This document shows, one piece after another, positions 1-64,000 of a DNA stretch of 64,000 nucleotides. A model generated the notes under the pieces. That model was given only the letters and a program-made list of their open reading frames with translations. It searched no databases and was not told the origin of the DNA. Numbering within the stretch: the first letter of the stretch is position 1; every line of letters starts with the position of its first letter. Both the position numbers and the translations under genes were made by a program. The stretch covers positions 232,065 to 296,064 of the forward strand of contig JBCBUK010000005.1 of the NCBI GenBank assembly GCA_039818205.1, given 5' to 3'. Source of the stretch: Verrucomicrobiota bacterium (GTDB taxonomy: Bacteria > Verrucomicrobiota > Verrucomicrobiia > Opitutales > Cerasicoccaceae).

Positions 1-940
1 GCGCCTGCTGAGACCAGCGGTCTAGCGCAATCCAGGTGGCATTGTGGCGAGTTTTCTTATTATCGATTTTCTCTGCCCACTCCAGTGCTTTCGAAACGCT
101 TTGTTGGTCGGCAAGCTGTCGCGTAAAACTCTCGGCAAGCTGCCCCTTCAGCTCGCTCTCCCGCATCTCCAGGATAACCATATCAGCATCGCCTGGATTC
201 TGATCAATGTATCGGAACATGACTGACCGGTAGATATCGAAGAGATCCTGGTTCAAGGGCTGGGTTTCAATCCAATCGAACACAGCACCAATATCCTGTC
301 GGGCCCATTCCTCGATTACCGCGGCAACGGCATGGTTACGGACAATACCTTCCGGCAGATGCTCAGCCATCGTGATGACATCCTGTGGCGGATTGTTCGA
401 CGCGAGCCCAGAATAGATTGCAGGCAGCATGTAAGCATCGGTCGATAGGTCTACAAAGTGTTGATTCACCCAATCGATTGCATCGGTTCCGTAAGCCCGC
501 GCGTATTCTTTCAAGGCAATCTGGAGCAAGTCAGAACGGAGTGCGCCGTCTTCAAGCCCAGAAACATATTCAAGCGATGCTTCAGGGTCTCGCTGAGACC
601 ATTCAGAGACCAACACCTGGGAAACGGCACGAACCATAGTGGGGTCTCGGCCATTAATCGAGCGACCAAGGAGTCGCGAAAACTCTCTCGAGTCAACCGC
701 ATCAAAGAGACCAGAGAGATCGACCACAGCATCAACCTGGGTCGCGGGCTCCGCTTCCTGGCTCGGGTGGGCGTCAAGCGCCGATGCTGAATCAACGCTC
801 CCCGAGGAACTCGACACATATTTCGGCGACATCGGATCGGCGCCGGGCTTACCGCCAATGTACTTTGCGATGAGGTAGCCTAGGAGCGCACCAACGCTAA
901 GGGTGAATAGATATCGAAGGATTACAGACTTCATGGCCAT
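1..940 (-). CDS. Hypothetical membrane-anchored alpha-helical repeat protein (partial, runs off the left edge)
   Basis: Not in the ORF track. Manual translation from ATG 940 (or 934) is open to position 1: MAMKSVILRYLFTLSVGALLGYLIAK, then repeated W-x3-DP/A-x2-W units (EWSQRDPEASLEYV, EEWARQDIGAVFDWI, ALEWAEKI, DRWSQQA). Confidence 0.8.
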   Translation of the reverse strand, partial: MAMKSVILRYLFTLSVGALLGYLIAKYIGGKPGADPMSPKYVSSSSGSVDSASALDAHPSQEAEPATQVDAVVDLSGLFDAVDSREFSRLLGRSINGRDPTMVRAVSQVLVSEWSQRDPEASLEYVSGLEDGALRSDLLQIALKEYARAYGTDAIDWVNQHFVDLSTDAYMLPAIYSGLASNNPPQDVITMAEHLPEGIVRNHAVAAVIEEWARQDIGAVFDWIETQPLNQDLFDIYRSVMFRYIDQNPGDADMVILEMRESELKGQLAESFTRQLADQQSVSKALEWAEKIDNKKTRHNATWIALDRWSQQA

Positions 941-1855
941 ATCCGATACAGGACCAAGCCCATAACGAGAAACAAGCCGGACCTAAAGGGGTAAAACGAT
1001 AATGGAATCAACGTTCGAGCTACGGTAAGCCGTCCCCTTGTTTCCTGTCAACTATCGTCGAATCCAACGAACGCAGCGCGACAATGCGATGGCCTCAATT
1101 CTCGCTATACACGAGTTTAGAGAAATCGGCCAAACATACATAATTTTGTATCGAAACAATACGTTATTCCGTTGGATTCCTAGACTAATAATTGTGGAAC
1201 ATTGCGCTAAGAAAAGACAAATTCCATTTCCTTAAAACATTGATATTCAAGTACAATAGGAACCAATACCAACGAATCTTTAATGATTTCCGAAAATCAA
1301 ATCCATTGTTGACAGCCGCCCAGAATATTTTAGCCTGAAGGCAGTCGTTTACACGAGCCCCAACCTAAAGTCCTATCAATTCTACTGTATCCCTAGATTC
1401 GACCAATCATATAACCCCCGGAGATTAAGGCCCCTCCCAAGCCATCTCCAAATCTCAGTCAACCTCATAGGACTCACATCGAAAATGACCTAGATTTCTT
1501 TGACCAACACCGGTTGAAGTCTTCGGCGTTCACACATCGAGCGAATTACTCATTCGATCAACCCATCAATGAGAATCCCTCACCGAAGAACTTGCCAATC
1601 CTTCCCCCTAATTCGATCTCACCCAGCAAACTTCCCCCCAACTGTCTGGTGCGATCTTCCCAGTAAGAATCGTATATCTGCACCTGTTATCTCATGCTTC
1701 GCATCGAGACACCAAGCAGCCCCCTAGCGGACGTCCCCTCCGTTTTTTCCGTGACCATAACTCAATCCTCATGACCACACGGCCAAACTCACCCTGGTTT
1801 TGGTATCGCGGTCGTCAGTTATCGGACACGATTCATTCGACCCCCTAAGATACCA

Positions 1856-4800
1856 ATGAATCTCAAGACTTGTCTCTGTATCCCAATCTTATGCACCTCT
1901 ACGTTATTTTCCCAAACAGTTAACCTCGACCCAACCATCCAACGTTTCATCGGCGGCGTTTCAGACCTCGATCGTTCGAAGTACTTTACGCTCCACTCCA
2001 GCAACTCGACCGACGCTGACCTGGTCCAATTCTACAACGACTACGACGTCATCCGTAGCCGGGGATTCTGGGGTCCGTTCTCTTACGCCAACCAACAAAC
2101 GGGCGTCATTGGACAGTATCCTGGCGACATACAAGGCGCCGGTGGGGTTCGCCCAGTGAACAACAAGTATATTGCCACCGAACATCCAAAAAACGTCATT
2201 CGCTACAACCTCGACACGAACGCAGCGGCCGACTGGGTCGTCGAATACTACAAAGACTATTCCGGCAACAATCCGATACCCGAGTTCTATGAGGTAATGA
2301 ACGAACCCTTCGTTCACGCCGGCGATGCTGAGTTTTCCGCCCAGCAACCCGACGCACAGTTGATGCGCGTTCGCATGGCCGAATGGTTTGGTGCCATCGG
2401 AGAAAAGGTCGATCAGACTCCAGAATTGGCCAACCTAAAGATCATCGGTTTCGCCGATGCGTGGCCGCAGTATGAGCACATCACCAGCGGCAATATGTTT
2501 GGCATCTGGCACGCCCGCCAAAAAATGTTCATGGATGTTGCCGGTGCCAATGTTGACGCATTTTCCACTCACCTCTATGACGGTGTGAACGTGAACCAAG
2601 ATGGCGGTGAACGCTCCGGAAGTAACGCGATGGCGATCCTAGACATGGTTGAGGCCTACAGTCACATCAAGTGGGGCTTGGTCAAACCACACGTAATTTC
2701 TGAGTACGGCGGGATCGCCTCGGGATATCCTGCAGGTTGGAATGACATTGAGGCAGCGCAGAGCGTCATGTCCCAGAACAAGATGATCTTTGACCTGATG
2801 GACCGCGAAGACCGGGTCGAAATGACGATCCCGTTCGTGACCGACAAATCGAACTGGCACCTGACCGCAGCAAACAACTACGAACCTTATGGCGCGGTCC
2901 TGCTGCGGCCCGGCAACACTGGATCAGGGCAAGCTCCTGACGGCACCTGGGTGTACACTCCCAAGGTCACCTTCTATGAAATCTGGAAAGGTGTTAAAGG
3001 AAAACGCATCGCAGTCTCAAGCGACCACGCTGACATCCAAACTCAGGCGTTTGTCGACGGCAACAAGCTCTTCGTCGCGCTGAACAACCTGGACGACGTC
3101 ACCCACAATGTGTCGCTCAACTTTGCCTCGACAATTCCTGGATTGCAGAACGTTCGCATCAAAGCGCTAAAGATTTATGCTAATTCGCCACATAGCCTGA
3201 CGGACACAACCCAGACCACCGCACCCTCAAGCATAACCTTGATCGCTGATGAGACGGTCATGCTGGAATACACTTACCAAAACAACATCACATTTGGTAA
3301 CGCGATTCGCAGCCAATCCTACTACGCGGACAAGTATCTACAGGATATCAGCGCTAACGTGACGCAGTCCTATCTGATCAACGGCGTCACGACTGGGACC
3401 TCCGGATATGCCAAACTCAAAATGAGCCTTGGCCGAACGCATGCGAAATCAAAGGCTCCTACCCTAACGGTTAATGGTACCGCTGTTAGCATTCCCAGCA
3501 ACTGGCGCGGTTACGATCAAACAGCCCGCGGTTCGGTATTCTTCGGCACGATCGAAATTCCTGTTCCCATCGGCTTAATCCAAGCTAACAACACGATCAA
3601 CATCACCTTCCCCGATTCTGGCGGCGCGGTTTCTTCGCTCATCCTTGAGGTCGCTAAACACGACACACCAATCGTTTCCCAGGCTCCATTTGGTGGCACG
3701 GCCCACGCGATACCCGGCACGATTGAGGCCGAAGATTTCGACATCGGCGGTGAGGATGTTGCTTACAACGACACCGCTAGCGGTAACAGCGGCGCTTCAA
3801 CTTACCGTGCTGGTGAGAACGTGGACATAGAAGCGACTACCGACACTGGCGGCGGCGTAAACGTTGGCTGGATTGCTGGCGGCGAGTGGCTTGAGTACAC
3901 CGTTGATGCGGCCGAAGGCTCATACGACATCGAGCTGCGGGTTGCCTCCGGGGGTTCAACCGTTGGCGACGTGCAGGTCTCATTAGGTGGTACCGACCTT
4001 GGCACATTCGCCGTCGAGAACACAGGGGGTTGGCAAACCTGGACCACGCTGACGCTCAGCAACGTTGCAGTCACTGGCGGAAGCGATCAAGTGCTCCGGC
4101 TAACTGCCGTCGGCGGCAACTTCAACCTCAACTGGATTAAGTTTAACTCCCTTGCGCCCGAGACAATTGGATGCGAGCTCCTGCCGACCTCGATCGTATC
4201 TACAGAAACGATCACCGTGGATGTCCCCTACTCAGTCAATCAAGCACGAGATGTGGTGGTTGAATTCTGGGATAGTGGCTGGCTGGACCAGGACACGGTT
4301 ACCGTTGGCCCTGGAACGGGAGTGGCTTCTGTAACGCTTACCCCAATGGGTGGTGCACCTGCAGCCGGAAGTGGATATCTATTCAAAACTAGCCTTCGGG
4401 AAGTTGGAGCGGGATGGCAAAACCCAATCGACAGCTGCAACTCAGTATTCACCGTCCTTGCACCACCAGAAACGATCGGATGTGAAATGCTGCCAACATC
4501 CATCGTCTCCGCAGCCAGCTTTTCGGTGGACGTGCCCTACTCAGTCAATGAGAGCCGTGACATCGTTGTCGAATTCTGGGACAGCGGTTGGTTGCACCAG
4601 GATCGCGTTACGGTAACCGCTGGCTCAGGCGTCGCGACCTTAACGCTCGTTCCTGCCGGAGGCGCACCACCAGCTGGAACTGGATATCTTTTTAAAACCA
4701 GCCTGCGTGAAGTCGGAGCCGGATGGCAGAACCCGATCGACAGCTGCAACTCAGCCGTCGAGGTCCTAGCCCCGGTGTTTTACACGGCAACCGGAGACAT

Positions 4801-5764
4801 CGGCAGCACCGCTCTTACTGGGTCCACCAGCGAAGCGGGAGGTATCTATACGCTGCAAGCATCGGGAGCGGATATCTGGGGAACGGCCGATGAGTTCCAA
4901 TTTGCCTCACAAGTCGCACCGGGTTCTGTGTCGACCATAATTGCAAGGGTTGACTCGCTGACAAATACCAACACCTGGTCGAAGGCTGGCGTCATGTTCC
5001 GCGCCGACAACACCGCCGGTGCTCAGCACGCGATGGTGGTCGTTCGGCCCGACAAGCAAGTCGTCATGCAAGTGCGCACGGCGGCATCGGGTTCAACGGT
5101 CATCATTGGCCCATGGCTGGCCGGTGGCACGGTCGACATCAAATGGGTTCGCTTGATTCGCAATGGCGATGTCTACACCGGTGCCTACTCAGCCGATGGC
5201 ACCACCTGGACAACTCTAACATCCTCAACCATCGCGATGGGATCTGATCCGCTCGTGGGCTTAGCGGTTACCTCTCACGACGCCGCGGCCCTGGCGACCG
5301 CCGAGTTCAGCAACGTAAGCATCCGCGCTGGTGGAACCTACGACTTCGGAACGGCGAGTTCACCGACCCAAGCGGGATACACTCAAATCACCAATGCCAC
5401 GACTTCAGGCTCGGCTCGATGGGCAAGTGCCAGCGGACTCAACGCGACCGACCGCACGAGCGTGACTGACAATATTCAGCGAGACGTCAACTATGGCTCC
5501 CAAGCGAATACCTTCCGGGTCGATCTTAGCGATGGCGTTTACGAGGTCACCCTAACCATTGGCGACACTTACGCGCATGACGATATCGCCGTGAAGGCCG
5601 AAGGAGTCATCGCAGCCTCGAATATTGACCGTTCCGCCAACCAGTGGAGCGATGTCACCTTTACCACAACGGTAAGCGACGGGACCCTGGACCTGGAATT
5701 CTCTGATGGCGGTGGCACGGATGTGAACTGGGTCATCAATGGAGCTATCGTCACCCCCCACTAA
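1856..5764 (+). CDS. Multimodular GH86-like beta-porphyranase/beta-agarase with CBM6, two tandem repeats and further beta-sandwich domains
   Basis: Signal peptide; IGGVSDLDRSKYFTLH, YEVMNEPFVHA (acid/base) and ISEYGG (nucleophile) resemble GH86 porphyranase/agarase; CBM6-like IPGTIEAEDFD...GGWQTW...FNLNWIKF; ConA-like ADIWGTADEFQF...WSKAGVMFR; C-terminal galactose-binding-like YDFGT...WVING. Confidence 0.8.
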   Translation: MNLKTCLCIPILCTSTLFSQTVNLDPTIQRFIGGVSDLDRSKYFTLHSSNSTDADLVQFYNDYDVIRSRGFWGPFSYANQQTGVIGQYPGDIQGAGGVRPVNNKYIATEHPKNVIRYNLDTNAAADWVVEYYKDYSGNNPIPEFYEVMNEPFVHAGDAEFSAQQPDAQLMRVRMAEWFGAIGEKVDQTPELANLKIIGFADAWPQYEHITSGNMFGIWHARQKMFMDVAGANVDAFSTHLYDGVNVNQDGGERSGSNAMAILDMVEAYSHIKWGLVKPHVISEYGGIASGYPAGWNDIEAAQSVMSQNKMIFDLMDREDRVEMTIPFVTDKSNWHLTAANNYEPYGAVLLRPGNTGSGQAPDGTWVYTPKVTFYEIWKGVKGKRIAVSSDHADIQTQAFVDGNKLFVALNNLDDVTHNVSLNFASTIPGLQNVRIKALKIYANSPHSLTDTTQTTAPSSITLIADETVMLEYTYQNNITFGNAIRSQSYYADKYLQDISANVTQSYLINGVTTGTSGYAKLKMSLGRTHAKSKAPTLTVNGTAVSIPSNWRGYDQTARGSVFFGTIEIPVPIGLIQANNTINITFPDSGGAVSSLILEVAKHDTPIVSQAPFGGTAHAIPGTIEAEDFDIGGEDVAYNDTASGNSGASTYRAGENVDIEATTDTGGGVNVGWIAGGEWLEYTVDAAEGSYDIELRVASGGSTVGDVQVSLGGTDLGTFAVENTGGWQTWTTLTLSNVAVTGGSDQVLRLTAVGGNFNLNWIKFNSLAPETIGCELLPTSIVSTETITVDVPYSVNQARDVVVEFWDSGWLDQDTVTVGPGTGVASVTLTPMGGAPAAGSGYLFKTSLREVGAGWQNPIDSCNSVFTVLAPPETIGCEMLPTSIVSAASFSVDVPYSVNESRDIVVEFWDSGWLHQDRVTVTAGSGVATLTLVPAGGAPPAGTGYLFKTSLREVGAGWQNPIDSCNSAVEVLAPVFYTATGDIGSTALTGSTSEAGGIYTLQASGADIWGTADEFQFASQVAPGSVSTIIARVDSLTNTNTWSKAGVMFRADNTAGAQHAMVVVRPDKQVVMQVRTAASGSTVIIGPWLAGGTVDIKWVRLIRNGDVYTGAYSADGTTWTTLTSSTIAMGSDPLVGLAVTSHDAAALATAEFSNVSIRAGGTYDFGTASSPTQAGYTQITNATTSGSARWASASGLNATDRTSVTDNIQRDVNYGSQANTFRVDLSDGVYEVTLTIGDTYAHDDIAVKAEGVIAASNIDRSANQWSDVTFTTTVSDGTLDLEFSDGGGTDVNWVINGAIVTPH
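4151..4773 (+). repeat. Two tandem ~306-bp intragenic repeats (~102 aa each)
   Basis: LAPETIGCELLPTSIVS...VEFWDSGWL...GYLFKTSLREVGAGWQNPIDSCNS occurs twice (about 4151-4456 and 4457-4773). Confidence 0.92.
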
Positions 5765-5795
5765 CCAACTGATCTAACTCAATACGAAGCTCCGC

Positions 5796-5826
5796 AAAGC
5801 CTCCGCCCAACCAGGCGGGGGCTTTC
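5796..5826 (+). terminator. Probable intrinsic terminator after the GH86 gene
   Basis: AAAGCCTCCGCC-caacca-GGCGGGGGCTTT hairpin about 30 bp after the stop codon. Confidence 0.7.
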
Positions 5827-5940
5827 TCGTGCGTCGGAAACAGCATATGGTTAAACTGCAAATGAGTTGATTTTATCCACGCGAGATGTACACCAATAAG
5901 GGGTCACCGTTATCACCCTCCTCACCCCTTTGTTGTTATC

Positions 5941-8016
5941 ATGAAATCTCTATTTGCCGCCACCCTGTGGTTGCTTGCAGCCCTTACCTCCTACGCCACC
6001 CCCTTGACTCCAGAAGAGTATGGTCGGATTCAGTTGCAGGAGCAACTGGCACAATCAACCAAACCCGATGCCATCATTGAAACCGCGATCAACAATGAAC
6101 TCGCTGCTGAAGCCTTTCGCATCGAGACCGGCGATGGAACGATCCAGGTCACTGGCGGTGATGAAATTGGGGTCATGTACGGGCTTCTGGATACTGCCGA
6201 TCAGCTTCGGCTAAATGGTGGCCAGATCACGGAGATTGTTGAAAAGATGGAGATGCCACGATTTCCATTTCGTGCGGTTAAATTCAACTTACCCTGGTCC
6301 GCATATCGGGACCACGCCGTCGTCCGGCCACACATGCAAACCTGCCGCGATCTCGTGTTCTGGGAAGAGTTTCTCGACATGATGGCGGCCAACCGCTTCA
6401 ACCGCCTGACTCTCTGGAATCTCCACCCGTTCCCCTACATGTTTCGGCCAACCAGTTTTCCAGAGGCCACCGACCTGACTGACGAGGAACTGGCCGAGTG
6501 GAAGATATTCTGGGAACGCCTTTTCGAAATGGCTCATGAGCGCGGTATTAAAACCTATATGGTTTGGTGGAATATTTTTGTATCGCCAGAGTTTTCAAAG
6601 GCGCATGGCAACATCGCCCAATACAGCCAGAATCTCAGTTTCTTTGGTGGCGGAGAGCACAACGAACTGATTAATCGCTATAACCGGGAATGCGTCACCC
6701 AGCTGATAAATGAGTATCCCAACCTTGATGGGATTGGTATCTCTCTTGGGGAGCGCATGTACCACATCGACGAGGACGCCCGCGAACAATGGGTGTTGGA
6801 TGTGATTGTCGAGGGCATGCGCGATGCCGATCGCCAAGTCGAGTTCATTCACCGGGCTCCATTTACCCCGCATGCAGAAGTTACGCGTCAAGGCATTGAA
6901 TCGCTAACAGATTTTGAGAAACCGATCTGGGTAGAGTTCAAATTCAACGCCTCTCACGGACACTCCGCCGTAGAGCTCGCCGCAACTCATGGTGGTCACG
7001 TCAACCCCGCCTACTGGGAGCCTGCCCCAACGAACTATCAAATGACTTGGATGATGCGGAACGAAGACTTCGTGATGCTACGGTGGGGGCAACCTCAGTT
7101 CATCCGTGACCATATTGCCGAAAACGGACAAGACTACGTCGGTGGATATTTTGTGGGGTCAGAGACTTATATACCGGCTGTTGAATACATGCAAAAAGAG
7201 GACGACCGCATGGATTGGACCTATGCTTTCGAGCGCGATTGGTTGTTCTACAAAGTGTGGGGTCAGCTCCTGTTCAATCCCGAAACCGACGACCAAATAT
7301 TTATCGATGAATACATTCAGCGCTATGGCGAAAAAAACGGACCGTTGTTGTTCAGCGGGATGGCAGAGGCCAGTAAGACACCGTTGCTAATCTGCTCATA
7401 CCTTCGTGGGGGCAACGACCCATCACTAACCGCCGAGCAGTTGCTCTCAAGCCAAGTTTCCCGATATAAAACGACCAAGAGCGTTTTTATCGACGTCAAC
7501 CAGTTCATCAACTTCCCGACTCTCGACCCGGCATTCATCAACATTGAACAGTATATTGATCGCAAGTCCAAAGACCAAGAACTACCGGAAGGAACCGTTA
7601 GCCCGCTCGATGTTGCCGAACGTGCTGAAGCAATCTCCAAGGAGTGTTTGGCCATTGTGAATCAACTCGAGCCTGATGGCTCGTCGATGGACTTCGAAAT
7701 TGCCGACATCGAAGCCTGGGGCTTATTGGCCCGTTATTTCGGATTGAAAATACGCGCGGCAACGTCACTTCAGACCTTTCGGGTGACTGGCGATATAGAA
7801 CAACAAGCAGCGGCGATAGCCTACCTCGAGGAGGCACTTGTCACATGGAAGGAACTCAGCGAAGTCACTGATGCGGTCTACAACGAAGTCGAATCAGCGA
7901 AACTTATCTGGATCGAGAAGCCAAAGCTCCTGTCCTGGAAAGCATTTATTGGCGATGCTGAGTATGACATCGAGATTGCCAGCGAAAACATTCAGACGCA
8001 GCTACCTCGAAAGTAG
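5941..8016 (+). CDS. Exported putative glycoside hydrolase (GH20/GH67/GH115-like N-terminal domain, unassigned catalytic region)
   Basis: Signal peptide; EAFRIE...IQVTGGDEIGVMYG is a hexosaminidase-N-like motif; PRFPFRAVKFNLPW and FNRLTLWNLHPF suggest a TIM-barrel start; directly follows GH86. Confidence 0.5.
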   Translation: MKSLFAATLWLLAALTSYATPLTPEEYGRIQLQEQLAQSTKPDAIIETAINNELAAEAFRIETGDGTIQVTGGDEIGVMYGLLDTADQLRLNGGQITEIVEKMEMPRFPFRAVKFNLPWSAYRDHAVVRPHMQTCRDLVFWEEFLDMMAANRFNRLTLWNLHPFPYMFRPTSFPEATDLTDEELAEWKIFWERLFEMAHERGIKTYMVWWNIFVSPEFSKAHGNIAQYSQNLSFFGGGEHNELINRYNRECVTQLINEYPNLDGIGISLGERMYHIDEDAREQWVLDVIVEGMRDADRQVEFIHRAPFTPHAEVTRQGIESLTDFEKPIWVEFKFNASHGHSAVELAATHGGHVNPAYWEPAPTNYQMTWMMRNEDFVMLRWGQPQFIRDHIAENGQDYVGGYFVGSETYIPAVEYMQKEDDRMDWTYAFERDWLFYKVWGQLLFNPETDDQIFIDEYIQRYGEKNGPLLFSGMAEASKTPLLICSYLRGGNDPSLTAEQLLSSQVSRYKTTKSVFIDVNQFINFPTLDPAFINIEQYIDRKSKDQELPEGTVSPLDVAERAEAISKECLAIVNQLEPDGSSMDFEIADIEAWGLLARYFGLKIRAATSLQTFRVTGDIEQQAAAIAYLEEALVTWKELSEVTDAVYNEVESAKLIWIEKPKLLSWKAFIGDAEYDIEIASENIQTQLPRK

Positions 8017-8110
8017 GACCACGGTTTAATCGGACGACGGTCTCAATCAATCTTTGGTTCGAGACCTAGGATGCTTGCTATCGCTGCAACGGTTGTGTGT
8101 ATTGCGACCT

Positions 8111-9382
8111 ATGGCCGATTCGAAGCCCACAACACCCAAGACAAACCTACTCGCTGGTGCTGTTGGCAATATCTTGGAGTGGTTCGATTTCGCCGCCTAT
8201 GGTTTCTTTGCCTCGGTCATCGGTTCGCAATTCTTCCCCAGCGACGATGAAACCATATCATTGCTCGCAGCCTTCGGCGTTTTTGCCTCCGGCTTTATCG
8301 TTCGGCCAATTGGCGCGGCGGTATTCGGCCACATTGGCGACCGCAAGGGCCGGGAAGTCGTCTTAAAATGGTCCGTTATATTGATGGGCCTCTCGACGTT
8401 TTTAATGGGTGCATTGCCCAATTACGAGACTATCGGCTTGGCCGCACCAATCCTACTGACCCTACTACGGATACTTCAGGGCTTTTCGGTTGGCGGTGAA
8501 TTCACCGGCTCCATCATCTATTTGGTTGAAAACGCGCCACCCCACCGACGCGGATTCATTGGATCGCTTGCGTTCGCCGGCGCCTTTGCTGGCATACTCC
8601 TGGGATCTGCTGTTGGTGCCTTAATCAACCATGTATTGAGTCCGGAACAAGTGAGTAGTTGGGGTTGGCGAATTCCGTTTCTCGGCGGTGTTGTTATCAT
8701 GATTCTTGCCGCCTTCTTTCGACGGAATCTAAAGGGAACCGGCGAGCGCCCTCAGTCCAATCAACTCCCGCTACTGATGGCTTTCAAGACCGAGTGGCGG
8801 TCCATGCTTAAAATCATTGGCATATTTTTGCTAGGCAGCTCTGGCTTCTACATGATGTTTATCTACCTGACCACCTATCTCCATACCGAGTTTGGCATAT
8901 CGGAGGAGAAGGCGCTTGAGGTAAATTCATTCTCACTGTTTGCGCTCATTATTTGCACGTTAGGAATGGCCCGCGTGAGTGATCGCTTTGGCCGAAAACC
9001 GGTACTTCTTATTTCCGCTGTGGGATGTGTTTTACTCACCTACCCGCTCTTCAAAATCATTGATGCGGGCACTCCGCTCTATGCCCAACTAGGACAACTT
9101 GGATTTGCATTCCTGATTGGAACAAACATCAGTGCAACGACAGCCGTCATGGTCGAAAACACACGTTCGACCTATCGCTGTACAACGATCTCCCTTGCTT
9201 ATAACATTACGCTCGCAGTCTTTGGCGGCACTGCGCCAATGGTTGCCACTTGGTTAATTGCCGAATCCGGCAATCGCATAGAGCCGGCATTCTACCTGAT
9301 GTTTACGGCTGCCGTTACCTCGATAACGGTTCTCTTCCTACCCGAGACGCATAAGCTAAAGCTTCATGGCGAAGACGCCTAA
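8111..9382 (+). CDS. MFS transporter, metabolite:H+ symporter (ProP-like) family
   Basis: GNILEWFDFAAYG, RPIGAAVFGHIGDRKGR, RILQGFSVGGEF, SDRFGRKP; about 12 hydrophobic segments; start moved to ATG 8111. Confidence 0.88.
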   Translation: MADSKPTTPKTNLLAGAVGNILEWFDFAAYGFFASVIGSQFFPSDDETISLLAAFGVFASGFIVRPIGAAVFGHIGDRKGREVVLKWSVILMGLSTFLMGALPNYETIGLAAPILLTLLRILQGFSVGGEFTGSIIYLVENAPPHRRGFIGSLAFAGAFAGILLGSAVGALINHVLSPEQVSSWGWRIPFLGGVVIMILAAFFRRNLKGTGERPQSNQLPLLMAFKTEWRSMLKIIGIFLLGSSGFYMMFIYLTTYLHTEFGISEEKALEVNSFSLFALIICTLGMARVSDRFGRKPVLLISAVGCVLLTYPLFKIIDAGTPLYAQLGQLGFAFLIGTNISATTAVMVENTRSTYRCTTISLAYNITLAVFGGTAPMVATWLIAESGNRIEPAFYLMFTAAVTSITVLFLPETHKLKLHGEDA

Positions 9383-9775
9383 CGGCCGACACAAGCAAGC
9401 CAGGATTCAACGCTCGCTGTAGCGCACACGCTTAGGTGCACTGCGACTACCTATGCTATAGGATAGTATCTTTTGGATACCTTGTTAGACGGTATTTTTT
9501 TGGTATCATTCCTAACACACTCGGATCACTATCCCCAGAGCCAACGAACATCCACCGTAAGGATCTACTATGCTTCCGCCCGTATCTCTCGGATACATCT
9601 AGCTACCCAGACACGCTCTGGGCGCCGAACAACTAGGCTCCAACGAGCCATCTCCCTCGGGCTAGAACCTTCGCCTTAAACGATTCAAGGGAGACACCTG
9701 AGATCCATTGCAGCCAATGCGGGCAATGGCCGGTCCTGTCATATTATTTTATACGAACCCTAATGAAAACAAACC

Positions 9776-10333
9776 ATGAACCAGACTAAAGAAATCATAC
9801 ACAACCCATTGGGAAAACACCTCTCGGCCATGCTACTCCGAATTTGGTTAGGAATGCGAGCCGTTCAAGCCGGCGTCGAGAAGTTTGCTGGAAAAGACCT
9901 AACCGAAGTGCCTTCGATCATCGATGGTAAACCGAACGACAGCGGCCTCATGGAGGTCGTCGAAGTTAAAGTCTATTCCTGGAATGCATACAAAGGCATA
10001 CCGGAAGCGCTAAGTGGCAAATTCTACCGTGAGCCCCTCCTGCCCGATTTTTCCCTCATTATCTACAACTGGATTCTCGGACCCGCGTTTATCATCCTCG
10101 GCATGGCACTGCTTCTCGGCATCGCTAGTCGTTTATCGCTTTTCGCCATGGGGCTGCTTTACACTAGCTTGACCTTTGGTCTCATACTACTCAACCAATC
10201 GTCGGGCATCGCCTGGCTTGGCGTCCATCTATTCTTGATAGTCATGATGCTCAATCTGGCCGACTACAATCGCTATGAACTTGGCAACCTGTTGGCTGAT
10301 CGGCTCAAGCTCTCGTTCTTAAAACAAAAATAG
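9776..10333 (+). CDS. DoxX-like membrane protein
   Basis: LLRIWLG...AGVEKF followed by three further TM segments; 12 bp upstream of the oxidoreductase. Confidence 0.65.
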   Translation: MNQTKEIIHNPLGKHLSAMLLRIWLGMRAVQAGVEKFAGKDLTEVPSIIDGKPNDSGLMEVVEVKVYSWNAYKGIPEALSGKFYREPLLPDFSLIIYNWILGPAFIILGMALLLGIASRLSLFAMGLLYTSLTFGLILLNQSSGIAWLGVHLFLIVMMLNLADYNRYELGNLLADRLKLSFLKQK

Positions 10334-10345
10334 GAGGCTATTGAA

Positions 10346-11770
10346 ATGAGCGAAAACGAAATCATCAGTCGCCGAAACTTCGTGAAGGCGAGCGGCGTTG
10401 CCAGCGCAGGCATACTACTGGGTGCACCCAACATCATTCGCGCAGAATCACTCAGGGCACCGTCCGACGAGATCCGCGTTGCTTTCATCGGATGCGGCAA
10501 GCAGCATCTCGTGCTTTGGGACGTGATGAAGAACATTCCCGGGCTGCGATTTGTAGCTGCCTGCGACATCATGTGGGAGAGTCGCCTCAAAGCGACCGTC
10601 GGCCGTGTACGCGGCACCTTCGGCAATATGATGGCTTACTATACCGATGCGGAGGAGATGCTCACGAAAGAAGGTAAGAACATCGATGCCGTGATCGTGA
10701 CTACCCCAGATTTTTGGCACGCCCCGCACACAGTAATGGCTCTCGAAGCGGGTTGCCATGTCTATTGCGAGAAGATGATGTCGGATACTCTGGAAGGTGC
10801 ACGCAGCATGGTTGAGGCGATGGACCGCACGGGAAAACTTTGCCAGATCGGACACCAGCGGCGTAGCAATCCCCGCTATCGATTCGTTCTCGATGAACTA
10901 ATCAGAAAACATCGACTCTGCGGAAAGATCTTGAACGTAAACGGTCAATGGAACCGATCACTCGGATCCTCCAATGATCAAACTTACGCGGTGACTAAGC
11001 ACCTTCCCGACGCGGCCACCTTGCGCCAATATGGTTTCAATGGTGGAACCAACAAACAGCTATCGCTTGAGGAACTCCAGAGACGGTTTCTGAACTGGCG
11101 ATTCTATAAAGCACTTTCTGGAGGACCAATCTCAGACCTCGGCGCCCACCAAATTGACATCTTCAACTGGTATCTGAAAGCGCGTCCTAAAAGCCTTGTC
11201 GCGTCCGGTGGCCGAAGCTACTTCAAGGACCGCGAACACTTCGACAATGTCATGTGCATCTTCGACTACGATACGCCGGACGGAAATGCGCGAGCCTTCT
11301 ATCAAGTACTCACAACGACCAGCGCAGGCGGCGGATATTATGAATCGTTTATGGGAACGGAAGGCACCATCGAGATTTCGGAGCGTGAGGCCTTCACGAA
11401 TATCTACAAAGAATCCGGTGCCGATGGCGCAAAGTGGGACGACCTTGTTGCCCGGGGATACTTGAAGAAGGGAGCAGTTGGTGTCGCGGCTGGGGGTCCA
11501 GATGCAATCGCATCCTACGCCTCTCCACCGCCAGACCGATACTCACTTCCTGGCGGCCTCGGAGTGATTAAAAACCTCAAAGGAAAATCCCGCCACAAAC
11601 CACCTCATCAACCGCACGTTGAAAACTTCTTTGACGCGATTCGGGGTAATGCCACACTGACTTGCGATGCCCGACATGCATTAGAGTCCGAAGCTCCAAT
11701 CTATTGGGTTAACGAAGCGGCTGAAACAGGCGAATCAATCAAGTTCACTGAGGAGCACCTTCGGGTCTAG
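10346..11770 (+). CDS. Tat-exported Gfo/Idh/MocA oxidoreductase
   Basis: SRRNFVK twin-arginine signal; VAFIGCG Rossmann motif; DAVIVTTPDFWH, HVYCEKM, QIGHQRRS, DLGAHQID; RBS AGGAGG upstream. Confidence 0.92.
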   Translation: MSENEIISRRNFVKASGVASAGILLGAPNIIRAESLRAPSDEIRVAFIGCGKQHLVLWDVMKNIPGLRFVAACDIMWESRLKATVGRVRGTFGNMMAYYTDAEEMLTKEGKNIDAVIVTTPDFWHAPHTVMALEAGCHVYCEKMMSDTLEGARSMVEAMDRTGKLCQIGHQRRSNPRYRFVLDELIRKHRLCGKILNVNGQWNRSLGSSNDQTYAVTKHLPDAATLRQYGFNGGTNKQLSLEELQRRFLNWRFYKALSGGPISDLGAHQIDIFNWYLKARPKSLVASGGRSYFKDREHFDNVMCIFDYDTPDGNARAFYQVLTTTSAGGGYYESFMGTEGTIEISEREAFTNIYKESGADGAKWDDLVARGYLKKGAVGVAAGGPDAIASYASPPPDRYSLPGGLGVIKNLKGKSRHKPPHQPHVENFFDAIRGNATLTCDARHALESEAPIYWVNEAAETGESIKFTEEHLRV

Positions 11771-11776
11771 CACCCG

Positions 11777-12628
11777 TCACTCTTTAGTGGAGGTCGCGCA
11801 ATGTGTTGGCGGGTGGCCAAATGTCTTCGTGTAGAAACGTGTAAAATCATTGGCATGTTTGTATCCGAGCTTAAAAGCAACCGCCTTCACCGGATCTCCT
11901 TCCTCTAATAGCCGCCGGGCAGTGTCCGCTTTCAAGGATTGAAAAACGGTTAGCGGGCGCTGGCCACCATGCTTCAAAAAGATGCGCTGCAGCGTCGACT
12001 CCGAAACACCAAGGTAAACCGCAAGCTCCGAGACGGGTTGAACCGCGTGCAAATTCTGATGCATCCAATGCAGACCAATCTCATAGCGATTCTTGCGGTC
12101 GGCCTTCGAAGAACTTCCGACTCTCGACCGCACAATGAAAACATCCAGGCTATGTCGCAGCCCCGTCAGAGCCGATGCAGTATAGTCGTCGAGAACGCCG
12201 ATCTCATGGCGACAATCGCGGTGAAGTTTCTCCAATACCGGAAGTTGCCGTTGGTCCAACTTCCAAACCTTGTGCCCTCTCTGCTCGGGTTTCAGCTCAG
12301 CAATGGTTGGAGCTTCATTCCAAATCCAAACCAATATCTTGCATTGAACTTTAGGTGCGTCCGACCAACCCATCGGACAAAGCTCATCAAAGATCGCAAT
12401 CGACCCTTCGGGTATTTCTACCTCTGAGGCTTCAGTCACGACTTTCGGGCAACCCTCAAGCACAGCCGCATACACGAATCCAAAATTGTCTTGAGCACTG
12501 AGTGGACAATCACCGAACCGTCGTGCACCCCAACCGAGGTAAACAAGTGGAATCGATACCTTCGTTTCGGGAATCGTAAATCCGCGCCGCCCGGGCGGAG
12601 GCCGAAATTTTGAGGCAATTTGTTCCAT
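11777..12628 (-). CDS. AraC-family transcriptional regulator
   Basis: C-terminal double HTH: VSELAVYLGVSESTLQRIF...VKAVAFKLGYKHANDFTRFYTKTFGHPP. Confidence 0.9.
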   Translation of the reverse strand: MEQIASKFRPPPGRRGFTIPETKVSIPLVYLGWGARRFGDCPLSAQDNFGFVYAAVLEGCPKVVTEASEVEIPEGSIAIFDELCPMGWSDAPKVQCKILVWIWNEAPTIAELKPEQRGHKVWKLDQRQLPVLEKLHRDCRHEIGVLDDYTASALTGLRHSLDVFIVRSRVGSSSKADRKNRYEIGLHWMHQNLHAVQPVSELAVYLGVSESTLQRIFLKHGGQRPLTVFQSLKADTARRLLEEGDPVKAVAFKLGYKHANDFTRFYTKTFGHPPTHCATSTKE

Positions 12629-12709
12629 TCAAACTGAAAATTAGCAGATAATGGGTCGGCTCAAAAGCAAGAATACCTCCTGATGACAATACCGCTAATC
12701 CGCATCAAA

Positions 12710-14764
12710 TCAATCAACCACTGAAACCTGTGAATAGCGATCCTCCGCCTGATAGGGTTTCAATCCAAGCGCAATATCAATGATCTCCTGAGCACGCCGC
12801 AACCCATTCCCAGTTACGGCACCAATTGCAACTTGCTCTTGAAGAAATCCAAGGCTTGCTTGTCCGTCAGCAATGAACGCCCAGCGTGCTTGATCGATCT
12901 TACCAGCATCATCACCCACGAGGTCATTCCAACGCATTTGGCGCTGATCAGGACCGAGCTCATTCACCCCACCCAACAAGGTCACGGAAAAATTATCAAT
13001 ACCCCATTCCCGACTCGGCTGGCCACCCATATAGAGCCGTAACGATTCCGTCGAATGAGGAACGATGATCGAAAAGCGGTACATCGCATCGGCCGAGAAA
13101 TCATAGTCCCGCAACTCACAGTGGCGCAAATAGCCCAATGCTTGAGTTTCGCTGGCACCGCTACCGGCGATAAATTCCGAAGCTCCCGCAATTGAATCGG
13201 GAAAGTGCTGTTGATACTTGTCGATTCCATCCAACCCCACGGGCGAGATTTCCTCCGGTAGAAAAATGTTGTTAAACGAGGTATGCAACAGCGTCGGCCC
13301 ACCATCAACCCAAAGCTTCCACTCCGAGGGACCGTACTGTCCGTGACCGCCCCACGAACCCAAAATGAGCAAATCAAATTCGATCTTAATCGCTTGGTGG
13401 CTCTCCAAATCGGCCAGGTTTAATAATTGCCGATCACTCGGCCAAAACGGCCCAAGGAATTGTCGCCTACCAGTCGGCGATTCAGAAACCCAACGACGCA
13501 ACCACCACGGACCTGAGGTCCCGTTGTCAAAGTTTTCATTGATGAGAGCAACTGATTCCGGTGGTACGATCCCAGACGCAGCGGAAGCTATCTCAACATC
13601 ACTTGGACCATGCCAGTAGGCCTCAGCGACAGCAAACTGTCCGCCACGCCACGCAAGCAACACACCAAGCACCGCCAGAGGAACGAACAATGCGTAGGTC
13701 GGAAATCTCAATGGCGGAGAGTCAGCCTCGGCCAAAATACGACTGACCCGGCCAAGCGTAGACTCACGCGCAGCAAGCCCAGACGCGGCGAGCACATGAC
13801 CACCTTCCATACGTCGCTCTTCTATCTGCGCCAGAGCCTTTGCATACTGTATGCGGTCGGAACCGGATTGCGTCGCCAGGTCATCACAACAGTTTTCACG
13901 CTCTAATCGAACATGCCGATTGAGTAGCCAAACAGCGGGCTGAAAAAACAAAACAACTTCCGTTGTGACCTGCCAGAGATTAACCCAGTAATCATGGCGT
14001 TTTATGTGGGCAAGCTCGTGGGCGAGGATTCCCTCCAAACCTTCATCGTCCTCGTTCGACCAAAAGTTGTCTGCCGGAATCAACAAGGTCGAACGCAAGC
14101 CTCCGATCACCAACGGTGAATTGATCAAGGTGGAACCCTTGACCTCAATCTCCTGGCCGATCCCCATTCGCTCCTTCAAACTGCCGATAACCGTATAAGC
14201 GCGGCGCGGCATCGGTGCGCCACTGCAGTTTGCGAGCTTCCGCGCCCACAGATATTGAGTCGCGACAAACACCAATCGCAAAATCATCCCCAAAAACGCG
14301 ACAAGGCCGACCCAATAGGCCCATGGCGCCAGGGGCTGCGAACAATGATGCCAAACGAACTGATTAAACCGAGTCACAAAGGAGGTGGCCTCCGCACTCT
14401 CCGCAGCGACTACAACCGGATCAGATTCAACCAGTGTTTGACCGTCATTGACTTCGCCCGTCGATTGCGCGGCCGGTGGGGTACTAATTGCCGAGTTGCC
14501 AACAGGCACCGGCAGCTGGATCGGAATTGCACCGGGTTCGCGAATCGATAACTCGTAGTTGCGATAGCTCGATACCCACCAACCCAGGAAAGCCACCTGA
14601 AGAACTATAAGAAACGTTAGACCCAATGAGTAGCGTAACGACGCTTGGCGAAGATCAACCCACCGCAGCACGAGGAGCCCAATTGCTCCGAGCAAAAGCA
14701 GCGGCAGGAAGGACAACAAGATCGCCCAGCCCAGAGCAGCAAGTTGGTCATTAATGTTCATCAC
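12710..14764 (-). CDS. M56-family (BlaR1/MecR1-like) membrane metallopeptidase with a non-penicillin-binding C-terminal domain
   Basis: TM segments; ILAHELAHIKRHD, FFQPAVW, RLERENCCD M56 motifs; directly downstream of a BlaI-like gene. Confidence 0.88.
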   Translation of the reverse strand: MMNINDQLAALGWAILLSFLPLLLLGAIGLLVLRWVDLRQASLRYSLGLTFLIVLQVAFLGWWVSSYRNYELSIREPGAIPIQLPVPVGNSAISTPPAAQSTGEVNDGQTLVESDPVVVAAESAEATSFVTRFNQFVWHHCSQPLAPWAYWVGLVAFLGMILRLVFVATQYLWARKLANCSGAPMPRRAYTVIGSLKERMGIGQEIEVKGSTLINSPLVIGGLRSTLLIPADNFWSNEDDEGLEGILAHELAHIKRHDYWVNLWQVTTEVVLFFQPAVWLLNRHVRLERENCCDDLATQSGSDRIQYAKALAQIEERRMEGGHVLAASGLAARESTLGRVSRILAEADSPPLRFPTYALFVPLAVLGVLLAWRGGQFAVAEAYWHGPSDVEIASAASGIVPPESVALINENFDNGTSGPWWLRRWVSESPTGRRQFLGPFWPSDRQLLNLADLESHQAIKIEFDLLILGSWGGHGQYGPSEWKLWVDGGPTLLHTSFNNIFLPEEISPVGLDGIDKYQQHFPDSIAGASEFIAGSGASETQALGYLRHCELRDYDFSADAMYRFSIIVPHSTESLRLYMGGQPSREWGIDNFSVTLLGGVNELGPDQRQMRWNDLVGDDAGKIDQARWAFIADGQASLGFLQEQVAIGAVTGNGLRRAQEIIDIALGLKPYQAEDRYSQVSVVD

Positions 14765-14768
14765 ATCA

Positions 14769-15170
14769 TCAACCGTTGTGTCCGCGTTCGGATTCAGCTT
14801 GCTCGATCATCTTCTTGATCTCGGACAACTCATCACTATCGATTTTCTTAGAATCTAATAGACTCATAACCACCTTCTGCGCACTGCCTTGAAACGCGCG
14901 ATCAGTGATGTCCGCCAAAATCTGCTGACGAGTTACATCACGCGATTTAGCCGGACGGTAAAGCATCGGGTGAACTGAGTCGTCTCGAATCACTAAGCCC
15001 TTCTCCACCATGACACGCACCATTGTCTGAATGGTCGTGTAGCTCTTGGTTTCGGAATTGCTAATATTGTTTTGGATGATGCCCAAGGGACAAGGCGCGT
15101 GCTCCCAAAGTACTTCCAAAATATGTAGCTCAACTTCTGTAGGCTGTTGTGACGCTTTTCGAGGCATCAT
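14769..15170 (-). CDS. BlaI/MecI/CopY-family repressor
   Basis: PTEVELHILEVLW...SYTTIQTMVRVMVEKGLV...FQGSAQKVVMSLL...ELSEIKKMI. Confidence 0.92.
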   Translation of the reverse strand: MMPRKASQQPTEVELHILEVLWEHAPCPLGIIQNNISNSETKSYTTIQTMVRVMVEKGLVIRDDSVHPMLYRPAKSRDVTRQQILADITDRAFQGSAQKVVMSLLDSKKIDSDELSEIKKMIEQAESERGHNG

Positions 15171-15341
15171 TTCAACCTACTGGATCAACTATCCAATGAC
15201 CAGCTGAATTCGCATCTAATGTGTAAATTATTAGTCAATGAAACTCGACTTCCAACATGACTAAAAGTCGCTTTAACCTTTCATAATCAATAATTAATGA
15301 ACCCAAATAGTAGTTCTAGATTTTCAATCGATTGCCGCTCA

Positions 15342-15378
15342 AACTATTTTCATAGTTGTCTTAACTAATAATTTAGTT
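15342..15378. promoter_or_regulatory. Two tandem palindromes AACTA-N6-TAGTT, candidate BlaI-type operators
   Basis: AACTAttttcaTAGTT (15342-15357) and AACTAataattTAGTT (15363-15378), starts 21 bp apart. A degenerate third copy GACTAataattTACAC lies on the minus strand at 15221-15236. Confidence 0.65.
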
Positions 15379-15514
15379 ATTCATCGAACCATATTTTCTT
15401 GGCCACTGTATCATTCAGAAATCCATGGTGCCCAAGATGCCTAAGCCTGAATATTATTCGATCCATTGATAGTTGGCGACGCTGTGTCGCCTTTTTAATC
15501 CGCTGAATTCTGCT

Positions 15515-18500
15515 ATGAAATCCTTCTCTAGCATTGTCCGTGTTTGCCTGTTGGCATCCACCTATCTAACCATTCATTCCTCCCTGACCGCTGCCGGGTT
15601 TGCCAATGTGCAACAAACGGAAGGCGCCTTGCTCAGCGGCATCATCGCTGAGAACCAGGGGCGAACCGCGCTCATTGCCTACCACAACGGCATCCTGTTC
15701 TCGATACCAGAGAGTCCGGGAAGCCGTTCGGGTTCAGACCTGCAGGTGCGAACCTGGAACATCTCCGATCCAACCAACCCACAGGAGCTTGCCCAGTGGG
15801 GCGTCACGCCGCAGCCAGGCAATGCCCATGGCTACACCAAGAGCGGCGACTATCTGATCATCGGCCCGAACGGGTTCAACGTTGATCCCTGGTCATTCCG
15901 AGCCGACGGCGCACTCGGTTCAGGCCAACTAACTCGCACTCAGTTTCCATCCATCTCCGGATTTCTACCAGTCGGTGTTCGTGGCGGATTGATGTATCCA
16001 TTCTATGTCCGCGAATACTGGAGCTATAGCGCTATTCCGGAAGGCGAAGCGGGCTACGCTGAATTGCGGCGGGGAACACCGTTCACGCAGGAGCCCCTGG
16101 CTTCATGGGACCATATCGGACTCACTGGCGTTATTGGCCACCCATTTGTGGTCGGCAACTTGTTGATCTATGCCTCAGACCAAAGCCGAACTGGCGTAGC
16201 CACCTATGACATCAGCGACTTGTCCAACCCGGTATTGCTTGATGTGCTTACGACTGGCGGGGCCGGTGGCTATTGGCCCGAACTTTGGGGTAGCGGCGAT
16301 GGTAGCCTCTATGTTGTGTTTCCCTACCGTTCGGGGGGTAACGGTATGCGAGTCGTCGACGTCACCGATCCCAGCAATATCGAGTTCGTTACCGACATAC
16401 CGCTCTCAGGGCAGGAGGCAATGTATTGTCAGTTCCAAGACGAGTTTGCATTCATCGGCAACCATAAGATCGACATGCGCACCTACCAATCCGTGCTCGA
16501 CTTTCACGACCCAGCCAATGGAAACGGTGACACAACCTACATCAACGTCAGCCAGTTTGCCCTGCCAATTGGAAACCTGCTTGTAACCGGTGGTGTTGAT
16601 GCCTTTCAGGAAGGTGCTCAGGGGATGGCAATCTGGGCCCACCAAGCGGACCCCGATACCCGCGGCCCTTACGTAGCCTATCACATCCCGCGCAGTGGCG
16701 AAACCAACTACCCGCAATCAGCGTCCATCAGCTTGCTAATCCACGAAACCCTGGAAACACCCAGCATTGCCAATGGAACCTCGTTCATTGTTCGGCCCGT
16801 TGGCGGAGATGCGATATCCGGTATCCTTAGCTTCGCCTTTGACGACATACTAACATTCACCCCGGACTCGGACCTCCTTCCGAACACAACCTACGAAGTC
16901 ATCCTGCCAGCAGGCGGTATCGAAGACGCCGCAGGCAATGGCATGGAAGAGTACTCGTTTACCTTCTCAACCGGAGACAACCTCTCGGGCAATCTTGCTC
17001 CGGTGATTAGCAGCTACACAAGTAATCAGTATCCACTTGCGCCAGGCGTGACGGTGACCTTGTCAGCCACCGCTGCGGACCCCGAAGGCAGCGCAATCGA
17101 ATACCGATTTGATTATGGAGACGGCTCTCCCAAGACCGCATGGGGCAACTCCGCAAGCGTTGATGTATCTTACTCCGAGCCTGGGCACTACAAAACATCA
17201 GTCCAGGTCCGCGATACCGACGGTAGCATCAGCTCAGCGGTCCATACGGTAACGGTCGTCAACGCCCTACCCCAACCCCAACCCACCCACAGCACACCCA
17301 TCCTTTGCGACGACAACACGGGATACGTCTGGACAGTAAACCCGGATAACAACACCGTAACCGCCGTTGATTCCGCTACCTTGCAAACGATCGTTGAGGC
17401 ACCCGTTGGACGAGATCCACGCAGCATCGCATTGGCCTCTGATGGAAACATCTGGGTGACCTGCCACGACGACGATCAAATCGATATCCTTGCCGGAGAC
17501 ACCGGTCTGCTTATTCAAACCATACCGCTCGACTATGGAAGCGCGCCGATGGGCATTGTCATGTCGCCCGATGGCAACACCGCCTTCGTCGCCCTCTATG
17601 GCAGCGGTGACGTCGTTCGTTTCAACGCGGTAACCCGCGTATCAACCGGATCAACGGTATTAGGTGACACACCGTTCGCACTCGCCGTGACGGCGGACGG
17701 AGGGAACGTCCTCGTTACTCGACTTGTTTCTCCGCAAAACCACGGTGAAGTTTGGGACGTAGACACGGGCACGATGACGCTCGCTCGCACCATCCAGTTG
17801 CCCAAGTTTGGTGGCGGTCCTGACTTTCCGGGCACACCAAATCTCGATGGCACGGCGAGCGGCCGGGGCGTTCCAAACTACCTCGCGGGTATCATCATTA
17901 CGCCTGACAACCAACGAGTTTGGATCTCTGGAACCAAAACAAACACCGAACGGGGGACACTCTTCACGCCGGACCTCGACCAGGACAATACGGTTCGAAA
18001 TATCCTTTGCGCCGTCAACCTCGCCACCGGTCAGCTCTTAGACAATACCATCGACCTGGACAACAGCATCTCTGCAAAGGGAATGGCATACTCGCCCCTT
18101 GGCGATTACCTTCTGGTCACTCTAGAAGGTAACGACGGTGTCCTCCTGTTCGATGCGCTCAAGTTTGATTCGACGACGGGCACTGGTGCTCTGCTATCGC
18201 GTCTCGATGTTGGTGCGGCTCCTCAAGGTGTATGTGTCGACCCAACGACAAATCGCATTTTTGTTAAAAACTTTATGGATCGCTCAATCACGGTGCTCGA
18301 TGCCGACTCGTTCTTTCAAACCGGCGACAGCACCATGACGACAACTACGGTCGGAACCGTTAGCAACGAGCAACTCGATCCGGAGATTCTCCTCGGAAAG
18401 CAAATCTTCTACAATGCTTCTGATGAGCGCATGAGTGCCGAAGGCTACATGACCTGTGCAACCTGTCACGTCGATGGCGGGCATGATGGCCGAACCTGGG

Positions 18501-20020
18501 ACTTTACCGGCCGCGGTGAAGGCCTCCGCAATACCACCTCATTGCGAGGCCGCGCGGGTATGGGCCATGGCAACGTCCACTGGACAGCAAACTTTGATGA
18601 GATTCAGGACTTTGAAAACGACATCCGGAACGGATTTGGCGGGGAGGGTTTCCTAACCAACAACCAGTTCAGCGCAACCAGCGACACTTTGGGCACGCCC
18701 AAGGCTGGGCTTAGCTCAGACCTCGACAGTCTGGCGGCCTATGTTGCCTCGCTACGCCAAGGCAGCGTGCCCCGTAGTCCACACCGGGACTCCGACGGCT
18801 CACTGACGACTCAAGGAGAAGCGGGCCGCGCACTATTCAATAGCATGAACTGCGCCGACTGCCACACCGGGGCCTCCTTCACCAACAGCACCGCGCCATT
18901 GGCAAACTTGATGGATGTCGGGACGATTCGGACAACCTCCGGCAATCGCCTTGGTCAAACTCTGAATGGATTGGACGTGCCCACCCTGCATGGCATCTGG
19001 GCAACCGCACCATACTTTCACGACGGTTCGGCACCGACTCTGGAGGATGTCTTCTCGATGGCGGGTGGAACGGTAATTCCCGGAGAAACCGGTACGCTTG
19101 CTGGCAGCGCTAATATAGTCGCAGGAGGCGGAGTGGTAAATTCCAACGACGACTCCGCCCATGGTCGGGCATTTGCCAACCTGGAAACCAACGGAAGCGT
19201 AAGCTTCAACAATGTAGAGGTCGGCTCGGCAGGCACGGGCGCAATCGAGATTCGCTATACGTTGAGCAATCCGCGAAATGTTCGCCTCACCGTCAATGGA
19301 GTCAACCACGAGGCTATCCTTCCTGCCACCGGGAACTCACCCACATGGCGTCAAACGCACTGGCTAAACTATCGTTGGGAGAACATTAGCTTCAACGCAA
19401 ACGACAACAACGACATCACAATTACGATGCTCGGCAACTGGCCGCCCATTGGCATCGACAACCTCATCGTTTCCACTCCCGACGACCTCGCGCAAGCGCT
19501 ACCTCACCGCCAAGTTCTTAGCCTAACCCCCAGCGAGCAAGCCGACCTAATGGCCTATCTGCGGCAACTCGATGGCCGCCCTGAGGATCCGGCAAATCCC
19601 AACGCAACCTTCGCGGACTGGATCAATGCCAACGAGCTCAACGGCATCGAAGCAGATCCAGCAAGCGATGGAGACCTGGACAACATTCTCTTGGCGGAAG
19701 AATACCTCTACGATCTCAATCCGTATACCTACTCCAGCAACCCGGTTCAGGGCGCAGGATTCGAAACGGACCAAAATGACGATCAGTTCTTCACCTTCCT
19801 GTATCGCCGAAACAGCAACGCCGGTAATGCCTCCTTTGTGTTTGAAACTTCAAGCGATCTGTCCATCTGGACAGCACCAACCTTCGATAGTGTGAATGCA
19901 ATTCAGGAAGTCATCGACCCAGACATCGATGGCGATGGTAGCGCCGAGCTCATACGTTATCGCATCCGACTGAACCCTGGCGAAACGCGACTCTTCGGAC
20001 GGATCGAAACAGTCGAATAA
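15515..20020 (+). CDS. Large exported di-haem cytochrome c (peroxidase-like) protein with LVIVD-like repeats, Ig-like, PKD, YVTN-like propeller, CBM-like insert and PVC-type C-terminal tail
   Basis: Signal peptide from ATG 15515; TYDISDLSNP/VVDVTDPSN repeats; LTFTPDSDLLPNTTYEV Ig-like; YRFDYGDG PKD; VNPDNNTVTAVD propeller; CATCH (18455-18469), CADCH (18851-18865), TAPYFHDGSA. Confidence 0.8.
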   Translation: MKSFSSIVRVCLLASTYLTIHSSLTAAGFANVQQTEGALLSGIIAENQGRTALIAYHNGILFSIPESPGSRSGSDLQVRTWNISDPTNPQELAQWGVTPQPGNAHGYTKSGDYLIIGPNGFNVDPWSFRADGALGSGQLTRTQFPSISGFLPVGVRGGLMYPFYVREYWSYSAIPEGEAGYAELRRGTPFTQEPLASWDHIGLTGVIGHPFVVGNLLIYASDQSRTGVATYDISDLSNPVLLDVLTTGGAGGYWPELWGSGDGSLYVVFPYRSGGNGMRVVDVTDPSNIEFVTDIPLSGQEAMYCQFQDEFAFIGNHKIDMRTYQSVLDFHDPANGNGDTTYINVSQFALPIGNLLVTGGVDAFQEGAQGMAIWAHQADPDTRGPYVAYHIPRSGETNYPQSASISLLIHETLETPSIANGTSFIVRPVGGDAISGILSFAFDDILTFTPDSDLLPNTTYEVILPAGGIEDAAGNGMEEYSFTFSTGDNLSGNLAPVISSYTSNQYPLAPGVTVTLSATAADPEGSAIEYRFDYGDGSPKTAWGNSASVDVSYSEPGHYKTSVQVRDTDGSISSAVHTVTVVNALPQPQPTHSTPILCDDNTGYVWTVNPDNNTVTAVDSATLQTIVEAPVGRDPRSIALASDGNIWVTCHDDDQIDILAGDTGLLIQTIPLDYGSAPMGIVMSPDGNTAFVALYGSGDVVRFNAVTRVSTGSTVLGDTPFALAVTADGGNVLVTRLVSPQNHGEVWDVDTGTMTLARTIQLPKFGGGPDFPGTPNLDGTASGRGVPNYLAGIIITPDNQRVWISGTKTNTERGTLFTPDLDQDNTVRNILCAVNLATGQLLDNTIDLDNSISAKGMAYSPLGDYLLVTLEGNDGVLLFDALKFDSTTGTGALLSRLDVGAAPQGVCVDPTTNRIFVKNFMDRSITVLDADSFFQTGDSTMTTTTVGTVSNEQLDPEILLGKQIFYNASDERMSAEGYMTCATCHVDGGHDGRTWDFTGRGEGLRNTTSLRGRAGMGHGNVHWTANFDEIQDFENDIRNGFGGEGFLTNNQFSATSDTLGTPKAGLSSDLDSLAAYVASLRQGSVPRSPHRDSDGSLTTQGEAGRALFNSMNCADCHTGASFTNSTAPLANLMDVGTIRTTSGNRLGQTLNGLDVPTLHGIWATAPYFHDGSAPTLEDVFSMAGGTVIPGETGTLAGSANIVAGGGVVNSNDDSAHGRAFANLETNGSVSFNNVEVGSAGTGAIEIRYTLSNPRNVRLTVNGVNHEAILPATGNSPTWRQTHWLNYRWENISFNANDNNDITITMLGNWPPIGIDNLIVSTPDDLAQALPHRQVLSLTPSEQADLMAYLRQLDGRPEDPANPNATFADWINANELNGIEADPASDGDLDNILLAEEYLYDLNPYTYSSNPVQGAGFETDQNDDQFFTFLYRRNSNAGNASFVFETSSDLSIWTAPTFDSVNAIQEVIDPDIDGDGSAELIRYRIRLNPGETRLFGRIETVE

Positions 20021-20160
20021 GGAAACGCTGGAAGACTTCTACATCCACGGCATCAAGATCATGTGCACTCGACTCTCATAGCCAAAAAACGCCAGTCACT
20101 ACTTACCGGTAACTAGCGCAAGCCCAATCGCAGTGGGTCTTGATGCCCTAGGGTTACAAG

Positions 20161-20197
20161 AGAAAAGGGCCGTGGAGCTAGGTGCGCTCCACGGCCC
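20161..20197 (-). terminator. Intrinsic terminator for the sulfatase gene (possibly bidirectional)
   Basis: Perfect 12-bp stem GGGCCGTGGAGC/GCTCCACGGCCC (20167-20197), followed on the minus strand by TTTTCT. Confidence 0.8.
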
Positions 20198-20232
20198 GTA
20201 AACCGTTCAATAACCAATCGAACTTGAAAATC

Positions 20233-22566
20233 CTATTGAGTCGAAATGATCAAATAGCGAACCTCTTCAGGCACGTGATTCACTTCCGCGTCGAACGAGG
20301 CTTCCTCTTCAACCTTTAACTCAACCGAAGTATTCGACACGAGTTGCGAACGCAACGCGCTAGTATCTCCGCCGGCAAAGGATGTAATCTGAGCGAACAC
20401 TGCGGGCCCGCTGATGCTACGACCAAAGTTGAGCACGCTCCACTCATGGGTAACCGAGGTGCCCATATTGCCGACGAGAATGTCCGTGCCGTTCTCGGTT
20501 CCAAAACCAATACCCGCTGCGAGGTATGCGACGGTTTCCGCACCGTGGGTTTGGACTGCTGCACCTTGCTCCTTCTGGAGGCGAACGTCAAAGCTTCCCG
20601 CAGTAATATTGCGCATGCGAACGCTCGCGCTACTTGGGTCGTTGTTGGTTACCACTTGGGTCAACACCGTTTGCCCACCAAAGTAGTTGGGGGATTCAAA
20701 GCTCACCGTTTGCCAGGCATCGGTCACGCTCGCTATGAAGCCAGCCTCAATACCACGACCACCAATCACGTGGCGACCCGCCTCAATTGCGATAAATGGG
20801 ATGTCTTCGTTAGCCCAGTGATCACCATCAAGATAGTCCCACTCGTCGACGGTGAATTCAAACCCACTTGGCGTGATGTTTCGCACGCGCACAGTGCTCG
20901 GGTCAGCTCCATTGAAGCTTGGTGGACCCATGATGATAACCGGGTTGGTGAAGCTTCCCTGCAAGCTTACCGATTTCCAACCGTTTGGCTGTGTCCACTT
21001 TTCAATACCCACCTCAATCACTGATGGTTGGCTCGTCCCTGGGTTGTTGATCGGAGAGGTGCGGTTCGGGCTGTTGCGTAAGGCCAGGTAGCGGTCCCGC
21101 ATGGTTTGGACCCGTGTGGCTTGCGTCGGATCATTAACCAAGTTGCCACTCTCATTCTCACCCGGATTGCTTTGGAGGTTGTAGAGCGCAATTGGTGTGA
21201 ACACGTTTGCTGCAAAATTAGAGTCGAGCACCAGCTTCCAGTCGCCCTGACGGAACATGACGTCCTGGGCACTACCGCTTTGGAGAATCAATTCCGAGCG
21301 TGGCTGATAAGTGGAATCGCCCTTCAACAGTTTGGAGAAATCGTGTGAGTCCTTTGCTTCGCCGGACGTCACTTGAACACCAGCAATCGAAGCAATCGTT
21401 GCGACGAAGTCCGTGCCGTTAATCATGTGATCTGAACGCGAATTGGGCGCAACGACACCAGGCCAGGTCACAATCAATGGAACGAGGTGGCCACCTTCGT
21501 GATAGCTATTCTTGTGCCCGCGAACCAATCCACCGTTTGAGTTGTGGCCAGCGTTTTGCGCCTGCCAATCGAAGAGGCCTCCATTGTCCGAGGTAAAGAT
21601 GATGACCGTATTATTATATTCGCCGGTGCTCTTGAGCGCATCAACAATTTTGGATACTTCCCAATCAAGGACGCGGTTCATGTCCAAGTGATAAGTTGGC
21701 GTCGTTCCGCGAATGGGTTCTCCATCTAGGGAAACTTCAGGAGCGTGTGGGATGTGAACGGCTGGCGACCAGTAGCAGAGGAAGAAAGGCTCGCTACGAC
21801 TCGATGCATCTTGGATGAACGAAACTGCGTTGCTAGCGAGCTTTTGATTGAGCGTGTATGCGCTCCACAAGGAATCACCCGGCCCCGGGCCCTTATCCGA
21901 AACAAACAGTGGATCCAGTGCGGTATTTTCATCCAAGTGAATGATCTGGGATGCCGGGCCAAACTTGTCCCAGGAGTCGTTGAGGTAAGCCAAGTATACT
22001 GGGCCTTGGACGCCCGTAGGTACGGTAAAGTTCCAATCGAAACCATAGCTAGAAGGACCACCCGAAACCCAGGTGTTCAAGTCAACTTCCGCAGCGGTCG
22101 CATCTTCATCGCGGCCTCGATAGAATTGCGTTGAACCATTGCGGCGGAAATCGCCACCCAAGTGCCACTTACCCACAAATCCAGTATAGTATCCTGCGCG
22201 TTTTGTGATCCGCGCCAAAGTCGTGTCACTCGCAGTAATGGCATTCTGACCATATGCGTTCCAAACGCCCCAAGGAGCCGAACTGCGGTAGTTGTAGTTC
22301 CCCGACATCACCGCGTAGCGGCTTGGCGCACAAAGCGAAGTAGGCGAATGCGCGTCGTCAAACCACATGCCTTCGTTCGCCAAGGTGTCCAAAGTTGGCG
22401 TAGGAGCCAATGCAGGCTGACCCGTTCGTTCGGTATGCTGGCGCCCGATATCACCCGGCCCGACATCGTCGGCCATGATAAGAACAATATTGGGTTTTGC
22501 TTGTGCCACTGATACCGCCAGACACGCGACTAACCCGATGAAAGAAACAACACGTTTTGTGTTCAT
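20233..22566 (-). CDS. Exported Cys-type (S1) sulfatase with three C-terminal lectin-like repeats
   Basis: Signal peptide; PNIVLIMADD, CAPSR, GKWHLG, FTSDNG; about 260 C-terminal aa made of three repeats. Confidence 0.92.
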   Translation of the reverse strand: MNTKRVVSFIGLVACLAVSVAQAKPNIVLIMADDVGPGDIGRQHTERTGQPALAPTPTLDTLANEGMWFDDAHSPTSLCAPSRYAVMSGNYNYRSSAPWGVWNAYGQNAITASDTTLARITKRAGYYTGFVGKWHLGGDFRRNGSTQFYRGRDEDATAAEVDLNTWVSGGPSSYGFDWNFTVPTGVQGPVYLAYLNDSWDKFGPASQIIHLDENTALDPLFVSDKGPGPGDSLWSAYTLNQKLASNAVSFIQDASSRSEPFFLCYWSPAVHIPHAPEVSLDGEPIRGTTPTYHLDMNRVLDWEVSKIVDALKSTGEYNNTVIIFTSDNGGLFDWQAQNAGHNSNGGLVRGHKNSYHEGGHLVPLIVTWPGVVAPNSRSDHMINGTDFVATIASIAGVQVTSGEAKDSHDFSKLLKGDSTYQPRSELILQSGSAQDVMFRQGDWKLVLDSNFAANVFTPIALYNLQSNPGENESGNLVNDPTQATRVQTMRDRYLALRNSPNRTSPINNPGTSQPSVIEVGIEKWTQPNGWKSVSLQGSFTNPVIIMGPPSFNGADPSTVRVRNITPSGFEFTVDEWDYLDGDHWANEDIPFIAIEAGRHVIGGRGIEAGFIASVTDAWQTVSFESPNYFGGQTVLTQVVTNNDPSSASVRMRNITAGSFDVRLQKEQGAAVQTHGAETVAYLAAGIGFGTENGTDILVGNMGTSVTHEWSVLNFGRSISGPAVFAQITSFAGGDTSALRSQLVSNTSVELKVEEEASFDAEVNHVPEEVRYLIISTQ

Positions 22567-23079
22567 CGATTGAATGAGTTTAAAGCTAGATTTTGATAAC
22601 TATATAGAGGGATTGAGAAACCAATGCTGGTTTGCTCGTGCATAGAAAAAGCACATCGCACCCCCATCGCGCAAGCATGTAAGTTTTGGGTCTTTACCTA
22701 GGGCATTAAGTCCTTTATTTTGAATTTTTGATCAAATTTTAGGGAATAAACCCTCATGCATATACCGCCAAAAAGCACTAAAATCGCGCAAACATACAAA
22801 GCTAAGGTTAGCTATTTGCATAACTTTACACGTGCAATTAATGAATCCTTCGACTTTTGACAATCGGCTTGGGCTGCGCCAGATATCGATCGCTCAAGAA
22901 TATGGTCAGCAGTCTAGCCACGAGCCAGATCATGCTGCTTCACTCCACAACAAAACGGACGATTTCAATCTGCTTACGAAGCTATCGCCAAGCGATAAGA
23001 CGCAGGCAAATGCCAACGCTCAGCTTAACGCCGGACTATTCCAGATTCAGAAGCCAGTGCGAGAAGCGTGATCTTCCAT

Positions 23080-23568
23080 CTACTGAGTAAGCTCCTCTTT
23101 GACGCCACCGCAACGTAGCATCATGGAACCATAATAGGGGTTGGCAACTGTCTCATCGGCTTGTATCCAACTCCCACCTTTTCCACCAAAAGCCATTGGG
23201 CAATGAACCAGATAAAGACTTTCACCATCAGGAAGCGCTTTGCTTTTGACCATCGCAATCATGCCTTCTGACAGAGGCAAAAAGGCAGCTCGCGCCGCCT
23301 TAATATCGGTCGATTCGGCAATCGTTGTCGCCGAGGCTTTCATTTGCGCGATCGATGCACTGCCAACCGGAGCACCATTGGCCAGCTGGACGAATGCCTT
23401 GGCACCTTTCTGAGCCTTTCCTAGGTCATCCTCAGCCAAACCCGACTGCATCTGCAAATAGGGTTGAACAAGAGCTGCCGCAAACTCGGCATTGCCGGAC
23501 TCTGCGTGAAGGCCAAGGGCCGATGAGAATAAGAATATAAAAGTGAAGAGAGCGATGCGCATAATCAT
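23080..23568 (-). CDS. DUF3347-like periplasmic metal-binding protein
   Basis: Signal peptide; HCPMAFGGKGGSW...NPYYGSMMLRCG; overlaps the cusA stop. Confidence 0.8.
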   Translation of the reverse strand: MIMRIALFTFIFLFSSALGLHAESGNAEFAAALVQPYLQMQSGLAEDDLGKAQKGAKAFVQLANGAPVGSASIAQMKASATTIAESTDIKAARAAFLPLSEGMIAMVKSKALPDGESLYLVHCPMAFGGKGGSWIQADETVANPYYGSMMLRCGGVKEELTQ

Positions 23569-26500
23569 GTCGAACCTTGGTGATGTTTAAAACGTAACAT
23601 TATCTCTGCCAATCCGCAATAGAGTACTGGCACGACGAAAATCGATATCGTAGCTAGCACCATGCCACCGAACGATGGTATTGCCATCGGAACCATGATG
23701 TCTGAGCCGCGCCCAACCGACGTCAACACCGGGAGTAAGGCCAAGATCGTAGTCGCGCTGGTCATAATGGCTGGGCGAACGCGTCGCGCACCCGCCTCAA
23801 TGGTTGCCTGACGAATCGCCTCGATCGAATCTGGCTTCCGGTTCTTGAAGGTCTGCTGTAAGTAGGTGCAGACGATCACCCCGTCGTCGGTAGCGATACC
23901 AAACAACGCCAGGAAGCCCACCCAAACAGCAACGCTCAGGTTAATGGTCCCCATTTGAAATAGTGCCCGCAAATTATGTCCAAACAGATCGAAGTCCAAG
24001 AACCACGGTTGGCCATACAACCAGATAAGGATGAAGCCACCGGACCAGGCGAACGCGATACCGGTGAATACCATAAAAGTCTCGGGGATCCGTTTGAACT
24101 GTAGATACAACATCAGCCAGATTATGACCAAGGCAATGGGTAGCATCATGGCGAGCTTCTTGGCCGCTCGCACCTGGTTCTCATAATTGCCCGTGAAGAC
24201 GTAGCTAACACCGGCAGGAATCTCGAAATCTCCCGACGCCTTTTTCGCATCGAGGAAACGCTGCGCTTGCTCGACGACTTCCACTTCAGAAAACCCGGGA
24301 CGCTTATCAAAGATAACGTATCCAACCAGAAAGGTGTCTTCACTTTTGATTACTTGCGGTCCACGCACATAGTTAATTGAAGCAAGTTCACGTAGGGGCA
24401 CTTGAGTTCCGTCAGGCCCGGCAACTAAGATTTCTTTGATTGCTTCAATGGTGTCCCGCAGTTCACGCAAATATCGAACCCGAACCGAGTACCGCTCACG
24501 CCCTTCAACCGTTTGAGTGATCGGCCTACCGCCAACGGCCACCTCGATCACATCCTGTACCATCTGAATTTTGACGCCATAGCGAGCGATCGCATCGCGA
24601 TCGATTTCGATCTCGAGATAAGGCTTCCCCACAATGCGATCGGCGAGCACTGCCTCGGCCTTTACCGACGGCACCTCCTTCAAGAAACCTTCGATCTCCA
24701 GGGCAACCTTCTCAATCGTTTCGAGATCAGGGCCGTAGACTTTCAATCCCATCGGTGCCCGCATTCCACTTTGAAGCATTACGAGCCGAGCCGCGATCGG
24801 TTGCAACTTGGGGGCCGAAGTCGTACCTGGAATCGTGGCCGCGGTTACGATCTCATCCCAAATATCATCCGGACTGTTGATCTCATCACGCCATTGGCGA
24901 AACGGTCGCCCACGGTCATCCGGAACTAGCTCGCCAGAGTCATCGCGGACAAACTCATTGCGATCCGCATCGTAGCGAAATGTGAGCACTCTTCCATTCT
25001 CGTCCGTCTTAAATTCTGACTTATAACTAATGATCGTCTCGATCATCGAAATCGGCGCTGGATCAAGCGGACTGTCCACGCGGCCCAACTTACCCACTGC
25101 AAGTTCAACTTCAGGAATCGCGTTGATGGCCATATCCTGCTTGCGCAACACGTCCATGACCTCGCCAATCGATGCATGCGGCATCGTCGTTGGCATCAAC
25201 AGGAAAGACCCTTCGTCCAGATCCGGCATAAACTCTTTGCCCAACCCTGGCACCTGGTGCGCCATAAATACAAAGGGACTCGATTTCTTGATTGGCTCGG
25301 GCAACCAGCCGAAGACTTTGCCCCAACCTAGCCAAATCGAAAAACCAAAAACGACGACAAGCGCGCTAACCCCCAGGAACACGGTTTTGTATCGCAGGAT
25401 TGCCCCAAGTATCGCCGTGTAGAAGTGTAGAAAAAGATGAAAGAAACTGAGCAATCCACCAACTGCCAGGAGCACAAATAGAACATTGTGAAAGCGCTCG
25501 TCTGGTCCAAGCGGCTGCCAATCCGCCGCCAATAGAATTGAAACGTAGATCGCGACTAGAAAATTGAAGGCTATGAGAAGAGCACGCTCAATCCTACCAG
25601 GAATTTTCTCTCGGAACCAATGGAACGCGGCTGCTCCAACTAGCAGGAGCCCAAGAGCCCATGGAAACCAGGCCAAGAACGCTGGCCCAAGGATACCGAC
25701 CGCAGCCACGATCGCCCACAAGCTACGCTTCGCCCAACCCGATCGGTAGCAGCCCGCGATAAACCAGTGGGCCAACGGTGGAATGATCGTCAGCGCGACC
25801 ACAATTGAGCCAATCAAGGCGAAGGTCTTTGTGTAAGCCAAGGGTCGGAAAAGCTTCCCTTCGGCTGCCTCCATCGAAAAGACCGGCAAGAAACTAATCA
25901 CCGTCGTGAGTACGGCGGTCAACACGGCACCCGCAACTTCCGAACAAGCACGGTAAACCACATTCAGACGGTTCTCGTCCGGGGAAGCACTTTCCAGATG
26001 TCTCAGGATATTCTCAATCAACACGACGCCCATGTCGACGATGGTGCCGATAGCGATGGCGATACCAGACAACGCAACCACATTGGCATCAACGCCGAAT
26101 AGGCTCATACCAATGAAAGCAAACAGTACGGCCAACGGAAGTACCCCTGAAATCAACGAGGCGCTACGCAAGTGCAGCACCATCACCACAACAACGATAA
26201 TGGTTACCAAGATTTGTTGGCGCACGGCGTCCTCCAGGGTCCCCAGGGTCTCGTAGATCAAGCCCGTTCGATCATAGAAAGGAACAATTGCCACTTGGCT
26301 AACCGTCCCATCAGCCAGCGTTTTTTTAGGAAGCCCGGGAGAAATCTCATCGATCTTCTCCTTTACGCGTTTGATGACGGACAAGGGATTCACGCCATAG
26401 CGGGTAACCACAACGCCACCGACGGCTTCAGCACCTGCCTTATCTAATGCTCCACGGCGGAGCGCCGGCCCATAGCCAATCGTCGCGACCTGCTCCAAAG

Positions 26501-27347
26501 TAATTGGAACATTGTTCCGCTGTGTAATAACCGTTTTTCGCAGGTCATCAAGATCCTCAATAAAGCCAAGACCACGAATGACGTACTCGACACGATTGAT
26601 CTCAATGGTACGGGCCCCGACATCAAGGTTGCTCCCGCGAACGGCATCAAAAACCTCGTGCAAAGGAATGTCGTAAACCCGGAGTGCATCCGGGTCCACA
26701 TCCACTTGATACTCTTTGACGAAGCCACCCACGGACGCCACCTCGGCAACGCCGTCAACTCCCTGCAAAGCATAGCGCACATACCAATCCTGAACACTTC
26801 GCAACTCCTCTAAATCCCAGCCACCAGTTGGCTCTCCATCGGCATCCATTCCTTCCAGTGTATACCAGAACACCTGGCCCAGGGCGGTGGCATCGGGGCC
26901 GAGCTGAGGCGAAACACCTTGAGGCAGTGTTCCAGCCGGCAAACTATTGAGCTTCTCCAGAATCCGACTACGCGTCCAATAGAACTCAACGTCTTCCTTA
27001 AATATGATGTAGATCGAAGAGAACCCGAACATCGAGTAGCTGCGGATAGTCTTAACCTCCGGCAACCCAAGGAGTGCGGTTGTTAGCGGGTAAGTAATCT
27101 GATCTTCAATGTCCTGCGGCGACCGCCCCATCCATTCGGTAAAAACAATCTGCTGATTCTCACCAATATCGGGAATCGCATCGACCGGGATAGGGTCCCG
27201 CTGCAAATAGCCCACCTCCCAGTCAAACGGTGCCACCGCAACTCCCCAAAGAATCACCCCCAAGGCAAAAATCAGCACGACCAGCTTGTTCTGAAGACAA
27301 AACAAGAGGACCCAATCGACCGGACCTTTGGGCTTATCAATTGGCAT
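23565..27347 (-). CDS. cusA: CusA/CzcA heavy-metal RND permease (Cu/Ag type)
   Basis: VDAIPDIGENQQIVFTEWMGRSPQDIEDQITYPL, LGPDATALGQVFWY, EFMPDLDEG, PMAIPSFGG; likely start ATG 27347. Confidence 0.92.
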   Translation of the reverse strand: MPIDKPKGPVDWVLLFCLQNKLVVLIFALGVILWGVAVAPFDWEVGYLQRDPIPVDAIPDIGENQQIVFTEWMGRSPQDIEDQITYPLTTALLGLPEVKTIRSYSMFGFSSIYIIFKEDVEFYWTRSRILEKLNSLPAGTLPQGVSPQLGPDATALGQVFWYTLEGMDADGEPTGGWDLEELRSVQDWYVRYALQGVDGVAEVASVGGFVKEYQVDVDPDALRVYDIPLHEVFDAVRGSNLDVGARTIEINRVEYVIRGLGFIEDLDDLRKTVITQRNNVPITLEQVATIGYGPALRRGALDKAGAEAVGGVVVTRYGVNPLSVIKRVKEKIDEISPGLPKKTLADGTVSQVAIVPFYDRTGLIYETLGTLEDAVRQQILVTIIVVVVMVLHLRSASLISGVLPLAVLFAFIGMSLFGVDANVVALSGIAIAIGTIVDMGVVLIENILRHLESASPDENRLNVVYRACSEVAGAVLTAVLTTVISFLPVFSMEAAEGKLFRPLAYTKTFALIGSIVVALTIIPPLAHWFIAGCYRSGWAKRSLWAIVAAVGILGPAFLAWFPWALGLLLVGAAAFHWFREKIPGRIERALLIAFNFLVAIYVSILLAADWQPLGPDERFHNVLFVLLAVGGLLSFFHLFLHFYTAILGAILRYKTVFLGVSALVVVFGFSIWLGWGKVFGWLPEPIKKSSPFVFMAHQVPGLGKEFMPDLDEGSFLLMPTTMPHASIGEVMDVLRKQDMAINAIPEVELAVGKLGRVDSPLDPAPISMIETIISYKSEFKTDENGRVLTFRYDADRNEFVRDDSGELVPDDRGRPFRQWRDEINSPDDIWDEIVTAATIPGTTSAPKLQPIAARLVMLQSGMRAPMGLKVYGPDLETIEKVALEIEGFLKEVPSVKAEAVLADRIVGKPYLEIEIDRDAIARYGVKIQMVQDVIEVAVGGRPITQTVEGRERYSVRVRYLRELRDTIEAIKEILVAGPDGTQVPLRELASINYVRGPQVIKSEDTFLVGYVIFDKRPGFSEVEVVEQAQRFLDAKKASGDFEIPAGVSYVFTGNYENQVRAAKKLAMMLPIALVIIWLMLYLQFKRIPETFMVFTGIAFAWSGGFILIWLYGQPWFLDFDLFGHNLRALFQMGTINLSVAVWVGFLALFGIATDDGVIVCTYLQQTFKNRKPDSIEAIRQATIEAGARRVRPAIMTSATTILALLPVLTSVGRGSDIMVPMAIPSFGGMVLATISIFVVPVLYCGLAEIMLRFKHHQGST

Positions 27348-29220
27348 CTTTTGCGTCACCACCAATCGTTTCTTTGACCTCGCCGCACTTCAACATCATC
27401 GCCCCGAAGTAGGGATTCTTGAGTGGCTCAGACGCCTGCAACCAATCAGCCCCGGTATCGCCATAAACCATTGGGCAGTGCATAATGAGTAGTTCACCAG
27501 ACGATGCGGTAGGATCAGCTTTTATTGCGTTGATCATGGCTGCTGAAAGCTGATCAAAGCCCGGCTTGCGGATTGCCTCCAAGGAGTCGGCTGCCATCAT
27601 CTCGCGAATCAGCTCAGGAAGCGGACCTAAATGTCCTGTCGTTACGGCCATCGATATCAAAGCCTTCTTCGCTCCGTTCAAATCATCATTCGCGAGCATC
27701 GCCTGAAGCTTCAAATAGTCCGGGAGAAGCTTCTTTGCCATCGTTCCGGGTATGGTCAGCTGCGGTTCTCTGTCCCCCATATCCATGGGCATGTCCGCAT
27801 GATCATGACCGCGTGGCGATCCACCACCTTCCGGATTCATCATGCTGGGTTTGGCTTGAATCTGCAGCGCGCTATCGATCTTGAACGCACCGTTACTCAC
27901 CACAAATTCACCGGCCTCAAGCCCCTCCATAACCACAAACTGATCGCCAGCACGGGGTCCCAAGGTGATCTCACGCCCTTCATAGGTCGGATTCTCAGCG
28001 GTGAGATCCTGCACGTAAACCACCGAACGTTTACCCGTACGCAATACCGATGAAGCAGGAACCACCAAGGGCGGCTCGTCCGAAATTTCCTGCACGTATC
28101 CCAGCTCTTCCGCGGGGACGAGCGCCATTCCGCAAACATCACAGTCGCCTGGTCCATCTTTGATAATTTCAGGATGCATCGGGCTGATCCACTTACCTGC
28201 CAATTCCGGGGCGACGACTTGACCGCCATCGGCCATTTTTGCGGACACGATTCCCCGGGCAAACATGCCAGGCTTCAACCGGCCATCTTCATTCGGAACA
28301 TTGACGCGCACCTGAGTCGTTCGCGTCTGCCGATTGACCTCCGGATTAATAAACGCTATCCGCCCTTCAAAAGCTTCGCCTGGAAAAGCCTGAACCGTAA
28401 AGCTCACATTCTGCCCGTAGCGCAGCCAGGTCAGGTCCGATTCATAGGCATCCAGATACAGCCAGAGCACACTTAAATCCACGATCTTGAAAAGCGTCTC
28501 ACCCGTTTGAATGTAGTCCCCTTCCTTGACCTTCTTATAAACCACAACCCCGCCGATCGGCGCCCGCAATACAAACTCACTCGTTGCCTCGCCACTCTCA
28601 ACGATGGCATCGATCTGGTCGGGTAATAGATCCCAAAGGCGCAATTTCTCCTTCGCCGCTTGAGTGATGGAACTCGCGGGGTCCCGCCGATAGGCCGTTA
28701 GCAATTCGCGCTGGGCCGTTAGAAGATCTGGGCTGTAAATTTTGGCTAGGTGCTCCCCCTTTTTCACGCGAACTCCAGTGAAGTTTACGAACAGCTGATC
28801 AATGCGAGCCGGGAAACGCGCCGTTAGCGCCTTCTCTCGGGTTTCATCGTATTCGAGCTCCCCGACCAGGCGAACCGCGACTTCGGGAAAACGACGAATG
28901 ACCTCCGTGGTCTCGATTTCTGCAAGGGCCCGCGAACTTTCGCTCATGCTCATCGCTCGCGGGTTATCACTCACATGATCGTCTTGTGTCAGGGGAATGA
29001 GATCCATACCGCAGATGGGGCAATCACCCGGCTCCGTCTGACGGATCTGCGGATGCATTGAACAGGTCCAAATCGTTTCATCAGCAAAACTATCAACACT
29101 CTCGGCGGCCACCGATCCATCGGCATCGCTAGCATTCGATCCCGCCGGCATTAGGTAACGGCCCGCCATCAAGCCAAGGAGGACAGCAACTGCAGCGATG
29201 ATGATTGCTTTCTTATTCAT
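27337..29220 (-). CDS. cusB: CusB-like membrane-fusion protein with two heavy-metal-binding motifs and a C-terminal DUF3347-like domain
   Basis: WTCSMHPQI...CPICGMDL, WISPMHPEI...CDVCGMAL, RLKPGMF, HCPMVYG...NPYFGAMMLKCG; likely start ATG 29220 (MNKKAIII). Confidence 0.88.
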   Translation of the reverse strand: MNKKAIIIAAVAVLLGLMAGRYLMPAGSNASDADGSVAAESVDSFADETIWTCSMHPQIRQTEPGDCPICGMDLIPLTQDDHVSDNPRAMSMSESSRALAEIETTEVIRRFPEVAVRLVGELEYDETREKALTARFPARIDQLFVNFTGVRVKKGEHLAKIYSPDLLTAQRELLTAYRRDPASSITQAAKEKLRLWDLLPDQIDAIVESGEATSEFVLRAPIGGVVVYKKVKEGDYIQTGETLFKIVDLSVLWLYLDAYESDLTWLRYGQNVSFTVQAFPGEAFEGRIAFINPEVNRQTRTTQVRVNVPNEDGRLKPGMFARGIVSAKMADGGQVVAPELAGKWISPMHPEIIKDGPGDCDVCGMALVPAEELGYVQEISDEPPLVVPASSVLRTGKRSVVYVQDLTAENPTYEGREITLGPRAGDQFVVMEGLEAGEFVVSNGAFKIDSALQIQAKPSMMNPEGGGSPRGHDHADMPMDMGDREPQLTIPGTMAKKLLPDYLKLQAMLANDDLNGAKKALISMAVTTGHLGPLPELIREMMAADSLEAIRKPGFDQLSAAMINAIKADPTASSGELLIMHCPMVYGDTGADWLQASEPLKNPYFGAMMLKCGEVKETIGGDAKDAN

Positions 29221-30535
29221 GGTCTTGTGTGGCGTGAAAGGTTCCCAGAATCGGTTGGTTAGCAAGCGTCTGGATAATGACGCGCTGTTGCCAGGCATCG
29301 GTGGCGGCTCGCCAATAAAGCAGCTGCAGTTCCAAAAGGGAGCGTTCGCTATCGATCACCTCAAGAATTCCTGTGCGTCCATTCTCATAGCTGTAGCGGC
29401 TATTCTCAGCAGCCTGTTCGGCGAGCCCCAGCAACTCATCACCGTACAAGGCAAGTCGACGATTAGCATCATTCAATCGCGCGACCGACGCACTTAGCTC
29501 AGCCCGCAAGCGATTGGAGCGATTGTCATATTCATTTTCATTCGCCCGTTGACTGGCCAATGCTTCTGCTCGGGCCGCATCGTATTTCTTAAACCAAATC
29601 GGAATCGTGAGCGCAACGGTGAAGCCCCATGGATCTTCACCTGCATCGGGCGTGTTGGGGCTCACCTCTGGTTCGCCCGTTTGAATGTAGTTAAACCCGA
29701 GGGTGATATCCGGAAAACTTTCCAACCGGGCGATCTCGCGACGCGCTTCAGCACTTGCTACTTGTCGCTCTAACATCAGCAGCTCTGGATTGTTGGTTTC
29801 AATCGCGACTATTAGCGATGGCCCATCTACCTGGATGACTTCGGGACGATCCCAATCTGGCCACGGAAGCGTTGATTGAGCCGCCGTTGCCAACAGCTCA
29901 TTGAGTTTCGCCGACTGGGCGATTCGCTTCTGCTTAAGTGATTCCAATTGGTCTCCAATCTTCCCAACCTCAACCTTGAGACGAAGCAACGCATTCAGGT
30001 CTCCTCCTGCTTTGACCTTTTCTTCCACGACGGGTTCCAACTGCTGAAGCAGGTCCAAATTTTCTTCGGTTAACTCAATCGCATGCCCGGTGAACCCATA
30101 CTCATAGAAATTCAAGGCAACTGAACGAGCCACCATGAGTTGCTGGCTTTGAAACGCATACCAGAGTGCCTCCGCTTCGGCCGAGGCAGCATTCTCCCGG
30201 CTTCCAAGTTTGCCAAACCAAGGAATGGTTTGGCTGAGCATAAACACATTCTCTTGTGGTCCGGTTCGAGTCTGCACGGACTCAACAAAATGGGTGATCT
30301 GAAATCGTGGCTCAGGCAAGGCCGACGCCTGCGGTATCCGTTGCATCGCAGCTTCGTACCGCGCCTCAAATGCCTTAAGTTGAGGATTCGCGGCTTGAGC
30401 TTGCTCTAGGTAGCTTTGCAGATCCGTTGGGCCAGCGTCACTGGATTGAGCATGGGAGGCACAACTCAGCCCAAGGATAAGCGTGAGCGCCAGCGAACAC
30501 TTGAGTCTTTTCTGAGCGTAACTGCGAAGAACCAT
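29213..30535 (-). CDS. TolC/CusC-family outer membrane efflux protein
   Basis: Signal peptide; AANPQL...ALPEP, LSQTIPWFG, YENG...ILEVIDSER; first gene of the cusBA cluster. Confidence 0.88.
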   Translation of the reverse strand: MVLRSYAQKRLKCSLALTLILGLSCASHAQSSDAGPTDLQSYLEQAQAANPQLKAFEARYEAAMQRIPQASALPEPRFQITHFVESVQTRTGPQENVFMLSQTIPWFGKLGSRENAASAEAEALWYAFQSQQLMVARSVALNFYEYGFTGHAIELTEENLDLLQQLEPVVEEKVKAGGDLNALLRLKVEVGKIGDQLESLKQKRIAQSAKLNELLATAAQSTLPWPDWDRPEVIQVDGPSLIVAIETNNPELLMLERQVASAEARREIARLESFPDITLGFNYIQTGEPEVSPNTPDAGEDPWGFTVALTIPIWFKKYDAARAEALASQRANENEYDNRSNRLRAELSASVARLNDANRRLALYGDELLGLAEQAAENSRYSYENGRTGILEVIDSERSLLELQLLYWRAATDAWQQRVIIQTLANQPILGTFHATQDHE

Positions 30536-30630
30536 AACTTGCGTCGTTGTGTCCTAGGACACTCGATAATACCCGTAAACTCAATCCATAGTTTTCGGAT
30601 AATCGTCGAAGCGATTGGAGCCCGCTATGG

Positions 30631-33600
30631 TTACTCAGAGGTGTCGGCGGGTTTTGCTTTTTCGCTGACGTAATCCAGAACCGCTGCACCAAACGTAAAA
30701 CCACCGCCGAATGCAACCAGAGCAACACGGGCATTGCCGGGCAGATCTTCCCAGTTTTTCGAAAGGCACAATGGAATACTGCTGGATGAGGTGTTGCCGA
30801 AATTCCGGATATTCTCCCAGACCCGCTCCGGGCGACCACTCAGGCGCTTCGCCAAGGCACGACTGATACGTTGATTTGCCTGGTGAGGCACAATCACATC
30901 TAAGTCGTCCATCTCAAGTCCACTGGCAGCACACGCTTGTGTCATCGCATTGGTCATATGGCGGACCGCATCATAAAAGACGCGTTTGCCGCGCATCGCG
31001 GTCGAATCAGGGCTATCGGTCAAGGGAACATTCAAGCTCTCGCCGGACTCCCCAATACCCGAAATAAGCGGCTTGTGCAGACGCAACTCATCACTGAGCT
31101 CGGGCTCACCGGAATCGGCCGAACGCGCACTGATCAGAGTCGCGGTAGCCGCATCGCCAAATAAAAACGCCGTATCGTAATCTTCAAGATCAAGCGTCCG
31201 GGAAAGCACTTCAGTAGTCACCAACAACACATTCCCAGAGCGACCTTCCAAAAAGTCATAAGCGCATTGAAGACCGTATAGATAGCCCGAACATCCCGCG
31301 GAAATATCATAACCCGGGCAGCACTGCTCCGGAGCCAATGCATGTAAGACTCGCATGGCCAGCGAAGGCGTCCCGCGGTCAGGAGTCGTTGTCGAACAAA
31401 TTACCAGATCGATATCCTCCATGGCCACTGGCGTTTTCTCGAGCAGTTGCTCGACGGCTTCTACAGCCAAGCTGAGCGGCGTTTGTTCTGGGGAAGCCCA
31501 ATAGCGGCTCTCGATACCCGTGCGACGGACAATATCGTCGCTGGTTTTTTCTGGGAAGCGCTTGAGCAACTCTTCGTTGCTAACTTCGACGCTACCATGG
31601 GCAATGCCGATAGCGCCCAAACGAACGATTGTGTTCTCATCCGAACGAGGGCCACTTGCCAAGAGCGGTGCGGCATCGTCTGTCGAAATAATATAAGGCT
31701 TCTTCTTTTGATTCTTCGTCGAAGAACGCTCAGTCGTATTAGCCTCAGCGCATCGAATGCGCATGATTGGGTCGCCCACGCTGATTGAAACGCCTTCGTC
31801 GACCGCCAGGGCCTCAACAACACCCTCAAAAGGAGAGACCATTTCGGCGGCAGCTTTATCTGCCTCTATAATCGCGATGTCCTGGTCTACGCTGACCGTG
31901 TCGCCTTCCTTGACCAACCATTCAACAACGGTTACCGAGTCGTCAGAAGCTCCGACGCCCATCGCGGAAATCGTCTCTATATTTGAGCTTTCCACATCAT
32001 CGCTTGCCCAGCCCAGCTGTAAATCCATCAGCTCAGCTGCGGCCTCAATAATGTCGTCGACCGATGGCAAAATCTCCAGCTGGTTGGCCAGGTTGAACGG
32101 CACAAGCGCTTCGGGCCGGGTTACCCGTCGAACGCGGGCAGGCACCGATTCACCTTCAACGACACACGCACAAATTTCGGCGCCCACACCACAAAATCCA
32201 TTGTCCTCGTGAACGACAACCAAGCGCTTCGTCTTGCGAACGGAACTGCGAATCGCGTCTTCATCCCAAGGAGTGATCGAGCGCAAGTCAATGACCTCGG
32301 CGGACACCCCGAGCGCCTCTAATTGTTGAGCCGCCTCTTCGCACAGAGGGACCGTATTGGCCCAACCAACCAAGGTGACATCGTCGCCGCTACGGCATTG
32401 GTGGGCTTTTCCAATTGGCACCCAATAGTTCGCGACGTCTCCGCTCGAAGCCCGCAGCTTGGCGTTAATCAAATTCTTGGGATACAAGATGACCGTCGGA
32501 CGATTCGAAGCCAGGGCTGCGTTAACCATTCCCGCAGCATCGCGCGCGGTGGAGGGCATCACGATATCAACCCCGGGTGAATGCGCCAAAACCGACTCTA
32601 AGGTCTGCGTGTGAAAGGGCCCAGTACCCCCGCGATAACCACCGCAGGAAACCATGATCACCACTGGGCAATTCCATTGCCCGGCTGATCGCCAATACAT
32701 CGAGGCCAGTTCGTTGTGATAAAGGTTCTGAATCAGCGGAAGAAAATCAGCAAACTGAATAAACCCGACTGGCTTGCCGCCGGCCAGAGCTTGCCCAATG
32801 GTGAGCCCCATGATGCTGGCCTCTGCCAGTGGCGCGTTGCGAACCCGGTCCGGGAACGCTTCCGATAGGCCTTGGGTCACCCCAAATACATCGCCTTTGG
32901 GGTCTTCGATGTCCTCGCCCAGAAGCGTAACCGCCTCGTCCTTGCTCATCGCCTGATGCAAGGCTTCGCGCATGGCTGCACGCATCGTCACCCCAATACC
33001 GTTGGTATCGATTCGACGCCCCTCCTTGGGCTCGGTCTGGTTTACGTAGTCGGCACTGAGTGGTGCCTTGACCTCCAAGGATAAAACTGGATCAGCAGAT
33101 TGTCGGGCCTCGTCGGCCGCGGACTTCACCGCCACCCGGGCACTCTCCTCGATTTCGAGCAACTGATCGTTGTCCACACCGAGATCCAAAAGCTGCTTGC
33201 GAAATTCGATCAGTGGATCACGAAACTTAGCATTCTCGGCCAGAGTATCCGCATTGCGGTAGGCCTGCTGATCATCGGCGTTCGAATGGCTGCCCAAGCG
33301 CTCGACCCGCATCACCGCAATCGCTGGACCACGAGTCGATCGAATCTTGCTGCAGAGGTTGCCAAACTGTTCACGTGAATCGATGACATCGACGCCATCC
33401 CAATAATGAATTGGCACACCGAGGAAGCTTTCCGCCTGCCCATCCGGGAGGGAGAAAAAGGTTTGCCCTCCCGTCGTAGTCGAAAGCGCATAACCATTGT
33501 CCTGGATCAAGAACAACACAGGCAAATTCGCTCGAACCGCCTCACCGACGGCCTCATAAAAATCCCCCTGCTGCACGCCGCCATCGCCAATTGCACAATA

Positions 33601-34080
33601 GACCAGCGGAGCACCAGGATCATCTTTGATGCGAGAAGCGACGCCCACGGCAGGCAACAGATTGTTGCCCACCGAAACTGGCATACTCATGACATTCAGC
33701 GCCCGGTCCGAGTGCATCACATTCATGTGCCGCCCTGCCGAACAAGAAGCCTCGTTCGCAAACAGAGAATCAAAGAATGATCGAGGCTCGACCCCGCGAG
33801 CGAGCAAAAGAGCTCGATCGCGGTAGTGACAACCCAGCCAATCGTCCGGAGTCAGAAACTCCGCGAGGGTTGCCGTTGCCTCGTGCCCCGCACTTGCAAT
33901 GTGGAAGTGCCCCTCACCTCGAGCGATGATCTTGCGTTCCTCGGACTCGATTTCGCGTGAGCGGACAAGACAGCCATACAAATCCAGGTACCGTTCCAGT
34001 AGATCAGATCGGCACGAATCCGGGGTGGATTCCGCTAAACGGGTCATGGGTTCAACCGGTCGGTCCTTGAAGACATCCAT
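30631..34080 (-). CDS. Fusion of 2-oxoacid dehydrogenase E1alpha + E1beta + lipoyl domain + beta-ketoacyl-ACP synthase III (FabH)
   Basis: HYRDR and TPP motif GDGGVQQG...QDN; LGEDI, NAPLAEA, IQFADF, GPFHTQ; lipoyl IEADKA; FabH triad AGCSG, PHQAN, GNTSSSS and AFGGGFT. Confidence 0.92.
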   Translation of the reverse strand: MDVFKDRPVEPMTRLAESTPDSCRSDLLERYLDLYGCLVRSREIESEERKIIARGEGHFHIASAGHEATATLAEFLTPDDWLGCHYRDRALLLARGVEPRSFFDSLFANEASCSAGRHMNVMHSDRALNVMSMPVSVGNNLLPAVGVASRIKDDPGAPLVYCAIGDGGVQQGDFYEAVGEAVRANLPVLFLIQDNGYALSTTTGGQTFFSLPDGQAESFLGVPIHYWDGVDVIDSREQFGNLCSKIRSTRGPAIAVMRVERLGSHSNADDQQAYRNADTLAENAKFRDPLIEFRKQLLDLGVDNDQLLEIEESARVAVKSAADEARQSADPVLSLEVKAPLSADYVNQTEPKEGRRIDTNGIGVTMRAAMREALHQAMSKDEAVTLLGEDIEDPKGDVFGVTQGLSEAFPDRVRNAPLAEASIMGLTIGQALAGGKPVGFIQFADFLPLIQNLYHNELASMYWRSAGQWNCPVVIMVSCGGYRGGTGPFHTQTLESVLAHSPGVDIVMPSTARDAAGMVNAALASNRPTVILYPKNLINAKLRASSGDVANYWVPIGKAHQCRSGDDVTLVGWANTVPLCEEAAQQLEALGVSAEVIDLRSITPWDEDAIRSSVRKTKRLVVVHEDNGFCGVGAEICACVVEGESVPARVRRVTRPEALVPFNLANQLEILPSVDDIIEAAAELMDLQLGWASDDVESSNIETISAMGVGASDDSVTVVEWLVKEGDTVSVDQDIAIIEADKAAAEMVSPFEGVVEALAVDEGVSISVGDPIMRIRCAEANTTERSSTKNQKKKPYIISTDDAAPLLASGPRSDENTIVRLGAIGIAHGSVEVSNEELLKRFPEKTSDDIVRRTGIESRYWASPEQTPLSLAVEAVEQLLEKTPVAMEDIDLVICSTTTPDRGTPSLAMRVLHALAPEQCCPGYDISAGCSGYLYGLQCAYDFLEGRSGNVLLVTTEVLSRTLDLEDYDTAFLFGDAATATLISARSADSGEPELSDELRLHKPLISGIGESGESLNVPLTDSPDSTAMRGKRVFYDAVRHMTNAMTQACAASGLEMDDLDVIVPHQANQRISRALAKRLSGRPERVWENIRNFGNTSSSSIPLCLSKNWEDLPGNARVALVAFGGGFTFGAAVLDYVSEKAKPADTSE

Positions 34081-34084
34081 TCTA

Positions 34085-35383
34085 TCAGACGGCCTGCTTT
34101 TTATACTGCCGGAACTTTCGTTTTTGGGGACGGTGGTTATCGCGTGATTGCCTCATTGGTTTGCCATTTCGTTTTTTCCCACGAGAGGAAGATTTACCCT
34201 TTGGAGCCCGCAAACCAATCAACTTCTCTTCATGGAATTCATGATCACGATGAATGGTAATCTGGGTCTTAATCAGGCGCTCAATAGCACGAAGCTCGCC
34301 AATCTCCTCGGCCGAGCAAAATGAGAAGGCGCAACCTTCAGCACCCCCACGCGCCGTGCGGCCAATCCGATGAACGTAGGCTTCCGGATCGTTTGGTAGA
34401 TCGAAATTAATCACCAGCGTGATGTCTTTCACGTCAATACCGCGAGCAGCAACGTCCGTCGCCACCAAAACTGGTGTCTTGCCGCGGCGGAAATTCTCGA
34501 GTGCACGTTGGCGGGCACGTTGGCTCTTATCGCCGTGAATAGCCTCGGTCCGCACACCTGAACGGTCAATGTGCTTGGCCAAACGCTCGGCACCATGCTT
34601 GGTACGGCTAAAGACCAATGTCAAATTGCGCCCTTCTTTGCCCTTCTGCTCATCAATCAACGACGAGAGCAAGTCCCGCTTATTGTCTTGCTTGAGAAGG
34701 CATAGGCGGTGGTCGACGCTCTCTGCGGTGGTCTTGTCGGGGGCAATCCGAACCTCGGTTGGATTGGAAAGGATTGTACTGGCTAGCCCCTCGACCGTCG
34801 ACGAATAGGTCGCCGAAAAGAAAATCGATTGCCGTTGTTTCGGAAGCTCCTTCACAACTTTGCGAATGTCATGGATAAAGCCCATGTCCAACATGCGGTC
34901 GGCCTCATCCAACACGAAAAACTCGACGCTACCAAAGTCCAAATGCCCTTGGCCAAACAGGTCGAATAGACGGCCAGGCGTTGCAATAAGCACGTCAACC
35001 CCACGGCGAAGCGCTCTAATTTGTGGTCCTGCAGGAACGCCACCGTAAATCGCAGTGGTGCTGATGCGGGAAAATTTCCCGTATTCCCGGAAACTCTGAG
35101 CCACCTGCGCAGCCAGCTCGCGAGTCGGAGTCAGCACCAACGCGCGGAACTGGTTCGGGCTCAGACGCCCTGGATTCTCAATCATTTGATTAAGAATCGG
35201 TAGTGTAAACGCAGCAGTTTTCCCGGTTCCGGTTTGGGCCGAGCCCAACAAATCATGCCCTTCGAGCAGCGGCGGAATGGCCTGCGCCTGAATTGGCGTT
35301 GGCTCGTCGTAGGACTTTTCGGTGAGTGCTCGCTGGAGTGGATCAGCCAAGCCCAGCGCACTAAATTTTTGAATCGTTTCCAT
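34085..35383 (-). CDS. rhlE: DEAD-box RNA helicase (RhlE-like)
   Basis: PTPIQ, AQTGTGKT, PTRELA, TPGR, DEAD, SAT, ARGID, HRIGRTAR; basic C-terminal tail. Confidence 0.88.
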   Translation of the reverse strand: METIQKFSALGLADPLQRALTEKSYDEPTPIQAQAIPPLLEGHDLLGSAQTGTGKTAAFTLPILNQMIENPGRLSPNQFRALVLTPTRELAAQVAQSFREYGKFSRISTTAIYGGVPAGPQIRALRRGVDVLIATPGRLFDLFGQGHLDFGSVEFFVLDEADRMLDMGFIHDIRKVVKELPKQRQSIFFSATYSSTVEGLASTILSNPTEVRIAPDKTTAESVDHRLCLLKQDNKRDLLSSLIDEQKGKEGRNLTLVFSRTKHGAERLAKHIDRSGVRTEAIHGDKSQRARQRALENFRRGKTPVLVATDVAARGIDVKDITLVINFDLPNDPEAYVHRIGRTARGGAEGCAFSFCSAEEIGELRAIERLIKTQITIHRDHEFHEEKLIGLRAPKGKSSSRGKKRNGKPMRQSRDNHRPQKRKFRQYKKQAV

Positions 35384-35941
35384 GTCTTATTTCCATCCGC
35401 AGGTCTCTTCAAAAATATGCGGATTCTTCGATGATAGTGATTATGCCTAAATCAATCACTCATCGATGGAGACCGTTCAGGATAGGTATTTGCGCAATGC
35501 CGTCAGGACAGCAGAGGAAATACGATTAACTCTCGGAAAATGGACCATTTAACCGCGCACGCAAGAGAAATAGTCGATCACAAGAACCCGGGATAACGGA
35601 TACTCATCAGGAACGTTAAGCCCTCTTCTTCAAAGTTTCTGCGACAATTCGGCCCATCCGTTCACGATAGTGCCGAGAAAACGACCTGACCGGCGCTCAC
35701 TATGGAGAAATCAAATACTCGCAAAATGCTCACAAACAAGATCTTAGGAAACAAAACCAACTAATCGATCAACGACACCATCAGAGCTATTCTCGGCCGA
35801 TGGTGCTAAAGATGTTATTTCATGGATTATTGCCGCGGACCACCTTTCGGAGCTGCTCCGGGGATTGCGAGAAACCTGTCCGAAAGATACGTTGATTCAC
35901 CGCCAAACAGGCAGCTACTCTATTAATAAACCCACACCAGT

Positions 35942-37930
35942 ATGAAACAAACACTCCTTTGCAGCCTCGGTCTATGCCTTGCGGCAACTACATTGTTGGC
36001 GGAAAATGCGCAAAACGACCGAAAAATGAACGTCATCTTGATCGTCGCCGACGATATAAGCGCCCGCGAATTCCCCTTTTATGGTTCTTCGAAATGGTCT
36101 GGCGAACGCCGAGCCCAGACGCCGGTGATGGATCGCTTGGCAGAAGAAGGATGCTTCGTCGAAACCTTTTGGGCTGCAACCATTTGCAAACCGAGCCGAG
36201 TCTCGATGATGAACGGCACCTATGCCCACCAAAACAAATACTGGGACAATCGTCACATCGGGGTCGACTGCCGGACCGTCTACTCCGCCTACGAAAGCGC
36301 TCCGATCACCCTCGGTAACATGAGCCGGGACGCCGGATATGCGAACATTTGGGTCTCTAAGACCCATATCACGGCCGGTGGCGACATCCTCAGCATGGGT
36401 TTCAACGAATGCGTACTCAACCCTGCGGAGCCGGCGCGGCATATGGGCTGGACTCCATTCGGCACTCCAGAACCAAACCCCTATCCAATTTTCCGCACCC
36501 CCAATCCTGACGACTGGGACCACGAATCCTTCTTCTTCTGGCCGGAGATACAGCTGATCAACCACCCGGACCACCCCAATGAGACCTTCACATGGGAGAA
36601 AACCGAAATCAACGACTACGCTCCAGATGTTGAAATGGAACACATCTATGCGTTCATGGATCGATCCAAAGCCGCGGGAAAACCCTTTTTCATCCTCCAC
36701 ACGCCGCACCTGGGCCACCTTGCCAAAGACCCGACTCACCCCGACTTTCCAACCGTCTGGCCCGGCACTCCAGAAATTGAGTGGACGGGTGACGGCTACG
36801 TCCGCAAAGACCCCAAGATTACCAAGCTGGCAGACGGAACCTACGAAAAAGAAAACATCACGCCCGACGGGTTAAGCTACCACATCGACTATCTGGATTT
36901 TCAAATTTGGGAGATGCTGCAGAAACTCGAGGAGATCGGTGAGCTCGACAACACCGTGATACTCTTCAGCGCGGACAACGGCACCCAATGGAATGCATGG
37001 GGCAAAGGCAATGTTCGCAGCCAGCAAGGCCAACATGTTCCTCTCCTCATCTACGCCCCCGGCGTTGAAGGATTTGTCCAAGGACGTCAAAATATCAGCG
37101 CCGACATAACGGACTTACTGCCGACGCTTGCCGAGATCATGGATTTCCAGTTCCCTGAAGGCTACGACAAGCTCGACGGTCAAAGCCTCTGGCCTTACCT
37201 CACGGGTGAGGCGGATCATCACCGCGACTACATTTACTCAATGCGGATTGAAACCCAGATGATTCGCAATGACAAAGTCATGCGCGACGGGCATGGAACA
37301 TGGTATGATGTCAACCAGCGCCCTGGAGACTTCGAGAGCTTCACCAAGCTCGACGATCTACCGGAAGGAGAATACAAAGACACCTTGCTCGCCGAAAAGG
37401 CTAAGCTCGAACCGATGCTCGCGCAGTACGACCTTTACGACATTGAATCCGAAGCACCGAAACCGCCGGCTGATGCCGATAAAGATGGCATTGCGGACTG
37501 GTTTGAAGAGCGGCACGGCGACCTTAAGCCCAACGCAGATCCCGATAAGGATGGTGTCAGTAACTACCTTGAATACATTCATGCCGGTGATCCCCACGAC
37601 CCAAGCTTACCGACTCAGGAACAATTGCCCCACGCGATCGAGCTATCCGACGCACAAGGCAACTACCTGGGCCTGCAGTTCGTGCGGCGGGAAGAGCTGG
37701 GGCCCGACTATTGGTTTTTAATCGAGGGGTCAGCCGATGGCGAGGAATGGACGACTGATGGCGTCATCCAACAGCACACGCTTCGGTCCAATGGGGACGG
37801 AACTGAGCGGGTCATTGCACGCATCGCCGCCGACAAAGACAAAGCAAACCTGTCCGAGATGCGCTTAACGGTTCAGAAGCCTCGCGAACGGAAGGCACGC
37901 AAATACACCTACTTGCTCAAAAAAGACTAG
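35942..37930 (+). CDS. Exported Cys-type (S1) sulfatase with PVC-type C-terminal tail
   Basis: Signal peptide; NVILIVADD, CKPSR, FSADNG; tail DADKDGIADW...DPDKDGVSNYLEY...FVRRE...EGSADGEEW. Confidence 0.88.
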   Translation: MKQTLLCSLGLCLAATTLLAENAQNDRKMNVILIVADDISAREFPFYGSSKWSGERRAQTPVMDRLAEEGCFVETFWAATICKPSRVSMMNGTYAHQNKYWDNRHIGVDCRTVYSAYESAPITLGNMSRDAGYANIWVSKTHITAGGDILSMGFNECVLNPAEPARHMGWTPFGTPEPNPYPIFRTPNPDDWDHESFFFWPEIQLINHPDHPNETFTWEKTEINDYAPDVEMEHIYAFMDRSKAAGKPFFILHTPHLGHLAKDPTHPDFPTVWPGTPEIEWTGDGYVRKDPKITKLADGTYEKENITPDGLSYHIDYLDFQIWEMLQKLEEIGELDNTVILFSADNGTQWNAWGKGNVRSQQGQHVPLLIYAPGVEGFVQGRQNISADITDLLPTLAEIMDFQFPEGYDKLDGQSLWPYLTGEADHHRDYIYSMRIETQMIRNDKVMRDGHGTWYDVNQRPGDFESFTKLDDLPEGEYKDTLLAEKAKLEPMLAQYDLYDIESEAPKPPADADKDGIADWFEERHGDLKPNADPDKDGVSNYLEYIHAGDPHDPSLPTQEQLPHAIELSDAQGNYLGLQFVRREELGPDYWFLIEGSADGEEWTTDGVIQQHTLRSNGDGTERVIARIAADKDKANLSEMRLTVQKPRERKARKYTYLLKKD

Positions 37931-37952
37931 TTGGTGTCATTTTTCAAAAGCG

Positions 37953-37980
37953 GGCCGACATCGATTTGGGTGTCGGCCTT
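37953..37980. terminator. Hairpin between convergent genes, probable terminator
   Basis: GGCCGACATC-gatttg-GGTGTCGGCC. Confidence 0.55.
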
Positions 37981-38063
37981 GCGTTTACTAGCCGTCCGCA
38001 ACGAAACAAACCCGTTCCGCCACAGAATAACCGCGAGATCATTTCAGCTGGCCAACTCCGTGG

Positions 38064-38732
38064 CTAGCGCCACTTTCGACGGAGAAAAGCCACAGCGGTA
38101 AACGCGGCAACAGCAATCACCATCACGGTTTTGCCAGGCTCCGGCACCTGCGTGATCTGTCCCCGGATTTCTCCAGCTCGAAAAGCAAAGGTGTGCACCT
38201 GGAAATAGAGCTCCCCCGCAAACAGCGCGTCAATCGCATCGCTGAGCGGTACGCTGTCTCCCGGCCCCCGGGAACCATCCGAACCAAAATCAAGATCACC
38301 GTCGTCCCAAAGCCCGGACAGCGATGAGTTGCTGGCATTGACCAGGAGGTCGTCGTCATCCTCTCGGGGAAATCCGTAGACATTGAGAGCGTGAACGTCG
38401 TTCTCCCCCGCGGCCCCAAAATGAATGTGCACGGCGCGAGAGAGGTCGTCGGGACCGGAAAGCGTGGGTCGCGGAACCGTTTCTGAAAAATCGATGCCAT
38501 TGAGCGAAAGCGTATAAGCGAGGGTCGGCCCATCCAAACCTCCCGTCGTCAGCAAGAGCTCCGCGACGCCTGAGGCCGTTGAGATGCCCGCAGGATCGTC
38601 GATTGGGCTACCAGGGACTACCGCCTCAGGCGTCAATATTGCCTCAAAGCGATACATGGCTGCCGACATCGAAGCACTCAGCCCGATGAACAGGCAGATA
38701 AAAACGAGGAGTCGCACGTTGTTTGATACCAT
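38064..38732 (-). CDS. CHRD-domain PEP-CTERM protein
   Basis: Signal peptide; AVHIHFGAAG...GELYFQVHT...GEIRGQI (CHRD); VPEP-TM-RRKWR sorting signal. Confidence 0.88.
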   Translation of the reverse strand: MVSNNVRLLVFICLFIGLSASMSAAMYRFEAILTPEAVVPGSPIDDPAGISTASGVAELLLTTGGLDGPTLAYTLSLNGIDFSETVPRPTLSGPDDLSRAVHIHFGAAGENDVHALNVYGFPREDDDDLLVNASNSSLSGLWDDGDLDFGSDGSRGPGDSVPLSDAIDALFAGELYFQVHTFAFRAGEIRGQITQVPEPGKTVMVIAVAAFTAVAFLRRKWR

Positions 38733-38959
38733 GGTGATTAACTTTATTCCATACTTATATCAGTTCAGGCAACGGGATTGTCGATATTCTCGGATCGCAC
38801 AAAGAGGTCTTGGTCGAAATAAGCCATGCATAAAAATTGAACGACAATATTGAGGGCCTCAATGAATCACAGGTGTCGATCGCGCCCGATTCATGAATAT
38901 CACTAATTCTAATAGCTAAATATCAACTATTCAGGAGACAAAATGGCCAGGCCGGTTCG

Positions 38960-38975
38960 TGGCATGGCATGTGCT
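38960..38975 (+). promoter_or_regulatory. Sigma-54 (-24/-12) promoter of the guanidine-type operon
   Basis: TGGCATGGCATGTGCT = GG-N10-GC, about 40 bp upstream of ATG 39017. Confidence 0.7.
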
Positions 38976-38979
38976 TTCA

Positions 38980-39007
38980 GTATTATGATTTTCCAAAAAC
39001 GTAATAC
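38980..39007. promoter_or_regulatory. NikR-geometry operator GTATTA-N16-TAATAC
   Basis: GTATTA-tgattttccaaaaacg-TAATAC; same spacing as the E. coli NikR site GTATGA-N16-TCATAC; covers the predicted transcription start. Confidence 0.78.
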
Positions 39008-39016
39008 CGCTTAATC

Positions 39017-40018
39017 ATGAAAATGCATATACTATCAAATGTATCTCGCCTATTGGCAATCGCTGCCTTGGGTTTTGCCTCCACAACGCTCCACGCAAAA
39101 GAACCCCTGAAAATCGCCTATAGCGATTGGCCAGGTTGGGTTGCCTGGGAAATTGGCATCAAGAAAGGCTGGTTCGAAGAAGCTGGCGTCGATGTCGACT
39201 TCCTTTGGTTTGACTACGTTGCATCGATGGATGCTTACGTGGCTGGCAAGGTCGACGCGGTATCAATGACCAATGGTGATGCGTTGGTCACTGGCGCCAC
39301 CGGGAAGCCATCGGTCGGCATTATTCTGAATGACTTCTCCAACGGCAATGACATGATTGTCGGCGGCCCGGGAGTTGATTCGATCAAGGACTTGAAGGGC
39401 AAGAAGGTCGGCGTTGAAGAAGGCTTTGTTTGCCACCTGCTTCTGCTCAAAGGGTTATCGGATAACGGTATGTCCGCTGACGATGTGACCATCGTCAACA
39501 CACCAACCAACGAAACGCCCCAGGTGCTTGCTTCGGGCGCTGTCGCAGCAATTGGCGCATGGCAGCCGAACTCAGGTGAAGCCTTGAAAGCGACGCCAGG
39601 CTCTTCACGCATTTATTCATCGGCTGATAGCCCAGGTATCATCTATGACTTCCTTTTCGTTTCTCCGGAGTCGTTGGAGACCCGTCGCGATGACTGGATG
39701 AAAGTGGTTGGCGTCTGGTATCGCATCGTCGACTACTTAAAGGACGAAGACAATATCGACGAAGCGCTCGAGATACTCTCATCACGCGTCAACTTGAAGC
39801 CTTCAGAGTATGAGCCGCTGTTTATTGGCACCCACATCCTCTCGCTCGATGAAGCGCTTGAGCGCTGGAAAAAAGGCGACGGCCTCGGCAGCGTCTACGG
39901 TTCTACTGACTTTGTTGATGACTTCAACGTGAAGTTTGAGGTCTATGAGGAGCCACTCAATACATCTAAGTATTTAGATCCGAGTCTGACAAAAGAATAT
40001 GCGAAGTCCGCGAAGTAG
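39017..40018 (+). CDS. ABC transporter substrate-binding protein (SsuA/TauA-like, urea-carboxylase-associated; probable guanidine-type ligand)
   Basis: Signal peptide; [33 protein letters not shown]; context with cgdAB and a carboxylase. Confidence 0.8.
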
Positions 40019-40045
40019 GGAATCGTGGTATCGTTAAAATAGGTA

Positions 40046-40083
40046 GCTTTGGCACCAAGCCGGATAAGGCTTGGTGCCAAGGC
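40046..40083 (+). other. Strong intercistronic hairpin after the binding-protein gene (mRNA stabiliser or partial terminator)
   Basis: TTGGCACCAAGCC-ggataa-GGCTTGGTGCCAA, perfect 13-bp stem, no U tract. Confidence 0.7.
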
Positions 40084-40109
40084 AAAACCACTGCTGCACT
40101 ACAACTACT

Positions 40110-41507
40110 ATGTCCAAATTCGATCCATGGTTGGCGATACGCAAACCACTGTCGCCACAGCGACAAGCACTACTCACGGTCGTTTCATTCCTACTGCCGA
40201 TCTTTGTTTGGTGCATTGTCAGCTACATACCGTGGCTCTGGCATCCGGACATGGTTGTTACAGTCTCCGCCGATCGCCATGATGTCACCACCGTCTACTC
40301 GGTTGGCGATCGATTACCACGTCACAAAGAAAGCGAAGACGACTTTGCCTTTGTCGATTTCGTCGAAGATGTTCGCGAGCGTAACGAAGAAATTCAAGCT
40401 GCCCGCGATTCTGGAGAGCCGATGGAAAGCTCCCGTCGCGCGAACAAGAAAGTTCTGCGTCACCTGGCACCGGTTGGCATTGCCGAAGGCTGGCTAACAC
40501 GGGACCAGGCCACTGATGATACGGCAATCTACACGCTTTGGGGAGAGATTGCGCGGGGTGAAAAACAACCGTCCAAAGTCCAACTCTCCCAAGAGAATTT
40601 GGCAGTCGTCCGGGACAACTGGAGTAAGGTCGGAGCGATCAGCGAAACCTACGATTCGAAGAAAATCCCGACGGAAATTCTCCTCAATTTAATTCCACAA
40701 GGCAAACCATCCAATCCCGTATTTGTACCCGCACCGCACGAGGTTGTTCAAACGGGCATTTATGATTGGACGCACCAACGCGACCCAGACAAGCCGGCGA
40801 TGTTCGAGCGCTACGGTCACTCGTTGACCATTGTCTTTAGCGGCTTCCTGCTTTCCTGCTTATTTGGCGTCCCACTCGGGATCTTAAGCGGAACCTACGA
40901 CTTTTTTGCCAAAATTGTTGAGCCCTTTACTGATTTCTTCCGCTACATGCCTGCCCCGGCATTCAGCACAATATTGGTCGCCATTTTATCGGTGTATGAC
41001 GCGCCGAAAATCGGCCTGGTTTTTCTCGGCACTTACTTCCAAATGGTGTTGGTCATTTCCAACACGACGCGAACCTTAGACCGCTCGCTTCTCGAAGCTG
41101 CCCAAACCCTGGGCGCCAAGAGCAAAGACATGATGTTCCGAGTCATCATCCCAGGCATCATGCCAAAGCTCTACAATGACCTTCGCATTTTGCTCGGCTG
41201 GGCATGGACTTGGCTCGTGATCGCAGAACTGATCGGAACCAAGTCAGGCTTGACCGAGTTCATTGAGACGCAGGGCCGTTTTCGGAATTTCGACAGTGTC
41301 TACCCAACGATCATCATCATTGGCCTAACCGGCTACGTGACCGACCAAATTCTCGCCGCCCTGCGCCCGCTTTTCTTCCCGTGGGATCCGCAGCATTCTA
41401 GTCAGAAGCTCAATGTGATCATCCGCTTTTTCAAATGGCTCACGAACTCGGAGTGCTACGTAAAGTCCGAGCAAGACACCAAAACACTAACCTCCAACGA
41501 CCAATAG
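40110..41507 (+). CDS. ABC transporter permease (SsuC/TauC-like) with a large soluble insertion
   Basis: [13 protein letters not shown] loop [25 protein letters not shown]; start moved to ATG 40110. Confidence 0.88.
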
Positions 41508-41517
41508 AAGGCTTCCC

Positions 41518-42414
41518 ATGATTGATGAATTGCAATTACCGAGCTATCGGGAACAAAGCCCAGAAGTTGCCAGCCGTTTCAAGTCCATCTATGAGCGACC
41601 CGTTAAGCTGGAGGTCAAAGGGTTAGGCCGAACCTTCAACTCGAACAAGGGTACTGTTCGTGCGCTCCACGATATCAGCTTCAACGTTCACCGCCGCGAA
41701 TTCATCTCGGTCATTGGGCCATCTGGCTGCGGTAAGTCGACCTTGATCCGTATTTTGGCAGGCCTAGATTTCCCGACATCAGGCGAGGCACTGCTCGACG
41801 GTAAAACAATCTTTGGCCCTGGTCGTGACCGCGGAATGGTTTTTCAAGGGTATACGCTTTTTCCTTGGTTAACCGTCAAGAAGAACGTGATGTTCGGTCT
41901 CGAAGTGTCTGGCAGGACAGGATCATCTGTAGAAGCGGAAGCCCGCTCCTGGATTGAGATCGTCGGCTTGGCCGGGTTTGAAAATGCCTATCCAAGCCAA
42001 CTTTCAGGGGGCATGAAACAACGCGTGGCGATCGCCCGATCCCTTGCGAATAATCCAAGCATGCTGTTCATGGACGAACCGTTTGGCGCCTTGGATGCCC
42101 AAACGCGGTGCCAGATGCAATCTTATCTCCTCCAGATTTGGCGCAACGTTGATGTCACGATCATGTTTGTGACGCACGATCTGGATGAGGCGATTTACCT
42201 TTCCGACCGCATCCTCGTGCTCAAAGCCAAGCCCGGGGAGATCAACGAGTTCATCGAAGTTCCAGTTCCCCGCCCACGCTCGGTTGACCAACTCCTTTCG
42301 CCAACCTTCCTCGCAACCAAAAAGCGTCTGGAAGAACTGATTCACCCAGAGGGAACGGAGATCAAGGAGCTCCCGGTAAAACGGTTCGTATCGGCTGACG
42401 AGGAAATTGAATGA
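41518..42414 (+). CDS. ABC transporter ATP-binding protein (SsuB/TauB-like)
   Basis: [36 protein letters not shown]. Confidence 0.95.
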
Positions 42415-43181
42415 CCGGCGCCAAGGCATCAAGTTCATGGGAACACCTGACCTGGCCGGAGATTGGCCAGCGGCTGGAAAGCGGCCAAGACGCTGCGATC
42501 CTTCCCGTGGGTGCAACCGAACAACATGGCCCCCACTTGGGCGTCGGCATGGACACGGCCTTGGCTGAACGACTGGCGCTCGCCGTATCGGCGTCGACTG
42601 GCGTTCCCTGTCTGCCAGCGCTCCCCTATGGTTGTTCAATAGGGCATTCTCACCGCTGGCCAGGCACCTTGGCGCTCAACCCGAAAACGCTCATTGATGT
42701 CATCGCCGACATTGGCCGTTGGTTCTACAAGAGTGGAGGCCGTCGCCTCTTTCTTGTCAACGGGCACGTAGGCAACCGTGCTCCCTTGCGCTGTGCGCTC
42801 GAAGTACTCCGAGCGGAATGTGAAGACTTCAAGATCGCGATTTTTACCACCGGCGACATCAGCGACCGCGTCGCGGCAGCGTTTTCTCAAGACGCAGCAG
42901 ACTGGCATGCAAATGCGGCCGAAACGGCCCTTATGATGCATCTTAGCCCAGAATCCGTTCGATTCGATCGGGTCCAGGACGCCGATGATCCGGATCGCAC
43001 CAACGATTGCGTTTTTGCCCACCCGGTAAACCGAACAAGCCTTAACGGTGTGACCGGCAAGCCATCGACGGCGACTTCCGCAATGGGCGAACAGCTGTTT
43101 GCGATCATGGTCGATGACCTCAGTGAACACATCATGAAGGGCCTGCAGGAGGCGTCGCCCCTCGAATTCCCCTACAACTAA
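42411..43181 (+). CDS. Creatininase/MftE-family amidohydrolase
   Basis: [19 protein letters not shown]...D, SIGH...[21 protein letters not shown] overlap with the upstream gene. Confidence 0.88.
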
Positions 43182-43198
43182 GCCACAAGGAATTTACG

Positions 43199-44617
43199 AT
43201 GAACTTGACCGAGTATACCGCACTGCCCTTTCAGAAATCTCAGGGAAACGCCTATGGCACACTGCCGGGTGACGAAGAAATCAACGCCGTTCGCAACACC
43301 TTGGCTGAGGCAGGAGTAAAATACGTAACCGGTGCCTATGTCGACATTCATGGCGTCCCCAAAGGTAAAGTCGTTCCGCTGTCGCATTTTGAGAGCTTTG
43401 CCAAAGGATCGGAGCTCTACACGGGCTACGCGCTCGATGGATTGGGCCAGCTTCCAAATGACGATGAAATCTGCTCGATTCCAGATCTGGGCAACATCGT
43501 TCAGCTTCCTTGGCAGCCGGAGATGGCCTGGATGCCGGCCGACAATGGATTCAAGGGGGAGCCCTACGAAGTTAACACTCGTGTCATTCTCCAGAAGGTT
43601 CTCAAGAAAGCAGAGTCGATGGGCTTCGGTTTCAACCTTGGTATCGAATGCGAGTTATTTGTCCTGCGCAAGCTTGCCGATGGCACTATTGAAATTCCAA
43701 ATCCTGAGGACAAGCAGGTAAAGAGCTGCTACGACCTCAACGGGTTCATGGCCCGCTTTGACTGGCTGGACAAAATGGCAACCACCATCGATGCCCTCGG
43801 GTGGGACCTCTATTCCTTCGACCACGAGGACGCGAATTCTCAATTCGAATTCGATTTCAAGTATGCTGATGCCCTGACCATGTGTGATCGGTTCATCTTC
43901 TTTCGCTTGATGGCTAAACAGTATGCCCAAGAAGAAGGCTTAGTTGCTTCATTTATGCCCAAACCCTTTGCCGACAAAACCGGCAGCGGTGCCCACTTCA
44001 ATATGTCGCTGTTTGACCTGGAGAGCGGGTCCAATCTTTTCGCCGATAGCAACGACACTCGCGAACTCGGACTCAGTAAACTCGGCTATCAATTCTGCGC
44101 GGGAATCCTCAAGCACGGACCAGCGCTGTGTGCCGCCTTTGCGCCAACCGTGAACAGCTACAAGCGCCTCGTCCGCCGCGGCCTAATGGCCTACTACTCA
44201 TGGGCGCCGGTATTCAATTCCTACGGCAGCAACAACCGAACCAACTCCTTACGCATACCGATGGACGGAGGCCGGGTCGAGTCGCGCAACGCCGACGCAT
44301 CCTGCAACCCCTATTTGGCGGCCACGCTAGCCTTGGCAGCTGGACTTCAAGGGATCGAAGAAGACCTCGATCCCGGAGAGCCCCAGGAGGACAACCTCTA
44401 TGCGCTTAGCAAGGAGCAGCTGCATTCGCGCGGGATCGATGAATTGCCTCGGAGTTTGCTGGAGGCAGTCGAAGCTTTTGCCGAAGACCCGTTCGTCGCC
44501 GAGGTCCTTGGAGATGGCCTGCGAAATGAATTTATTACCTACAAATCTGAGGAATGGCGCCAGTTTCATCAACGGGTTCACGCATGGGAAATTGATGAAT
44601 ATTTGCTCAAATTTTGA
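43199..44617 (+). CDS. Glutamine-synthetase-family ligase of the GlnT / gamma-glutamylmethylamide synthetase (GmaS)-like group
   Basis: [38 protein letters not shown]...[24 protein letters not shown]. Confidence 0.82.
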
Positions 44618-44624
44618 TCCCGCG

Positions 44625-44652
44625 GTATTAACAATTTGCCAAAAATTAATAT
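44625..44652. promoter_or_regulatory. Second NikR-geometry operator GTATTA-N16-TAATAT
   Basis: GTATTA-acaatttgccaaaaat-TAATAT, 36 bp upstream of the NikR-like gene; the spacer shares TTT.CCAAAAA with the 38980 site. Confidence 0.72.
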
Positions 44653-44688
44653 TGAATTGATCCCTGGAAACGCTAATCCATCAACCTT

Positions 44689-45138
44689 ATGACGGACCCC
44701 ATTGAGAGAATCAGCATATCGATGCCGAAGCGCCTAATCGAACGATTGGACGATATGAATGCGCGCCGGGGTTTCGATAGCCGCTCTCAGGCAATCGCTT
44801 CGATGGTCGAACAGCAGCTGGTTGAATACGATGAAAGCCTCGGGGAAGAGGTCATGACTGGAACCATCACCATCGTCTATGACCAGTCAAAGAACAATTT
44901 GAAGAAACGCTTAGCGGAAATCGAATACGAGAACATTGCCGAGGTGATTAGCTCGCTGCACGTGCTGCTCGAGAATGAGCACACCATGGAGGTCATTCTG
45001 GTCCAAGGTCCGGGCAAAAAACTACGCCACATCGCAGACCAACTAGTTTCCTGCAAAGGGGTAAAGAATGGAACCATGAGCCTCCACAGTGCCCTTATTC
45101 CACCGCTTCATTCGAAATCAATTAGCAAAAAGAAATAA
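44689..45138 (+). CDS. NikR-family ribbon-helix-helix regulator with a degenerate nickel site
   Basis: RISISMP...[20 protein letters not shown]...SSLHV...[11 protein letters not shown]-like domain. Confidence 0.85.
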
Positions 45139-45866
45139 TGTCTGAAACTCCTCCCCTCTTATATAACCGCCGAATCGGTGGCGGCCAAATGTGGTCAAAG
45201 GTCATCGGCCGAGGCAAATGCCTCAAGATAACCGACCTCGAAGGCGGTGCCAACGTCGGTATGATGCTCTACAATGCCAACGAGAAAACAGAGCGCTACA
45301 ACATGCCCGATACCCTCAAAGGGCAAAAGATCTTTTACCTAAGGGCCCCCTACTGCCTGCACTCCGACATGGGCCGGCTCTTTGCCTCGATTGTCGACGA
45401 TACGGTTGGCTGGCACGACACCGTCTGTGGCTCAACCAATGCTACCATGGTCGAATCCAAGTATGGTACGAACGACTATCAAGATGCGCGGAACGATTGG
45501 TACCGCAATGGACGTGACTGCTTCCTGATCGAACTTGGTAAATGGGGAATGGGCGAGCGCGACCTGATCCCGAATATCAACTGGTTTAGTAAAGTCAGCC
45601 CTGACGAATCGGGCAAACTCACCTACCAGAGCGGCAACTCACCAGCTGGCGCAAGCGTGACCCTGCGCTTCGAGTTGGACACCCTGGTTGTGCTTAATAC
45701 CTGCCAGCACCCGCTGGACTCAAACCCGACCTACGACCCCAAACCGGTTCAACTCGATGTCCTTCCGGCGCCAAGTGTGAGCGAGGAAGACCCCTCTCGG
45801 TCGATTCGGCCGGAGAATGGACGCGCGTTCCAAAACACTGAAGAATACAACCGCCTACGCTTCTAA
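45138..45866 (+). CDS. cgdA: Carboxyguanidine deiminase subunit A (DUF1989, urea-amidolyase-associated protein 1)
   Basis: [40 protein letters not shown]. Confidence 0.88.
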
Positions 45867-45869
45867 CTT

Positions 45870-46514
45870 ATGAGCAACTTTACCGAAAGCAGTCTTATTG
45901 AATCCGACGCCGTTTATAGTAAAGTCGTACGGGCCGGTGACTTTTGGATCCACCAGATCAATGCCGGCCAAACGCTGCGCATCGTCGACCTCGAAGGAAA
46001 CCAAGCCGCAGACACTCTCTTTTACAACGCCGATGATCCGGACGACCGCTACAGTGCGTGCGATACGATTGCCGCACAACAAGCCCTCTACCTAACTTCG
46101 GGTACGCGGCTCATGTCCACCCGTGGAACTGAACTGCTGAAGATCGTCGCCGATACCTGTGGTCGGCACGACACCTTAGGCGGTGCCTGTTCGCGCGAAA
46201 GCAACACGATGCGCTATGCGATGGACAAAGAGCCCATGCACGCGTGTCGCGATAGCTTTTTGCGCGGGGTGCAAAGTTGGAGCCCTCACCTCGATAAGCG
46301 AGATGTCACCTGCAACATCAACTTTTTCATGAATGTTCCCGTGTCTCCCGATGGCCAACTTGATTTTGCCGATGGCGTTTCAGCCCCAGGCCGGTACGTA
46401 GAGATGCAAGCGACCAGTAATGTGATCTGCTTGATATCCAACTGTCCGCAACTCAACAACCCGTGCAACGCCTACAATCCCACACCAGTTCAGGTCTTGA
46501 TCTGGGACTCCTGA
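45870..46514 (+). CDS. cgdB: Carboxyguanidine deiminase subunit B (DUF1989, urea-amidolyase-associated protein 2)
   Basis: [48 protein letters not shown]. Confidence 0.9.
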
Positions 46515-46527
46515 AACCCCGACCCAT

Positions 46528-49500
46528 ATGTTCAAAACGATCCTGATTGCCAATCGAGGAGAGATTGCTTTGCGCATCTTGCGCACCGCCCAGCGGATGA
46601 ACATTCGCACGGTAGCAATTTACTCCGAAGCAGACTCGCAAGCACCACACGTTTACCAGGCCGATGAAGCCATTTGCGTTGGCCCACCATCCGTCGCAGA
46701 GAGCTACCTCAACCAAGAGAAGATTCTGCAAGCAGCGTTGCAGTGCGGCGCCGAAGCGATCCATCCTGGCTATGGCCTGCTAAGCGAGTCCGCCGAGTTT
46801 GCGCAAGCTTGTGCTAACCGTGGTATTGTCTTTATCGGTCCGCGAGTCGAGCACCTCCAACAGTTCGGGCTAAAGCACGCAGCTCGCGAACTGGCTTTGG
46901 CTTCTGCCGTACCTTTGGTACCAGGGACCGACCTTCTCGGTTCGCTCCAGACGGCAAAGCAAGAGGCGGAGAAGATTGGATTTCCGGTGATGATGAAAAG
47001 CACTGCCGGTGGTGGTGGCATCGGCATGGAGGTTTGCCGCTCGATGGACGACCTCGATGCATCCTTCGATCGCGTCCAGCGCCTCGGCCAATCCAACTTT
47101 GGGCAAGGTGGAATTTTTCTTGAGAAATACGTTGAGCGAGCCCGCCACCTTGAAGTGCAAATCTTTGGAGATGGCAAAGGCAATGCCGTGTCTTTAGGAG
47201 TCCGGGACTGCTCGAGTCAGCGGCGAAACCAAAAAGTTATCGAGGAAACGCCGGCATGCGGGGTTCCCGAAAGCGTGATCAATGGACTGCAGGCGGCCGC
47301 GATTCGGCTGACCGAAAGTGTCGGGTATCTCTCAGCGGGCACTGTTGAGTATATCTACGACGTCAACGCCAGCACGTACTACTTCCTCGAAGTCAACACG
47401 CGCCTGCAAGTCGAACATGGCGTGACGGAAGAAGTGGTCGGAGTCGACCTCGTCGAGTGGATGATTCGGCAAGCAGCTGACGATCTGCCCAACCTGGACT
47501 TACCCAGTGAGCGTCCAGGTGGACACAGCATCCAGGCCCGAATTTATGCGGAGGATCCGGACAAGAATTTCCAGCCCTCAAGCGGCCTATTAAATCATGT
47601 GTCGTTCCCCGAGAGCATTCGATGCGACCATTGGATCTCTTCTGGCACGGAGGTCACCAGCCACTATGATCCACTACTGGCGAAGCTGATCGTGCACGCC
47701 CCGACTCGCGAAGAGGCAATTGCAGAGCTCCATGCGGCGCTTGAGCAAACCGCCATCTACGGAATTGAGACGAACCGCGAATATTTGAGTGCCCTGGTCC
47801 AGAGCGATCTCCTTCGGGAGAATAAGATGACCACGCAATCGCTCAAAGCATTTCAGTATGAAACCCTGACCATCGATACGCTTAAGTCCGGTGTTCAAAC
47901 GACTGTGCAGGACTATCCGGGACGCGTCGGCTACTGGGAGGTCGGGGTCCCGCCTTCGGGCCCGATGGACAGCCTTTCTTTTCGCTTGGGCAACCGGCTT
48001 TTGGGTAACGATGAATCAGCGGCCGGCCTCGAAACAACACTGGAAGGCCCGACTCTACGGTTCAACGCCCCAACCACAATCGTGCTAACGGGCGCGGAGA
48101 GCGATGCGAAGCTTAATGGGCAAGCGCTGAGCTTCTGGGAGCCGATTGAAATCGCGTCCGACGATGTTCTGGAAATGGGACAGGTCACCGGTATCGGTAT
48201 GCGTACTTATTTGTGTATCGCTGGTGGGTTAAACGTCGCGGACTACCTGGGCAGCAAATCAACCTTTACGCTTGGGAAGTTTGGCGGGCACGGCGGCCGC
48301 CCACTCCAAACCGGTGACGTTCTCCACGTCAATCGCTCAAGCAATGCGATCGCGGCCAAAGCCTTACCCGCCGAGTATCGCCCCAAGATATCAAACCAGT
48401 GGACTATCAACGTACTCTATGGTCCACACGGGGCACCCGATTTCTTTACCGATGATGATATCGAGACGTTCTTCGCCACCGAGTGGGAGGTGCATTTTAA
48501 CTCGGCCCGGACTGGGGTTCGCCTGATCGGACCCAAGCCGCAATGGGCCCGTCCCGACGGCGGCGAGGCCGGACTTCATCCATCCAATATTCACGACAAT
48601 GCCTACGCGATCGGAGCAATCGATTTTACGGGAGACATGCCAGTCATTCTCGGCCCAGACGGGCCAAGTCTCGGTGGCTTTGTTTGCCCAGCGACTGTTG
48701 CCTTTGCCGACCTCTGGAAGATCGGACAGCTTCGGCCAGGTGATCGAATCCGATTCGAATGCATTGACCAAAGTAGCGCTGCGCTACTGGTAAAAAACCA
48801 AGAGAACCTCGTCAACGCGCTTCGCAACGAGGAAACTCCAGCAGTGCCGTGTATTACTCCAAAGGCAACGGATCTCATCCTCACAGAGACGGGCGACGGC
48901 AACGAGCGAATGGTCATTCGGCAATCCGGAGATGACAATGTATTGATCGAATTCGGACCTCCACTCCTGGACCTCCGACTGCGATTTATCGTCCACGTAT
49001 TCTATGAGCAGCTACTCAAGAATCGACTAGAAGGAGTCATCGACCTCACACCCGGAATTCGTTCTCTCCAAATTCATTTCGATCGGGCCGCGTTGGAACT
49101 GGATTGTGTTCTGGAGTGGCTGCTCGCCCATCACGCGGACCTCAAATCTCTAGAGGAACAGAAAGTATCCTCGCGCATCGTCCACTTACCGCTTTCGTGG
49201 GACGACCCTTCGACGCAGCTAGCTGTTTCTCGCTACATGCAAACGGTTCGTCCCGATGCGCCTTGGTGCCCGAATAACCTGGAGTTTATCCGCCGAATCA
49301 ATGGACTTGAATCGGTCGATCAGGTGCGGGAAATCGTCTTCAACGCCAGCTATGTTGTACTCGGCTTAGGGGACGTCTACCTTGGCGCTCCAGTCGCAAC
49401 TCCTTTGGACCCGCGTCATCGGTTGATCACGACAAAGTATAACCCAGCCCGAACCTGGACTCCGGAGAATGCCGTGGGAATTGGCGGAGCGTATATGTGT

Positions 49501-50118
49501 GTCTACGGTATGGAAGGCCCGGGCGGGTATCAGTTTGTCGGTCGCACCCTTCAAATGTGGAACCGCTATGGAAGCGTCGATGCATTTCATGACGACAAGC
49601 CCTGGTTACTTCGGTTTTTTGACCAGATTCGGTTTTTCCCAGTTTCGGCCGATGAACTCACGCAGATCCGAAAAGACTTTCCCCAGGGCAGGTATCCGAT
49701 AAAAATTGAGCAGAGCTCCTTTGACCTCCACGAATACGAGGCGATGCTCGCCAAGAACGATGCCGATATCCAGGCGTTCAGGAGTCAACAGCGTGAGGCA
49801 TTCGATGCGGAACGTGGGCGCTGGAGCGACACGGACCAGCGTTCGGACCTGGACGAGGTAGCCGTGGATTCGACAAGCGATATCGAGCTACCTGAAGGCT
49901 CTCAGGCTATTGAGAGCTCAGTATCGGGTACGGTATACAAAGTGCTAGTTAACGAGGGTGACCACGTTCAAAAGGGCCAAACGACCCTGGTGCTCGAGTC
50001 GATGAAAATGGAAATTTCGGTATGCAGCCCTTATGCGGGCGAAGTGATGCATGTCGCCGTTGCAAATGGTGGCTTCGTCAAACCTGGCGATCGGCTTTTG
50101 GCGGTTCGCTCAGACTAA
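46528..50118 (+). CDS. Biotin-dependent guanidine carboxylase (urea carboxylase family, Asp type)
   Basis: [58 protein letters not shown]; follows cgdAB. Confidence 0.88.
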
Positions 50119-50177
50119 TCACTGCGCATAAGAAATTTGCATTGAGAAATATGTGATTCGTTTTTCAATTGAGAACA

Positions 50178-50870
50178 ATGTCTTCGTCAAAATCGAATAC
50201 TAAGAAAAATCGAAGTGAAGATATCTTTAATATCCTGCAAAGTCGGATCCTCTCCTGGGAGTATCAACCTGGGCATCGATTGAAAGAGGATGAGCTTTGC
50301 CGAGAGTTCGATGTCAGCCGAATTCCCATCCGGGAAGCTCTTAGCCGCCTCAGTCAAATCCATTTGGTGGAGCGCAAGGCCCACGTCGGCTGTTCGGTAA
50401 AGCGTTGGACACTGGAGGAAATTAATGAACTCTATGAGTTTCGTGTCGCATTGGAGACCTATGTTGTTGAGGCGCTTGCCCAGAAAGAGGATCCCATTGC
50501 CGAACTAAAAGAACTCAAAAAGGAATGGCAGGGCTACCTAACCGAAACGGATGACACCAGTTTTGCCCAAAAGAATTGGTCTACCCGGGACGAACACTTT
50601 CATGAGACGCTGGCCGCTGCACTTGGAAACCAACAGATTCTAAATTCGCTGCAAGACGTGAACTCTCGGCTTCGGTTTTTGCGCGTCCAGGACATCACGA
50701 CGCAAGAGGTTTTAACGAAAAGCAGTAAGCAGCATATCTCCATTATCAACGCGATTCGACGCAGCGACGACGAGTCCGCGAAAAAGTTGATGCGAACCAA
50801 TATTCAGATGGGTAAGGGCAACGTAAAGAGCGCTCTACAGCAAGTTCTCATGCGCTCCTATGAAGATTAG
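50178..50870 (+). CDS. GntR-family (FadR/FCD) transcriptional regulator
   Basis: PGHRLKEDELCREFDVSRIPIREAL; FCD motifs DEHFH and QHISII; start ATG 50178. Confidence 0.92.
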   Translation: MSSSKSNTKKNRSEDIFNILQSRILSWEYQPGHRLKEDELCREFDVSRIPIREALSRLSQIHLVERKAHVGCSVKRWTLEEINELYEFRVALETYVVEALAQKEDPIAELKELKKEWQGYLTETDDTSFAQKNWSTRDEHFHETLAAALGNQQILNSLQDVNSRLRFLRVQDITTQEVLTKSSKQHISIINAIRRSDDESAKKLMRTNIQMGKGNVKSALQQVLMRSYED

Positions 50871-50880
50871 AATGACCGCG

Positions 50881-52659
50881 CTAGCTGCCTGCTAGGCTGG
50901 ACATATACCGCCGCCACGACTGTAGATGGGTAATCTCAGTGGAACCTTCCACAGCGCAAGCCTCGGCGATAAAGCCCATGCACTCGACATCGCCCTTAAG
51001 GAAAACACGACCGAGACCGAGCGGAGCGCCGATGCCCTCCAAGAAACTCCCAAGCGTTTCACGCGGCAGCTGCCAAACCTCAACAGCGATGCTACTCCCG
51101 TGCATGGAATCTCTAACCAAAGCGGGCCGTCGGGGCTCGCCTTCGAGGGCAAACAACCGGTACATCGGCAAGGTCTCCGTCTTACGAACAAACCGACCGT
51201 TCCGCTCTAGCAGCTGAAAATTCAGTGGCATATCTTTCATGTGCGCACCACAAACCACGATCGGAACCAGACTATCCAAATTCTTTGATTCAGCAATGAC
51301 TTCCGGTGGGCTTAACTTACTCGTACCCATGGTCAAACCTGTCTTTGCGTGCAGCTCACCCGCAATCTCCAACAGGTCAAGATCCCTACCCGAACCGGCA
51401 AATAGTGTTACACCATGCGGAAGGTTGTCCTTACGAAACGCTACTGGTGTTGCAACTGCAGCAAGGTCAAAAAGGTTCATGAAATTCGTGTAGTAACCCA
51501 ACTCAGAATTCAGCGCGAGAGGCTCGTTGAGAACTTGCTCAGTCGTGTAGACGGTGCCGCATGTCGGAGTCATGATTCCATCAACTTGTTCTAGAACCTC
51601 GTCACCCAATCGCTTCAAGTCTTTTAGTTTATACTCAGCCCGAAAATAGTCGACCGCTGACGCCCGGTTACCCTGCTCAATGATCTGACGAGTGACCGGG
51701 TGGAGAATGTCTGGCCGTTCGGCGAGAATACTTTCTAACACAGAGTAACGTTCAGCCAACCAAGGCCCCTCATACAGCAAGCGAGCGGCATCTTTGAAGG
51801 GCTCAAAGTCAATCTCAACGACGTCATAACCAAGTTCGCGAACTAAATCGATTGCCTTGTCAAAAACGATCTTGGTCTGTTCATCACCGAAAAACTCCAA
51901 CTGCTCCGATTTCGGTATCCCAATTGATTGTCGGCGACTACCAGCCTGCAGCGAAATGCTCACCGCATAAGGATCTTCGGCATCGTAGCTTGCAGCAACT
52001 TCCAAGACCGCTTGAGCATCAGCATTTGAAAGCGCAAATATTGAAACGCAATCCAAACTGCGACAGGCGGGGACTAATCCCGTCGTGCTCAAAAGACCTC
52101 GACTTGGTTTTAGTCCAACAATGTTATTCAAAGAAGCCGGGATTCTTCCCGATCCCGCCGTATCAGTCCCAAGTGCAAACGAAACCAAGCCTTTGGACAC
52201 CGCGACCGCAGAACCAGAACTGGATCCGCCCGGAATGTATCGTGGATCAAACGGATTCGATGGAATGCCGTAGGGAGAGCGAGTTCCCACCAGGCCCGTC
52301 GCGAACTGATCAAGATTCGTTTTACCGATCGGAATCGCTCCGGCATCAATTAGTTGTTGAACAACGTAGGCGGAATTGGTCGGAGTGTATGCATAGTCGG
52401 GACACGCGGCAGTTGTCGGAACGCCTGCCAGATCTAGGTTATCCTTAACTGCAAACGGTATACCATAGAGCGGGTGTGTTTCCGGTGACTTGTCTTTCAG
52501 CTTTTCAACATAGACGGCTATTTCCTCACGTGAGAGGACGTAGATCCAGATCGCGGGATCCTCAACTCGAATGCGGTCCAAGACACAGTCAAGCACCGCT
52601 TGCGGATGGATCTCCCGATTGGCGTATTGCTTAATCAAGTTATCAATTGAAATATTCAT
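50881..52659 (-). CDS. atzF: Allophanate hydrolase
   Basis: LYGIPFAVKDN, GKTNLDQFATGLVGTRSPYG, GGSSSGS, GTDTAGSGR, C-terminal VCGAHM domain; start ATG 52659. Confidence 0.93.
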   Translation of the reverse strand: MNISIDNLIKQYANREIHPQAVLDCVLDRIRVEDPAIWIYVLSREEIAVYVEKLKDKSPETHPLYGIPFAVKDNLDLAGVPTTAACPDYAYTPTNSAYVVQQLIDAGAIPIGKTNLDQFATGLVGTRSPYGIPSNPFDPRYIPGGSSSGSAVAVSKGLVSFALGTDTAGSGRIPASLNNIVGLKPSRGLLSTTGLVPACRSLDCVSIFALSNADAQAVLEVAASYDAEDPYAVSISLQAGSRRQSIGIPKSEQLEFFGDEQTKIVFDKAIDLVRELGYDVVEIDFEPFKDAARLLYEGPWLAERYSVLESILAERPDILHPVTRQIIEQGNRASAVDYFRAEYKLKDLKRLGDEVLEQVDGIMTPTCGTVYTTEQVLNEPLALNSELGYYTNFMNLFDLAAVATPVAFRKDNLPHGVTLFAGSGRDLDLLEIAGELHAKTGLTMGTSKLSPPEVIAESKNLDSLVPIVVCGAHMKDMPLNFQLLERNGRFVRKTETLPMYRLFALEGEPRRPALVRDSMHGSSIAVEVWQLPRETLGSFLEGIGAPLGLGRVFLKGDVECMGFIAEACAVEGSTEITHLQSWRRYMSSLAGS

Positions 52660-52708
52660 TGCTGAAATCGGATTCACAAATACTTGGGAGATCTGGCTGG
52701 GAACGCAA

Positions 52709-55700
52709 TCACTCCGGCTTGATACCAACTAACTGCTGGCCTGTTCGCACCGGCGAACCCTCCTCAGTCAGAATCTGCGCAACTTTACCGCTAACGGTCG
52801 CCTGCACCGAAATCTCCATCTTCATTGCCTCGACAATCAGGATAGTTTGCCCGGCTTCGACAACTTCATCTACGCCCACGACAATCTTCCAAACGTTGCC
52901 ATTGATATGGCTGCAAACTGCTTCTACGCCATCAGGAAGGTCGGCTTCTTCGGGCGGCTCGGGCTCAAATGAGTCTGTCACGGCATTCTGGCCAGCCGCT
53001 TCCCACCGTTCCCGCTCCTCTTCGAATGCTTTCTGTTGTCGCGCCTTAAACGCGGCAATGGACTCAGCGTTTTCATCCAGAAACTCGTTGTACTCCTTCA
53101 GGCTAAAGTCCTGCTCCTCGATTTTAACCTCAAACGTGCCAGCGTGGAAGTCACGTCGCATCTCGACGAGTTCTTCCTCTTCGACCGGATAGTATCGCAC
53201 CTGGTCGAAAAACCTAAGAAGCCAGGGTTTTCCTTCCTCGAAGGGTCCCGTCTTGAGATAGCGATTCCAAATGGGAACTGTTTGACCAACGAGCTGGTAT
53301 CCACCGGGGCTATCCATCCCATAGATGCACATATAGACGCCGCCGATCCCCACCGTACCTTCGGCCGTCCAAGTGCGAGCAGGATTATACTTGGTCGTTA
53401 GCAAACGGTGTCGCGGATCAACCGGCACCGCCGCCGGCGCGCCCAGGTAAACGTCACCAAGCCCCATGACCATGTAGCTCGTACTGAAAACGATATCTTT
53501 CACCTCATCGACTGATTCAAGACCGTTGATGCGACGCATAAATTCGATATTGGACGGGCACCACGGAGCATCCTTACGGACAGATTTCTCATACTTGCGA
53601 ACTGCAGCCTGAGTCATCTCATTGTTCCAGCTCATCGGCAGATGAAGGACACGGGTCTTGATCACCATTTCCTCAATTGGTGGAAGCTCTTTCTCCGCCG
53701 CAACCAGCAGGTCCAGAAGCGCCTGCAGCCGAATCACCCGTGAGTCGTAGTGGAGCTGCAATGACCGAACGCCTGGTGTGATATCGATCAGGCCCGGGAT
53801 CGGATTCTTGTCGATCCAATCCATCAAGGCGTAGATGCGGAAGCGGAAATTCAAGTCGAGAACGATGGGACCGTATTCGATTAGGAGATACTTGTCTCCG
53901 CACGGCCGGTAGTTGACCTCCACTGGCAACTCTCCCTTCGGCAGAGTCACCGCCACGCAGGGCTCACGCTCCAACCCATCAGTCAGCTCATTAACGACCG
54001 CCTGATCGAGTTGTTGAACCCCGGCGTCCTGCAGCTCCTCCAGCGTATTGGCCGCTACCTGGGTGACGCAGGTGAAGCGAATGGAATCACCCGGACGTAA
54101 TTGACCAATCATCCAAAGGTCTGCTTGCACGATCGTTACTGGGCAAACGAACCCACCCAGGCTTGGTCCATCGGGTCCAAGTATAATCGGCATGTCCCCG
54201 GTAAAATTGATCGCGCCAATCGCATAAGGATTGTCGTGAATATTCGACGGGTGGAGACCTGCTTCGCCACCATCTTTACGCGCCCACTGCGGCGTACTTG
54301 GGGCAATCAACCGGATGCCGGTCCGGGCAGAATTATAGTGGACCTCGAACGTTGATGCCAAAAATGTATCGATATCCTCTTCAGTAAAGAAATCGGGCGC
54401 GCCATGGGGACCGTAGGTTACCCGGATCTCCCACTCATGATTATACTGGGGAATGAAGTCCCCCGGCAATTGGCGTGGGACGGTCTCTCCGACCTGATCG
54501 GGTTCCAGGAGGTGCAACACATCCCCTGGCAAGAGAGTCCGTCCACCATGGCCACCAAAGTTACCCATTGAGAAGGTCGCCTGACTGCCGAGATAAAAGG
54601 GAACATCAAAGCCACCGGCAACAGCCAGATAGGCGCGGCAACCCACAGAGGTAATCTTACCGAGCTTTAACACCGAGCCTGCCGAAACTGTCAACGTTCG
54701 CCACATCTGGACGGGCAACCCATCCAAGTCTGCCTCGATCGGAGCACCCGTGATAGCGATGCTCGCGTCTTGGTTGAACTTGAGCGTCGGCCCAATCAAA
54801 GTGATTTCGAGAGCCGCGATTCCTTCCTCATTCTGCACCAGGCGATTGGCCAACCGAAAAGAAAGGTTATCCATTGGCCCCGATGGCGGAACCCCGATAT
54901 CCCAGTACCCGATTCGGCCAGGGTAATCTTGAATGCTCGTTTGCGTTCCCGGGGTAATGACATCGACCCCGGTAGTCGGATACGAGAAGTCTTTAAGAAA
55001 CGCGGTTGTGATCGTGCCTTGTTTGAAATCAGGCGTCGCCACGATTCGACTCAAGTATTCTAGATTCGTTTCGATCCCGTGCAATGCGGTGGCATCCAAC
55101 GCTTCACTCAAAGAGGCGATGGCCGCTTCCCGCGAGTCCGCCTTCACGATGAGCTTAGCGAGGAGTGGATCGTAGTTTGGTGTTACCTCGGTTCCCGTGG
55201 CGATCCAGGTGTCGCAACGCACGCCTTCTGGAAACACAACCTCTGAGAGCACGCCCGAAGACGGCTGGTAGTTCTTACGGGGATCTTCAGCGTAGATCCG
55301 AACTTGAATCGAGTGGCCAGCGGTTGTGACAGAATCAACCCCTGCGGTCGGATCCTCCCCCCCAGCCAAGGTCAACATCCATTCGACGAGATCGACGCCC
55401 GTAACTTCTTCGGTCACCCCATGCTCAACCTGCAAGCGCGTATTCACCTCGAGGAAGTAGAACTCCTCGGTATCCACATTGACCAAAAACTCGACGGTTC
55501 CCGCCGATCGATACGCAATGGATGACGCGAGTCGCTGCGCGGCCTCGGTAAGGCCCGCCCTTAAACTGTCGGAAATGTTCGGTGCAGGTGTTTCTTCAAT
55601 CACCTTCTGGTTTCGGCGCTGTGCTGAACAATCTCGCTCGCCCAACGTAACGACGCCCCCCTGCCCGTTTCCAAAGATCTGAACTTCAATATGGCGAGCC

Positions 55701-56311
55701 CGGCCGACGAACTTCTCCAAGTAAATACCCGCCTGCCCAAAGTTAGTCATGCTTAGGTGCTCCACCTGCTCATAAGCCGCTCGGAGACTGCCGGGCTCCT
55801 CGCAAATGCGCATCCCGATGCCGCCCCCACCAGCGACGCTCTTAAGCATGACCGGATAGCCAATCTCGTCCGCCCGCTCCAAAGCTTGGTCCGCCGACTC
55901 CAGCAAACCCGTTCCAGGCAACATCGGAACATTGGCTTTCGATGCCAGTTCACGGGCCGTGTGTTTTAGGCCGAACTGATCAATTTGAGAAGGTGTCGGC
56001 CCGATAAAGCGAATCCCTCGATCTTCACAAGCCTGAGCGAAGTGTAGGTTCTCACTCAACAAGCCATACCCCGGATGGATTCCATCAACCCCGGCGTCCT
56101 CTGCAATCTGCAGGATCTTCTCGATATTTAGATAGCTCTCAGCGACGGATGCCGGGCCCACTTCATACGACTCGTCGGCCATATGAACATGTGGCGTATG
56201 CCGGTCGGGCTCGGAAAAAATAGCAACTGTCGGTATCTCAAGCTTCCGACAGGAGCGCATGATGCGGCAGGCAATCTCACCACGATTTGCGATCAAAACT
56301 TTCTTCAACAT
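52709..56311 (-). CDS. uca: Biotin-dependent urea carboxylase (Asn type)
   Basis: [51 protein letters not shown]; between urtE and atzF. Confidence 0.9.
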   Translation of the reverse strand: MLKKVLIANRGEIACRIMRSCRKLEIPTVAIFSEPDRHTPHVHMADESYEVGPASVAESYLNIEKILQIAEDAGVDGIHPGYGLLSENLHFAQACEDRGIRFIGPTPSQIDQFGLKHTARELASKANVPMLPGTGLLESADQALERADEIGYPVMLKSVAGGGGIGMRICEEPGSLRAAYEQVEHLSMTNFGQAGIYLEKFVGRARHIEVQIFGNGQGGVVTLGERDCSAQRRNQKVIEETPAPNISDSLRAGLTEAAQRLASSIAYRSAGTVEFLVNVDTEEFYFLEVNTRLQVEHGVTEEVTGVDLVEWMLTLAGGEDPTAGVDSVTTAGHSIQVRIYAEDPRKNYQPSSGVLSEVVFPEGVRCDTWIATGTEVTPNYDPLLAKLIVKADSREAAIASLSEALDATALHGIETNLEYLSRIVATPDFKQGTITTAFLKDFSYPTTGVDVITPGTQTSIQDYPGRIGYWDIGVPPSGPMDNLSFRLANRLVQNEEGIAALEITLIGPTLKFNQDASIAITGAPIEADLDGLPVQMWRTLTVSAGSVLKLGKITSVGCRAYLAVAGGFDVPFYLGSQATFSMGNFGGHGGRTLLPGDVLHLLEPDQVGETVPRQLPGDFIPQYNHEWEIRVTYGPHGAPDFFTEEDIDTFLASTFEVHYNSARTGIRLIAPSTPQWARKDGGEAGLHPSNIHDNPYAIGAINFTGDMPIILGPDGPSLGGFVCPVTIVQADLWMIGQLRPGDSIRFTCVTQVAANTLEELQDAGVQQLDQAVVNELTDGLEREPCVAVTLPKGELPVEVNYRPCGDKYLLIEYGPIVLDLNFRFRIYALMDWIDKNPIPGLIDITPGVRSLQLHYDSRVIRLQALLDLLVAAEKELPPIEEMVIKTRVLHLPMSWNNEMTQAAVRKYEKSVRKDAPWCPSNIEFMRRINGLESVDEVKDIVFSTSYMVMGLGDVYLGAPAAVPVDPRHRLLTTKYNPARTWTAEGTVGIGGVYMCIYGMDSPGGYQLVGQTVPIWNRYLKTGPFEEGKPWLLRFFDQVRYYPVEEEELVEMRRDFHAGTFEVKIEEQDFSLKEYNEFLDENAESIAAFKARQQKAFEEERERWEAAGQNAVTDSFEPEPPEEADLPDGVEAVCSHINGNVWKIVVGVDEVVEAGQTILIVEAMKMEISVQATVSGKVAQILTEEGSPVRTGQQLVGIKPE

Positions 56312-56316
56312 TTCAC

Positions 56317-57048
56317 TTAAACAGTAAGGTATTGGCCGACGATCTCATCAGACAGGTCGGCAATCTCTCCATCGGAAACAATCATGCCCCGATCCATTAT
56401 ATAAAAGCGGTCGCTCACCGCCTTGGCAAAATCCAGATATTGTTCGACCAGCAGGATACTCATTTCGCCCGACTCTTTCAGGAGTCGAATCGTATCCTCA
56501 ATCTGGTCAATAATCGACGGCTGAATCCCCTCGGTGGGCTCATCGAGGATCAGCAACTTGGGACAGGTAAGCAACGCACGAGCGATAGCCAACTGCTGCT
56601 GTTGACCACCACTTAGAACGCCGCCCTTGCGGGCACTCATTTCCTTGATGACCGGAAACAATTCGTAGACGAAATCGAGCTTCTCTCGAGCCTTATCGCC
56701 ATGAACAATGATCGCGGTTTGCAAATTCTCCCGGACCGTTAAGGTCGGGAAAATATGGCGCCCTTGAGGCACGTAGGCGATTCCCTTACGCGCCCGCGTT
56801 TCGGTAACATCTTTCTCAATCCGATCGTCGAACAGTTTTATCTCACCCTGGGTTGAATCAATAATGCCCAAGATGGATTTCAAGGTCGTCGTCTTGCCGA
56901 CACCATTACGTCCCATCAAGGCAACGACGCTACCGGGTGGAATATCGAGATCGATCCCACGAAGGATGATCGACTGATCGTAATAGGCCTTCAGACCACG
57001 AACCGAGAGGACCATGTCGGTTGCAGGGGCTGTCTCTGAGGCTGTCAT
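56317..57048 (-). CDS. urtE: Urea ABC transporter ATP-binding subunit
   Basis: MGRNGVGKTT, YVPQGR, LSGGQQQQLAIAR, LDEPTEGIQPS. Confidence 0.92.
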   Translation of the reverse strand: MTASETAPATDMVLSVRGLKAYYDQSIILRGIDLDIPPGSVVALMGRNGVGKTTTLKSILGIIDSTQGEIKLFDDRIEKDVTETRARKGIAYVPQGRHIFPTLTVRENLQTAIIVHGDKAREKLDFVYELFPVIKEMSARKGGVLSGGQQQQLAIARALLTCPKLLILDEPTEGIQPSIIDQIEDTIRLLKESGEMSILLVEQYLDFAKAVSDRFYIMDRGMIVSDGEIADLSDEIVGQYLTV

Positions 57049-57872
57049 GATGCATCCTCCTCATCGCGGCTGTGTTGGCGCCCAAGGTAAACCTCAACGA
57101 CTTTCTGATCAGCTTGAATCTGATCAATCGTCCCTTCTCTCAAAATTGAACCTTGGTGGAGGACGGTTACTGTGGTCGCAATCTGCCTTACAAAGTCCAT
57201 GTCGTGTTCAATAACAATCAAACTGTGGTCACCCGCTAGGCTAAGCAGGAGTTCGCCCGTTCGTTCCGTTTCCTCGTCCGTCATTCCGGCAGCCGGTTCG
57301 TCCACCAACAGCAGTTTCGGATCTTGAGCAAGGAGCATTCCAATCTCTAGCCATTGCTTTTGCCCGTGAGAAAGCGAGCCGGCAACCCGATCACCTTGAT
57401 CGACCATCCGAATGGTCTCCAGTATCTCATGGATGCGTGCTTTATCTGCAGCTGATTCCCGGTAGAACAAAGTCGCAAATACGCCCCGATCCCGATTGAG
57501 CGACATCATCAAGTTTTCGTAGACGCTATGGTGCGAGTAGACGCTTGGGGTTTGGAATTTTCTACTGATGCCCAGCCGATTGATTTCGTACTCGCGCATA
57601 TGGTCGAGCTTGATGCTGTGATCGGGCCCAAACTCGATGGTTCCCGAATCTGGCCGAGTCCGGCCCGTAATGAGATCGAGAAAGGTACTTTTGCCAGCGC
57701 CATTTGGACCAATGATTGTGCGAAGCTCGCCGCGGTCGATGTAGAGGTTGAGATCGTTGATGACTTTGAATCCATCAAAGCTCTTATTAAGCCCCTCAAC
57801 CGTAAGAATGAACTCCCGCTTATCATGGGCTTCCTCGGCGCCGTCATTTTCGTTGATAACAACTTCAGTCAT
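57045..57872 (-). CDS. urtD: Urea ABC transporter ATP-binding subunit
   Basis: IGPNGAGKST, RKFQTPSV, LSHGQKQWLEIGMLL, VYLGR. Confidence 0.92.
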   Translation of the reverse strand: MTEVVINENDGAEEAHDKREFILTVEGLNKSFDGFKVINDLNLYIDRGELRTIIGPNGAGKSTFLDLITGRTRPDSGTIEFGPDHSIKLDHMREYEINRLGISRKFQTPSVYSHHSVYENLMMSLNRDRGVFATLFYRESAADKARIHEILETIRMVDQGDRVAGSLSHGQKQWLEIGMLLAQDPKLLLVDEPAAGMTDEETERTGELLLSLAGDHSLIVIEHDMDFVRQIATTVTVLHQGSILREGTIDQIQADQKVVEVYLGRQHSRDEEDAS

Positions 57873-57877
57873 GTCAT

Positions 57878-59005
57878 CTAGGCAGAAGCGGGTTCATCTT
57901 TTGGCATCGATTTAAAGCGATGCTGGTTCTTCTTCCACAACTCGCGGAGCTGCGCGGGCAGACCAACAATTCCGTTGGGCATAAAGAGCACCACGAAGAC
58001 GAATAATGCGCCCAGGATGATCAACCAGTAATCCGGATAATGGTAGGTGGTATAACTTTTTAACCAATTGACGAAAACCGCACCGATGACCGGCCCGACG
58101 ATCGTCGCCCGCCCACCTACTGCAACCCAAACGACAATCTCAAGTGACTTGCTGGGACGCATCTCCTCCGGGTTAATGATCCCTACTTGGGGTATGTATA
58201 GCGCACCGACAATTCCAGCCATAATACCCGATACCACAAAGATAAAAAGCTTGTAGCTGGTCGTCGAATAACCCGAAAAGCGAACCCGATTCTCACTATC
58301 CCGAATCGCCTGCTGGATGCGGCCAAACTTCGTTCTTAGCAGCCACCAATTGAACAGCATGCACGAGGTGACGTACATGGCGGTTAACAAATAGAGGCCC
58401 CGCTGAGTACCAGGATCGAAGACATCATGGCCCAGGACTGTTTTGAAATCAGTAAAGCCGTTATTGCCACCGAAGGTAAACTCATTGCGGAAGAACAGCA
58501 GGCAGGCAGCATAGGTCAACGCTTGCGTAATAATCGCGAAATAGACGCCCTTGATCCGCGCGCGGAATGCCAGGAAACCGAAGACCAACGCCAAGATTCC
58601 GGGCACCAAGATAACAGCGGCGACCGCAACCCAGATACTGTAGAATGGAACCCAATGCGAAGGGAGCTCCGTATAGCCCATGAAGACCATAAAATCGGGA
58701 AGCTCACTTTTGTAGGCACCTTCTTCGCCAATCATTAACATGAGGTGCATTCCCAGTGCATAGCCGCCAAGCGCAAAGAACAGACTTTGCCCGAGGCACA
58801 AAAGCCCCGTATACCCCCAAAGCATATTGAGAGAGATTGCCAGCGCGGCATAACACAAATACTTGCCCCACAGATTTAGCTGAAAATCGCTAACGTGAAG
58901 AAACGACTCGGGAGTCATGGTCACGTTGAGAGCTGGCAGCAAGAACATCACTCCTGCCGTGAGAGCAATCCCAATCAAACGTCGCTGATCTTCGCTAAAC
59001 TTCAT
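57878..59005 (-). CDS. urtC: Urea ABC transporter permease
   Basis: [42 protein letters not shown]. Confidence 0.92.
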
Positions 59006-59022
59006 CGCAAATTATCCATGGA

Positions 59023-60711
59023 TTAGTCGAGACTCCTGCTTCGACTGGGAAAGAGCCCGCCGGGCTTCCACTGCAAGAAAATGATTATAATAACCAAGAC
59101 CGTAATCCGCCCCATCACTGGTCCCAATGCTGGTTGAAGCGCTTGATCCGTCACCCCGATACCCAGCGCAGACAACACGGTCCCAAGAATATTTCCGACT
59201 CCTCCGACCACCACGACCATGAAACTGTCGACAATATAGCTCTGGCCAAGATTGGAACCGACGCTGCCGATCTGTGAAAGAAACACGCCCGCCAAACCGG
59301 CAAGCCCGGAGCCAAACGCGAAGGTGATCATCCGGGTTCGGTCGATACGAATTCCCATCGCAGAAGCCATCTCCGGATCTTGCATCACAGCGCGAATGGA
59401 AAGCCCCAAAGGCGTCCTGGTCATCAAGAGCCAGGTGCCCACCACAATGATCACCGCGAAGAAAATGACGAAGATCCGGTTATACCCAAAGGTGATGTCC
59501 AAGATTTCGATATTGCCCAATAGCCATGAGGGCGAGTTTACCTGACGATTCGCAGCCCCAAAAACCAGACGAAAGCCTTGCTGCAGAATCAAAGAGATAC
59601 CCCAGGTTGCAAGAAGTGATTCCAGAGGACGCTTGTATAAAAATTGAATAACGCTTCGTTCCAGAATCAATCCAGCCAGTGCTGCAGTAACGAAGGAAAA
59701 CGGTATCGCGAAAAGAAAATAGGTTTCTAACGCCAGCTTAGAGCTATCGATGATCGATGCGAAAAATTGTTGGCTCAAGAAAGCGCTGTAGGCTCCTACC
59801 GCAATCATCTCACCATGCGCCATATTGATGACGCCCATCAGACCAAAGGTAATGGCTAGACCAAGCGCCACGATGACAAGGACTGCACCCAGGCTTAATC
59901 CGCGAAAGCAAGTACCGATAAAGTCGATCTTAGCCAAATAGCTATTGATCGATTCAATTGTTTTGTCCAAGGCTGCGCGCTCGTCAGCATTGAACTCGAG
60001 CTCGGTCTGCCCTTCGTCCAACTCTGCCTTTAGGTTTCCCAGCGCACTCAAACCGGCAAGAGAATTCATTTTCTCAAGAGTCGCAATCGCGGCCATCAAT
60101 TCCTCCCGAGACCCATGTGCCAAGTGGCTGACGGCAATGCCCTCTTCCAGTGCCTCGAGGACAGCGGGATCTTTCTCAGTCTCCTTGAGCGCTAACAAGT
60201 CCCTCAGATAGTCTTGATTCTGTTTCAACCCCAGCTTAAGCGCGGATTCAGCGCGGACATCGGGGTTCGCGGAGTTGAGGCCGACAAGATCAGTTAAGCG
60301 GGAAAAAAGTTTTCGGGCTTTTCGAGCTGGACGGGCCTGGTCCAGGTTCTCGGGATCAACCGTGACTGGTTCACCTAGTTCGTTAACCAGGACTTCACCA
60401 GTCTCAACAACTATAGCTGATCGAAGCGCCGGAGCGTCCTCATCCTCGGGGACGTAGATCGGAATGCGTTTTGATTCCGGGTCAAAAATGTAGATATCGC
60501 CTCGTTTCCAAGCTTCGAGATAGTTAGTAACAATCTCTGTTTCACCCGTTGCGGCTAGTTCCTCGACCAAAGCGACTTGATCGTTACTGCTGGCGAGTAT
60601 TGCTTCCGTTAAGATGGCTCTAGCGGCATCTTCGTCGGCTTGCGCGGCGTATGGCGCAATGCCCAGCAACACCAATAGCACCCAACATATTGTCTTTCGG
60701 AGTGGCATCAA
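59023..60711 (-). CDS. urtB: Urea ABC transporter permease with N-terminal helical extension
   Basis: GLAITFGLMGVINMAHGE, LYKRPLESLLATWG, YIVDSFMVVVVGGVG. Confidence 0.92.
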   Translation of the reverse strand: MMPLRKTICWVLLVLLGIAPYAAQADEDAARAILTEAILASSNDQVALVEELAATGETEIVTNYLEAWKRGDIYIFDPESKRIPIYVPEDEDAPALRSAIVVETGEVLVNELGEPVTVDPENLDQARPARKARKLFSRLTDLVGLNSANPDVRAESALKLGLKQNQDYLRDLLALKETEKDPAVLEALEEGIAVSHLAHGSREELMAAIATLEKMNSLAGLSALGNLKAELDEGQTELEFNADERAALDKTIESINSYLAKIDFIGTCFRGLSLGAVLVIVALGLAITFGLMGVINMAHGEMIAVGAYSAFLSQQFFASIIDSSKLALETYFLFAIPFSFVTAALAGLILERSVIQFLYKRPLESLLATWGISLILQQGFRLVFGAANRQVNSPSWLLGNIEILDITFGYNRIFVIFFAVIIVVGTWLLMTRTPLGLSIRAVMQDPEMASAMGIRIDRTRMITFAFGSGLAGLAGVFLSQIGSVGSNLGQSYIVDSFMVVVVGGVGNILGTVLSALGIGVTDQALQPALGPVMGRITVLVIIIIFLQWKPGGLFPSRSRSLD

Positions 60712-60748
60712 GTTTCAGGTGGGGTGATCGAAATGTGGGATGAGCTTG

Positions 60749-60785
60749 GGCTCTCGGTAGAAATAACCGGTTTCCACCGAGAGCC
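60749..60785 (-). other. Intercistronic hairpin between urtA and urtB
   Basis: GGCTCTCGGTAGAAA-taaccgg-TTTCCACCGAGAGCC; 15-bp stem with one G-U pair in the minus-strand RNA. Confidence 0.7.
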
Positions 60786-60814
60786 TTCGCTTCAATATAT
60801 CCCAATGCAGACCA

Positions 60815-62089
<1,275 letters not shown>

Positions 62090-62122
62090 GATGGTTTAGG
62101 ATTTAGATAATTAGTGAGTTGA

Positions 62123-62974
62123 CTAAAAATCGACTCCGACCCCGATGTTTCCTGTTACGAAGGAATTCTTGGGGTTAGGAACAGTATCGTTGTTGGTGTA
62201 GTAGTAGGTAAGGCCGCCATGGATATTCCAAGCGCCGTACTCCTCGCCAATAAATGGCAACGGAACGCTGGCTTGAGGGCCAACTGCCAAGTAGGTGAAG
62301 CCACCTTCAAGGCCATAGTAGTTGTCCGTATTGAATGCCACGTCAGCACCCAGCGATACGTCGACACCATAGAGGTCCCAGCCTTCGGAGATGCCGAGAA
62401 CAAAGACCGCTCCGCGGCGTTGCGCACCGTTCACGTCAACACGATTGTGAACGATGAGAGTTGGATTCAGGAGGACGTCATAGCTGACCATGAAGTCCAA
62501 GATGCGCTCAACATCGCCCGCATAGATCCACTCCTGGTAGGTCACCTCAAAGGTCCAACCACTGATCGAGTAGCCCAAACCAGCCCACACATCAACTTCT
62601 TGGATGTCATCGCCGATACCCGACGTAGCGATACCGTTGATATCAAACCAGATTCCGCCAAAGGCATACAGACCATTGTCGAAATCAAATGTTACCGAAG
62701 CGGATGGATTAAAGATAAGGTTGTCCCAGCTCTGACCCTCAGCCCAGACATCAAAGCCATAGGAGATAAAGTGAGAGTTGAAGTCGAAGCTGATCGAGCC
62801 GCTAACAGCAGACCCAGCGTCTACTTCTTCGACGGGAGCCGAACTGGCCATCGCAGGATCACCGGTCAATGGCTCAGCAATCTGGGCTGATGCAGCCCCC
62901 ATGCTCGAAAGCAAGGCAATGGAAGAGCAGAAAATCCACTTAGTAGATTTATGTTTGTAGCATTCAATATTCAT
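62123..62974 (-). CDS. Putative outer-membrane beta-barrel/porin heading the urt operon
   Basis: Signal peptide, alternating aromatic/amphipathic strands (EVDVWAGLGYS, FEVTYQEWIY), terminal GNIGVGVDF; loosely resembles the TorF/Gcw_chp family. Confidence 0.6.
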   Translation of the reverse strand: MNIECYKHKSTKWIFCSSIALLSSMGAASAQIAEPLTGDPAMASSAPVEEVDAGSAVSGSISFDFNSHFISYGFDVWAEGQSWDNLIFNPSASVTFDFDNGLYAFGGIWFDINGIATSGIGDDIQEVDVWAGLGYSISGWTFEVTYQEWIYAGDVERILDFMVSYDVLLNPTLIVHNRVDVNGAQRRGAVFVLGISEGWDLYGVDVSLGADVAFNTDNYYGLEGGFTYLAVGPQASVPLPFIGEEYGAWNIHGGLTYYYTNNDTVPNPKNSFVTGNIGVGVDF

Positions 62975-63014
62975 TAGTCGTTAGGCGTTTAGTTGGATGT
63001 TTTCTTGTATAGCT

Positions 63015-63028
63015 GATTGTATACAATC
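63015..63028. promoter_or_regulatory. Perfect 14-bp palindrome GATTGTATACAATC, candidate GntR operator
   Basis: TTGTATACAA core typical of FadR-subfamily sites; flanked by CTTGTATA half-sites at about 63004 and 63028. Confidence 0.72.
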
Positions 63029-63035
63029 TTGTATA

Positions 63036-63051
63036 AGCAATCCACATGCCA
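63036..63051 (-). promoter_or_regulatory. Sigma-54 (-24/-12) promoter of the porin-urt-uca-atzF operon
   Basis: Minus strand TGGCATGTGGATTGCT, close to the consensus TGGCAC-N5-TTGCW. Confidence 0.8.
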
Positions 63052-63188
63052 AGCGGACCAACTCACCGGAAGGTAAAGATAGCTGTCAAATTCTGGCCAA
63101 AACCAGTGCTTTAATTGCCATTATTAACAACATCGAAGGCAATTGATGGATTTGATGAATTCCACTCATACACCTACCTTCATCCGAC

Positions 63189-63221
63189 AAAAGGAAGGCC
63201 ACCCTCGCGAAAGGGTGACCT
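63189..63221 (-). terminator. Probable terminator after the second porin copy
   Basis: Minus strand AGGTCACCCT-ttcgcg-AGGGTGGCCT-TCCTTTT. Confidence 0.65.
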
Positions 63222-63331
63222 AATTTGCCTATCAGCACAACTGACCGTGCCGAGAGGTCCAGCTGGCTAACCACACCAGCTAGTTTTAGTTATTAACCAA
63301 AAATCTGGTTTTGAGTTCTAAGAACCGCAGG

Positions 63332-64000
63332 TTAGAAATCAACTCCGACGCCGATATTTCCAGTCACGAAGGAATTCTTCGGATTAGGAACGGTATCGTT
63401 GTTGGTGAAGTAGTAGGTAAGGCCGCCATGGATATTCCAAGCACCGTACTCCTCGCCGATAAATGGTAGTGGGACGCTCGCTTGCGGGCCAACTGCCAAG
63501 TAGGTGAAACCACCTTCAAGACCGTAGTAGTTGTCGGTATTGAATGCAACATCGGCTCCGAGAGAAACATCGACACCATAAAGGTCCCATCCTTCAGAAA
63601 TACCGAGAACAAATACGGTTCCGCGGCGTTGCGCACCATTCACGTCAACACGGTTGTGAACGATGAGGGTTGGATTCAGGAGGATATCATAGCTGACCAT
63701 GAAGTCCAAAATGCGCTCAACGTCGCCCGCGTAAATCCACTCCTGGTAGGTCACCTCAAAGGTCCATCCGCTAATGGAATAACCTAAGCCGGCCCACACA
63801 TCAACTTCTTGGATGTCATCGCCAATACCCGACGTAGCGATACCGTTGATATCAAACCAGATTCCGCCAAAGGCGTATAGACCGTTGTCGAAATCAAATG
63901 TTACCGAAGCGGATGGATTAAAGATAAGGTTGTCCCAGCTCTGCCCCTCAGCTTCGACTTCAACTCTCACTTTATCTCCTATGGCTTTGATGTCTGGGCT
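63332..64000 (-). CDS. Second near-identical copy of the putative porin (partial; 45-bp segment inverted at the window edge)
   Basis: 63332-63952 aligns with 62123-62743 at an offset of 1209 bp, with three amino-acid differences seen; the frame is open to 64000. Confidence 0.75.
   Translation of the reverse strand, partial: SPDIKAIGDKVRVEVEAEGQSWDNLIFNPSASVTFDFDNGLYAFGGIWFDINGIATSGIGDDIQEVDVWAGLGYSISGWTFEVTYQEWIYAGDVERILDFMVSYDILLNPTLIVHNRVDVNGAQRRGTVFVLGISEGWDLYGVDVSLGADVAFNTDNYYGLEGGFTYLAVGPQASVPLPFIGEEYGAWNIHGGLTYYFTNNDTVPNPKNSFVTGNIGVGVDF

Follow-up and report, generated by a model that had tools for sequence, protein, structure and literature searches.

The window, the 64,000-nucleotide stretch of DNA analysed here, contains an ORF that joins E1alpha, E1beta, lipoyl and FabH (KAS III) parts in a single chain. 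The features of the locus are as follows.

30631..34080, negative strand: whole ORF, P0001, an E1alpha-E1beta-lipoyl-KAS III fusion of 1149 aa with an ATG start
33094..33942, negative strand: E1alpha part (Pfam E1_dh, residues 47-329, 113.2 bits against a cut-off of 22)
32074..32991, negative strand: E1beta part (Transket_pyr, residues 364-538, and Transketolase_C, residues 557-669)
31756..31956, negative strand: lipoyl domain (Biotin_lipoyl, residues 709-775, 61.4 bits)
31855-31857, negative strand: codon of the lipoyl-lysine Lys742, within EADKA (residues 739-743)
31627..31755, negative strand: lipoyl-to-FabH linker (residues 776-818), variable in length and rich in Arg, Thr, Pro and Ala
30673..31626, negative strand: FabH / KAS III domain (residues 819-1136; NF006829 and alignment to 1hn9)
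31534..31536, negative strand: Asp849, in place of E. coli FabH Trp32 (1hn9 alignment)
31369..31371, negative strand: Thr904, in place of E. coli FabH Phe87 (alignment)
31291-31293, negative strand: codon of Cys930, equivalent to E. coli Cys112 (1hn9 alignment)
31177..31179, negative strand: Tyr968, in place of E. coli FabH Arg151 (1hn9 alignment)
30883-30885, negative strand: codon of His1066, equivalent to E. coli His244 (1hn9 alignment)
30793-30795, negative strand: codon of Asn1096, equivalent to E. coli Asn274 (1hn9 alignment)

A Pfam search found six domains in the 1149-aa fusion, every one over its cut-off. Besides E1_dh and Biotin_lipoyl these are Transket_pyr (97.7 bits, cut-off 27), Transketolase_C (112.5 bits, cut-off 25.9) and, in the FabH part, ACP_syn_III (residues 924-989) and ACP_syn_III_C (residues 1050-1136). 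An earlier sequence-only reading had described one ORF with four parts, and its ranges, corresponding to residues 24-340, 364-683, 699-777 and 817-1137, agree with the Pfam matches. The EADKA lipoyl motif and the intact Cys-His-Asn of FabH that it reported were confirmed as Lys742 and, in the 1hn9 alignment, Cys930, His1066 and Asn1096. The lipoyl domain has the Biotin_lipoyl fold with the lysine in a DKA-type turn, and the biotin-type MKM is not present. We did not find a 2-oxoacid_dh (PF00198) match or a DHRxxDG-like motif in the fusion, in line with the claim that the E2 acyltransferase domain is missing, nor an E3_binding (PSBD) match at E <= 0.001. Among the 120 homologues listed, the distance from E1beta Pro672 to lipoyl Ala706 is 33-35 residues in all, and the Gly769-Gly829 stretch containing the lipoyl-FabH linker spans 54-100 residues with a median of 60.

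The fusion could in principle be an artefact of assembly or of a frameshift, or the gene could be decaying. The reading frame is intact, and a Logan contig of run X1, from a separate assembly, spans positions 30000-35000 of the window in one piece with zero differences; this support is not independent, since X1 is possibly the source sample. The same six Pfam domains occur in 120/120 homologues listed, which are 46-63% identical and come from many assemblies. The residues E1alpha His265, E1beta Glu420 and His490, Lys742, Cys930, His1066, Asn1096 and Arg1071 are invariant in all of them. Of 301 genomes sampled from the phylum, about 28 carry the fusion, as one piece in 26 and as two contig-end pieces in 2, and it is present in whole families (f24 9/9, f39 6/6, f27 5/5, f1 2/2 plus G000). 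Nothing was found in favour of an artefact or of decay, an explanation so improbable that we regard it as refuted for practical purposes. The architecture search proposed with the sequence-only reading came out on the side of a real, recurrent fusion. In phylogenetic trees the E1 and FabH parts of the window protein both fall within fusion clades. By its sequence, the ORF belongs to a large, uncharacterised fusion family; literature searches gave no description of an E1alpha-beta-lipoyl-FabH fusion or of a CoA-free keto-acid route.

The E1alpha part contains a GDG...N motif with Asp166 and Asn195, and His265. Asn195 is invariant (120/120) among the homologues listed, and Asp166 is kept in 117, with Glu in the other 3. 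We take Asp166 and Asn195 to be the TPP motif, and His265, Glu420 and His490 to be E1 active-site residues. The best solved relative of the E1alpha part is the alpha subunit of the Thermus thermophilus 2-oxo acid dehydrogenase (1um9_A, 126 bits), and those of the E1beta part are 1ik6_A and 1um9_B; the best solved E1 relatives are thus the T. thermophilus branched-chain E1 and archaeal or Bacillus PDH E1. All NCBIfam PDH models score far under their cut-offs. Judged by these domains and residues, the E1 is of the heterotetrameric alpha/beta type and predicted to be TPP-dependent.

The fusion gene is surrounded by unrelated housekeeping genes. Genome-wide domain searches found just two E2 catalytic domains in all, which lie on contigs C18 and C10, and four Pyr_redox_dim proteins, on C10, C1 and C2, one of them in the OGDH operon. 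The window lies on C5 and all E2 and E3 genes lie off it, so that the window has neither, as had been noted earlier. Apart from OGDH, the sole other E1/E2 set is PDH according to NCBIfam equivalogs, and we did not find aceE in the genome. The same genome encodes LipA (371.8 against a cut-off of 310.25) next to a LipB/LplA-type gene, and a canonical fabH adjoining plsX. Each of the 26 fusion-bearing genomes examined also encodes a canonical FabH, and the fusion is therefore dispensable for initiation as such. Around eight family members we found no conserved neighbour (ACP, E3 or lipoyl ligase); an LplA/B-type gene is close to only one of the eight loci.

Related genomes indicate what the FabH domain has replaced. 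About 37 of the 301 sampled genomes contain an ORF of 1012-1140 aa that matches the fusion only over residues ~30-690/790, and these genomes belong to families of the same order, Opitutales. In the 11 such ORFs examined, E1_dh, Transket_pyr, Transketolase_C, Biotin_lipoyl and 2-oxoacid_dh are encoded as a single chain in every case. These E2-type fusions carry DH(R/K)xxNG, and named homologues come from Coraliomargarita sinensis and Lentimonas. They share with the FabH fusion the domain order, the absent PSBD and a similar spacer (e.g. L056), but their last domain is a 2-oxoacid_dh acyltransferase whose product would be acyl-CoA, whereas the fusion ends in a ketosynthase. No characterisation of these proteins came to light either. 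The two fusion types occur together in 0/301 sampled genomes. A tree of the E1 region groups the FabH-fusion E1s as a single clade (SH-aLRT 99), whose sister group (95) comprises the E2-fusion E1s and an E1alpha-beta with a separate E2 behind it. Sister families thus carry E1alpha-beta-lipoyl-E2cat in one chain, differing only in the last domain, and FabH occupies exactly the position of the E2 catalytic domain, just as the sequence-only reading had placed it.

Compared with canonical FabH (E. coli 1hn9 and the genome's own fabH product), the fused FabH shares the fold family, the triad, the ACP-docking arginine (Arg1071, equivalent to E. coli Arg249) and the GGG oxyanion loop. It differs in having Asp for Trp32, Tyr for Arg151 and Thr for Phe87, and in being joined to its presumed acyl donor. 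In the FabH tree, the fused domains form one separate clade (support 100) on a long stem of length 2.89. Among the 120 fusions listed, the Trp32 position is D in 97, E in 13, K in 9 and H in 1, and the Arg151 position is F in 85, Y in 22, L in 8, P in 4 and V in 1; Trp and Arg, respectively, are found in none. Stand-alone FabHs, represented by the best one from each of 26 fusion-bearing genomes, keep both residues (26/26). Thr occupies the Phe87 position in 93% of the 120 fusions listed, and Phe in 25/26 stand-alone FabHs. The Arg249 equivalent is Arg in 120/120 fusions listed. In the accessible part of a study of E. coli FabH-CoA structures, the adenine of CoA is sandwiched by Trp32 and Arg151, and Arg36 and the Asn of HQAN touch the pantetheine arm (PMC4606726). 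The fused FabH has, by alignment, lost the CoA-adenine-binding pair family-wide and retained the triad and the ACP-docking Arg.

This loss alone is no proof that acyl-CoA is unusable. The fused FabH might still use free acyl-CoA, with a separate E2, such as that of PDH, serving the E1-lipoyl part in trans and the fusion providing proximity only. The genome does encode two E2 proteins and the CoA-dependent canonical pathway, and among 68 lipoyl-bearing cluster representatives 5 keep either Trp32 or Arg151, which counts against a CoA-free reading; none keeps both. Arg36 is kept in 82/120 fusions listed and the HQAN Asn in 58/58 sequences aligned in A1, but malonyl-ACP equally needs residues that contact pantetheine. 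Against this explanation stand the absence of the adenine-binding pair from all fusions listed and its presence in all stand-alone FabHs of the same genomes, the covalent joining of the lipoyl domain to FabH and to no E2, and the E2 catalytic domain that itself fills the FabH position in sister genomes. We consider it unlikely.

Another explanation is that the FabH-like domain is an acyltransferase that moves the acyl group off the lipoyl arm and onto holo-ACP (or onto CoA, in the manner of an E2), with another ketosynthase performing the first condensation. Exchanging one acyltransferase, E2cat, for another would be the simplest functional swap; the KAS III-like proteins include known acyltransferases, and FabH itself shows weak transacylation as a side activity. 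Yet His1066 and Asn1096, to which a role in malonyl decarboxylation was assigned from the alignment with E. coli FabH, are invariant; so too, across the 58 sequences of A1, are F1124 and G1125-G1127 of the GGG loop. The domain also passes NF006829, a subfamily model for beta-ketoacyl-ACP synthase 3 (256.9 against a cut-off of 249); it is below the cut-off of TIGR00747, the fabH model (225.9 against 292.1). One relative, P0155 (1942 aa), consists of the fusion followed by a KR and a phosphopantetheine-binding domain, as expected for a 3-keto product and fitting a condensing role on ACP. We consider an acyltransferase unlikely.

P0155 also bears on the fate of the product. The chemistry could be that of a condensing fusion, with a product that starts a specialised lipid or polyketide and not the bulk fatty acids of the membrane. 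A canonical FabH alongside the fusion in all 26 genomes, the PKS-like megasynthase architecture of P0155 with KR and ACP, and the high divergence of the fused FabH all speak for this. However, the gene is family-wide, no biosynthetic cluster surrounds it in the window or at the eight other loci, and the KR-ACP form occurs only once among the 150 best representatives. We regard a specialised starter as unlikely.

Based on these observations, it is fairly probable that P0001 is a working member of its family, in which a ketosynthase has replaced the E2 core and which would take a 2-oxoacid to a chain start without CoA. In brief, E1alpha-beta with TPP would decarboxylate the 2-oxoacid and reductively acylate the lipoyl group on Lys742, as the intact catalytic residues suggest. 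The flexible linker of ~40 residues would bring the S-acyl-dihydrolipoyl arm to the FabH domain, where Cys930 would accept the acyl group by thioester exchange, the key step, and acyl-CoA would never be made. The acyl-enzyme would then condense with malonyl-ACP via His1066 and Asn1096 to 3-ketoacyl-ACP, a step to which the invariant triad and the ACP-docking Arg point, and the product would enter type II fatty-acid (or related lipid) synthesis. A dihydrolipoyl dehydrogenase from elsewhere in the genome would reoxidise the arm with NAD+; the missing E3-binding domain counts against this part of the cycle.

We lean towards a 2-oxoacid bigger than pyruvate, for instance a branched-chain 2-oxoacid or 2-oxobutyrate, since PDH and a canonical FabH are already encoded separately in the genome, and since Thr replaces Phe87, which shuts the primer pocket of FabH in the accessible part of PMC12625853. 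The named family of the closest homologues is Cerasicoccaceae, in which straight-chain C14:0 and C18:1w9c are the predominant fatty acids according to the available portion of PMC10288369. As far as that portion goes, this profile lends no support to a large flux into branched primers. The direct, CoA-free transfer from lipoyl arm to FabH cysteine put forward by the sequence-only reading gains comparative support from the E2cat swap, the sister relation of the E1 parts, the lost CoA site and the separate lipoyl-FabH gene of a distant lineage; the branched products that it suggested in brackets would be one candidate outcome, on which chemotaxonomic hints go both ways.

In the textbook route to branched primers, a branched-chain 2-oxoacid dehydrogenase complex (E1alpha/E1beta, E2 and E3) acts before FabH. 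Both systems have a heterotetramer-type TPP E1, a lipoyl-lysine acceptor and a Cys-His-Asn KAS III; the fusion has its four parts in one chain, has no E2 core or peripheral-subunit-binding domain, and apparently bypasses the acyl-CoA intermediate, Trp32 and Arg151 being missing. In quinocarcin-type pathways, a two-carbon unit is loaded onto a carrier protein in a lipoyl-dependent manner. There too a TPP/lipoyl system gives an acyl group to ACP without CoA, but it does so through an E2-like acyltransferase, whereas in the fusion the ketosynthase Cys would be the acceptor. The actinobacterial OdhA is not known to have a lipoyl domain of its own. It is a two-in-one E2-E1o fusion that, as far as the accessible part of PMC10415282 describes it, likewise combines a decarboxylase and an acyl-transfer step in one polypeptide; it differs from the present fusion in keeping an E2-type succinyltransferase, making succinyl-CoA and having no ketosynthase. 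Pseudomonas putida initiates fatty-acid synthesis by a malonyl-ACP decarboxylase and FabB, also an alternative entry to type II synthesis, but these routes start from malonyl-ACP or acetyl-CoA and, in the available excerpt, use no 2-oxoacid, TPP or lipoyl arm (PMC10869286).

In a distant lineage, a separate lipoyl-FabH gene takes the place of the E2 gene behind E1alpha-beta. The protein P0205 (442 aa) was found on 8 contigs and P0273, a cluster member of the same length, on 7. At locus L110, P0205 begins with a TTG that overlaps the TGA stop codon of the gene for a 661-aa E1alpha-beta protein. In the split-gene example the E1 is 28% identical, and the FabH carries Tyr32 and Arg151. The split form may be an independent invention and may still bind CoA.

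We incline, with some reserve, to a wider proposal: a ketosynthase Cys would be a third kind of lipoyl-arm acceptor, and CoA-independent oxidative-decarboxylative initiation of fatty acids or polyketides from 2-oxoacids would occur widely across Verrucomicrobiota, Planctomycetota, Spirochaetota and others, in the form of single chains, two-gene modules and a KR-ACP-fused loading module. If true, this would revise the textbook views that the lipoyl arm hands its acyl group to CoA only, via E2, and that FabH-type initiation requires an acyl-CoA primer. It would also explain how amino-acid-derived keto acids enter lipids without a free acyl-CoA pool in many PVC-group and other bacteria. Engineers would in that case have, in one protein, a compact module for turning keto acids into branched or odd-chain fatty acids and polyketide starters. 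The series from E1alpha-beta with a separate E2, via E1alpha-beta-lipoyl-E2cat and E1alpha-beta-lipoyl-FabH, to the form with added KR-ACP gives a clear evolutionary path and ready controls.

Gene-calling errors probably account for some of the apparent 'E1beta-lipoyl-FabH' forms; P0147, of 769 aa, falls in one 90% cluster with a member of 1134 aa.

The fusion is encoded by a single open frame of 1149 codons with an ATG start (window 30631-34080, -), and the base composition across the gene shows nothing unusual. Six Pfam domains, all scoring well over cut-off, are found in the protein:

residues 47-329, E1_dh
residues 364-538, Transket_pyr
residues 557-669, Transketolase_C
residues 709-775, Biotin_lipoyl
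residues 924-989, ACP_syn_III
residues 1050-1136, ACP_syn_III_C

These matches agree with the nucleotide ranges that the sequence-only reading had given for an E1alpha, an E1beta, a lipoyl and a FabH part. The EADKA motif named there lies at residues 739-743, and the intact Cys-His-Asn is recovered in the alignment to E. coli FabH (1hn9), where Cys930, His1066 and Asn1096 fall on Cys112, His244 and Asn274. The lack of an E2 acyltransferase domain was likewise borne out, as Pfam gave no match to a 2-oxoacid_dh or E3-binding domain and a motif scan found no DHRxxDG-like motif in the fusion. In NCBIfam, the protein passes NF006829, a beta-ketoacyl-ACP synthase 3 subfamily (256.9 vs 249), is below the cut-off of TIGR00747 fabH (225.9 vs 292.1) and reaches none of the PDH or E2 equivalogs.

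The fusion is not an artefact, a danger that the same reading had raised. A Logan contig, a second assembly from sequencing run X1, covers window 30000-35000 in one piece with zero differences; it is not independent support, since X1 may be the source sample of the window. The same six Pfam domains are present in all 120 listed homologues, which come from many sources at 46-63% identity. Names given by the sources include Cerasicoccus arenae (63%), Ruficoccus, Puniceicoccales, Opitutales, several Planctomycetes groups and a Spirochaetaceae MAG. The full-length fusion was found in one piece in 26 of 301 sampled genomes of the phylum and in two contig-end pieces in 2 more (28 of 301). With the lipoyl-FabH half as query, all four parts were found in 38 of the best 150 representatives of 50%-identity clusters. 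We found no longer fused forms (>2011 aa), which is weak evidence. A single-protein query against genome contigs returned only two distant E1 loci; an alignment query would suit that search better. The openly accessible full texts searched contain no report of the fusion, and the accessible part of PMC8204192 is silent on it.

Both the architecture and every catalytic residue are conserved. Invariant in the 120 homologues are Asn195 of the TPP motif, His265 of E1alpha, and Glu420 and His490 of E1beta, together with the lipoyl Lys742 and the FabH residues Cys930, His1066, Asn1096 and Arg1071. The last aligns with the ACP-docking residue Arg249 of E. coli. The connection between E1beta and the lipoyl domain is constant (33-35 residues, Pro672 to Ala706, in 120 of 120). 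The stretch between the lipoyl and FabH domains (Gly769 to Gly829) is variable, at 54-100 residues with a median of 60, and contains many Arg, Thr, Pro and Ala residues; flexible E2 linkers share such a make-up.

The best-supported reading of these sequences is that the fusion would prime chain synthesis in four steps, with the direct, CoA-free acyl transfer from lipoyl to FabH that was first proposed from the window. In brief, E1 would decarboxylate a 2-oxoacid and Lys742-lipoyl would be reductively acylated. The lipoyl arm would then swing to the FabH domain and pass the acyl group directly to Cys930. The acyl-enzyme would condense with malonyl-ACP, and an E3 encoded elsewhere would reoxidise the arm. 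All of this chemistry is inferred, the passage of the acyl group from lipoyl to Cys930 most of all. Alternatively, an E2 acting in trans might supply the FabH domain with free acyl-CoA, and both the CoA site of this domain and the E2 genes of the genome bear on that possibility.

According to the available part of PMC4606726, on the Yersinia pestis FabH structure, Trp32 and Arg151 sandwich the stacked adenine ring in E. coli FabH-CoA complexes, Thr28 makes a hydrogen bond, and the pantetheine is fixed by Arg36, Asn209 and Asn246. The window protein has Asp849 at the Trp32 position and Tyr968 at the Arg151 position. Neither E. coli residue occurs at its position in any of the 120 fusions. For comparison, the best stand-alone FabH was taken from every one of 26 genomes that carry the fusion, namely the window's own and 25 of the surveyed ones.

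Residues at the CoA-adenine positions (E. coli FabH numbering)
Trp32 position, 120 fusions: D97, E13, K9, H1; never W
Arg151 position, 120 fusions: F85, Y22, L8, P4, V1; never R
Stand-alone FabH, best per fusion-bearing genome: W in 26/26, R in 26/26
Lipoyl-bearing cluster representatives (68): W in 2, R in 3

W and R never occur together among these 68 representatives. The fused FabH domains fall into a single clade (support 100), set apart by a very long stem of 2.89 changes per column. Judged from these alignments, the fused FabH has lost the CoA-adenine pair and kept the ACP-docking Arg.

The whole genome (4.85 Mb, 66 contigs) was searched for 2-oxoacid dehydrogenase components. Its only E2 catalytic domains are encoded on contigs C18 and C10 and its four Pyr_redox_dim proteins on C10, C1 and C2. 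The window lies on C5 and thus has no E2 or E3 gene, as the sequence-only reading had stated. PDH E1alpha (TIGR03182, 419.1 vs 393.85) and E1beta genes are located on C3, a PDH-type E2, slightly below the TIGR01349 cut-off (431.1 vs 445), on C18, and an OGDH operon with E3 on C10. We found neither an aceE nor an E2 for a branched-chain complex in this genome. From this inventory, the fusion is the only further 2-oxoacid decarboxylase of its class. LipA adjoins a LipB/LplA-type gene, and a canonical fabH adjoins plsX.

A second single-chain enzyme shows what stands in place of the FabH domain elsewhere. In about 37 of the 301 genomes, all from families in the order of the window's genome, an ORF of 1012-1140 aa aligns only to query residues ~30-690/790, at 35-40% identity. 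One of these, the 1018-aa protein of locus L056 (1447-4500, +), consists of E1_dh, Transket_pyr, Transketolase_C, Biotin_lipoyl (704-776) and 2-oxoacid_dh (814-1016) in Pfam, and it aligns end to end with the proteins of ten of ten further loci (L095-L104). All eleven E2 fusions have ETDKA and a DH(R/K)xxNG catalytic motif; this type of protein is about 1010-1130 aa long and has no subunit-binding domain. By the names their sources give, homologues of the L056 protein come from Coraliomargarita sinensis, other Coraliomargarita, Lentimonas and Opitutales MAGs. Alignment of L056 with the window protein and its relatives stops at ~residue 780, where the lipoyl domain ends. By their domain content these are two single-chain enzymes that share every domain but the last, which is either an E2 acyltransferase or a ketosynthase, and the comparison indicates a one-for-one replacement of the E2 catalytic domain by FabH. 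The E2 fusion is in effect a one-protein E1 plus E2, and we found no description of such a protein.

None of the 301 sampled genomes has both fusion types together. This mutual exclusion is a clade pattern and not a series of independent events. A maximum-likelihood tree of the E1 region (quick search, 48 rows) was rooted on lipoyl-less E1alpha-beta proteins as outgroup. The FabH-fusion E1s form one clade (SH-aLRT 99), sister (95) to a group in which the E2-fusion E1s, also one clade (100), join L055 (94); the deeper part of the tree is unreliable because of the long-branch row L026. Locus L055 encodes a fused E1alpha-beta (722 aa, E1 40% identical to that of the query). After it comes an ordinary E2 as a protein of its own, composed of lipoyl, subunit-binding and catalytic parts.

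Several observations may favour a 2-oxoacid other than pyruvate as substrate. The genome already has a complete PDH and an acetyl-CoA-type FabH. Among solved structures, the E1alpha part comes closest to the T. thermophilus 2-oxo acid dehydrogenase (126 bits vs 78 for the next), although PDB and NCBIfam scores taken together single out no substrate. In the FabH domain, Thr904 occupies the Phe87 position, which is T in 93% of the 120 fusions vs F in 25 of 26 stand-alone FabHs. In the accessible text of PMC12625853, Phe87 of E. coli blocks the channel and limits the enzyme to acetyl-CoA, and Thr there opens a larger cavity in the M. tuberculosis enzyme. The Thr may thus hint at a larger primer cavity; 8vd9, which among solved structures matches the fused domain best, has Phe at this position too.

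Fatty-acid profiles give hints in either direction. The sister E1 clade, the E2 fusions of Coraliomargarita, may also favour a substrate other than pyruvate; the part of PMC10288369 available (Table 2) gives 10-23% iso-C14:0 and 2-11% anteiso-C15:0 for this genus. The family also includes P0394 (1113 aa, 46% identity to the query), which its sources assign to Kiritimatiella glycovorans; the available portion of that species' description counts iso-C14:0 among the major fatty acids. Against this counts that C14:0 and C18:1w9c are given as predominant in Cerasicoccaceae, to which the closest named homologues belong (PMC10288369, same part). That source describes Coraliomargarita in the same straight-chain terms, yet measures much iso-C14:0, and such summaries are therefore weak evidence. 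Besides P0394, the genome that carries it encodes two classical E1/E2 sets, an aceE-type PDH and a further E1alpha-beta/E2/E3 set, so the fusion is not its only possible isobutyryl source. In that genome (L120:3549-4900, +), a fused E1alpha-beta (762 aa) and an E3 gene enclose an E2 gene that the ORF listing splits in two (lipoyl, 172 aa; catalytic, 222 aa) and the genome search gives as one open 448-aa frame; the start codon may be unusual, or there may be a problem with the frame.

Lipoyl and FabH domains are united in other forms as well. P0205 is a 442-aa lipoyl-FabH protein found on 8 contigs, with a cluster member of identical length on 7. On metagenome contig L110 (2662-5969, +), its TTG start and the TGA stop of a fused E1alpha-beta gene (661 aa) overlap, and the lipoyl-FabH gene occupies the place of the E2 gene in L055. 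P0205 is only distantly related (33% identical to that half of the query; L110 E1 28%), and its FabH has Tyr at position 32 and Arg at position 151. This two-gene form may be an independent invention, and its FabH may still bind CoA.

P0155 (1942 aa, on a 63.6-kb contig) is a complete fusion followed by a KR (1337-1518), a phosphopantetheine-binding domain (1625-1683) and ~250 further residues without a Pfam match. A rival reading makes the FabH domain a pure acyltransferase; the domain order of P0155 fits a FabH that makes a 3-ketoacyl product on a carrier protein, as condensation by the fusion would require. P0155 itself is a PKS-like megasynthase in which the fusion forms a loading module for keto acids. 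Proteins of 769-852 aa that begin at the E1beta boundary ("E1beta-lipoyl-FabH") were considered as a split form and set aside as possible gene-calling artefacts; they are unsafe evidence because one of them, P0147, falls into the same 90% cluster as a protein of 1134 aa.

The fusion gene is flanked in the window by:

34081-35383, -, DEAD-box helicase gene, ending 4 bases ahead of the fusion ATG
23565-30535, -, Cus-type metal efflux operon, 95 bases downstream of the fusion gene

Given the 4-base gap, the helicase and the fusion may be co-transcribed; this pairing was not seen at eight other family members. The operon encodes an outer-membrane factor, a 1266-aa AcrB-family pump and a membrane-fusion protein that carries two heavy-metal-binding domains, and is probably unrelated to the fusion. 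Scans for promoter and terminator consensus sites around the gene showed no excess over shuffled sequence, and no RNA run covering the stretch is listed, the sole listed run being X1, possibly the source sample. A role in specialised metabolism is a further rival. The eight family members have no conserved neighbour, their neighbours being unrelated and mutually different, and the fusion thus behaves as a solitary housekeeping-type gene. Elsewhere in the window, urea carboxylase paralogues (1196 aa, +; 1200 aa, -) lie on either side of a 615-aa allophanate hydrolase gene (46528-56311), and an NMT1-type binding protein is encoded with ABC transporter genes at 39017-42414.

Follow-up and report, generated by a model that had tools for sequence, protein, structure and literature searches.

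What does an operon degrade that combines the genes of guanidine use with a creatininase-fold hydrolase and a glutamine synthetase (GS)-like ligase? Such an operon lies in the 64,000-nucleotide stretch of a Verrucomicrobiota genome analysed here (the window). A sequence-only reading took the two extra enzymes to imply a different imported substrate, a substituted guanidine or creatinine, which the hydrolase would unmask while the ligase trapped the released methylamine or ammonium. Our analysis favours, at a probability of about 0.5, a nitrogen-starvation operon for free guanidine under a NikR-like regulator, in which an accessory pair would glutamylate and then hydrolyse guanidine.

Operon layout and guanidine core

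All genes named in the sequence-only reading are intact, co-oriented open reading frames. The features are as follows.

38960..38975, plus strand: sigma-54-type promoter TGGCATGGCATGTGCT, GG-N10-GC spacing
38980..39007, no strand assigned: palindromic operator GTATTAT-N14-GTAATAC, presumed site of the NikR-like regulator
39017..40018, plus strand: binding protein (SBP) of a NitT/TauT-type ABC importer, NMT1/SsuA-like (TIGR03427 153 bits, cut-off 334)
40071..41507, plus strand: ABC permease, 478 aa (Pfam transport domain in residues 266-433 only)
41518..42414, plus strand: ABC ATPase (family assignment by profile)
42411..43181, plus strand: predicted creatininase-fold metal amidohydrolase, one half of the pair (PF02633 232.6 bits)
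43199..44617, plus strand: predicted GS-like gamma-glutamyl ligase, the other half of the pair (TIGR03105 621 bits, cut-off 469.6)
44689..45138, plus strand: NikR-family ribbon-helix-helix regulator (NF003381 117.6, cut-off 105)
45138..45866, plus strand: CgdA-type carboxyguanidine deiminase subunit (TIGR03425 319.4, cut-off 206)
45870..46514, plus strand: CgdB-type carboxyguanidine deiminase subunit (TIGR03424 323.7, cut-off 284.7)
46528..50118, plus strand: biotin-dependent guanidine carboxylase (TIGR02712 1829 bits, cut-off 1304)
50169..50870, plus strand: putative GntR/FCD regulator, co-oriented, 50 bases 3' of the carboxylase gene
50881..52728, minus strand: allophanate hydrolase, last gene of a convergent urea operon (NF006043 781 bits; TIGR02713 737 bits)
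52709..56311, minus strand: urea carboxylase (TIGR02712 1843 bits; Asn at K. lactis position 1330)
56317..62089, minus strand: urtE, urtD, urtC, urtB and urtA, urea ABC importer (all five above NCBIfam cut-offs)

The ATPase and hydrolase genes overlap in ATGA, the NikR-like gene and cgdA share one base (TAATG), and terminator-like and sigma-70-like sites within the gene run show no excess over shuffled sequence. The same gene order is found again in Opitutia, Opitutaceae, other Verrucomicrobia, Oceanobacter and many metagenome contigs; the arrangement is not due to chance. The adjoining urea operon (urtABCDE, an Asn-type urea carboxylase and allophanate hydrolase) holds the sole allophanate hydrolase gene of the annotated stretch (about 34000-64000). 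In its database form (P0001), the ligase is 451 aa long, with a start that would lie near 43262.

CgdA, CgdB and the allophanate hydrolase all score above curated cut-offs. The carboxylase has Asp at the positions corresponding to K. lactis 1330 and 1584 (motif GAIDFTGD and the Asp of GLGD), whereas its urea carboxylase paralog next door reads GAINFTGD; the residue criteria are those given in the methods of PMC11410670. Of the carboxylases examined beside the pair, 11 of 12 are Asp-type. By these scores and residues the locus is a guanidine carboxylase-type operon, as the sequence-only reading had it.

The operon resembles the guanidine carboxylase operons of Pseudomonas syringae, Raoultella, Klebsiella and Vreelandella in the identical order of CgdA, CgdB and Asp-type carboxylase, in the NitT/TauT-family importer that comes first, and in having an allophanate hydrolase available, here next door. 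It differs in three respects: the importer is from another subfamily, two enzymes are added between importer and regulator, and a sigma-54-type promoter with a NikR-type operator and regulator takes the place of a guanidine riboswitch, neither class I nor class II being found by riboswitch search in the window.

The window SBP is 54-69% identical to the SBPs of operons that lack the pair, the Verrucomicrobial loci L105-L109 (SBP-permease-ATPase-NikR-cgdAB-guanidine carboxylase). Its identity to the SBPs of canonical gammaproteobacterial operons is 31-36%; of these eight operons, seven retain a class I riboswitch or both classes. In two loci (L021 and L034), an SBP of the window's type is itself preceded by a guanidine-I riboswitch. 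The ligand of the SBP is probably guanidine, judging from these relatives.

Promoter, operator and NikR-like regulator

The promoter begins at 38960, the base from which the sequence-only reading had counted the operon. The window contains this pattern twice, where chance would give 0.70. Matching sites lie 5' of the SBP gene in L001, L010, L019, L022, L024, L025, L031, L063, L105, L106 and L108-L110; L021 and L034 have one 5' of their guanidine-I riboswitch. The genome contains rpoN. The operator begins 4 bases downstream of the promoter and has no second copy in the window, where 0.18 sites would arise by chance. The 7-N14-7 palindrome is also found upstream of the SBP gene in L001, L003, L010, L019, L022, L024 and L025; it recurs in 7/7 NikR-bearing loci with the SBP upstream region present.

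Like NikR of E. coli, H. pylori and P. horikoshii, the window regulator is composed of ribbon-helix-helix and NikR_C domains, passing NF003381, and its presumed target is a two-half-site palindrome overlapping a promoter; the site in L105 even reads GTATGA-N16-TCATAC. In contrast to NikR, it keeps only one His of the four square-planar nickel ligands: the Cys ligand is missing from all six NikR-like proteins examined by alignment, and two of the three His ligands are lost as well in the window protein. It also belongs to a nitrogen-scavenging rather than a nickel-uptake operon, and a genome search found no urease. Among the units examined, a NikR-like gene and a riboswitch before the SBP gene never occur together. 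The NikR-like protein thus seems to stand in for the guanidine riboswitch of other lineages; its probable role is that of a repressor, acting at the palindrome next to the promoter and responding to guanidine or a pathway intermediate.

Conservation and signature residues of the hydrolase-ligase pair

Among 56 loci with a hydrolase at least 40% identical to that of the window, the ligase gene is adjacent in 41, with one clear exception and 14 loci whose flanks are too short to tell, that is, in 41 of 42 informative loci. CgdAB are present in 8 of the 12 loci having at least 6 kb on both sides. The pair occurs in 7 of 151 Verrucomicrobiota genomes, all among the 17 cgdA carriers, and in 13 of 401 genomes of Oceanobacter's class, all among the 32 cgdA carriers, the sampled genomes being related and hence not independent samples; cgdA is also present in 5/5 further genomes reached through the loci. 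The expectation that creatininase-family and GS-like genes are kept next to cgdAB elsewhere is thereby borne out. No pair turned up in the sampled genomes that are cgdA-negative (134 and 369 in the two groups), which makes it look as if the pair depends on the carboxylase pathway.

Since operons without the pair share the importer type and the NikR-like regulator, the pair is, by its gene context, an optional accessory insert specific to guanidine loci and untied to a different importer. The different imported substrate of the sequence-only reading finds no support here. A substituted guanidine is further disfavoured by guanidine-I riboswitches directly before the pair in other lineages, which lie 5' of SBP-permease-ATPase-hydrolase-ligase in L021 and L034 and, in L009 and L058, 5' of ligase-hydrolase; for one riboswitch of this class, PMC12508155 shows binding of guanidine and not of methylguanidine. 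A Peptidase_C26 gene (PuuD-type gamma-glutamyl hydrolase) follows the riboswitch-ligase-hydrolase unit in both L058 and L009. The L058 unit is back to back with urease genes.

The hydrolase is the genome's only PF02633 gene. It shares this fold family with P. putida creatininase (PDB 1j2t, 3a6h) and conserves the residues aligned with the His and Glu of EQHG, Asp45, His120, His178 and Glu183, in P. putida numbering. The match is only about 92 bits, however, and Tyr121/Glu122 are replaced by Val/Gly or other residues in the hydrolase orthologs, which carry an invariant YGC-x-GH motif in place of the creatininase loop; Glu122 is a metal ligand in creatininase. We rejected an assignment as creatininase: the TIGR04448 equivalog score is 129.6, below the cut-off of 235, and Gly occupies the Glu122 position.

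The nearest solved structures of the ligase are both GmaS (PDB 9qur and 7cql; 376 and 317 bits across the two), implying a dodecameric GS fold. Like GmaS, the ligase keeps Asp177, Glu179, Glu186, Tyr147, Lys30' and Trp300, and lacks the GS residues Asp50' and flap Glu (Thr and Trp in the ligase, Ala and Trp in GmaS). It is also without an equivalent of GS Ser53'. Capture of ammonium, as had been suggested, is not what these ammonium-site losses favour. In contrast to GmaS, the RhGmaS pocket residues Gln175, Asn188 and Trp189 are replaced by Ser, Asp and Phe in 40/40 pair-linked copies covering those positions, and Ala48' by Thr in every pair-linked copy, giving a signature (T75/S206/D219/F220) without variation in any copy that covers the positions. 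Among 29 TIGR03105 genes taken as controls, the four with a hydrolase neighbour have T/S/D/F and the 25 without have A/Q/N/W or A/Q/N/Y, a clean split between pair-linked ligases and GmaS-signature genes; identity of the ligase to the latter group is 34-45%. These residues set the ligase apart from both GmaS and GlnA as a subfamily of its own.

Only one GXGXG domain occurs in the genome (99.97% complete), within an open frame of 1563 aa that we interpret as glutamate synthase. As no separate GXGXG domain was found, there is no N-methylglutamate synthase to use gamma-glutamylmethylamide, and the genome lacks the N-methylglutamate pathway partner of GmaS. Together with the three pocket differences, this tells against a ligase that traps methylamine. 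On sequence criteria, the pair is neither a methylamine trap nor a creatininase.

Proposed role of the pair and alternatives

From family membership and signature residues, the operon would serve uptake and assimilation of free guanidine under nitrogen starvation. Guanidine would enter through the ABC importer, the Asp-type carboxylase would convert it to carboxyguanidine, CgdAB would deiminate this to allophanate, and the allophanate hydrolase encoded in the urea operon next door would complete the core pathway. The ligase, whose amine pocket is predicted to exceed that of GmaS in width and acidity, would use ATP to join the gamma-carboxyl of glutamate to guanidine, forming gamma-glutamylguanidine, an N-acylguanidine. 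The metal hydrolase would then attack this conjugate, yielding gamma-glutamylurea and NH3, or glutamine and urea, and the products may enter the urea/allophanate branch.

Pairing of a GS-like ligase with a hydrolase recalls the gamma-glutamylation pathways for putrescine (PuuA/PuuD), isopropylamine (IpuC/IpuF), aniline and naphthylamine, and the Peptidase_C26 gene after the pair in L058 and L009 adds to the likeness. Here, in contrast, the ligase has a creatininase-fold metal hydrolase as its constant partner, a C26 gene is missing from the window operon, and the amine is presumably guanidine; we know of no described gamma-glutamylation pathway for guanidine.

Several observations count against this role. 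A pair that alone makes urea from guanidine should also occur without cgdAB, and running it parallel to the carboxylase pathway has a higher ATP cost. Of the six other Verrucomicrobiota genomes with the pair, three have neither urease nor a second carboxylase, so that urea would have no dedicated sink there, and no Peptidase_C26 gene is present in the window operon to release glutamate. Oxygenases beside the pair (Rieske type in L002, L041 and L063, 2OG type in L065 and L051) fit substituted guanidines in those loci. In addition, an operon under a guanidine-specific riboswitch can still carry methylguanidine enzymes, as PMC12508155 describes.

That last precedent, an extension of a guanidine carboxylase operon, lends some support to an unlikely alternative close to the sequence-only reading, in which the importer takes methylguanidine, creatinine, a glycocyamidine-type ring or guanylurea, the hydrolase frees guanidine, and the ligase captures the amine or ammonia as a gamma-glutamyl amide. 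The oxygenases above are of demethylase-like families, and the restriction of the pair to guanidine-degrading genomes (7/7 and 13/13) is what such feeding would need. Creatininase itself hydrolyses a cyclic acylguanidine, but hydrolysis of methylguanidine yields urea and methylamine, not guanidine. Importer type and regulator are unchanged where the pair is missing, the riboswitch-controlled unit of L058 has no importer or carboxylase nearby, and the hydrolase score, the Glu122 position, the replaced GmaS pocket and the missing N-methylglutamate synthase all speak against it. What stands of the sequence-only reading is the guanidine operon and the conservation of the pair by cgdAB; the unmasking hydrolase and amine-trapping ligase are not supported.

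We give little credence to a guanidine-tolerant glutamine synthetase isoform that captures the three NH3 per guanidine, beside a hydrolase with an unrelated housekeeping step. The NCBIfam family name is 'type III glutamate--ammonia ligase', only one other clear GS gene is present in the genome, and RhGmaS activity with NH4Cl is measurable though poor (PMC7948447). Yet Asp50', the flap Glu and an equivalent of Ser53' are all missing from the ligase, and neither the near-obligate hydrolase adjacency nor the Peptidase_C26 partner in L058 and L009 would have a reason. Equally improbable is a cycle in which guanidine is held as a less basic, non-chaotropic gamma-glutamyl conjugate, or the conjugate forms by accident, and the hydrolase re-releases glutamate and guanidine; such trapping and release would protect the cell while the carboxylase pathway catches up. 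In its favour, cleavage of an acylguanidine at the acyl-N bond is what one would expect of a creatininase-type enzyme by analogy, the pair is dependent on cgdAB being present, and it remains with the importer in the split loci L010, L024, L019 and L021. The cycle would waste ATP within a nitrogen-starvation operon, however, and, since L058 and L009 encode a second hydrolase, C26 of gamma-glutamyl type, the creatininase-fold enzyme would seem to act on another bond.

In accordance with the sequence-only reading, no description of this gene set was found in the literature searched, nor was gamma-glutamylguanidine. Because a conserved enzyme pair and a nickel-site-poor NikR look-alike are located in a real guanidine operon, an undescribed step of bacterial guanidine use probably exists.

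Guanidine operon and its importer

The + strand genes form a single co-oriented run, as the sequence-only reading had described it, and ORF listing together with Pfam/NCBIfam scans of the window verifies the gene families. A urea operon (urtA–E, carboxylase, and allophanate hydrolase) lies on the opposite strand, convergent with the run.

Genes of the two operons, with coordinates, strand, and supporting match
39017–40018, +, NMT1/SsuA-like binding protein (SBP; Pfam/NCBIfam)
40071–41507, +, ABC permease (Pfam/NCBIfam)
41518–42414, +, ABC ATPase (Pfam/NCBIfam)
42411–43181, +, creatininase-family protein, here the hydrolase (PF02633, 232.6 bits)
43199–44617, +, glutamine-synthetase-like ligase (TIGR03105, 621 bits)
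44689–45138, +, NikR-like protein (Pfam/NCBIfam)
45138–45866, +, CgdA-type DUF1989 protein (TIGR03425, 319.4 bits; cut-off 205.95)
45870–46514, +, CgdB-type DUF1989 protein (TIGR03424, 323.7 bits; cut-off 284.7)
46528–50118, +, urea_carbox-family carboxylase (TIGR02712, 1829.3 bits; cut-off 1303.85)
50169–50870, +, GntR/FCD regulator (Pfam/NCBIfam)
50881–52728, −, allophanate hydrolase of the urea operon (NCBIfam)
52709–56311, −, second urea_carbox-family carboxylase, urea operon
60815–62089 down to 56317–57048, −, urtA–E (NCBIfam)

The ATPase and hydrolase genes are joined by an ATGA overlap, the NikR-like gene and cgdA by a TAATG overlap, and terminator-like or promoter-like sites within the run show no excess over the shuffled expectation. 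The genome comprises 4.85 Mb in 66 contigs and is 99.97% complete; the closest relatives of the window genes are in Opitutia, Coraliomargarita-type Verrucomicrobiota. A search of sequencing runs for the 5-kb core lists no RNA run, and only a DNA run that is perhaps the origin of the window sequence. Elsewhere in the window, a single 1149-aa ORF (30631–34080, −) has matches to E1 alpha and E1 beta of the pyruvate dehydrogenase type, to a lipoyl-type domain, and to a FabH-like beta-ketoacyl-ACP synthase III, an unusual fusion. Upstream of the region, the stretch at 23565–30535 (−) encodes a heavy-metal RND efflux system of the CusA/CzcA type, with pump, adaptor, and outer-membrane factor, that appears unrelated.

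According to Palatinszky et al. (PMC11410670), guanidine and urea carboxylases have an Asp in common, at K. lactis position 1584, and differ at position 1330, which is Asp in guanidine carboxylases and Asn in urea carboxylases. K. lactis urea amidolyase (chain 5i8i) served as the reference for aligning both window carboxylases. The enzyme at 46528–50118 has GAIDFTGD and GLGD, i.e., Asp at both positions, whereas its paralog at 52709–56311 has GAINFTGD, with Asn at 1330, and keeps the GLGD Asp. As judged by these residues, the + strand carboxylase is guanidine-type and the − strand carboxylase is urea-type. The + strand enzyme has all of the Biotin_carb_N, CPSase_L_D2, Biotin_carb_C, CT_A_B, CT_C_D, and Biotin_lipoyl domains. 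Among the 12 related-locus carboxylases that cover position 1330, 11 are Asp-type, the Asn-type exception being that of locus L009. The adjacent CgdA- and CgdB-type paralogs next to the + strand carboxylase are the only DUF1989 genes in the genome. With an Asp-type carboxylase and CgdAB above the cut-offs, the assignment as an extended guanidine operon holds. Among the 151 genomes sampled of the phylum, the urea_carbox family has two full-length members, an Asp-type and an Asn-type enzyme, only in the window's genome; a urease alpha subunit is not found in it.

To place the importer, we compared the genes around cgdA in 14 genomes that lack the hydrolase. Five Verrucomicrobial operons (L105–L109) have the order SBP–permease–ATPase–NikR–cgdA–cgdB–carboxylase and lack the hydrolase–ligase pair. 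Their SBPs are 54–69% identical to that of the window, closer than those of some pair-bearing loci (L003, 52%; L010, 60%). Eight gammaproteobacterial operons (L097–L104) have a different importer, with an SBP 31–36% identical where matched; they also have guanidine-I riboswitches, in most cases along with guanidine-II. The pair is an optional insert in the operon, and the importer is common to both versions. Since the importer type and the regulator also serve operons able to process only guanidine itself, a substrate peculiar to operons with the pair is disfavoured. Against solved structures, the SBP gives only weak matches to nitrate/sulfonate binding proteins (E 1e-6 to 1e-4), from which a ligand is not inferable. 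The 478-aa permease has its transport domain at just residues 266–433; its long N-terminal part is matched in L001 only, and most other loci align from about residue 165–250 on.

Occurrence of the hydrolase–ligase pair

Related loci were collected by a hydrolase scan of one genome per species, which gave 16 loci, and by a metagenome scan, queried with 8 aligned hydrolase orthologs, from which the best 80 of 584 relatives were retained. Window proteins were mapped onto these 96 loci, in 56 of which the hydrolase shares at least 40% identity with that of the window. The ligase is directly adjacent in 41 of the 56 (39 identified by script, plus L019 and L031, where the genes overlap by a few bases), and is clearly missing in one (L056); in the other 14 the flanks are too short to judge. 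In the 40 more distant hydrolase homologs the ligase is adjacent only in L065. The hydrolase–ligase extension is thus conserved, and the gene set is undescribed as far as literature searches reach. The literature searched contains no description of the pair or of the NikR-like regulator; the gene-neighbourhood data of Schneider et al. 2020 and Sinn et al. 2021 could bear on it.

The pair is also linked to cgdAB, which is present in eight of the 12 loci whose flanks reach 6 kb or more on each side (not in L019, L036, L041, and L063). The survey of co-occurrence that the sequence-only reading had called for supports the link. In the 151-genome Verrucomicrobiota sample, the hydrolase (E <= 1e-40) is found in seven genomes and cgdA in 17, and all seven carry cgdA; in six of them the two genes are about 3 kb or less apart on the same contig. 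In the 401-genome sample of Oceanobacter's class, the hydrolase is found in 13 of the 400 genomes scored and cgdA in 32, and again all 13 carry cgdA. These numbers are counts and not a test, because related genomes are not independent. Five genomes reached via the loci (Oceanobacter, two Acidimicrobiia, Abditibacteriaceae, and Opitutia) all have cgdAB, including two in which the pair is on a short separate contig. The pair is absent from all cgdA-negative genomes sampled, which lowers the likelihood that it is an independent, self-sufficient third guanidine route.

Signal and regulation

Riboswitches at related loci indicate the signal. In an Rfam scan of 59 loci with a hydrolase at least 38% identical, riboswitches are found in L009, L010, L020, L021, L024, L034, L051, L058, and L065. 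In L021 and L034, a guanidine-I riboswitch lies directly 5′ of SBP–permease–ATPase–hydrolase–ligase, followed in L034 by cgdAB, the carboxylase, and allophanate hydrolase. It lies directly 5′ of ligase–hydrolase in L009 and L058, and 5′ of a 2OG oxygenase–hydrolase–ligase unit in L065. At these loci, guanidine is the signal. With guanidine-I riboswitches before the pair at these loci, and with the same importer and regulator in pair-less operons, the proposal that the operon takes a substituted guanidine is not sustained. PMC12508155 reports that one guanidine-I representative binds guanidine and not methylguanidine, and that a guanidine-I-type operon can still hold methylguanidine-demethylating enzymes; accordingly, the riboswitch identifies the signal but need not cover every substrate. 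Rieske-type oxygenases 50–70% identical to each other lie beside the pair in three loci (L002:1234–2523, L041:16137–17477, and L063:12161–13573), and 2OG/Fe(II) dioxygenases in two (L065:2073–3167 and L051:14623–15630). These oxygenases may extend those operons to methylated guanidines.

Unlike the canonical guanidine operon, in which a guanidine-I or guanidine-II riboswitch stands in the leader or ahead of the carboxylase, the window operon lacks one: an Rfam scan at gathering score gives no match of any family anywhere in the window. Instead, a sigma-54-type promoter, TGGCATGGCATGTGCT, is located at 38960–38975, and a palindrome, GTATTAT-N14-GTAATAC (38980–39007), the only such site in the window, follows four bases downstream. 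Promoter and palindrome are present 5′ of the SBP gene in all seven NikR-bearing loci with an upstream region (L001, L003, L010, L019, L022, L024, and L025). The pair-less loci L105, L107, L108, and L109 each have a variant of the palindrome after the promoter; in L105 (6007–6070) it is GTATGA-N16-TCATAC, which we take to be the form of the E. coli nik operator.

The sigma-54 pattern has two matches in the window, compared with 0.70 expected by chance, and rpoN is present in the genome. The second match, TGGCATGTGGATTGCT (63036–63051, −), lies just upstream of a 283-aa ORF (62123–62974, −) that heads the urtABCDE–urea carboxylase–allophanate hydrolase operon and has no NCBIfam match at E 1e-10. 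With a match upstream of each, both nitrogen-scavenging operons may be sigma-54 dependent.

The NikR-like protein shares the RHH and NikR_C domains with NikR of P. horikoshii and H. pylori (NF003381, 117.6 versus cut-off 105; PF08753, 83.3; PF01402, 24.4). We mapped the nickel-ligand positions by alignment to 2bj1 and 2ca9. At these four positions, which we take to be three His and one Cys in the high-affinity nickel site of NikR, the window protein has Tyr, His, Leu, and Thr, and the Cys is missing in all six NikR-like relatives. L021 and L034 have a riboswitch and no NikR-like gene, and L105–L109 have a NikR-like gene and no riboswitch; in L010 and L024, riboswitches lie on a divergent cgdAB–carboxylase unit and the protein operator on the importer–pair–NikR unit. 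No unit with both a NikR-like gene and a riboswitch before the SBP gene is found among the loci compared. Therefore, the NikR-like regulator appears to stand in for the riboswitch.

Active sites and candidate reaction of the pair

The sequence-only reading had the hydrolase unmask a substituted guanidine such as creatinine and the ligase trap the methylamine or ammonium released. The hydrolase scores below the cut-offs of the creatininase equivalog (TIGR04448, 129.6 versus 235 bits) and of the MftE model (TIGR03964, 138 versus 172 bits). Aligned to P. putida creatininase, it retains the EQHG Glu and His, the Asp, the NGH His, and the later His and Glu; however, it has NGHVGN for NGHYEN, with Val-Gly in place of Tyr121-Glu122. 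Glu122, which follows His120, is presumably part of the binuclear metal site, and the equivalent position varies (G/T/M) across the 8 hydrolase orthologs. Falling below the TIGR04448 cut-off and not keeping Glu122, the hydrolase is not assigned as a creatininase (EC 3.5.2.10), and creatinine as substrate finds no support.

The nearest solved relatives of the ligase are the GmaS structures 9qur (376 bits) and 7cql (317 bits); chains of true GS match at about 249 bits, and the score against TIGR00653 is 309.8 bits, below the cut-off of 429. GS Asp50′ is replaced by Thr75, Ser53′ by Tyr, and the flap Glu by Trp335. With these three residues replaced and a score below the TIGR00653 cut-off, the ligase is not an ammonium-specific GS of the GlnA type, the assignment that would have counted against the sequence-only reading.

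The residue roles in GmaS, in RhGmaS numbering, are those given by Wang et al. (PMC7948447). GmaS and the ligase have in common the catalytic Asp177, Glu179, Glu186, Tyr147, Lys30′, and a Trp at the position of the GS flap Glu, and differ in or next to the methylamine pocket, where Gln175, Asn188, and Trp189 correspond to Ser206, Asp219, and Phe220 of the ligase. The latter three are invariant in all 40 pair-linked copies that cover the positions, down to 41% identity. The control set was the 30 top-scoring TIGR03105 genes from the sample of 401 genomes, minus one from an unpublished genome. Those with a hydrolase neighbour (n = 4) have T/S/D/F; those without (n = 25) have A/Q/N/W or A/Q/N/Y, as RhGmaS. 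Thus, the ligase lacks the GS ammonium residues as GmaS does, but the replacement of Gln175 and Asn188 argues against its being a GmaS. In addition, the 99.97%-complete genome contains no second TIGR03105 gene and no separate GXGXG domain (N-methylglutamate synthase), its single GXGXG domain being in a 1563-aa open frame read as glutamate synthase. Gamma-glutamylmethylamide would have no onward route, and the methylamine trap is not borne out. Judging from these substitutions, the ligase pocket is roomier than that of GmaS and has one more carboxylate, and would suit a larger cation with multiple hydrogen-bond donors, e.g., guanidinium.

In the candidate reaction, the ligase would form gamma-glutamylguanidine from glutamate, guanidine, and ATP. 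The hydrolase would then yield either gamma-glutamylurea and ammonia or glutamine and urea, and the urea or allophanate branch would complete the breakdown. The working model comes from L058 and L009, where two hydrolases stand behind one GS-like ligase, an arrangement that would fit gamma-glutamylation: the riboswitch–ligase–hydrolase unit runs on into a gene of Peptidase_C26, the PuuD-type gamma-glutamyl hydrolase family (183 bits in L058, Pfam; the L009 copy is 62% identical to it, tblastn). In these loci the C26 enzyme would remove glutamate, and the creatininase-fold enzyme would cut within the activated guanidine group. L058 is back to back with a urease gene bearing a beta-subunit domain. 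In L009 (34–3552, Acidimicrobiaceae), the guanidine-I riboswitch, ligase, hydrolase, and C26 gene lie close to cgdAB and to a carboxylase of the Asn type (GAINFTGN); several genes of this locus appear split, perhaps by assembly frameshifts.

A further-reaching reading, at a probability of about 0.3, is that the pair has two new enzyme activities: the ligase would be a gamma-glutamylguanidine synthetase, and the hydrolase a metal enzyme that cleaves this product, so that guanidine would be opened by glutamate acylation rather than by carboxylation or a nickel guanidinase. In this reading the nickel-blind NikR-like protein, in place of the riboswitch, would also be the first protein to sense guanidine or the conjugate. 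Several observations weigh against gamma-glutamylguanidine. The pair never occurs without cgdAB in the genomes sampled, although the proposed route would by itself open guanidine. Urease and a second carboxylase are both lacking in three of the six other pair-bearing Verrucomicrobiota genomes, tblastn finds no C26 gene in the window, and some loci have oxygenases beside the pair. As for urea as the product, urease is present in three of the six other pair-bearing genomes versus three of the ten pair-less cgdA-positive Verrucomicrobiota genomes, which gives no clear signal.

Guanidine has recently been recognised as a widespread nitrogen source, for which the carboxylase pathway and the nickel guanidinase are the two routes described. 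About four in ten carboxylase-pathway genomes in the two samples carry the pair (7/17 in Verrucomicrobiota and 13/32 in Oceanobacter's class), and many pair-bearing operons have a NikR relative without a nickel site in place of a riboswitch. Close ligase homologs are present in the cultured Coraliomargarita akajimensis, C. parva, and other Coraliomargarita strains, making the question directly testable. Solving the reaction of the pair would complete the map of guanidine use by marine and soil bacteria and extend the GS-like ligases by a new substrate class, and work on the system would probably yield a protein-based guanidine sensor for biosensing.

Follow-up and report, generated by a model that had tools for sequence, protein, structure and literature searches.

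The locus raises the question of what a protein of the NikR family, known for its nickel sensors, does among genes of the guanidine-carboxylase type, and to which signal it responds. The gene concerned lies in a 64-kb stretch of DNA from a member of the Verrucomicrobiota, which was analyzed as a whole and is called the window here. In the best explanation of our results, to which we assign a probability of roughly 0.55, positions 44689-45138 encode a pathway-specific NikR-family regulator of the guanidine-type cluster, which would repress this cluster via two DNA dyads under the control of a signal other than nickel at the canonical site. The features of the cluster are as follows.

38960-38975, plus strand: sigma-54-type -24/-12 promoter element TGGCATGGCATGTGCT, 4 nt 5' of operator 1.
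38980-39007, strandless: predicted operator 1, GTATTA-N16-TAATAC, with 1 mismatch to the clade consensus GTATTAC-N14-GTAATAC; it ends 9 nt before the ATG at 39017.
39017-40018, plus strand: NMT1-type periplasmic substrate-binding protein of an ABC importer (Pfam NMT1 and NMT1_2).
40071-41507, plus strand: ABC importer permease (Pfam BPD_transp_1).
41518-42414, plus strand: ABC importer ATPase (Pfam ABC_tran).
42411-43181, plus strand: creatininase-family hydrolase (Pfam Creatininase, 5.8e-69).
43199-44617, plus strand: type III glutamine-synthetase-like (GS-like) ligase, GmaS-like (TIGR03105, 621 bits).
44625-44652, strandless: predicted operator 2, GTATTAA-N14-TTAATAT, weaker, with symmetric changes at positions 7 and 22; it ends 36 nt before the ATG at 44689.
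44689-45138, plus strand: NikR-family regulator of 149 aa (RHH and NikR_C domains), with Y80/H91/L93/T99 at the Ni-ligand positions.
45138-45866, plus strand: DUF1989 protein of the UAAP1 type, called CgdA by gene order only (PF09347; TIGR03425, 319 bits).
45870-46514, plus strand: DUF1989 protein of the UAAP2 type, called CgdB by gene order only (PF09347; TIGR03424, 324 bits).
46528-50118, plus strand: biotin carboxylase of the urea/guanidine carboxylase type, 1196 aa (TIGR02712, 1829 bits).

The first-pass annotation had described the genes that flank the regulator gene as being of the guanidine-carboxylase type, and the domain and NCBIfam matches agree with this description. The pair of DUF1989 proteins (UAAP1 and UAAP2) adjoins the urea-carboxylase-type enzyme, and the matches to TIGR03425, TIGR03424 and TIGR02712 are all above the cut-offs. 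Independent support comes from related loci, in which a guanidine-II riboswitch lies directly before the carboxylase gene. Guanidine is a candidate substrate: guanidine-II precedes orthologues of the carboxylase gene in 18 loci, and guanidine-I precedes cgdAB in 7 arrangements; the window cluster itself is without a riboswitch. The name guanidine carboxylase pathway is one that we take from the literature to apply to the window cluster. The creatininase-family hydrolase scored under the NCBIfam cut-offs for creatininase and MftE, and its best PDB match was creatinine amidohydrolase (3e-25). The best PDB match of the GS-like ligase was 9qur, a glutamate--methylamine ligase (1.9e-111), and this likeness hints that the GS-like/creatininase-like pair may act on a methylated amine.

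The window also contains a separate urea-type set of genes on the minus strand (50169-62089 region), which encodes an allophanate hydrolase, a second carboxylase that is 55% identical to the first one and five Urt-like transporter proteins. An allophanate hydrolase gene is missing from the guanidine-type operon itself. Between the two sets is a GntR/FCD gene (50169-50870), which was matched in none of the related loci searched. Elsewhere in the window, a minus-strand ORF of 1149 aa (30631-34080) fuses E1 dehydrogenase, transketolase-like, lipoyl and KAS III domains.

The regulator has the two-domain build of E. coli NikR. Its N-terminal RHH domain matched PF01402 (24.4 bits against a cut-off of 20.5) and its C-terminal domain, of the beta-alpha-beta-beta-alpha-beta type, matched NikR_C (PF08753, 83.3 bits). 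The AF2 monomer model had a pLDDT of 81.9, the top Foldseek matches were all NikR, and the C-terminal domain superposed on those of NikR with an rmsd of 0.9-1.2 A. This C-terminal tetramerisation domain is one that we take to be ACT-like. HMMER alignments to the solved chains of P. horikoshii (2bj1, E 2.2e-28), H. pylori (2ca9) and E. coli (1q5v, query residues 6-130 on chain residues 2-126) placed Y80, H91, L93 and T99 at the positions of the H, H, H and C ligands. Residues 80/91/93/99 correspond to residues 76/87/89/95 of E. coli NikR, an offset of 4. The high-affinity Ni site of the E. coli protein is square-planar and consists of His76', His87, His89 and Cys95, a ligand set given in PMC7055735. 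The first-pass annotation had proposed a NikR-fold protein without the canonical Ni site, in which H76 was replaced by Y, H89 by L and C95 by T, with H87 kept; domain matches, alignment and fold comparison all agree with it. The closest solved relative is NikR of P. horikoshii (37-38% identity), which was the best match in both sequence and fold. Different from the window protein, P. horikoshii NikR possesses all four ligands, and the P-P-x-H tail is a feature of the window protein. The regulator nevertheless scored 117.6 bits under the NCBIfam equivalog NF003381, above the cut-off of 105. Annotation pipelines would thus call it NikR, which the ligand positions contradict.

The loss of the nickel site extends to the relatives of the regulator. 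Cys was found at position 99 in none of the 120 nearest 90%-cluster proteins and in none of 81 proteins from the related loci. The ligand signatures of the 120 cluster representatives were HHHT (60), YHLT (24), YHHT (6), RHQR (5) and others. Among the best 150 of 1194 representatives at 50% identity, 69 had H,H,H,C versus 81 that did not, and the top 34 were all non-canonical. In a quick ML tree of 152 rows, from which 19 fragments had been dropped, 65 H,H,H,C rows and 4 variants were split from 83 non-canonical rows with an SH-aLRT of 96. The non-canonical side includes the window protein, 18 locus proteins and a second paralogue of the window's genome. The regulator belongs to a sister clade of canonical NikR that is large and Cys-less. 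Each of the 65 full-length canonical representatives had H66, the conserved second-shell His, in addition to H,H,H,C, and R41, H66, H80, H93, C99 and L100 were invariant in canonical NikRs and variable in the Cys-less clade. Residues invariant in the clade and specific to it were E85-V-I, S89, Q106 and a tail of P138-P139-x-H141. The R7-x-S9-x-S/T11 pattern of the RHH strand was conserved among the locus proteins. The C-terminal P-P-x-H tail, which lies in a part of the model with low confidence, had P138 in 81/81 and H141 in 76/81 clade proteins and was missing in 80% of canonical NikRs.

The second NikR-family gene of this genome is on another contig (C15:102244-102696, which is locus L087:1318-1770). 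It encodes a protein of 150 aa that is 30% identical to the regulator and also misses the Ni ligands. The gene is divergent from genes for an Urt-like ABC transporter, an acetamidase/formamidase-like protein and an FmdB-like zinc-ribbon protein, all assigned by eye from translations, and two candidate inverted repeats (CAGATGG-N15-CCATCTG and ATGTTG-N16-CAACAT) are 5' of it. No orthologue of it above 35% identity was found among 151 Verrucomicrobiota genomes.

Given that the window protein has lost three of the four ligands as well as the conserved second-shell His, the signal of the regulator is not nickel at the canonical site. The genome points in the same direction: we found in it no canonical NikR and no gene for urease alpha, NiFe hydrogenase, NicO or an arginase-family protein, and the operator pattern described below is confined to the guanidine-type cluster, with no nickel-enzyme or NicO gene among its targets or elsewhere in the genome. 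The regulator might still sense Ni or another metal at a rebuilt site. Availability of the metal for urease or guanidine hydrolase would then shut off the ATP-costly, nickel-free carboxylase route, and there is an earlier prediction of a comparable kind, in which NikR represses an isozyme that does not depend on nickel (PMC545781). Proteobacterial members keep metal-type residues, either H80/H91/H93/H98 (HHHHT) or C80/H91/H93/M99 (CHHQM), and with three or four such residues metal sensing by those members is conceivable. In addition, H91 and the clade-specific H141 are nearly invariant, and the clade regulator is the sole NikR-family gene in 3 of the 4 proteobacterial genomes checked. Against this, the window protein retains just H91 of the four ligands and lacks H66, the metal enzymes named above are missing from its genome, most verrucomicrobial members combine R80 with Q93 or L93, and Methyloversatilis has, besides the clade regulator, a canonical H,H,H,C NikR next to a hydrogenase gene. 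Metal sensing by the regulator is therefore quite improbable in our judgment.

Both 28-bp dyads of NikR geometry that the first-pass annotation had pointed out, at 38980-39007 and 44625-44652, are present. In E. coli, the NikR operator is GTATGA-N16-TCATAC (PMC7055735). Similar to the NikR/nikABCDE system of E. coli, a dyad of 6+16+6 nt is found at the promoter of an ABC importer operon in the window. Different from that system, the half-site in the window is GTATTAC, the residues at H76/H87/H89/C95 are Y/H/L/T, the promoter is of the sigma-54 type, and the target consists of guanidine-type import and catabolism genes instead of nickel uptake. The dyad also resembles the predicted NikR box of delta-proteobacteria, GTGTTAC-N13/14-GTAACAC (PMC545781), with which it shares 7-nt half-sites and the same spacing and from which it differs by one base per half-site. 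The delta-proteobacterial boxes, however, are found ahead of genes for nickel transporters, and their cognate proteins have H,H,H,C.

With one mismatch allowed, GTATTA-N16-TAATAY occurred in the 64-kb window only at the two dyads, where 0.10 occurrences were expected from 100 shuffles. The whole genome of 4,853,681 bases contained exactly 2 copies of this pattern, both at this cluster. Operator 1 was the genome's best site against the 7+7 clade consensus. Operator 2 had 3 mismatches in 14 positions, and about 50 other places of the genome scored as well. At chance level by score, operator 2 thus depends on its position, its symmetric changes and the TTT(T/G)CCAAAAA that the spacers of both operators have in common. 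The closest relative, L001, had just a 25-nt look-alike at the position of operator 2.

The related loci place the dyads on firmer ground. A scan of species genomes confirmed 485 relatives of the regulator, and the best 80 of these 485 loci were examined, in which genes were called by tblastn only. They comprised 39 loci from Verrucomicrobiota, 37 from Pseudomonadota, 1 from Kiritimatiellota and 3 of unknown phylum, and related genomes among them are non-independent samples. In all 80 loci, the regulator gene was beside cluster genes. Genes for cgdA/B were found in 72, the carboxylase in 67, ABC importer parts in 62, allophanate hydrolase in 53, the GS-like ligase in 37 and the creatininase-like hydrolase in 32 of the 80 loci, and counterparts of the binding protein, 51-83% identical, were found in 56. 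The association was also seen from the other side. When metagenome loci were collected around the GS-like gene instead (the best 80 of 219 relatives), 46 of these 80 had the regulator gene, and among 151 Verrucomicrobiota genomes 17 had cgdB, of which 13 had the regulator within 7 kb. The other 4 are of one genus.

These four genomes (G002, G010, G013 and G136) had cgdB-like genes in tandem pairs, and neither a NikR-family protein (E<=1e-10) nor guanidine-I was matched in them. The creatininase-family hydrolase and the GmaS-like ligase (42411-44617) appear as fixed passengers of the importer operon.

Within the 1.318 Mb of the 80 loci, 31 exact, 35 one-mismatch and 23 two-mismatch dyads were found, versus 0-1 exact and 0-2 one-mismatch sites in ten shuffles. 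All 66 sites with at most one mismatch were within 400 nt upstream of a binding-protein, regulator or cgdA gene, and 32 sites in related loci preceded the regulator gene. The dyad was present in 72 of the 80 loci, and 5 of the 8 loci without it end short upstream. The resulting consensus is GTATTAC, an AT-rich N14 and GTAATAC. This phylogenetic footprinting upholds the prediction that the dyads are operators. It also bears on the notion that they are chance AT-rich palindromes or generic promoter parts to which the regulator does not bind, a notion to which the chance-level score of operator 2 against the 7+7 consensus lends some weight. With about 1 site in shuffles against the 66 found, which occupy the same two kinds of position in three phyla, a pattern that is present just twice in the genome and an architecture equal to that of known NikR boxes, this notion is extremely improbable.

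The promoter of the importer operon provides a further clue. As consensus for sigma-54 promoters we used what we take to be the standard one, TGGCAC-N5-TTGCA, and a sigma-54-like match was one with GG and GC fixed and at most 3 mismatches, located 5-20 nt before the operator. Such an element preceded 38 of 40 operators of importer genes, the other 2 being not assessable, and 42 of 68 operators overall, where about 0.036 were expected per window searched. Operators before the regulator gene had it in 4 of 28 cases, and no such element was found ahead of operator 2 in the window. The window's genome encodes rpoN and at least 5 strong activator domains. Relative to the sigma-54-type promoter, operator 1 extends from about -2 to +26. 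An operator predicted to lie directly behind a sigma-54-type promoter fits the geometry of a repressor acting on a promoter of the nitrogen type. A sigma-70 promoter was also considered; the one weak match, GTGGCA-16-TATTAT (38959-38986), was at chance level, none was found at operator 2, and the sigma-54 reading superseded it. Among the sequencing runs listed for 38700-46600 there was no RNA run, only a DNA run.

Taken together, the regulator would act as a NikR-like tetramer, as its fold and the 28-bp dyad suggest, with one RHH dimer on each half-site of GTATTAC-N14-GTAATAC. Bound to operator 1, it would block transcription of the operon for the importer, the creatininase-like and GS-like proteins, the regulator itself, the DUF1989 pair and the carboxylase. 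Operator 2 would place the regulator gene, the DUF1989 genes and the carboxylase gene under a second control, weaker and autoregulatory. Sigma-54 promoters take nitrogen input through an activator. Nitrogen limitation would enter via the sigma-54 activator, and the repressor would add a signal specific to the cluster.

Genes of this kind are commonly under the control of guanidine riboswitches. The full Rfam library was applied to the window and to 18+8 related loci. In the whole 64-kb window, there was no match at the gathering score, and nothing relevant at E<=10 in 37500-64000. Guanidine-I (RF00442) had no match in the genome, which is 99.97% complete, and a guanidine-II-like double hairpin was found in neither the window nor the genome. 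These results bear out the first-pass annotation, in which no guanidine riboswitch had been seen at the cluster. Under stricter filters, guanidine-I was found in none of the 151 sampled Verrucomicrobiota genomes. A custom guanidine-I model, built from 8 proteobacterial examples so that divergent elements may escape it, gave a single match of borderline score (L118, 21 bits, E 0.0099) across the 80 GS-like-anchored metagenome loci (best 80 of 219; 977 kb), where an importer cassette headed by a guanidine RNA was not seen. Guanidine-I was present on a contig labelled Verrucomicrobiaceae (L058), together with a proteobacterial-type regulator.

In Pseudomonadota, regulator and riboswitches coexist. 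Guanidine-II was between cgdB and the carboxylase gene in 7 of the 18 loci scanned with Rfam, and in a pattern search 19 of 37 proteobacterial loci had it in the operon of the regulator, 18 of them before the carboxylase gene. Its location inside these operons (L006-L079; for instance, L007:12012-12058) implies a separate translational control of the carboxylase alone. In 7 split arrangements (L073, L058, L069 and the genomes of L061, L068, L070 and L053), a separate cgdAB operon is headed by guanidine-I, and the operator is carried by the other operon with the importer, creatininase-like, GS-like and regulator genes. Taken strictly, the anti-correlation between regulator and riboswitches that the first-pass annotation had anticipated is rejected by these 19 loci and 7 arrangements. 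Its proposal that the regulator is there in place of a riboswitch stands in part. As the split arrangements and the Verrucomicrobiota data suggest, the regulator takes the place of the riboswitch at the 5' ends of single operons, and across the phylum here; as a general rule of exclusivity, the proposal fails on the proteobacterial coexistence. Similar to guanidine-I (ykkC) and guanidine-II (mini-ykkC) control, the regulator is associated with the same kinds of genes, and its operator is at the 5' end of an operon as guanidine-I is in the split arrangements. Different from both, it would be a protein acting on DNA instead of an RNA.

As effector, we consider guanidine or a closely related guanidino compound most likely, imported by the linked importer and acting as an inducer, at a little short of an even chance. 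Such a substrate-type inducer is favored by the local regulon, by a sigma-54 promoter that is able to carry the nitrogen signal and by the lack of any other guanidine sensor found in the genome. Coexistence with riboswitches, a distinct importer group and the variable old site call for caution. Where guanidine riboswitches are beside the regulator, its sensing of guanidine would in part duplicate theirs. In 4 of 5 genomes with split arrangements, moreover, the riboswitch operons hold their own NMT1-type importer parts, whose binding proteins are 28-38% identical to the regulator-linked one; the regulator-linked importer, and hence the effector, may thus concern another compound.

Two different inputs would also fit the coexistence with guanidine-I and -II riboswitches if the regulator sensed nitrogen status, with guanidine specificity coming from the riboswitches only. 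A small metabolite, for instance glutamine, would then bind the ACT-like domain as a co-repressor in the manner of NikR. The liganded form of NikR is the one that binds DNA, and ACT domains that bind amino acids are known. However, sigma-54-type promoters already carry nitrogen input and would make another nitrogen sensor superfluous, the regulon in the window's genome consists of one cluster only, and the Verrucomicrobiota would be left without any substrate-specific control. We regard nitrogen sensing as unlikely.

The former Ni site itself is not conserved. Among orthologues with the same gene context, its residues diverge as RHQHT, RHLHT, HHHHT, YHHQM and CHHQM, and such wide variation speaks against a ligand pocket that is conserved precisely there. 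E85, S89, Q106 and P138-P139-x-H141, the invariant residues specific to the clade, are located elsewhere. Both observations would suit a cluster repressor with another signal, such as a pathway intermediate (allophanate, carboxyguanidine or urea) or a protein partner, or one with no effector at all, in simple autoregulation. Local regulators of uptake and catabolic clusters, however, usually answer to a substrate or an intermediate, and on the whole such other signals also seem unlikely to us. A pathway-specific repressor with a non-nickel signal, most likely a guanidino compound, is the reading that we prefer.

A wider reading is put forward more tentatively. The clade may represent the first protein transcription factors that sense guanidine or a close guanidino compound, in which the Ni site was dismantled and the effector domain rebuilt. 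They would be inducible repressors on sigma-54 promoters and, in Verrucomicrobiota, would take over the function of the guanidine-I riboswitch. Of the nearest NikR-family sequence space, about half (81/150 representatives) might then consist of non-nickel regulators of small nitrogen compounds that are annotated as NikR.

A 2025 review (PMC12186494) names riboswitches as the only known guanidine receptors, and the NikR family is currently treated as uniform nickel sensors (bioRxiv 10.64898/2026.05.01.721428). No published description of a NikR-type regulator in guanidine clusters was found in the open-access literature searched. The regulator is a candidate for the first protein switch of the guanidine pathway. 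Given that a large Cys-less sister clade is tied to guanidine clusters, the name NikR is probably a misannotation in hundreds of species; one scan confirmed 485 relatives. A repressor at the start site of a sigma-54 promoter would be an unusual control design. In phyla without detected guanidine-I, genetic studies and biosensors of guanidine use would come within reach through a protein regulator whose operator is defined.

Follow-up and report, generated by a model that had tools for sequence, protein, structure and literature searches.

The flipped segment at the right end of the window, i.e., the whole 64,000-nt stretch of DNA analysed here (C5:232065–296064), lies inside the second of two tandem porin genes and is very probably not genome sequence. 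It is best explained as an assembly tip, covering 63953–64000, that derives from a fold-back chimeric read. The outer-membrane β-barrel gene is duplicated in tandem, and its second copy is most likely ordinary and uninverted. Three origins had been offered for the flip from the letters alone, namely a possibly switchable micro-inversion, a template switch, and an assembly artefact in a repeated gene, and the evidence favours the third of them. The features discussed below are collected in Table 1.

Inverted match at the end of the contig

A script check showed that 63953–63997 is the exact reverse complement of 62744–62788. When the flanks are included, the perfect inverted match comprises 53 nt (62741–62793 versus 63948–64000), which is far beyond chance. 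The pentamer TCAGC is found at 62739–62743 and again at 63948–63952, and GCTGA is found at 62789–62793. The sequence-only reading had reported an exact 45-bp reverse complement with TCAGC/GCTGA flanks, and the script check and the 53-nt match both bear this out. Its statement that the flip introduces no stop codon also holds: the frames S-FDFNSHFISYGFDVW-AEG in copy 1 and S-PDIKAIGDKVRVEVE-AEG in the flipped version are both open. Thus, the observation stands as far as the inverted match is concerned, but not as an inversion with two junctions, since 63952/63953 is the sole junction recorded. Of the two junctions expected of a recoding inverton, only this one is present, and the contig stops inside the second arm.

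The right end of the window is also the end of the contig. C5 is 296,064 nt long, hence base 64000 is its final base; a contig ending here, which the sequence-only reading had named as an observation that would speak against an inversion, is indeed what was found on checking. C5 lacks the last 2 nt of the second TCAGC/GCTGA arm, and the base after them, 3 nt past the contig end, is the first at which a micro-inversion (GCTGA-T...) and a fold-back (GCTGA-G...) would differ.

The manner in which the assembly breaks was assessed by measuring, at each of its 132 contig ends, the longest terminal stretch that recurs in the genome. This stretch is exactly 77 nt at 35 of the 132 ends; none was detected at 70 ends, and odd lengths of 15–59 nt occur at a minority. 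The 35 ends with exactly 77 nt are the mark of de Bruijn assembly at K=77, with contigs broken at repeats. The right end of C5 has a recurring terminal stretch of 53 nt. It is located 56 nt beyond the last copy-specific base, which is C at 63944 in copy 2 versus A at 62735 in copy 1, and 48 nt beyond the junction. An end placed 48 nt past the junction and sharing 53 nt is not an ordinary repeat break, and it is accordingly a dead-end branch shorter than K. The tip at this contig end is therefore 48 nt long, or 53 nt with the microhomology, in either case below K.

Table 1. Positions of the porin copies, the parts of the inverted match, and fold-back ends on other contigs of the assembly
Sequence	Feature	Position	Strand	Remarks
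Window	Porin copy 1, complete, 283 aa; predicted outer-membrane β-barrel	62123–62974	-	ORF
Window	Porin copy 2, genuine part: 206 C-terminal codons and stop	63332–63952	-	Open frame; 5′ part on C15
Window	Stretch of 95 nt in copy 1, probably identical in copy 2, longer than K	62736–62830		Bounded by copy-specific bases 62735 and 62831
Window	TCAGC, 45-nt segment and GCTGA in native orientation in copy 1	62739–62793		Encodes the conserved motif FDFNSHFISYGFDVW
Window	TCAGC, 5-nt microhomology at the putative chimeric junction, common to the true and opposite-strand paths	63948–63952		Start of the 53-nt inverted match
Window	Flipped piece, read as a dead-end assembly tip	63953–64000		Reverse complement of 62741–62788; contig end; shorter than K=77
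C38, left end	Inverted copy	1–59		Reverse complement of 198–256
C54, right end	Inverted copy	846–894		Reverse complement of 602–650
C62, right end	Inverted copy	497–544		Reverse complement of 396–443; 7-nt inverted repeat GGCTTTG/CAAAGCC, 53-nt loop
C51 (1391 nt)	Whole hairpin contig			653-nt terminal inverted arms around 85 nt
C52 (1029 nt)	Whole hairpin contig			314-nt arms around 401 nt
C7, right end	Terminal palindrome of 26 nt			13-nt arms, hence outside the eight ends counted in the text

The remaining half of copy 2

A DNA search of the genome located the segment at a sole other site, the final 40 nt of contig C15, which is likewise a contig end. C15 ends with ...GGCTCGATCAGCTTCGACTTC...TATGGCTT, in which the segment is uninverted. 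This end carries the 5′ part of a porin gene on the plus strand, with its own signal-like N-terminus (MTEMKVSQTK...), and it reads ...GGCTCGATCAGCTTCGACTTCAACTCTCACTTTATCTCCTATGGCTT, again in the uninverted form. The last difference between C15 and copy 1 lies exactly 77 nt before the end of C15, and these final 77 nt match copy 1 exactly; a stop 77 nt after the last private base is the signature of a repeat break. Furthermore, 77-mers that include a C15-private base reach 34–35 nt into the uninverted segment.

A tblastn search of the genome with copy 1 returned four porin parts: two C-terminal ones, both located on C5, and two N-terminal ones, one belonging to copy 1 and the other to C15. The only further match is the flipped scrap itself. 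Since the genome holds just two N-terminal and two C-terminal porin parts, C15 in plus orientation most likely joins the reverse complement of C5, rc(C5), a join that is also based on coherent gene content. The end of C15 contains genes for a formamidase, a urea/amide-type ABC transporter, and a NikR-like regulator, and the C5 side contains the two porins, urtABCDE-like genes, a urea carboxylase, and an allophanate hydrolase, which fits the join. In the loci of three relatives, no NikR-like gene was detected within ~1.4 kb upstream of the porin, and synteny in the relatives speaks neither for nor against the join. The real copy 2 would thus be uninverted, with its 5′ part at the end of C15. 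This end provides the true continuation of the gene on another contig, except for 10 nt of copy 2, equivalent to 62744–62753, which occur uninverted in no contig.

The same count of gene halves bears on the idea of a genuine genomic fold-back, in which copy 2 would be truncated and lead either into its own inverted duplicate, as a large palindrome, or into a third partial copy in inverted orientation. A continuation GCTGA-GGGGCAGAGC would fit the tip just as well, as the contig ends before the deciding base. Such an arrangement is nevertheless highly improbable: it would leave the porin 5′ half on C15 without a 3′ half, in a genome with two of each, and the assembly contains no third copy of the segment. 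Moreover, a genomic fold-back would be expected to be covered by many reads, with a path rejoining the graph 77 nt past the junction instead of ending at 48 nt.

An uninverted copy 2 would also account for the positions at which both contigs stop. Copy 1 and copy 2 mismatch at 62735 versus 63944, and a C15-type contig first differs at 62831. The two copies are taken to be identical over 62744–62753 as well, and the resulting 95-nt exact repeat exceeds K=77, which explains why C5 and C15 both end here. An inverted copy 2 would leave longest exact matches to copy 1 of only 42 nt in direct and 55 nt in inverted orientation, both below 77 nt. Without a repeat of at least 77 nt, no contig break would arise, and the assembler would be expected to run C5 into C15. 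These considerations do not agree with the headline of the sequence-only reading, an in-frame inversion within the porin gene, because the half of copy 2 on C15 is uninverted and tied to a C15-private base, and because a break of the contigs requires that 77 nt or more be repeated exactly. A fixed, clonal micro-inversion that recodes the first β-strand of copy 2 in frame is what the deposited contig spells out at 63948–64000, yet it is extremely improbable. The end of C15, the sole other porin 5′ part, links its private base to 34–35 nt of uninverted segment, and the inversion would abolish the repeat of at least 77 nt, so that C5 and C15 would have assembled together.

Contigs from sequencing runs were also compared. 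Three runs of one study were listed; run X1 contained 0.94 of the sampled words, and runs X2 and X3 contained next to none. X1 is possibly the source sample and is then not independent, and the comparison was made with contigs, not reads. Over 62000–64000, seven pieces of X1 contigs were found, covering 62000–63764; no piece fell on 63765–64000, which includes the junction. X2 and X3 contigs gave no piece anywhere in 62000–64000. One X1 contig spans 62526–62830 unbroken and with no differences, which would be somewhat unexpected if an equally deep, fixed inverted branch existed, contigs being simplified. Two X1 contigs begin at 62801. One of them corresponds to the upstream region of copy 1; the other shows 6 differences, and its loose end is the reverse complement of C15 sequence. 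This topology loosely fits two collinear copies with a common segment, with the same proviso that contigs are simplified. One might guess that, in the X1 contigs, the path of copy 2 was collapsed into that of copy 1 as a bubble.

Fold-back ends in the assembly and the probable origin of the tip

The right end of C5 is not the only one of its kind. A reverse-complement copy of the terminal 30-mer lies within 2 kb at 8 of the 132 contig ends, as compared with 1 of 20,000 random interior 30-mers; hence, fold-back ends recur at other contig ends of this assembly (Table 1). The arms of C51 and C52 were found nowhere else in the assembly, and both contigs probably arose as fold-back artefacts in the same library. 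The true continuation of the right end of C62 is the left end of C3, and that of the right end of C7 is the right end of C3. With both continuations present on C3, such tips are demonstrably off the main path.

Other types of shared ends occur as well. At six ends (C1 left, C5 left, C9 left, C10 left, C22 right, and C40 right), the terminal 28–59 nt exactly copy stretches of other contigs; several of these copies are on the other strand or a short way within the boundary of a 77-nt repeat. These six ends may be chimeric tips, or they may be rare alternative junctions, e.g., mobile-element empty sites. The pairs C11/C21 and C24/C63 are plain short overlaps.

The junction in C5 is located at a short inverted repeat with a nearby source on the opposite strand, TCAGC and GCTGA flanking 45 nt. 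A likely route to the tip begins in library preparation, where a single strand of copy 2 would fold back at TCAGC...GCTGA, or pair with a sister fragment. The folded strand would then be filled in, giving a hairpin-type molecule A-TCAGC-X-GCTGA-rc(A). The other strand of this molecule would read A-TCAGC-rc(X)-GCTGA-rc(A), which corresponds to C5 up to its final base. One or a few such reads would introduce 77-mers that leave the true path directly after TCAGC. If a read holds fewer than 77 nt past the junction, its 77-mers leave the true path and never rejoin it, which results in a tip; here, the chimeric 77-mers would end after 48 nt, before rejoining the graph. The true path, for its part, would enter the 95-nt exact repeat, longer than K=77, where extension would be blocked, and the tip would be kept as the contig end. 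We infer both the chimeric read and its exact chemistry.

In the predicted minimum-free-energy DNA fold of the native segment, TCAGC pairs with GCTGA, but the stem is weak (−4.9 kcal/mol, z = −1.27); of 200 shuffles, 26 equalled or exceeded the stability of the native TCAGC...GCTGA segment. The predicted stem would permit a fold-back without arguing for one. A purely graph-made origin, in which no chimeric read takes part, was also considered and rejected, since 77-mers across 63952/63953 need a read or a contig from an earlier K, and a repeat of just 5 nt could not merge paths at any of the K values used.

These findings call for caution in genome scans. Exact inverted copies of 40–60 nt at short-read contig ends near repeats are a recurrent artefact of assembler or library, and they can mimic in-frame recoding inversions. 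Such cases can be settled cheaply by asking whether the end of the window is a contig end and what the K of the assembly is.

Porin genes and comparison with known systems

The genuine part of copy 2 is 97.6% identical to residues 75–283 of copy 1 (tblastn), and the DNA identity between the tandem copies is roughly 87–90%. The porin matched no family in Pfam (E up to 0.01) or NCBIfam (E up to 1), including PF09694. In the Atlas, it is grouped with clusters named 'outer membrane beta-barrel porin', which are commonest in Verrucomicrobiota. An Atlas structure search gave TM values of 0.84–0.85 to clusters bearing Gcw_chp (PF09694), the Atlas model having a pTM of 0.86; in the cluster with a TM of 0.84, PF09694 is present in 47% of members, as judged with an Atlas predicted model. 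The label 'porin' therefore appears reasonable for the predicted product. The start of copy 1 is uncertain (62903–62974, - strand), as the Atlas protein begins at residue 25, read as M. The N-terminal 30 residues differ strongly between copy 1 and the C15 copy, and the mature parts are nearly identical.

Clear orthologues of the porin were identified in 3 of the 30 relatives searched, all single-copy and with 40–62% identity; the match in a fourth relative (E = 2e-4) was left out of the orthologue set. In this genome and in the three relatives with a match, urtA is located directly downstream of the porin. The tandem ~280-aa β-barrel may represent a candidate urea or short-amide porin family that lacks a curated model. 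If C15 joins rc(C5), the two contig ends (C15:94980–102979 and positions 50881–64000 of the window) would form one combined region for the utilisation of urea and short-chain amides, split by the assembly. The joined locus would add a formamidase, a second urea/amide-type ABC transporter, and the NikR-like regulator to the porins and urea genes of C5. Within the same locus, the UrtB-like permease (59023–60711, - strand) is 562 aa long, with BPD_transp_2 only at residues 269–545; for the 268 residues that extend it at the N-terminus, Pfam gave no match (E up to 1e-5).

At the flip site, the motif S[FL]DFN[ST]HFISYG[FA]DVW is kept in all three orthologues; the stretch that the flip would replace is among the best conserved in the protein. 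This point also concerns a further explanation, namely that a minority of cells carries a real 45-nt micro-inversion, arising either through an unknown invertase or when replication switched templates at the 5-nt repeat, and that the few reads from these cells formed the tip. The recorded junction is exactly the one that a TCAGC/GCTGA micro-inversion would give, and the flip is in frame and stop-free. In addition, intragenic recoding invertons exist in other bacteria, according to the available portions of the report by Chanin et al. ('Intragenic DNA inversions expand bacterial coding capacity', 10.1101/2023.03.11.532203). Yet, this explanation is unlikely. Given K=77, several reads from inverted cells would be expected to yield a complete side path to C15-specific sequence and not a 48-nt dead end, and the same assembly has fold-back ends demonstrably off the main path. 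The flip would destroy the motif shared by the three orthologues. Neither repeats of recombinase length nor an invertase gene was found at the site: a recombinase domain is present in 0 of the 13 flanking ORFs scanned, and the 5-nt repeats are short relative to the 11 positions of one inverton repeat described in those portions of the report. If the minority inversion were real, a recombinase-independent template-switch flip would recode, and probably disable, the first β-strand of one of the tandem porins of the urea locus, and the tip of C5 would be a trace of population heterogeneity. The fold-back tip remains the preferred reading.

As a protein, the porin resembles the putative barrels of the Gcw_chp (PF09694)/TorF-like type in its length of ~280 aa, its N-terminal signal-like segment, and its C-terminal ...GVGVDF, and in the Atlas structure search it aligns with Gcw_chp-bearing clusters at TM values of 0.84–0.85. 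Unlike these barrels, it has no sequence match in Pfam or NCBIfam.

Quasipalindrome or template-switch mutation, known from E. coli, can produce an inverted spacer by strand switching where short inverted repeats surround that spacer. Such inversions are rare and are not expected to be visible in a culture sequenced at tens-fold depth. The C5 end differs from a demonstrated template-switch inversion in that the second junction is absent.

Genuine intragenic recoding invertons, as presented in the available portions of the report by Chanin et al. (10.1101/2023.03.11.532203), had both orientations validated by PCR, 49 predictions being unconfirmed, and the repeat in thiC comprises 11 positions. 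The case described here is similar in that a flip between inverted repeats lies within a gene, recodes it in frame, and affects an outer-membrane protein. It differs in that the invertons of those portions are supported by both orientations and junctions, through reads or PCR, and have longer repeats, whereas a single junction, a contig end, and 5-nt repeats are found here.

The closest parallel is provided by the fold-back read artefacts of PMC10908179. The accessible part of that article describes chimeric reads in sonicated libraries, in which the sequence between natural inverted repeats appears reverse-complemented, and attributes them to partial single strands that pair and then undergo end repair; the libraries were human capture libraries, and the filter applied required inverted repeats of 8 bp or more. 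The C5 tip shares with the artefacts described there the junction at a short natural inverted repeat and the reverse-complemented intervening sequence. It departs from them in the inverted repeat of 5 nt, which is below their filter of at least 8 bp, and in the human capture origin of their libraries. In C5, the putative artefact would take the form of a kept de Bruijn tip, with one junction, at a contig end, shorter than K, and recurrent at other ends of the assembly.
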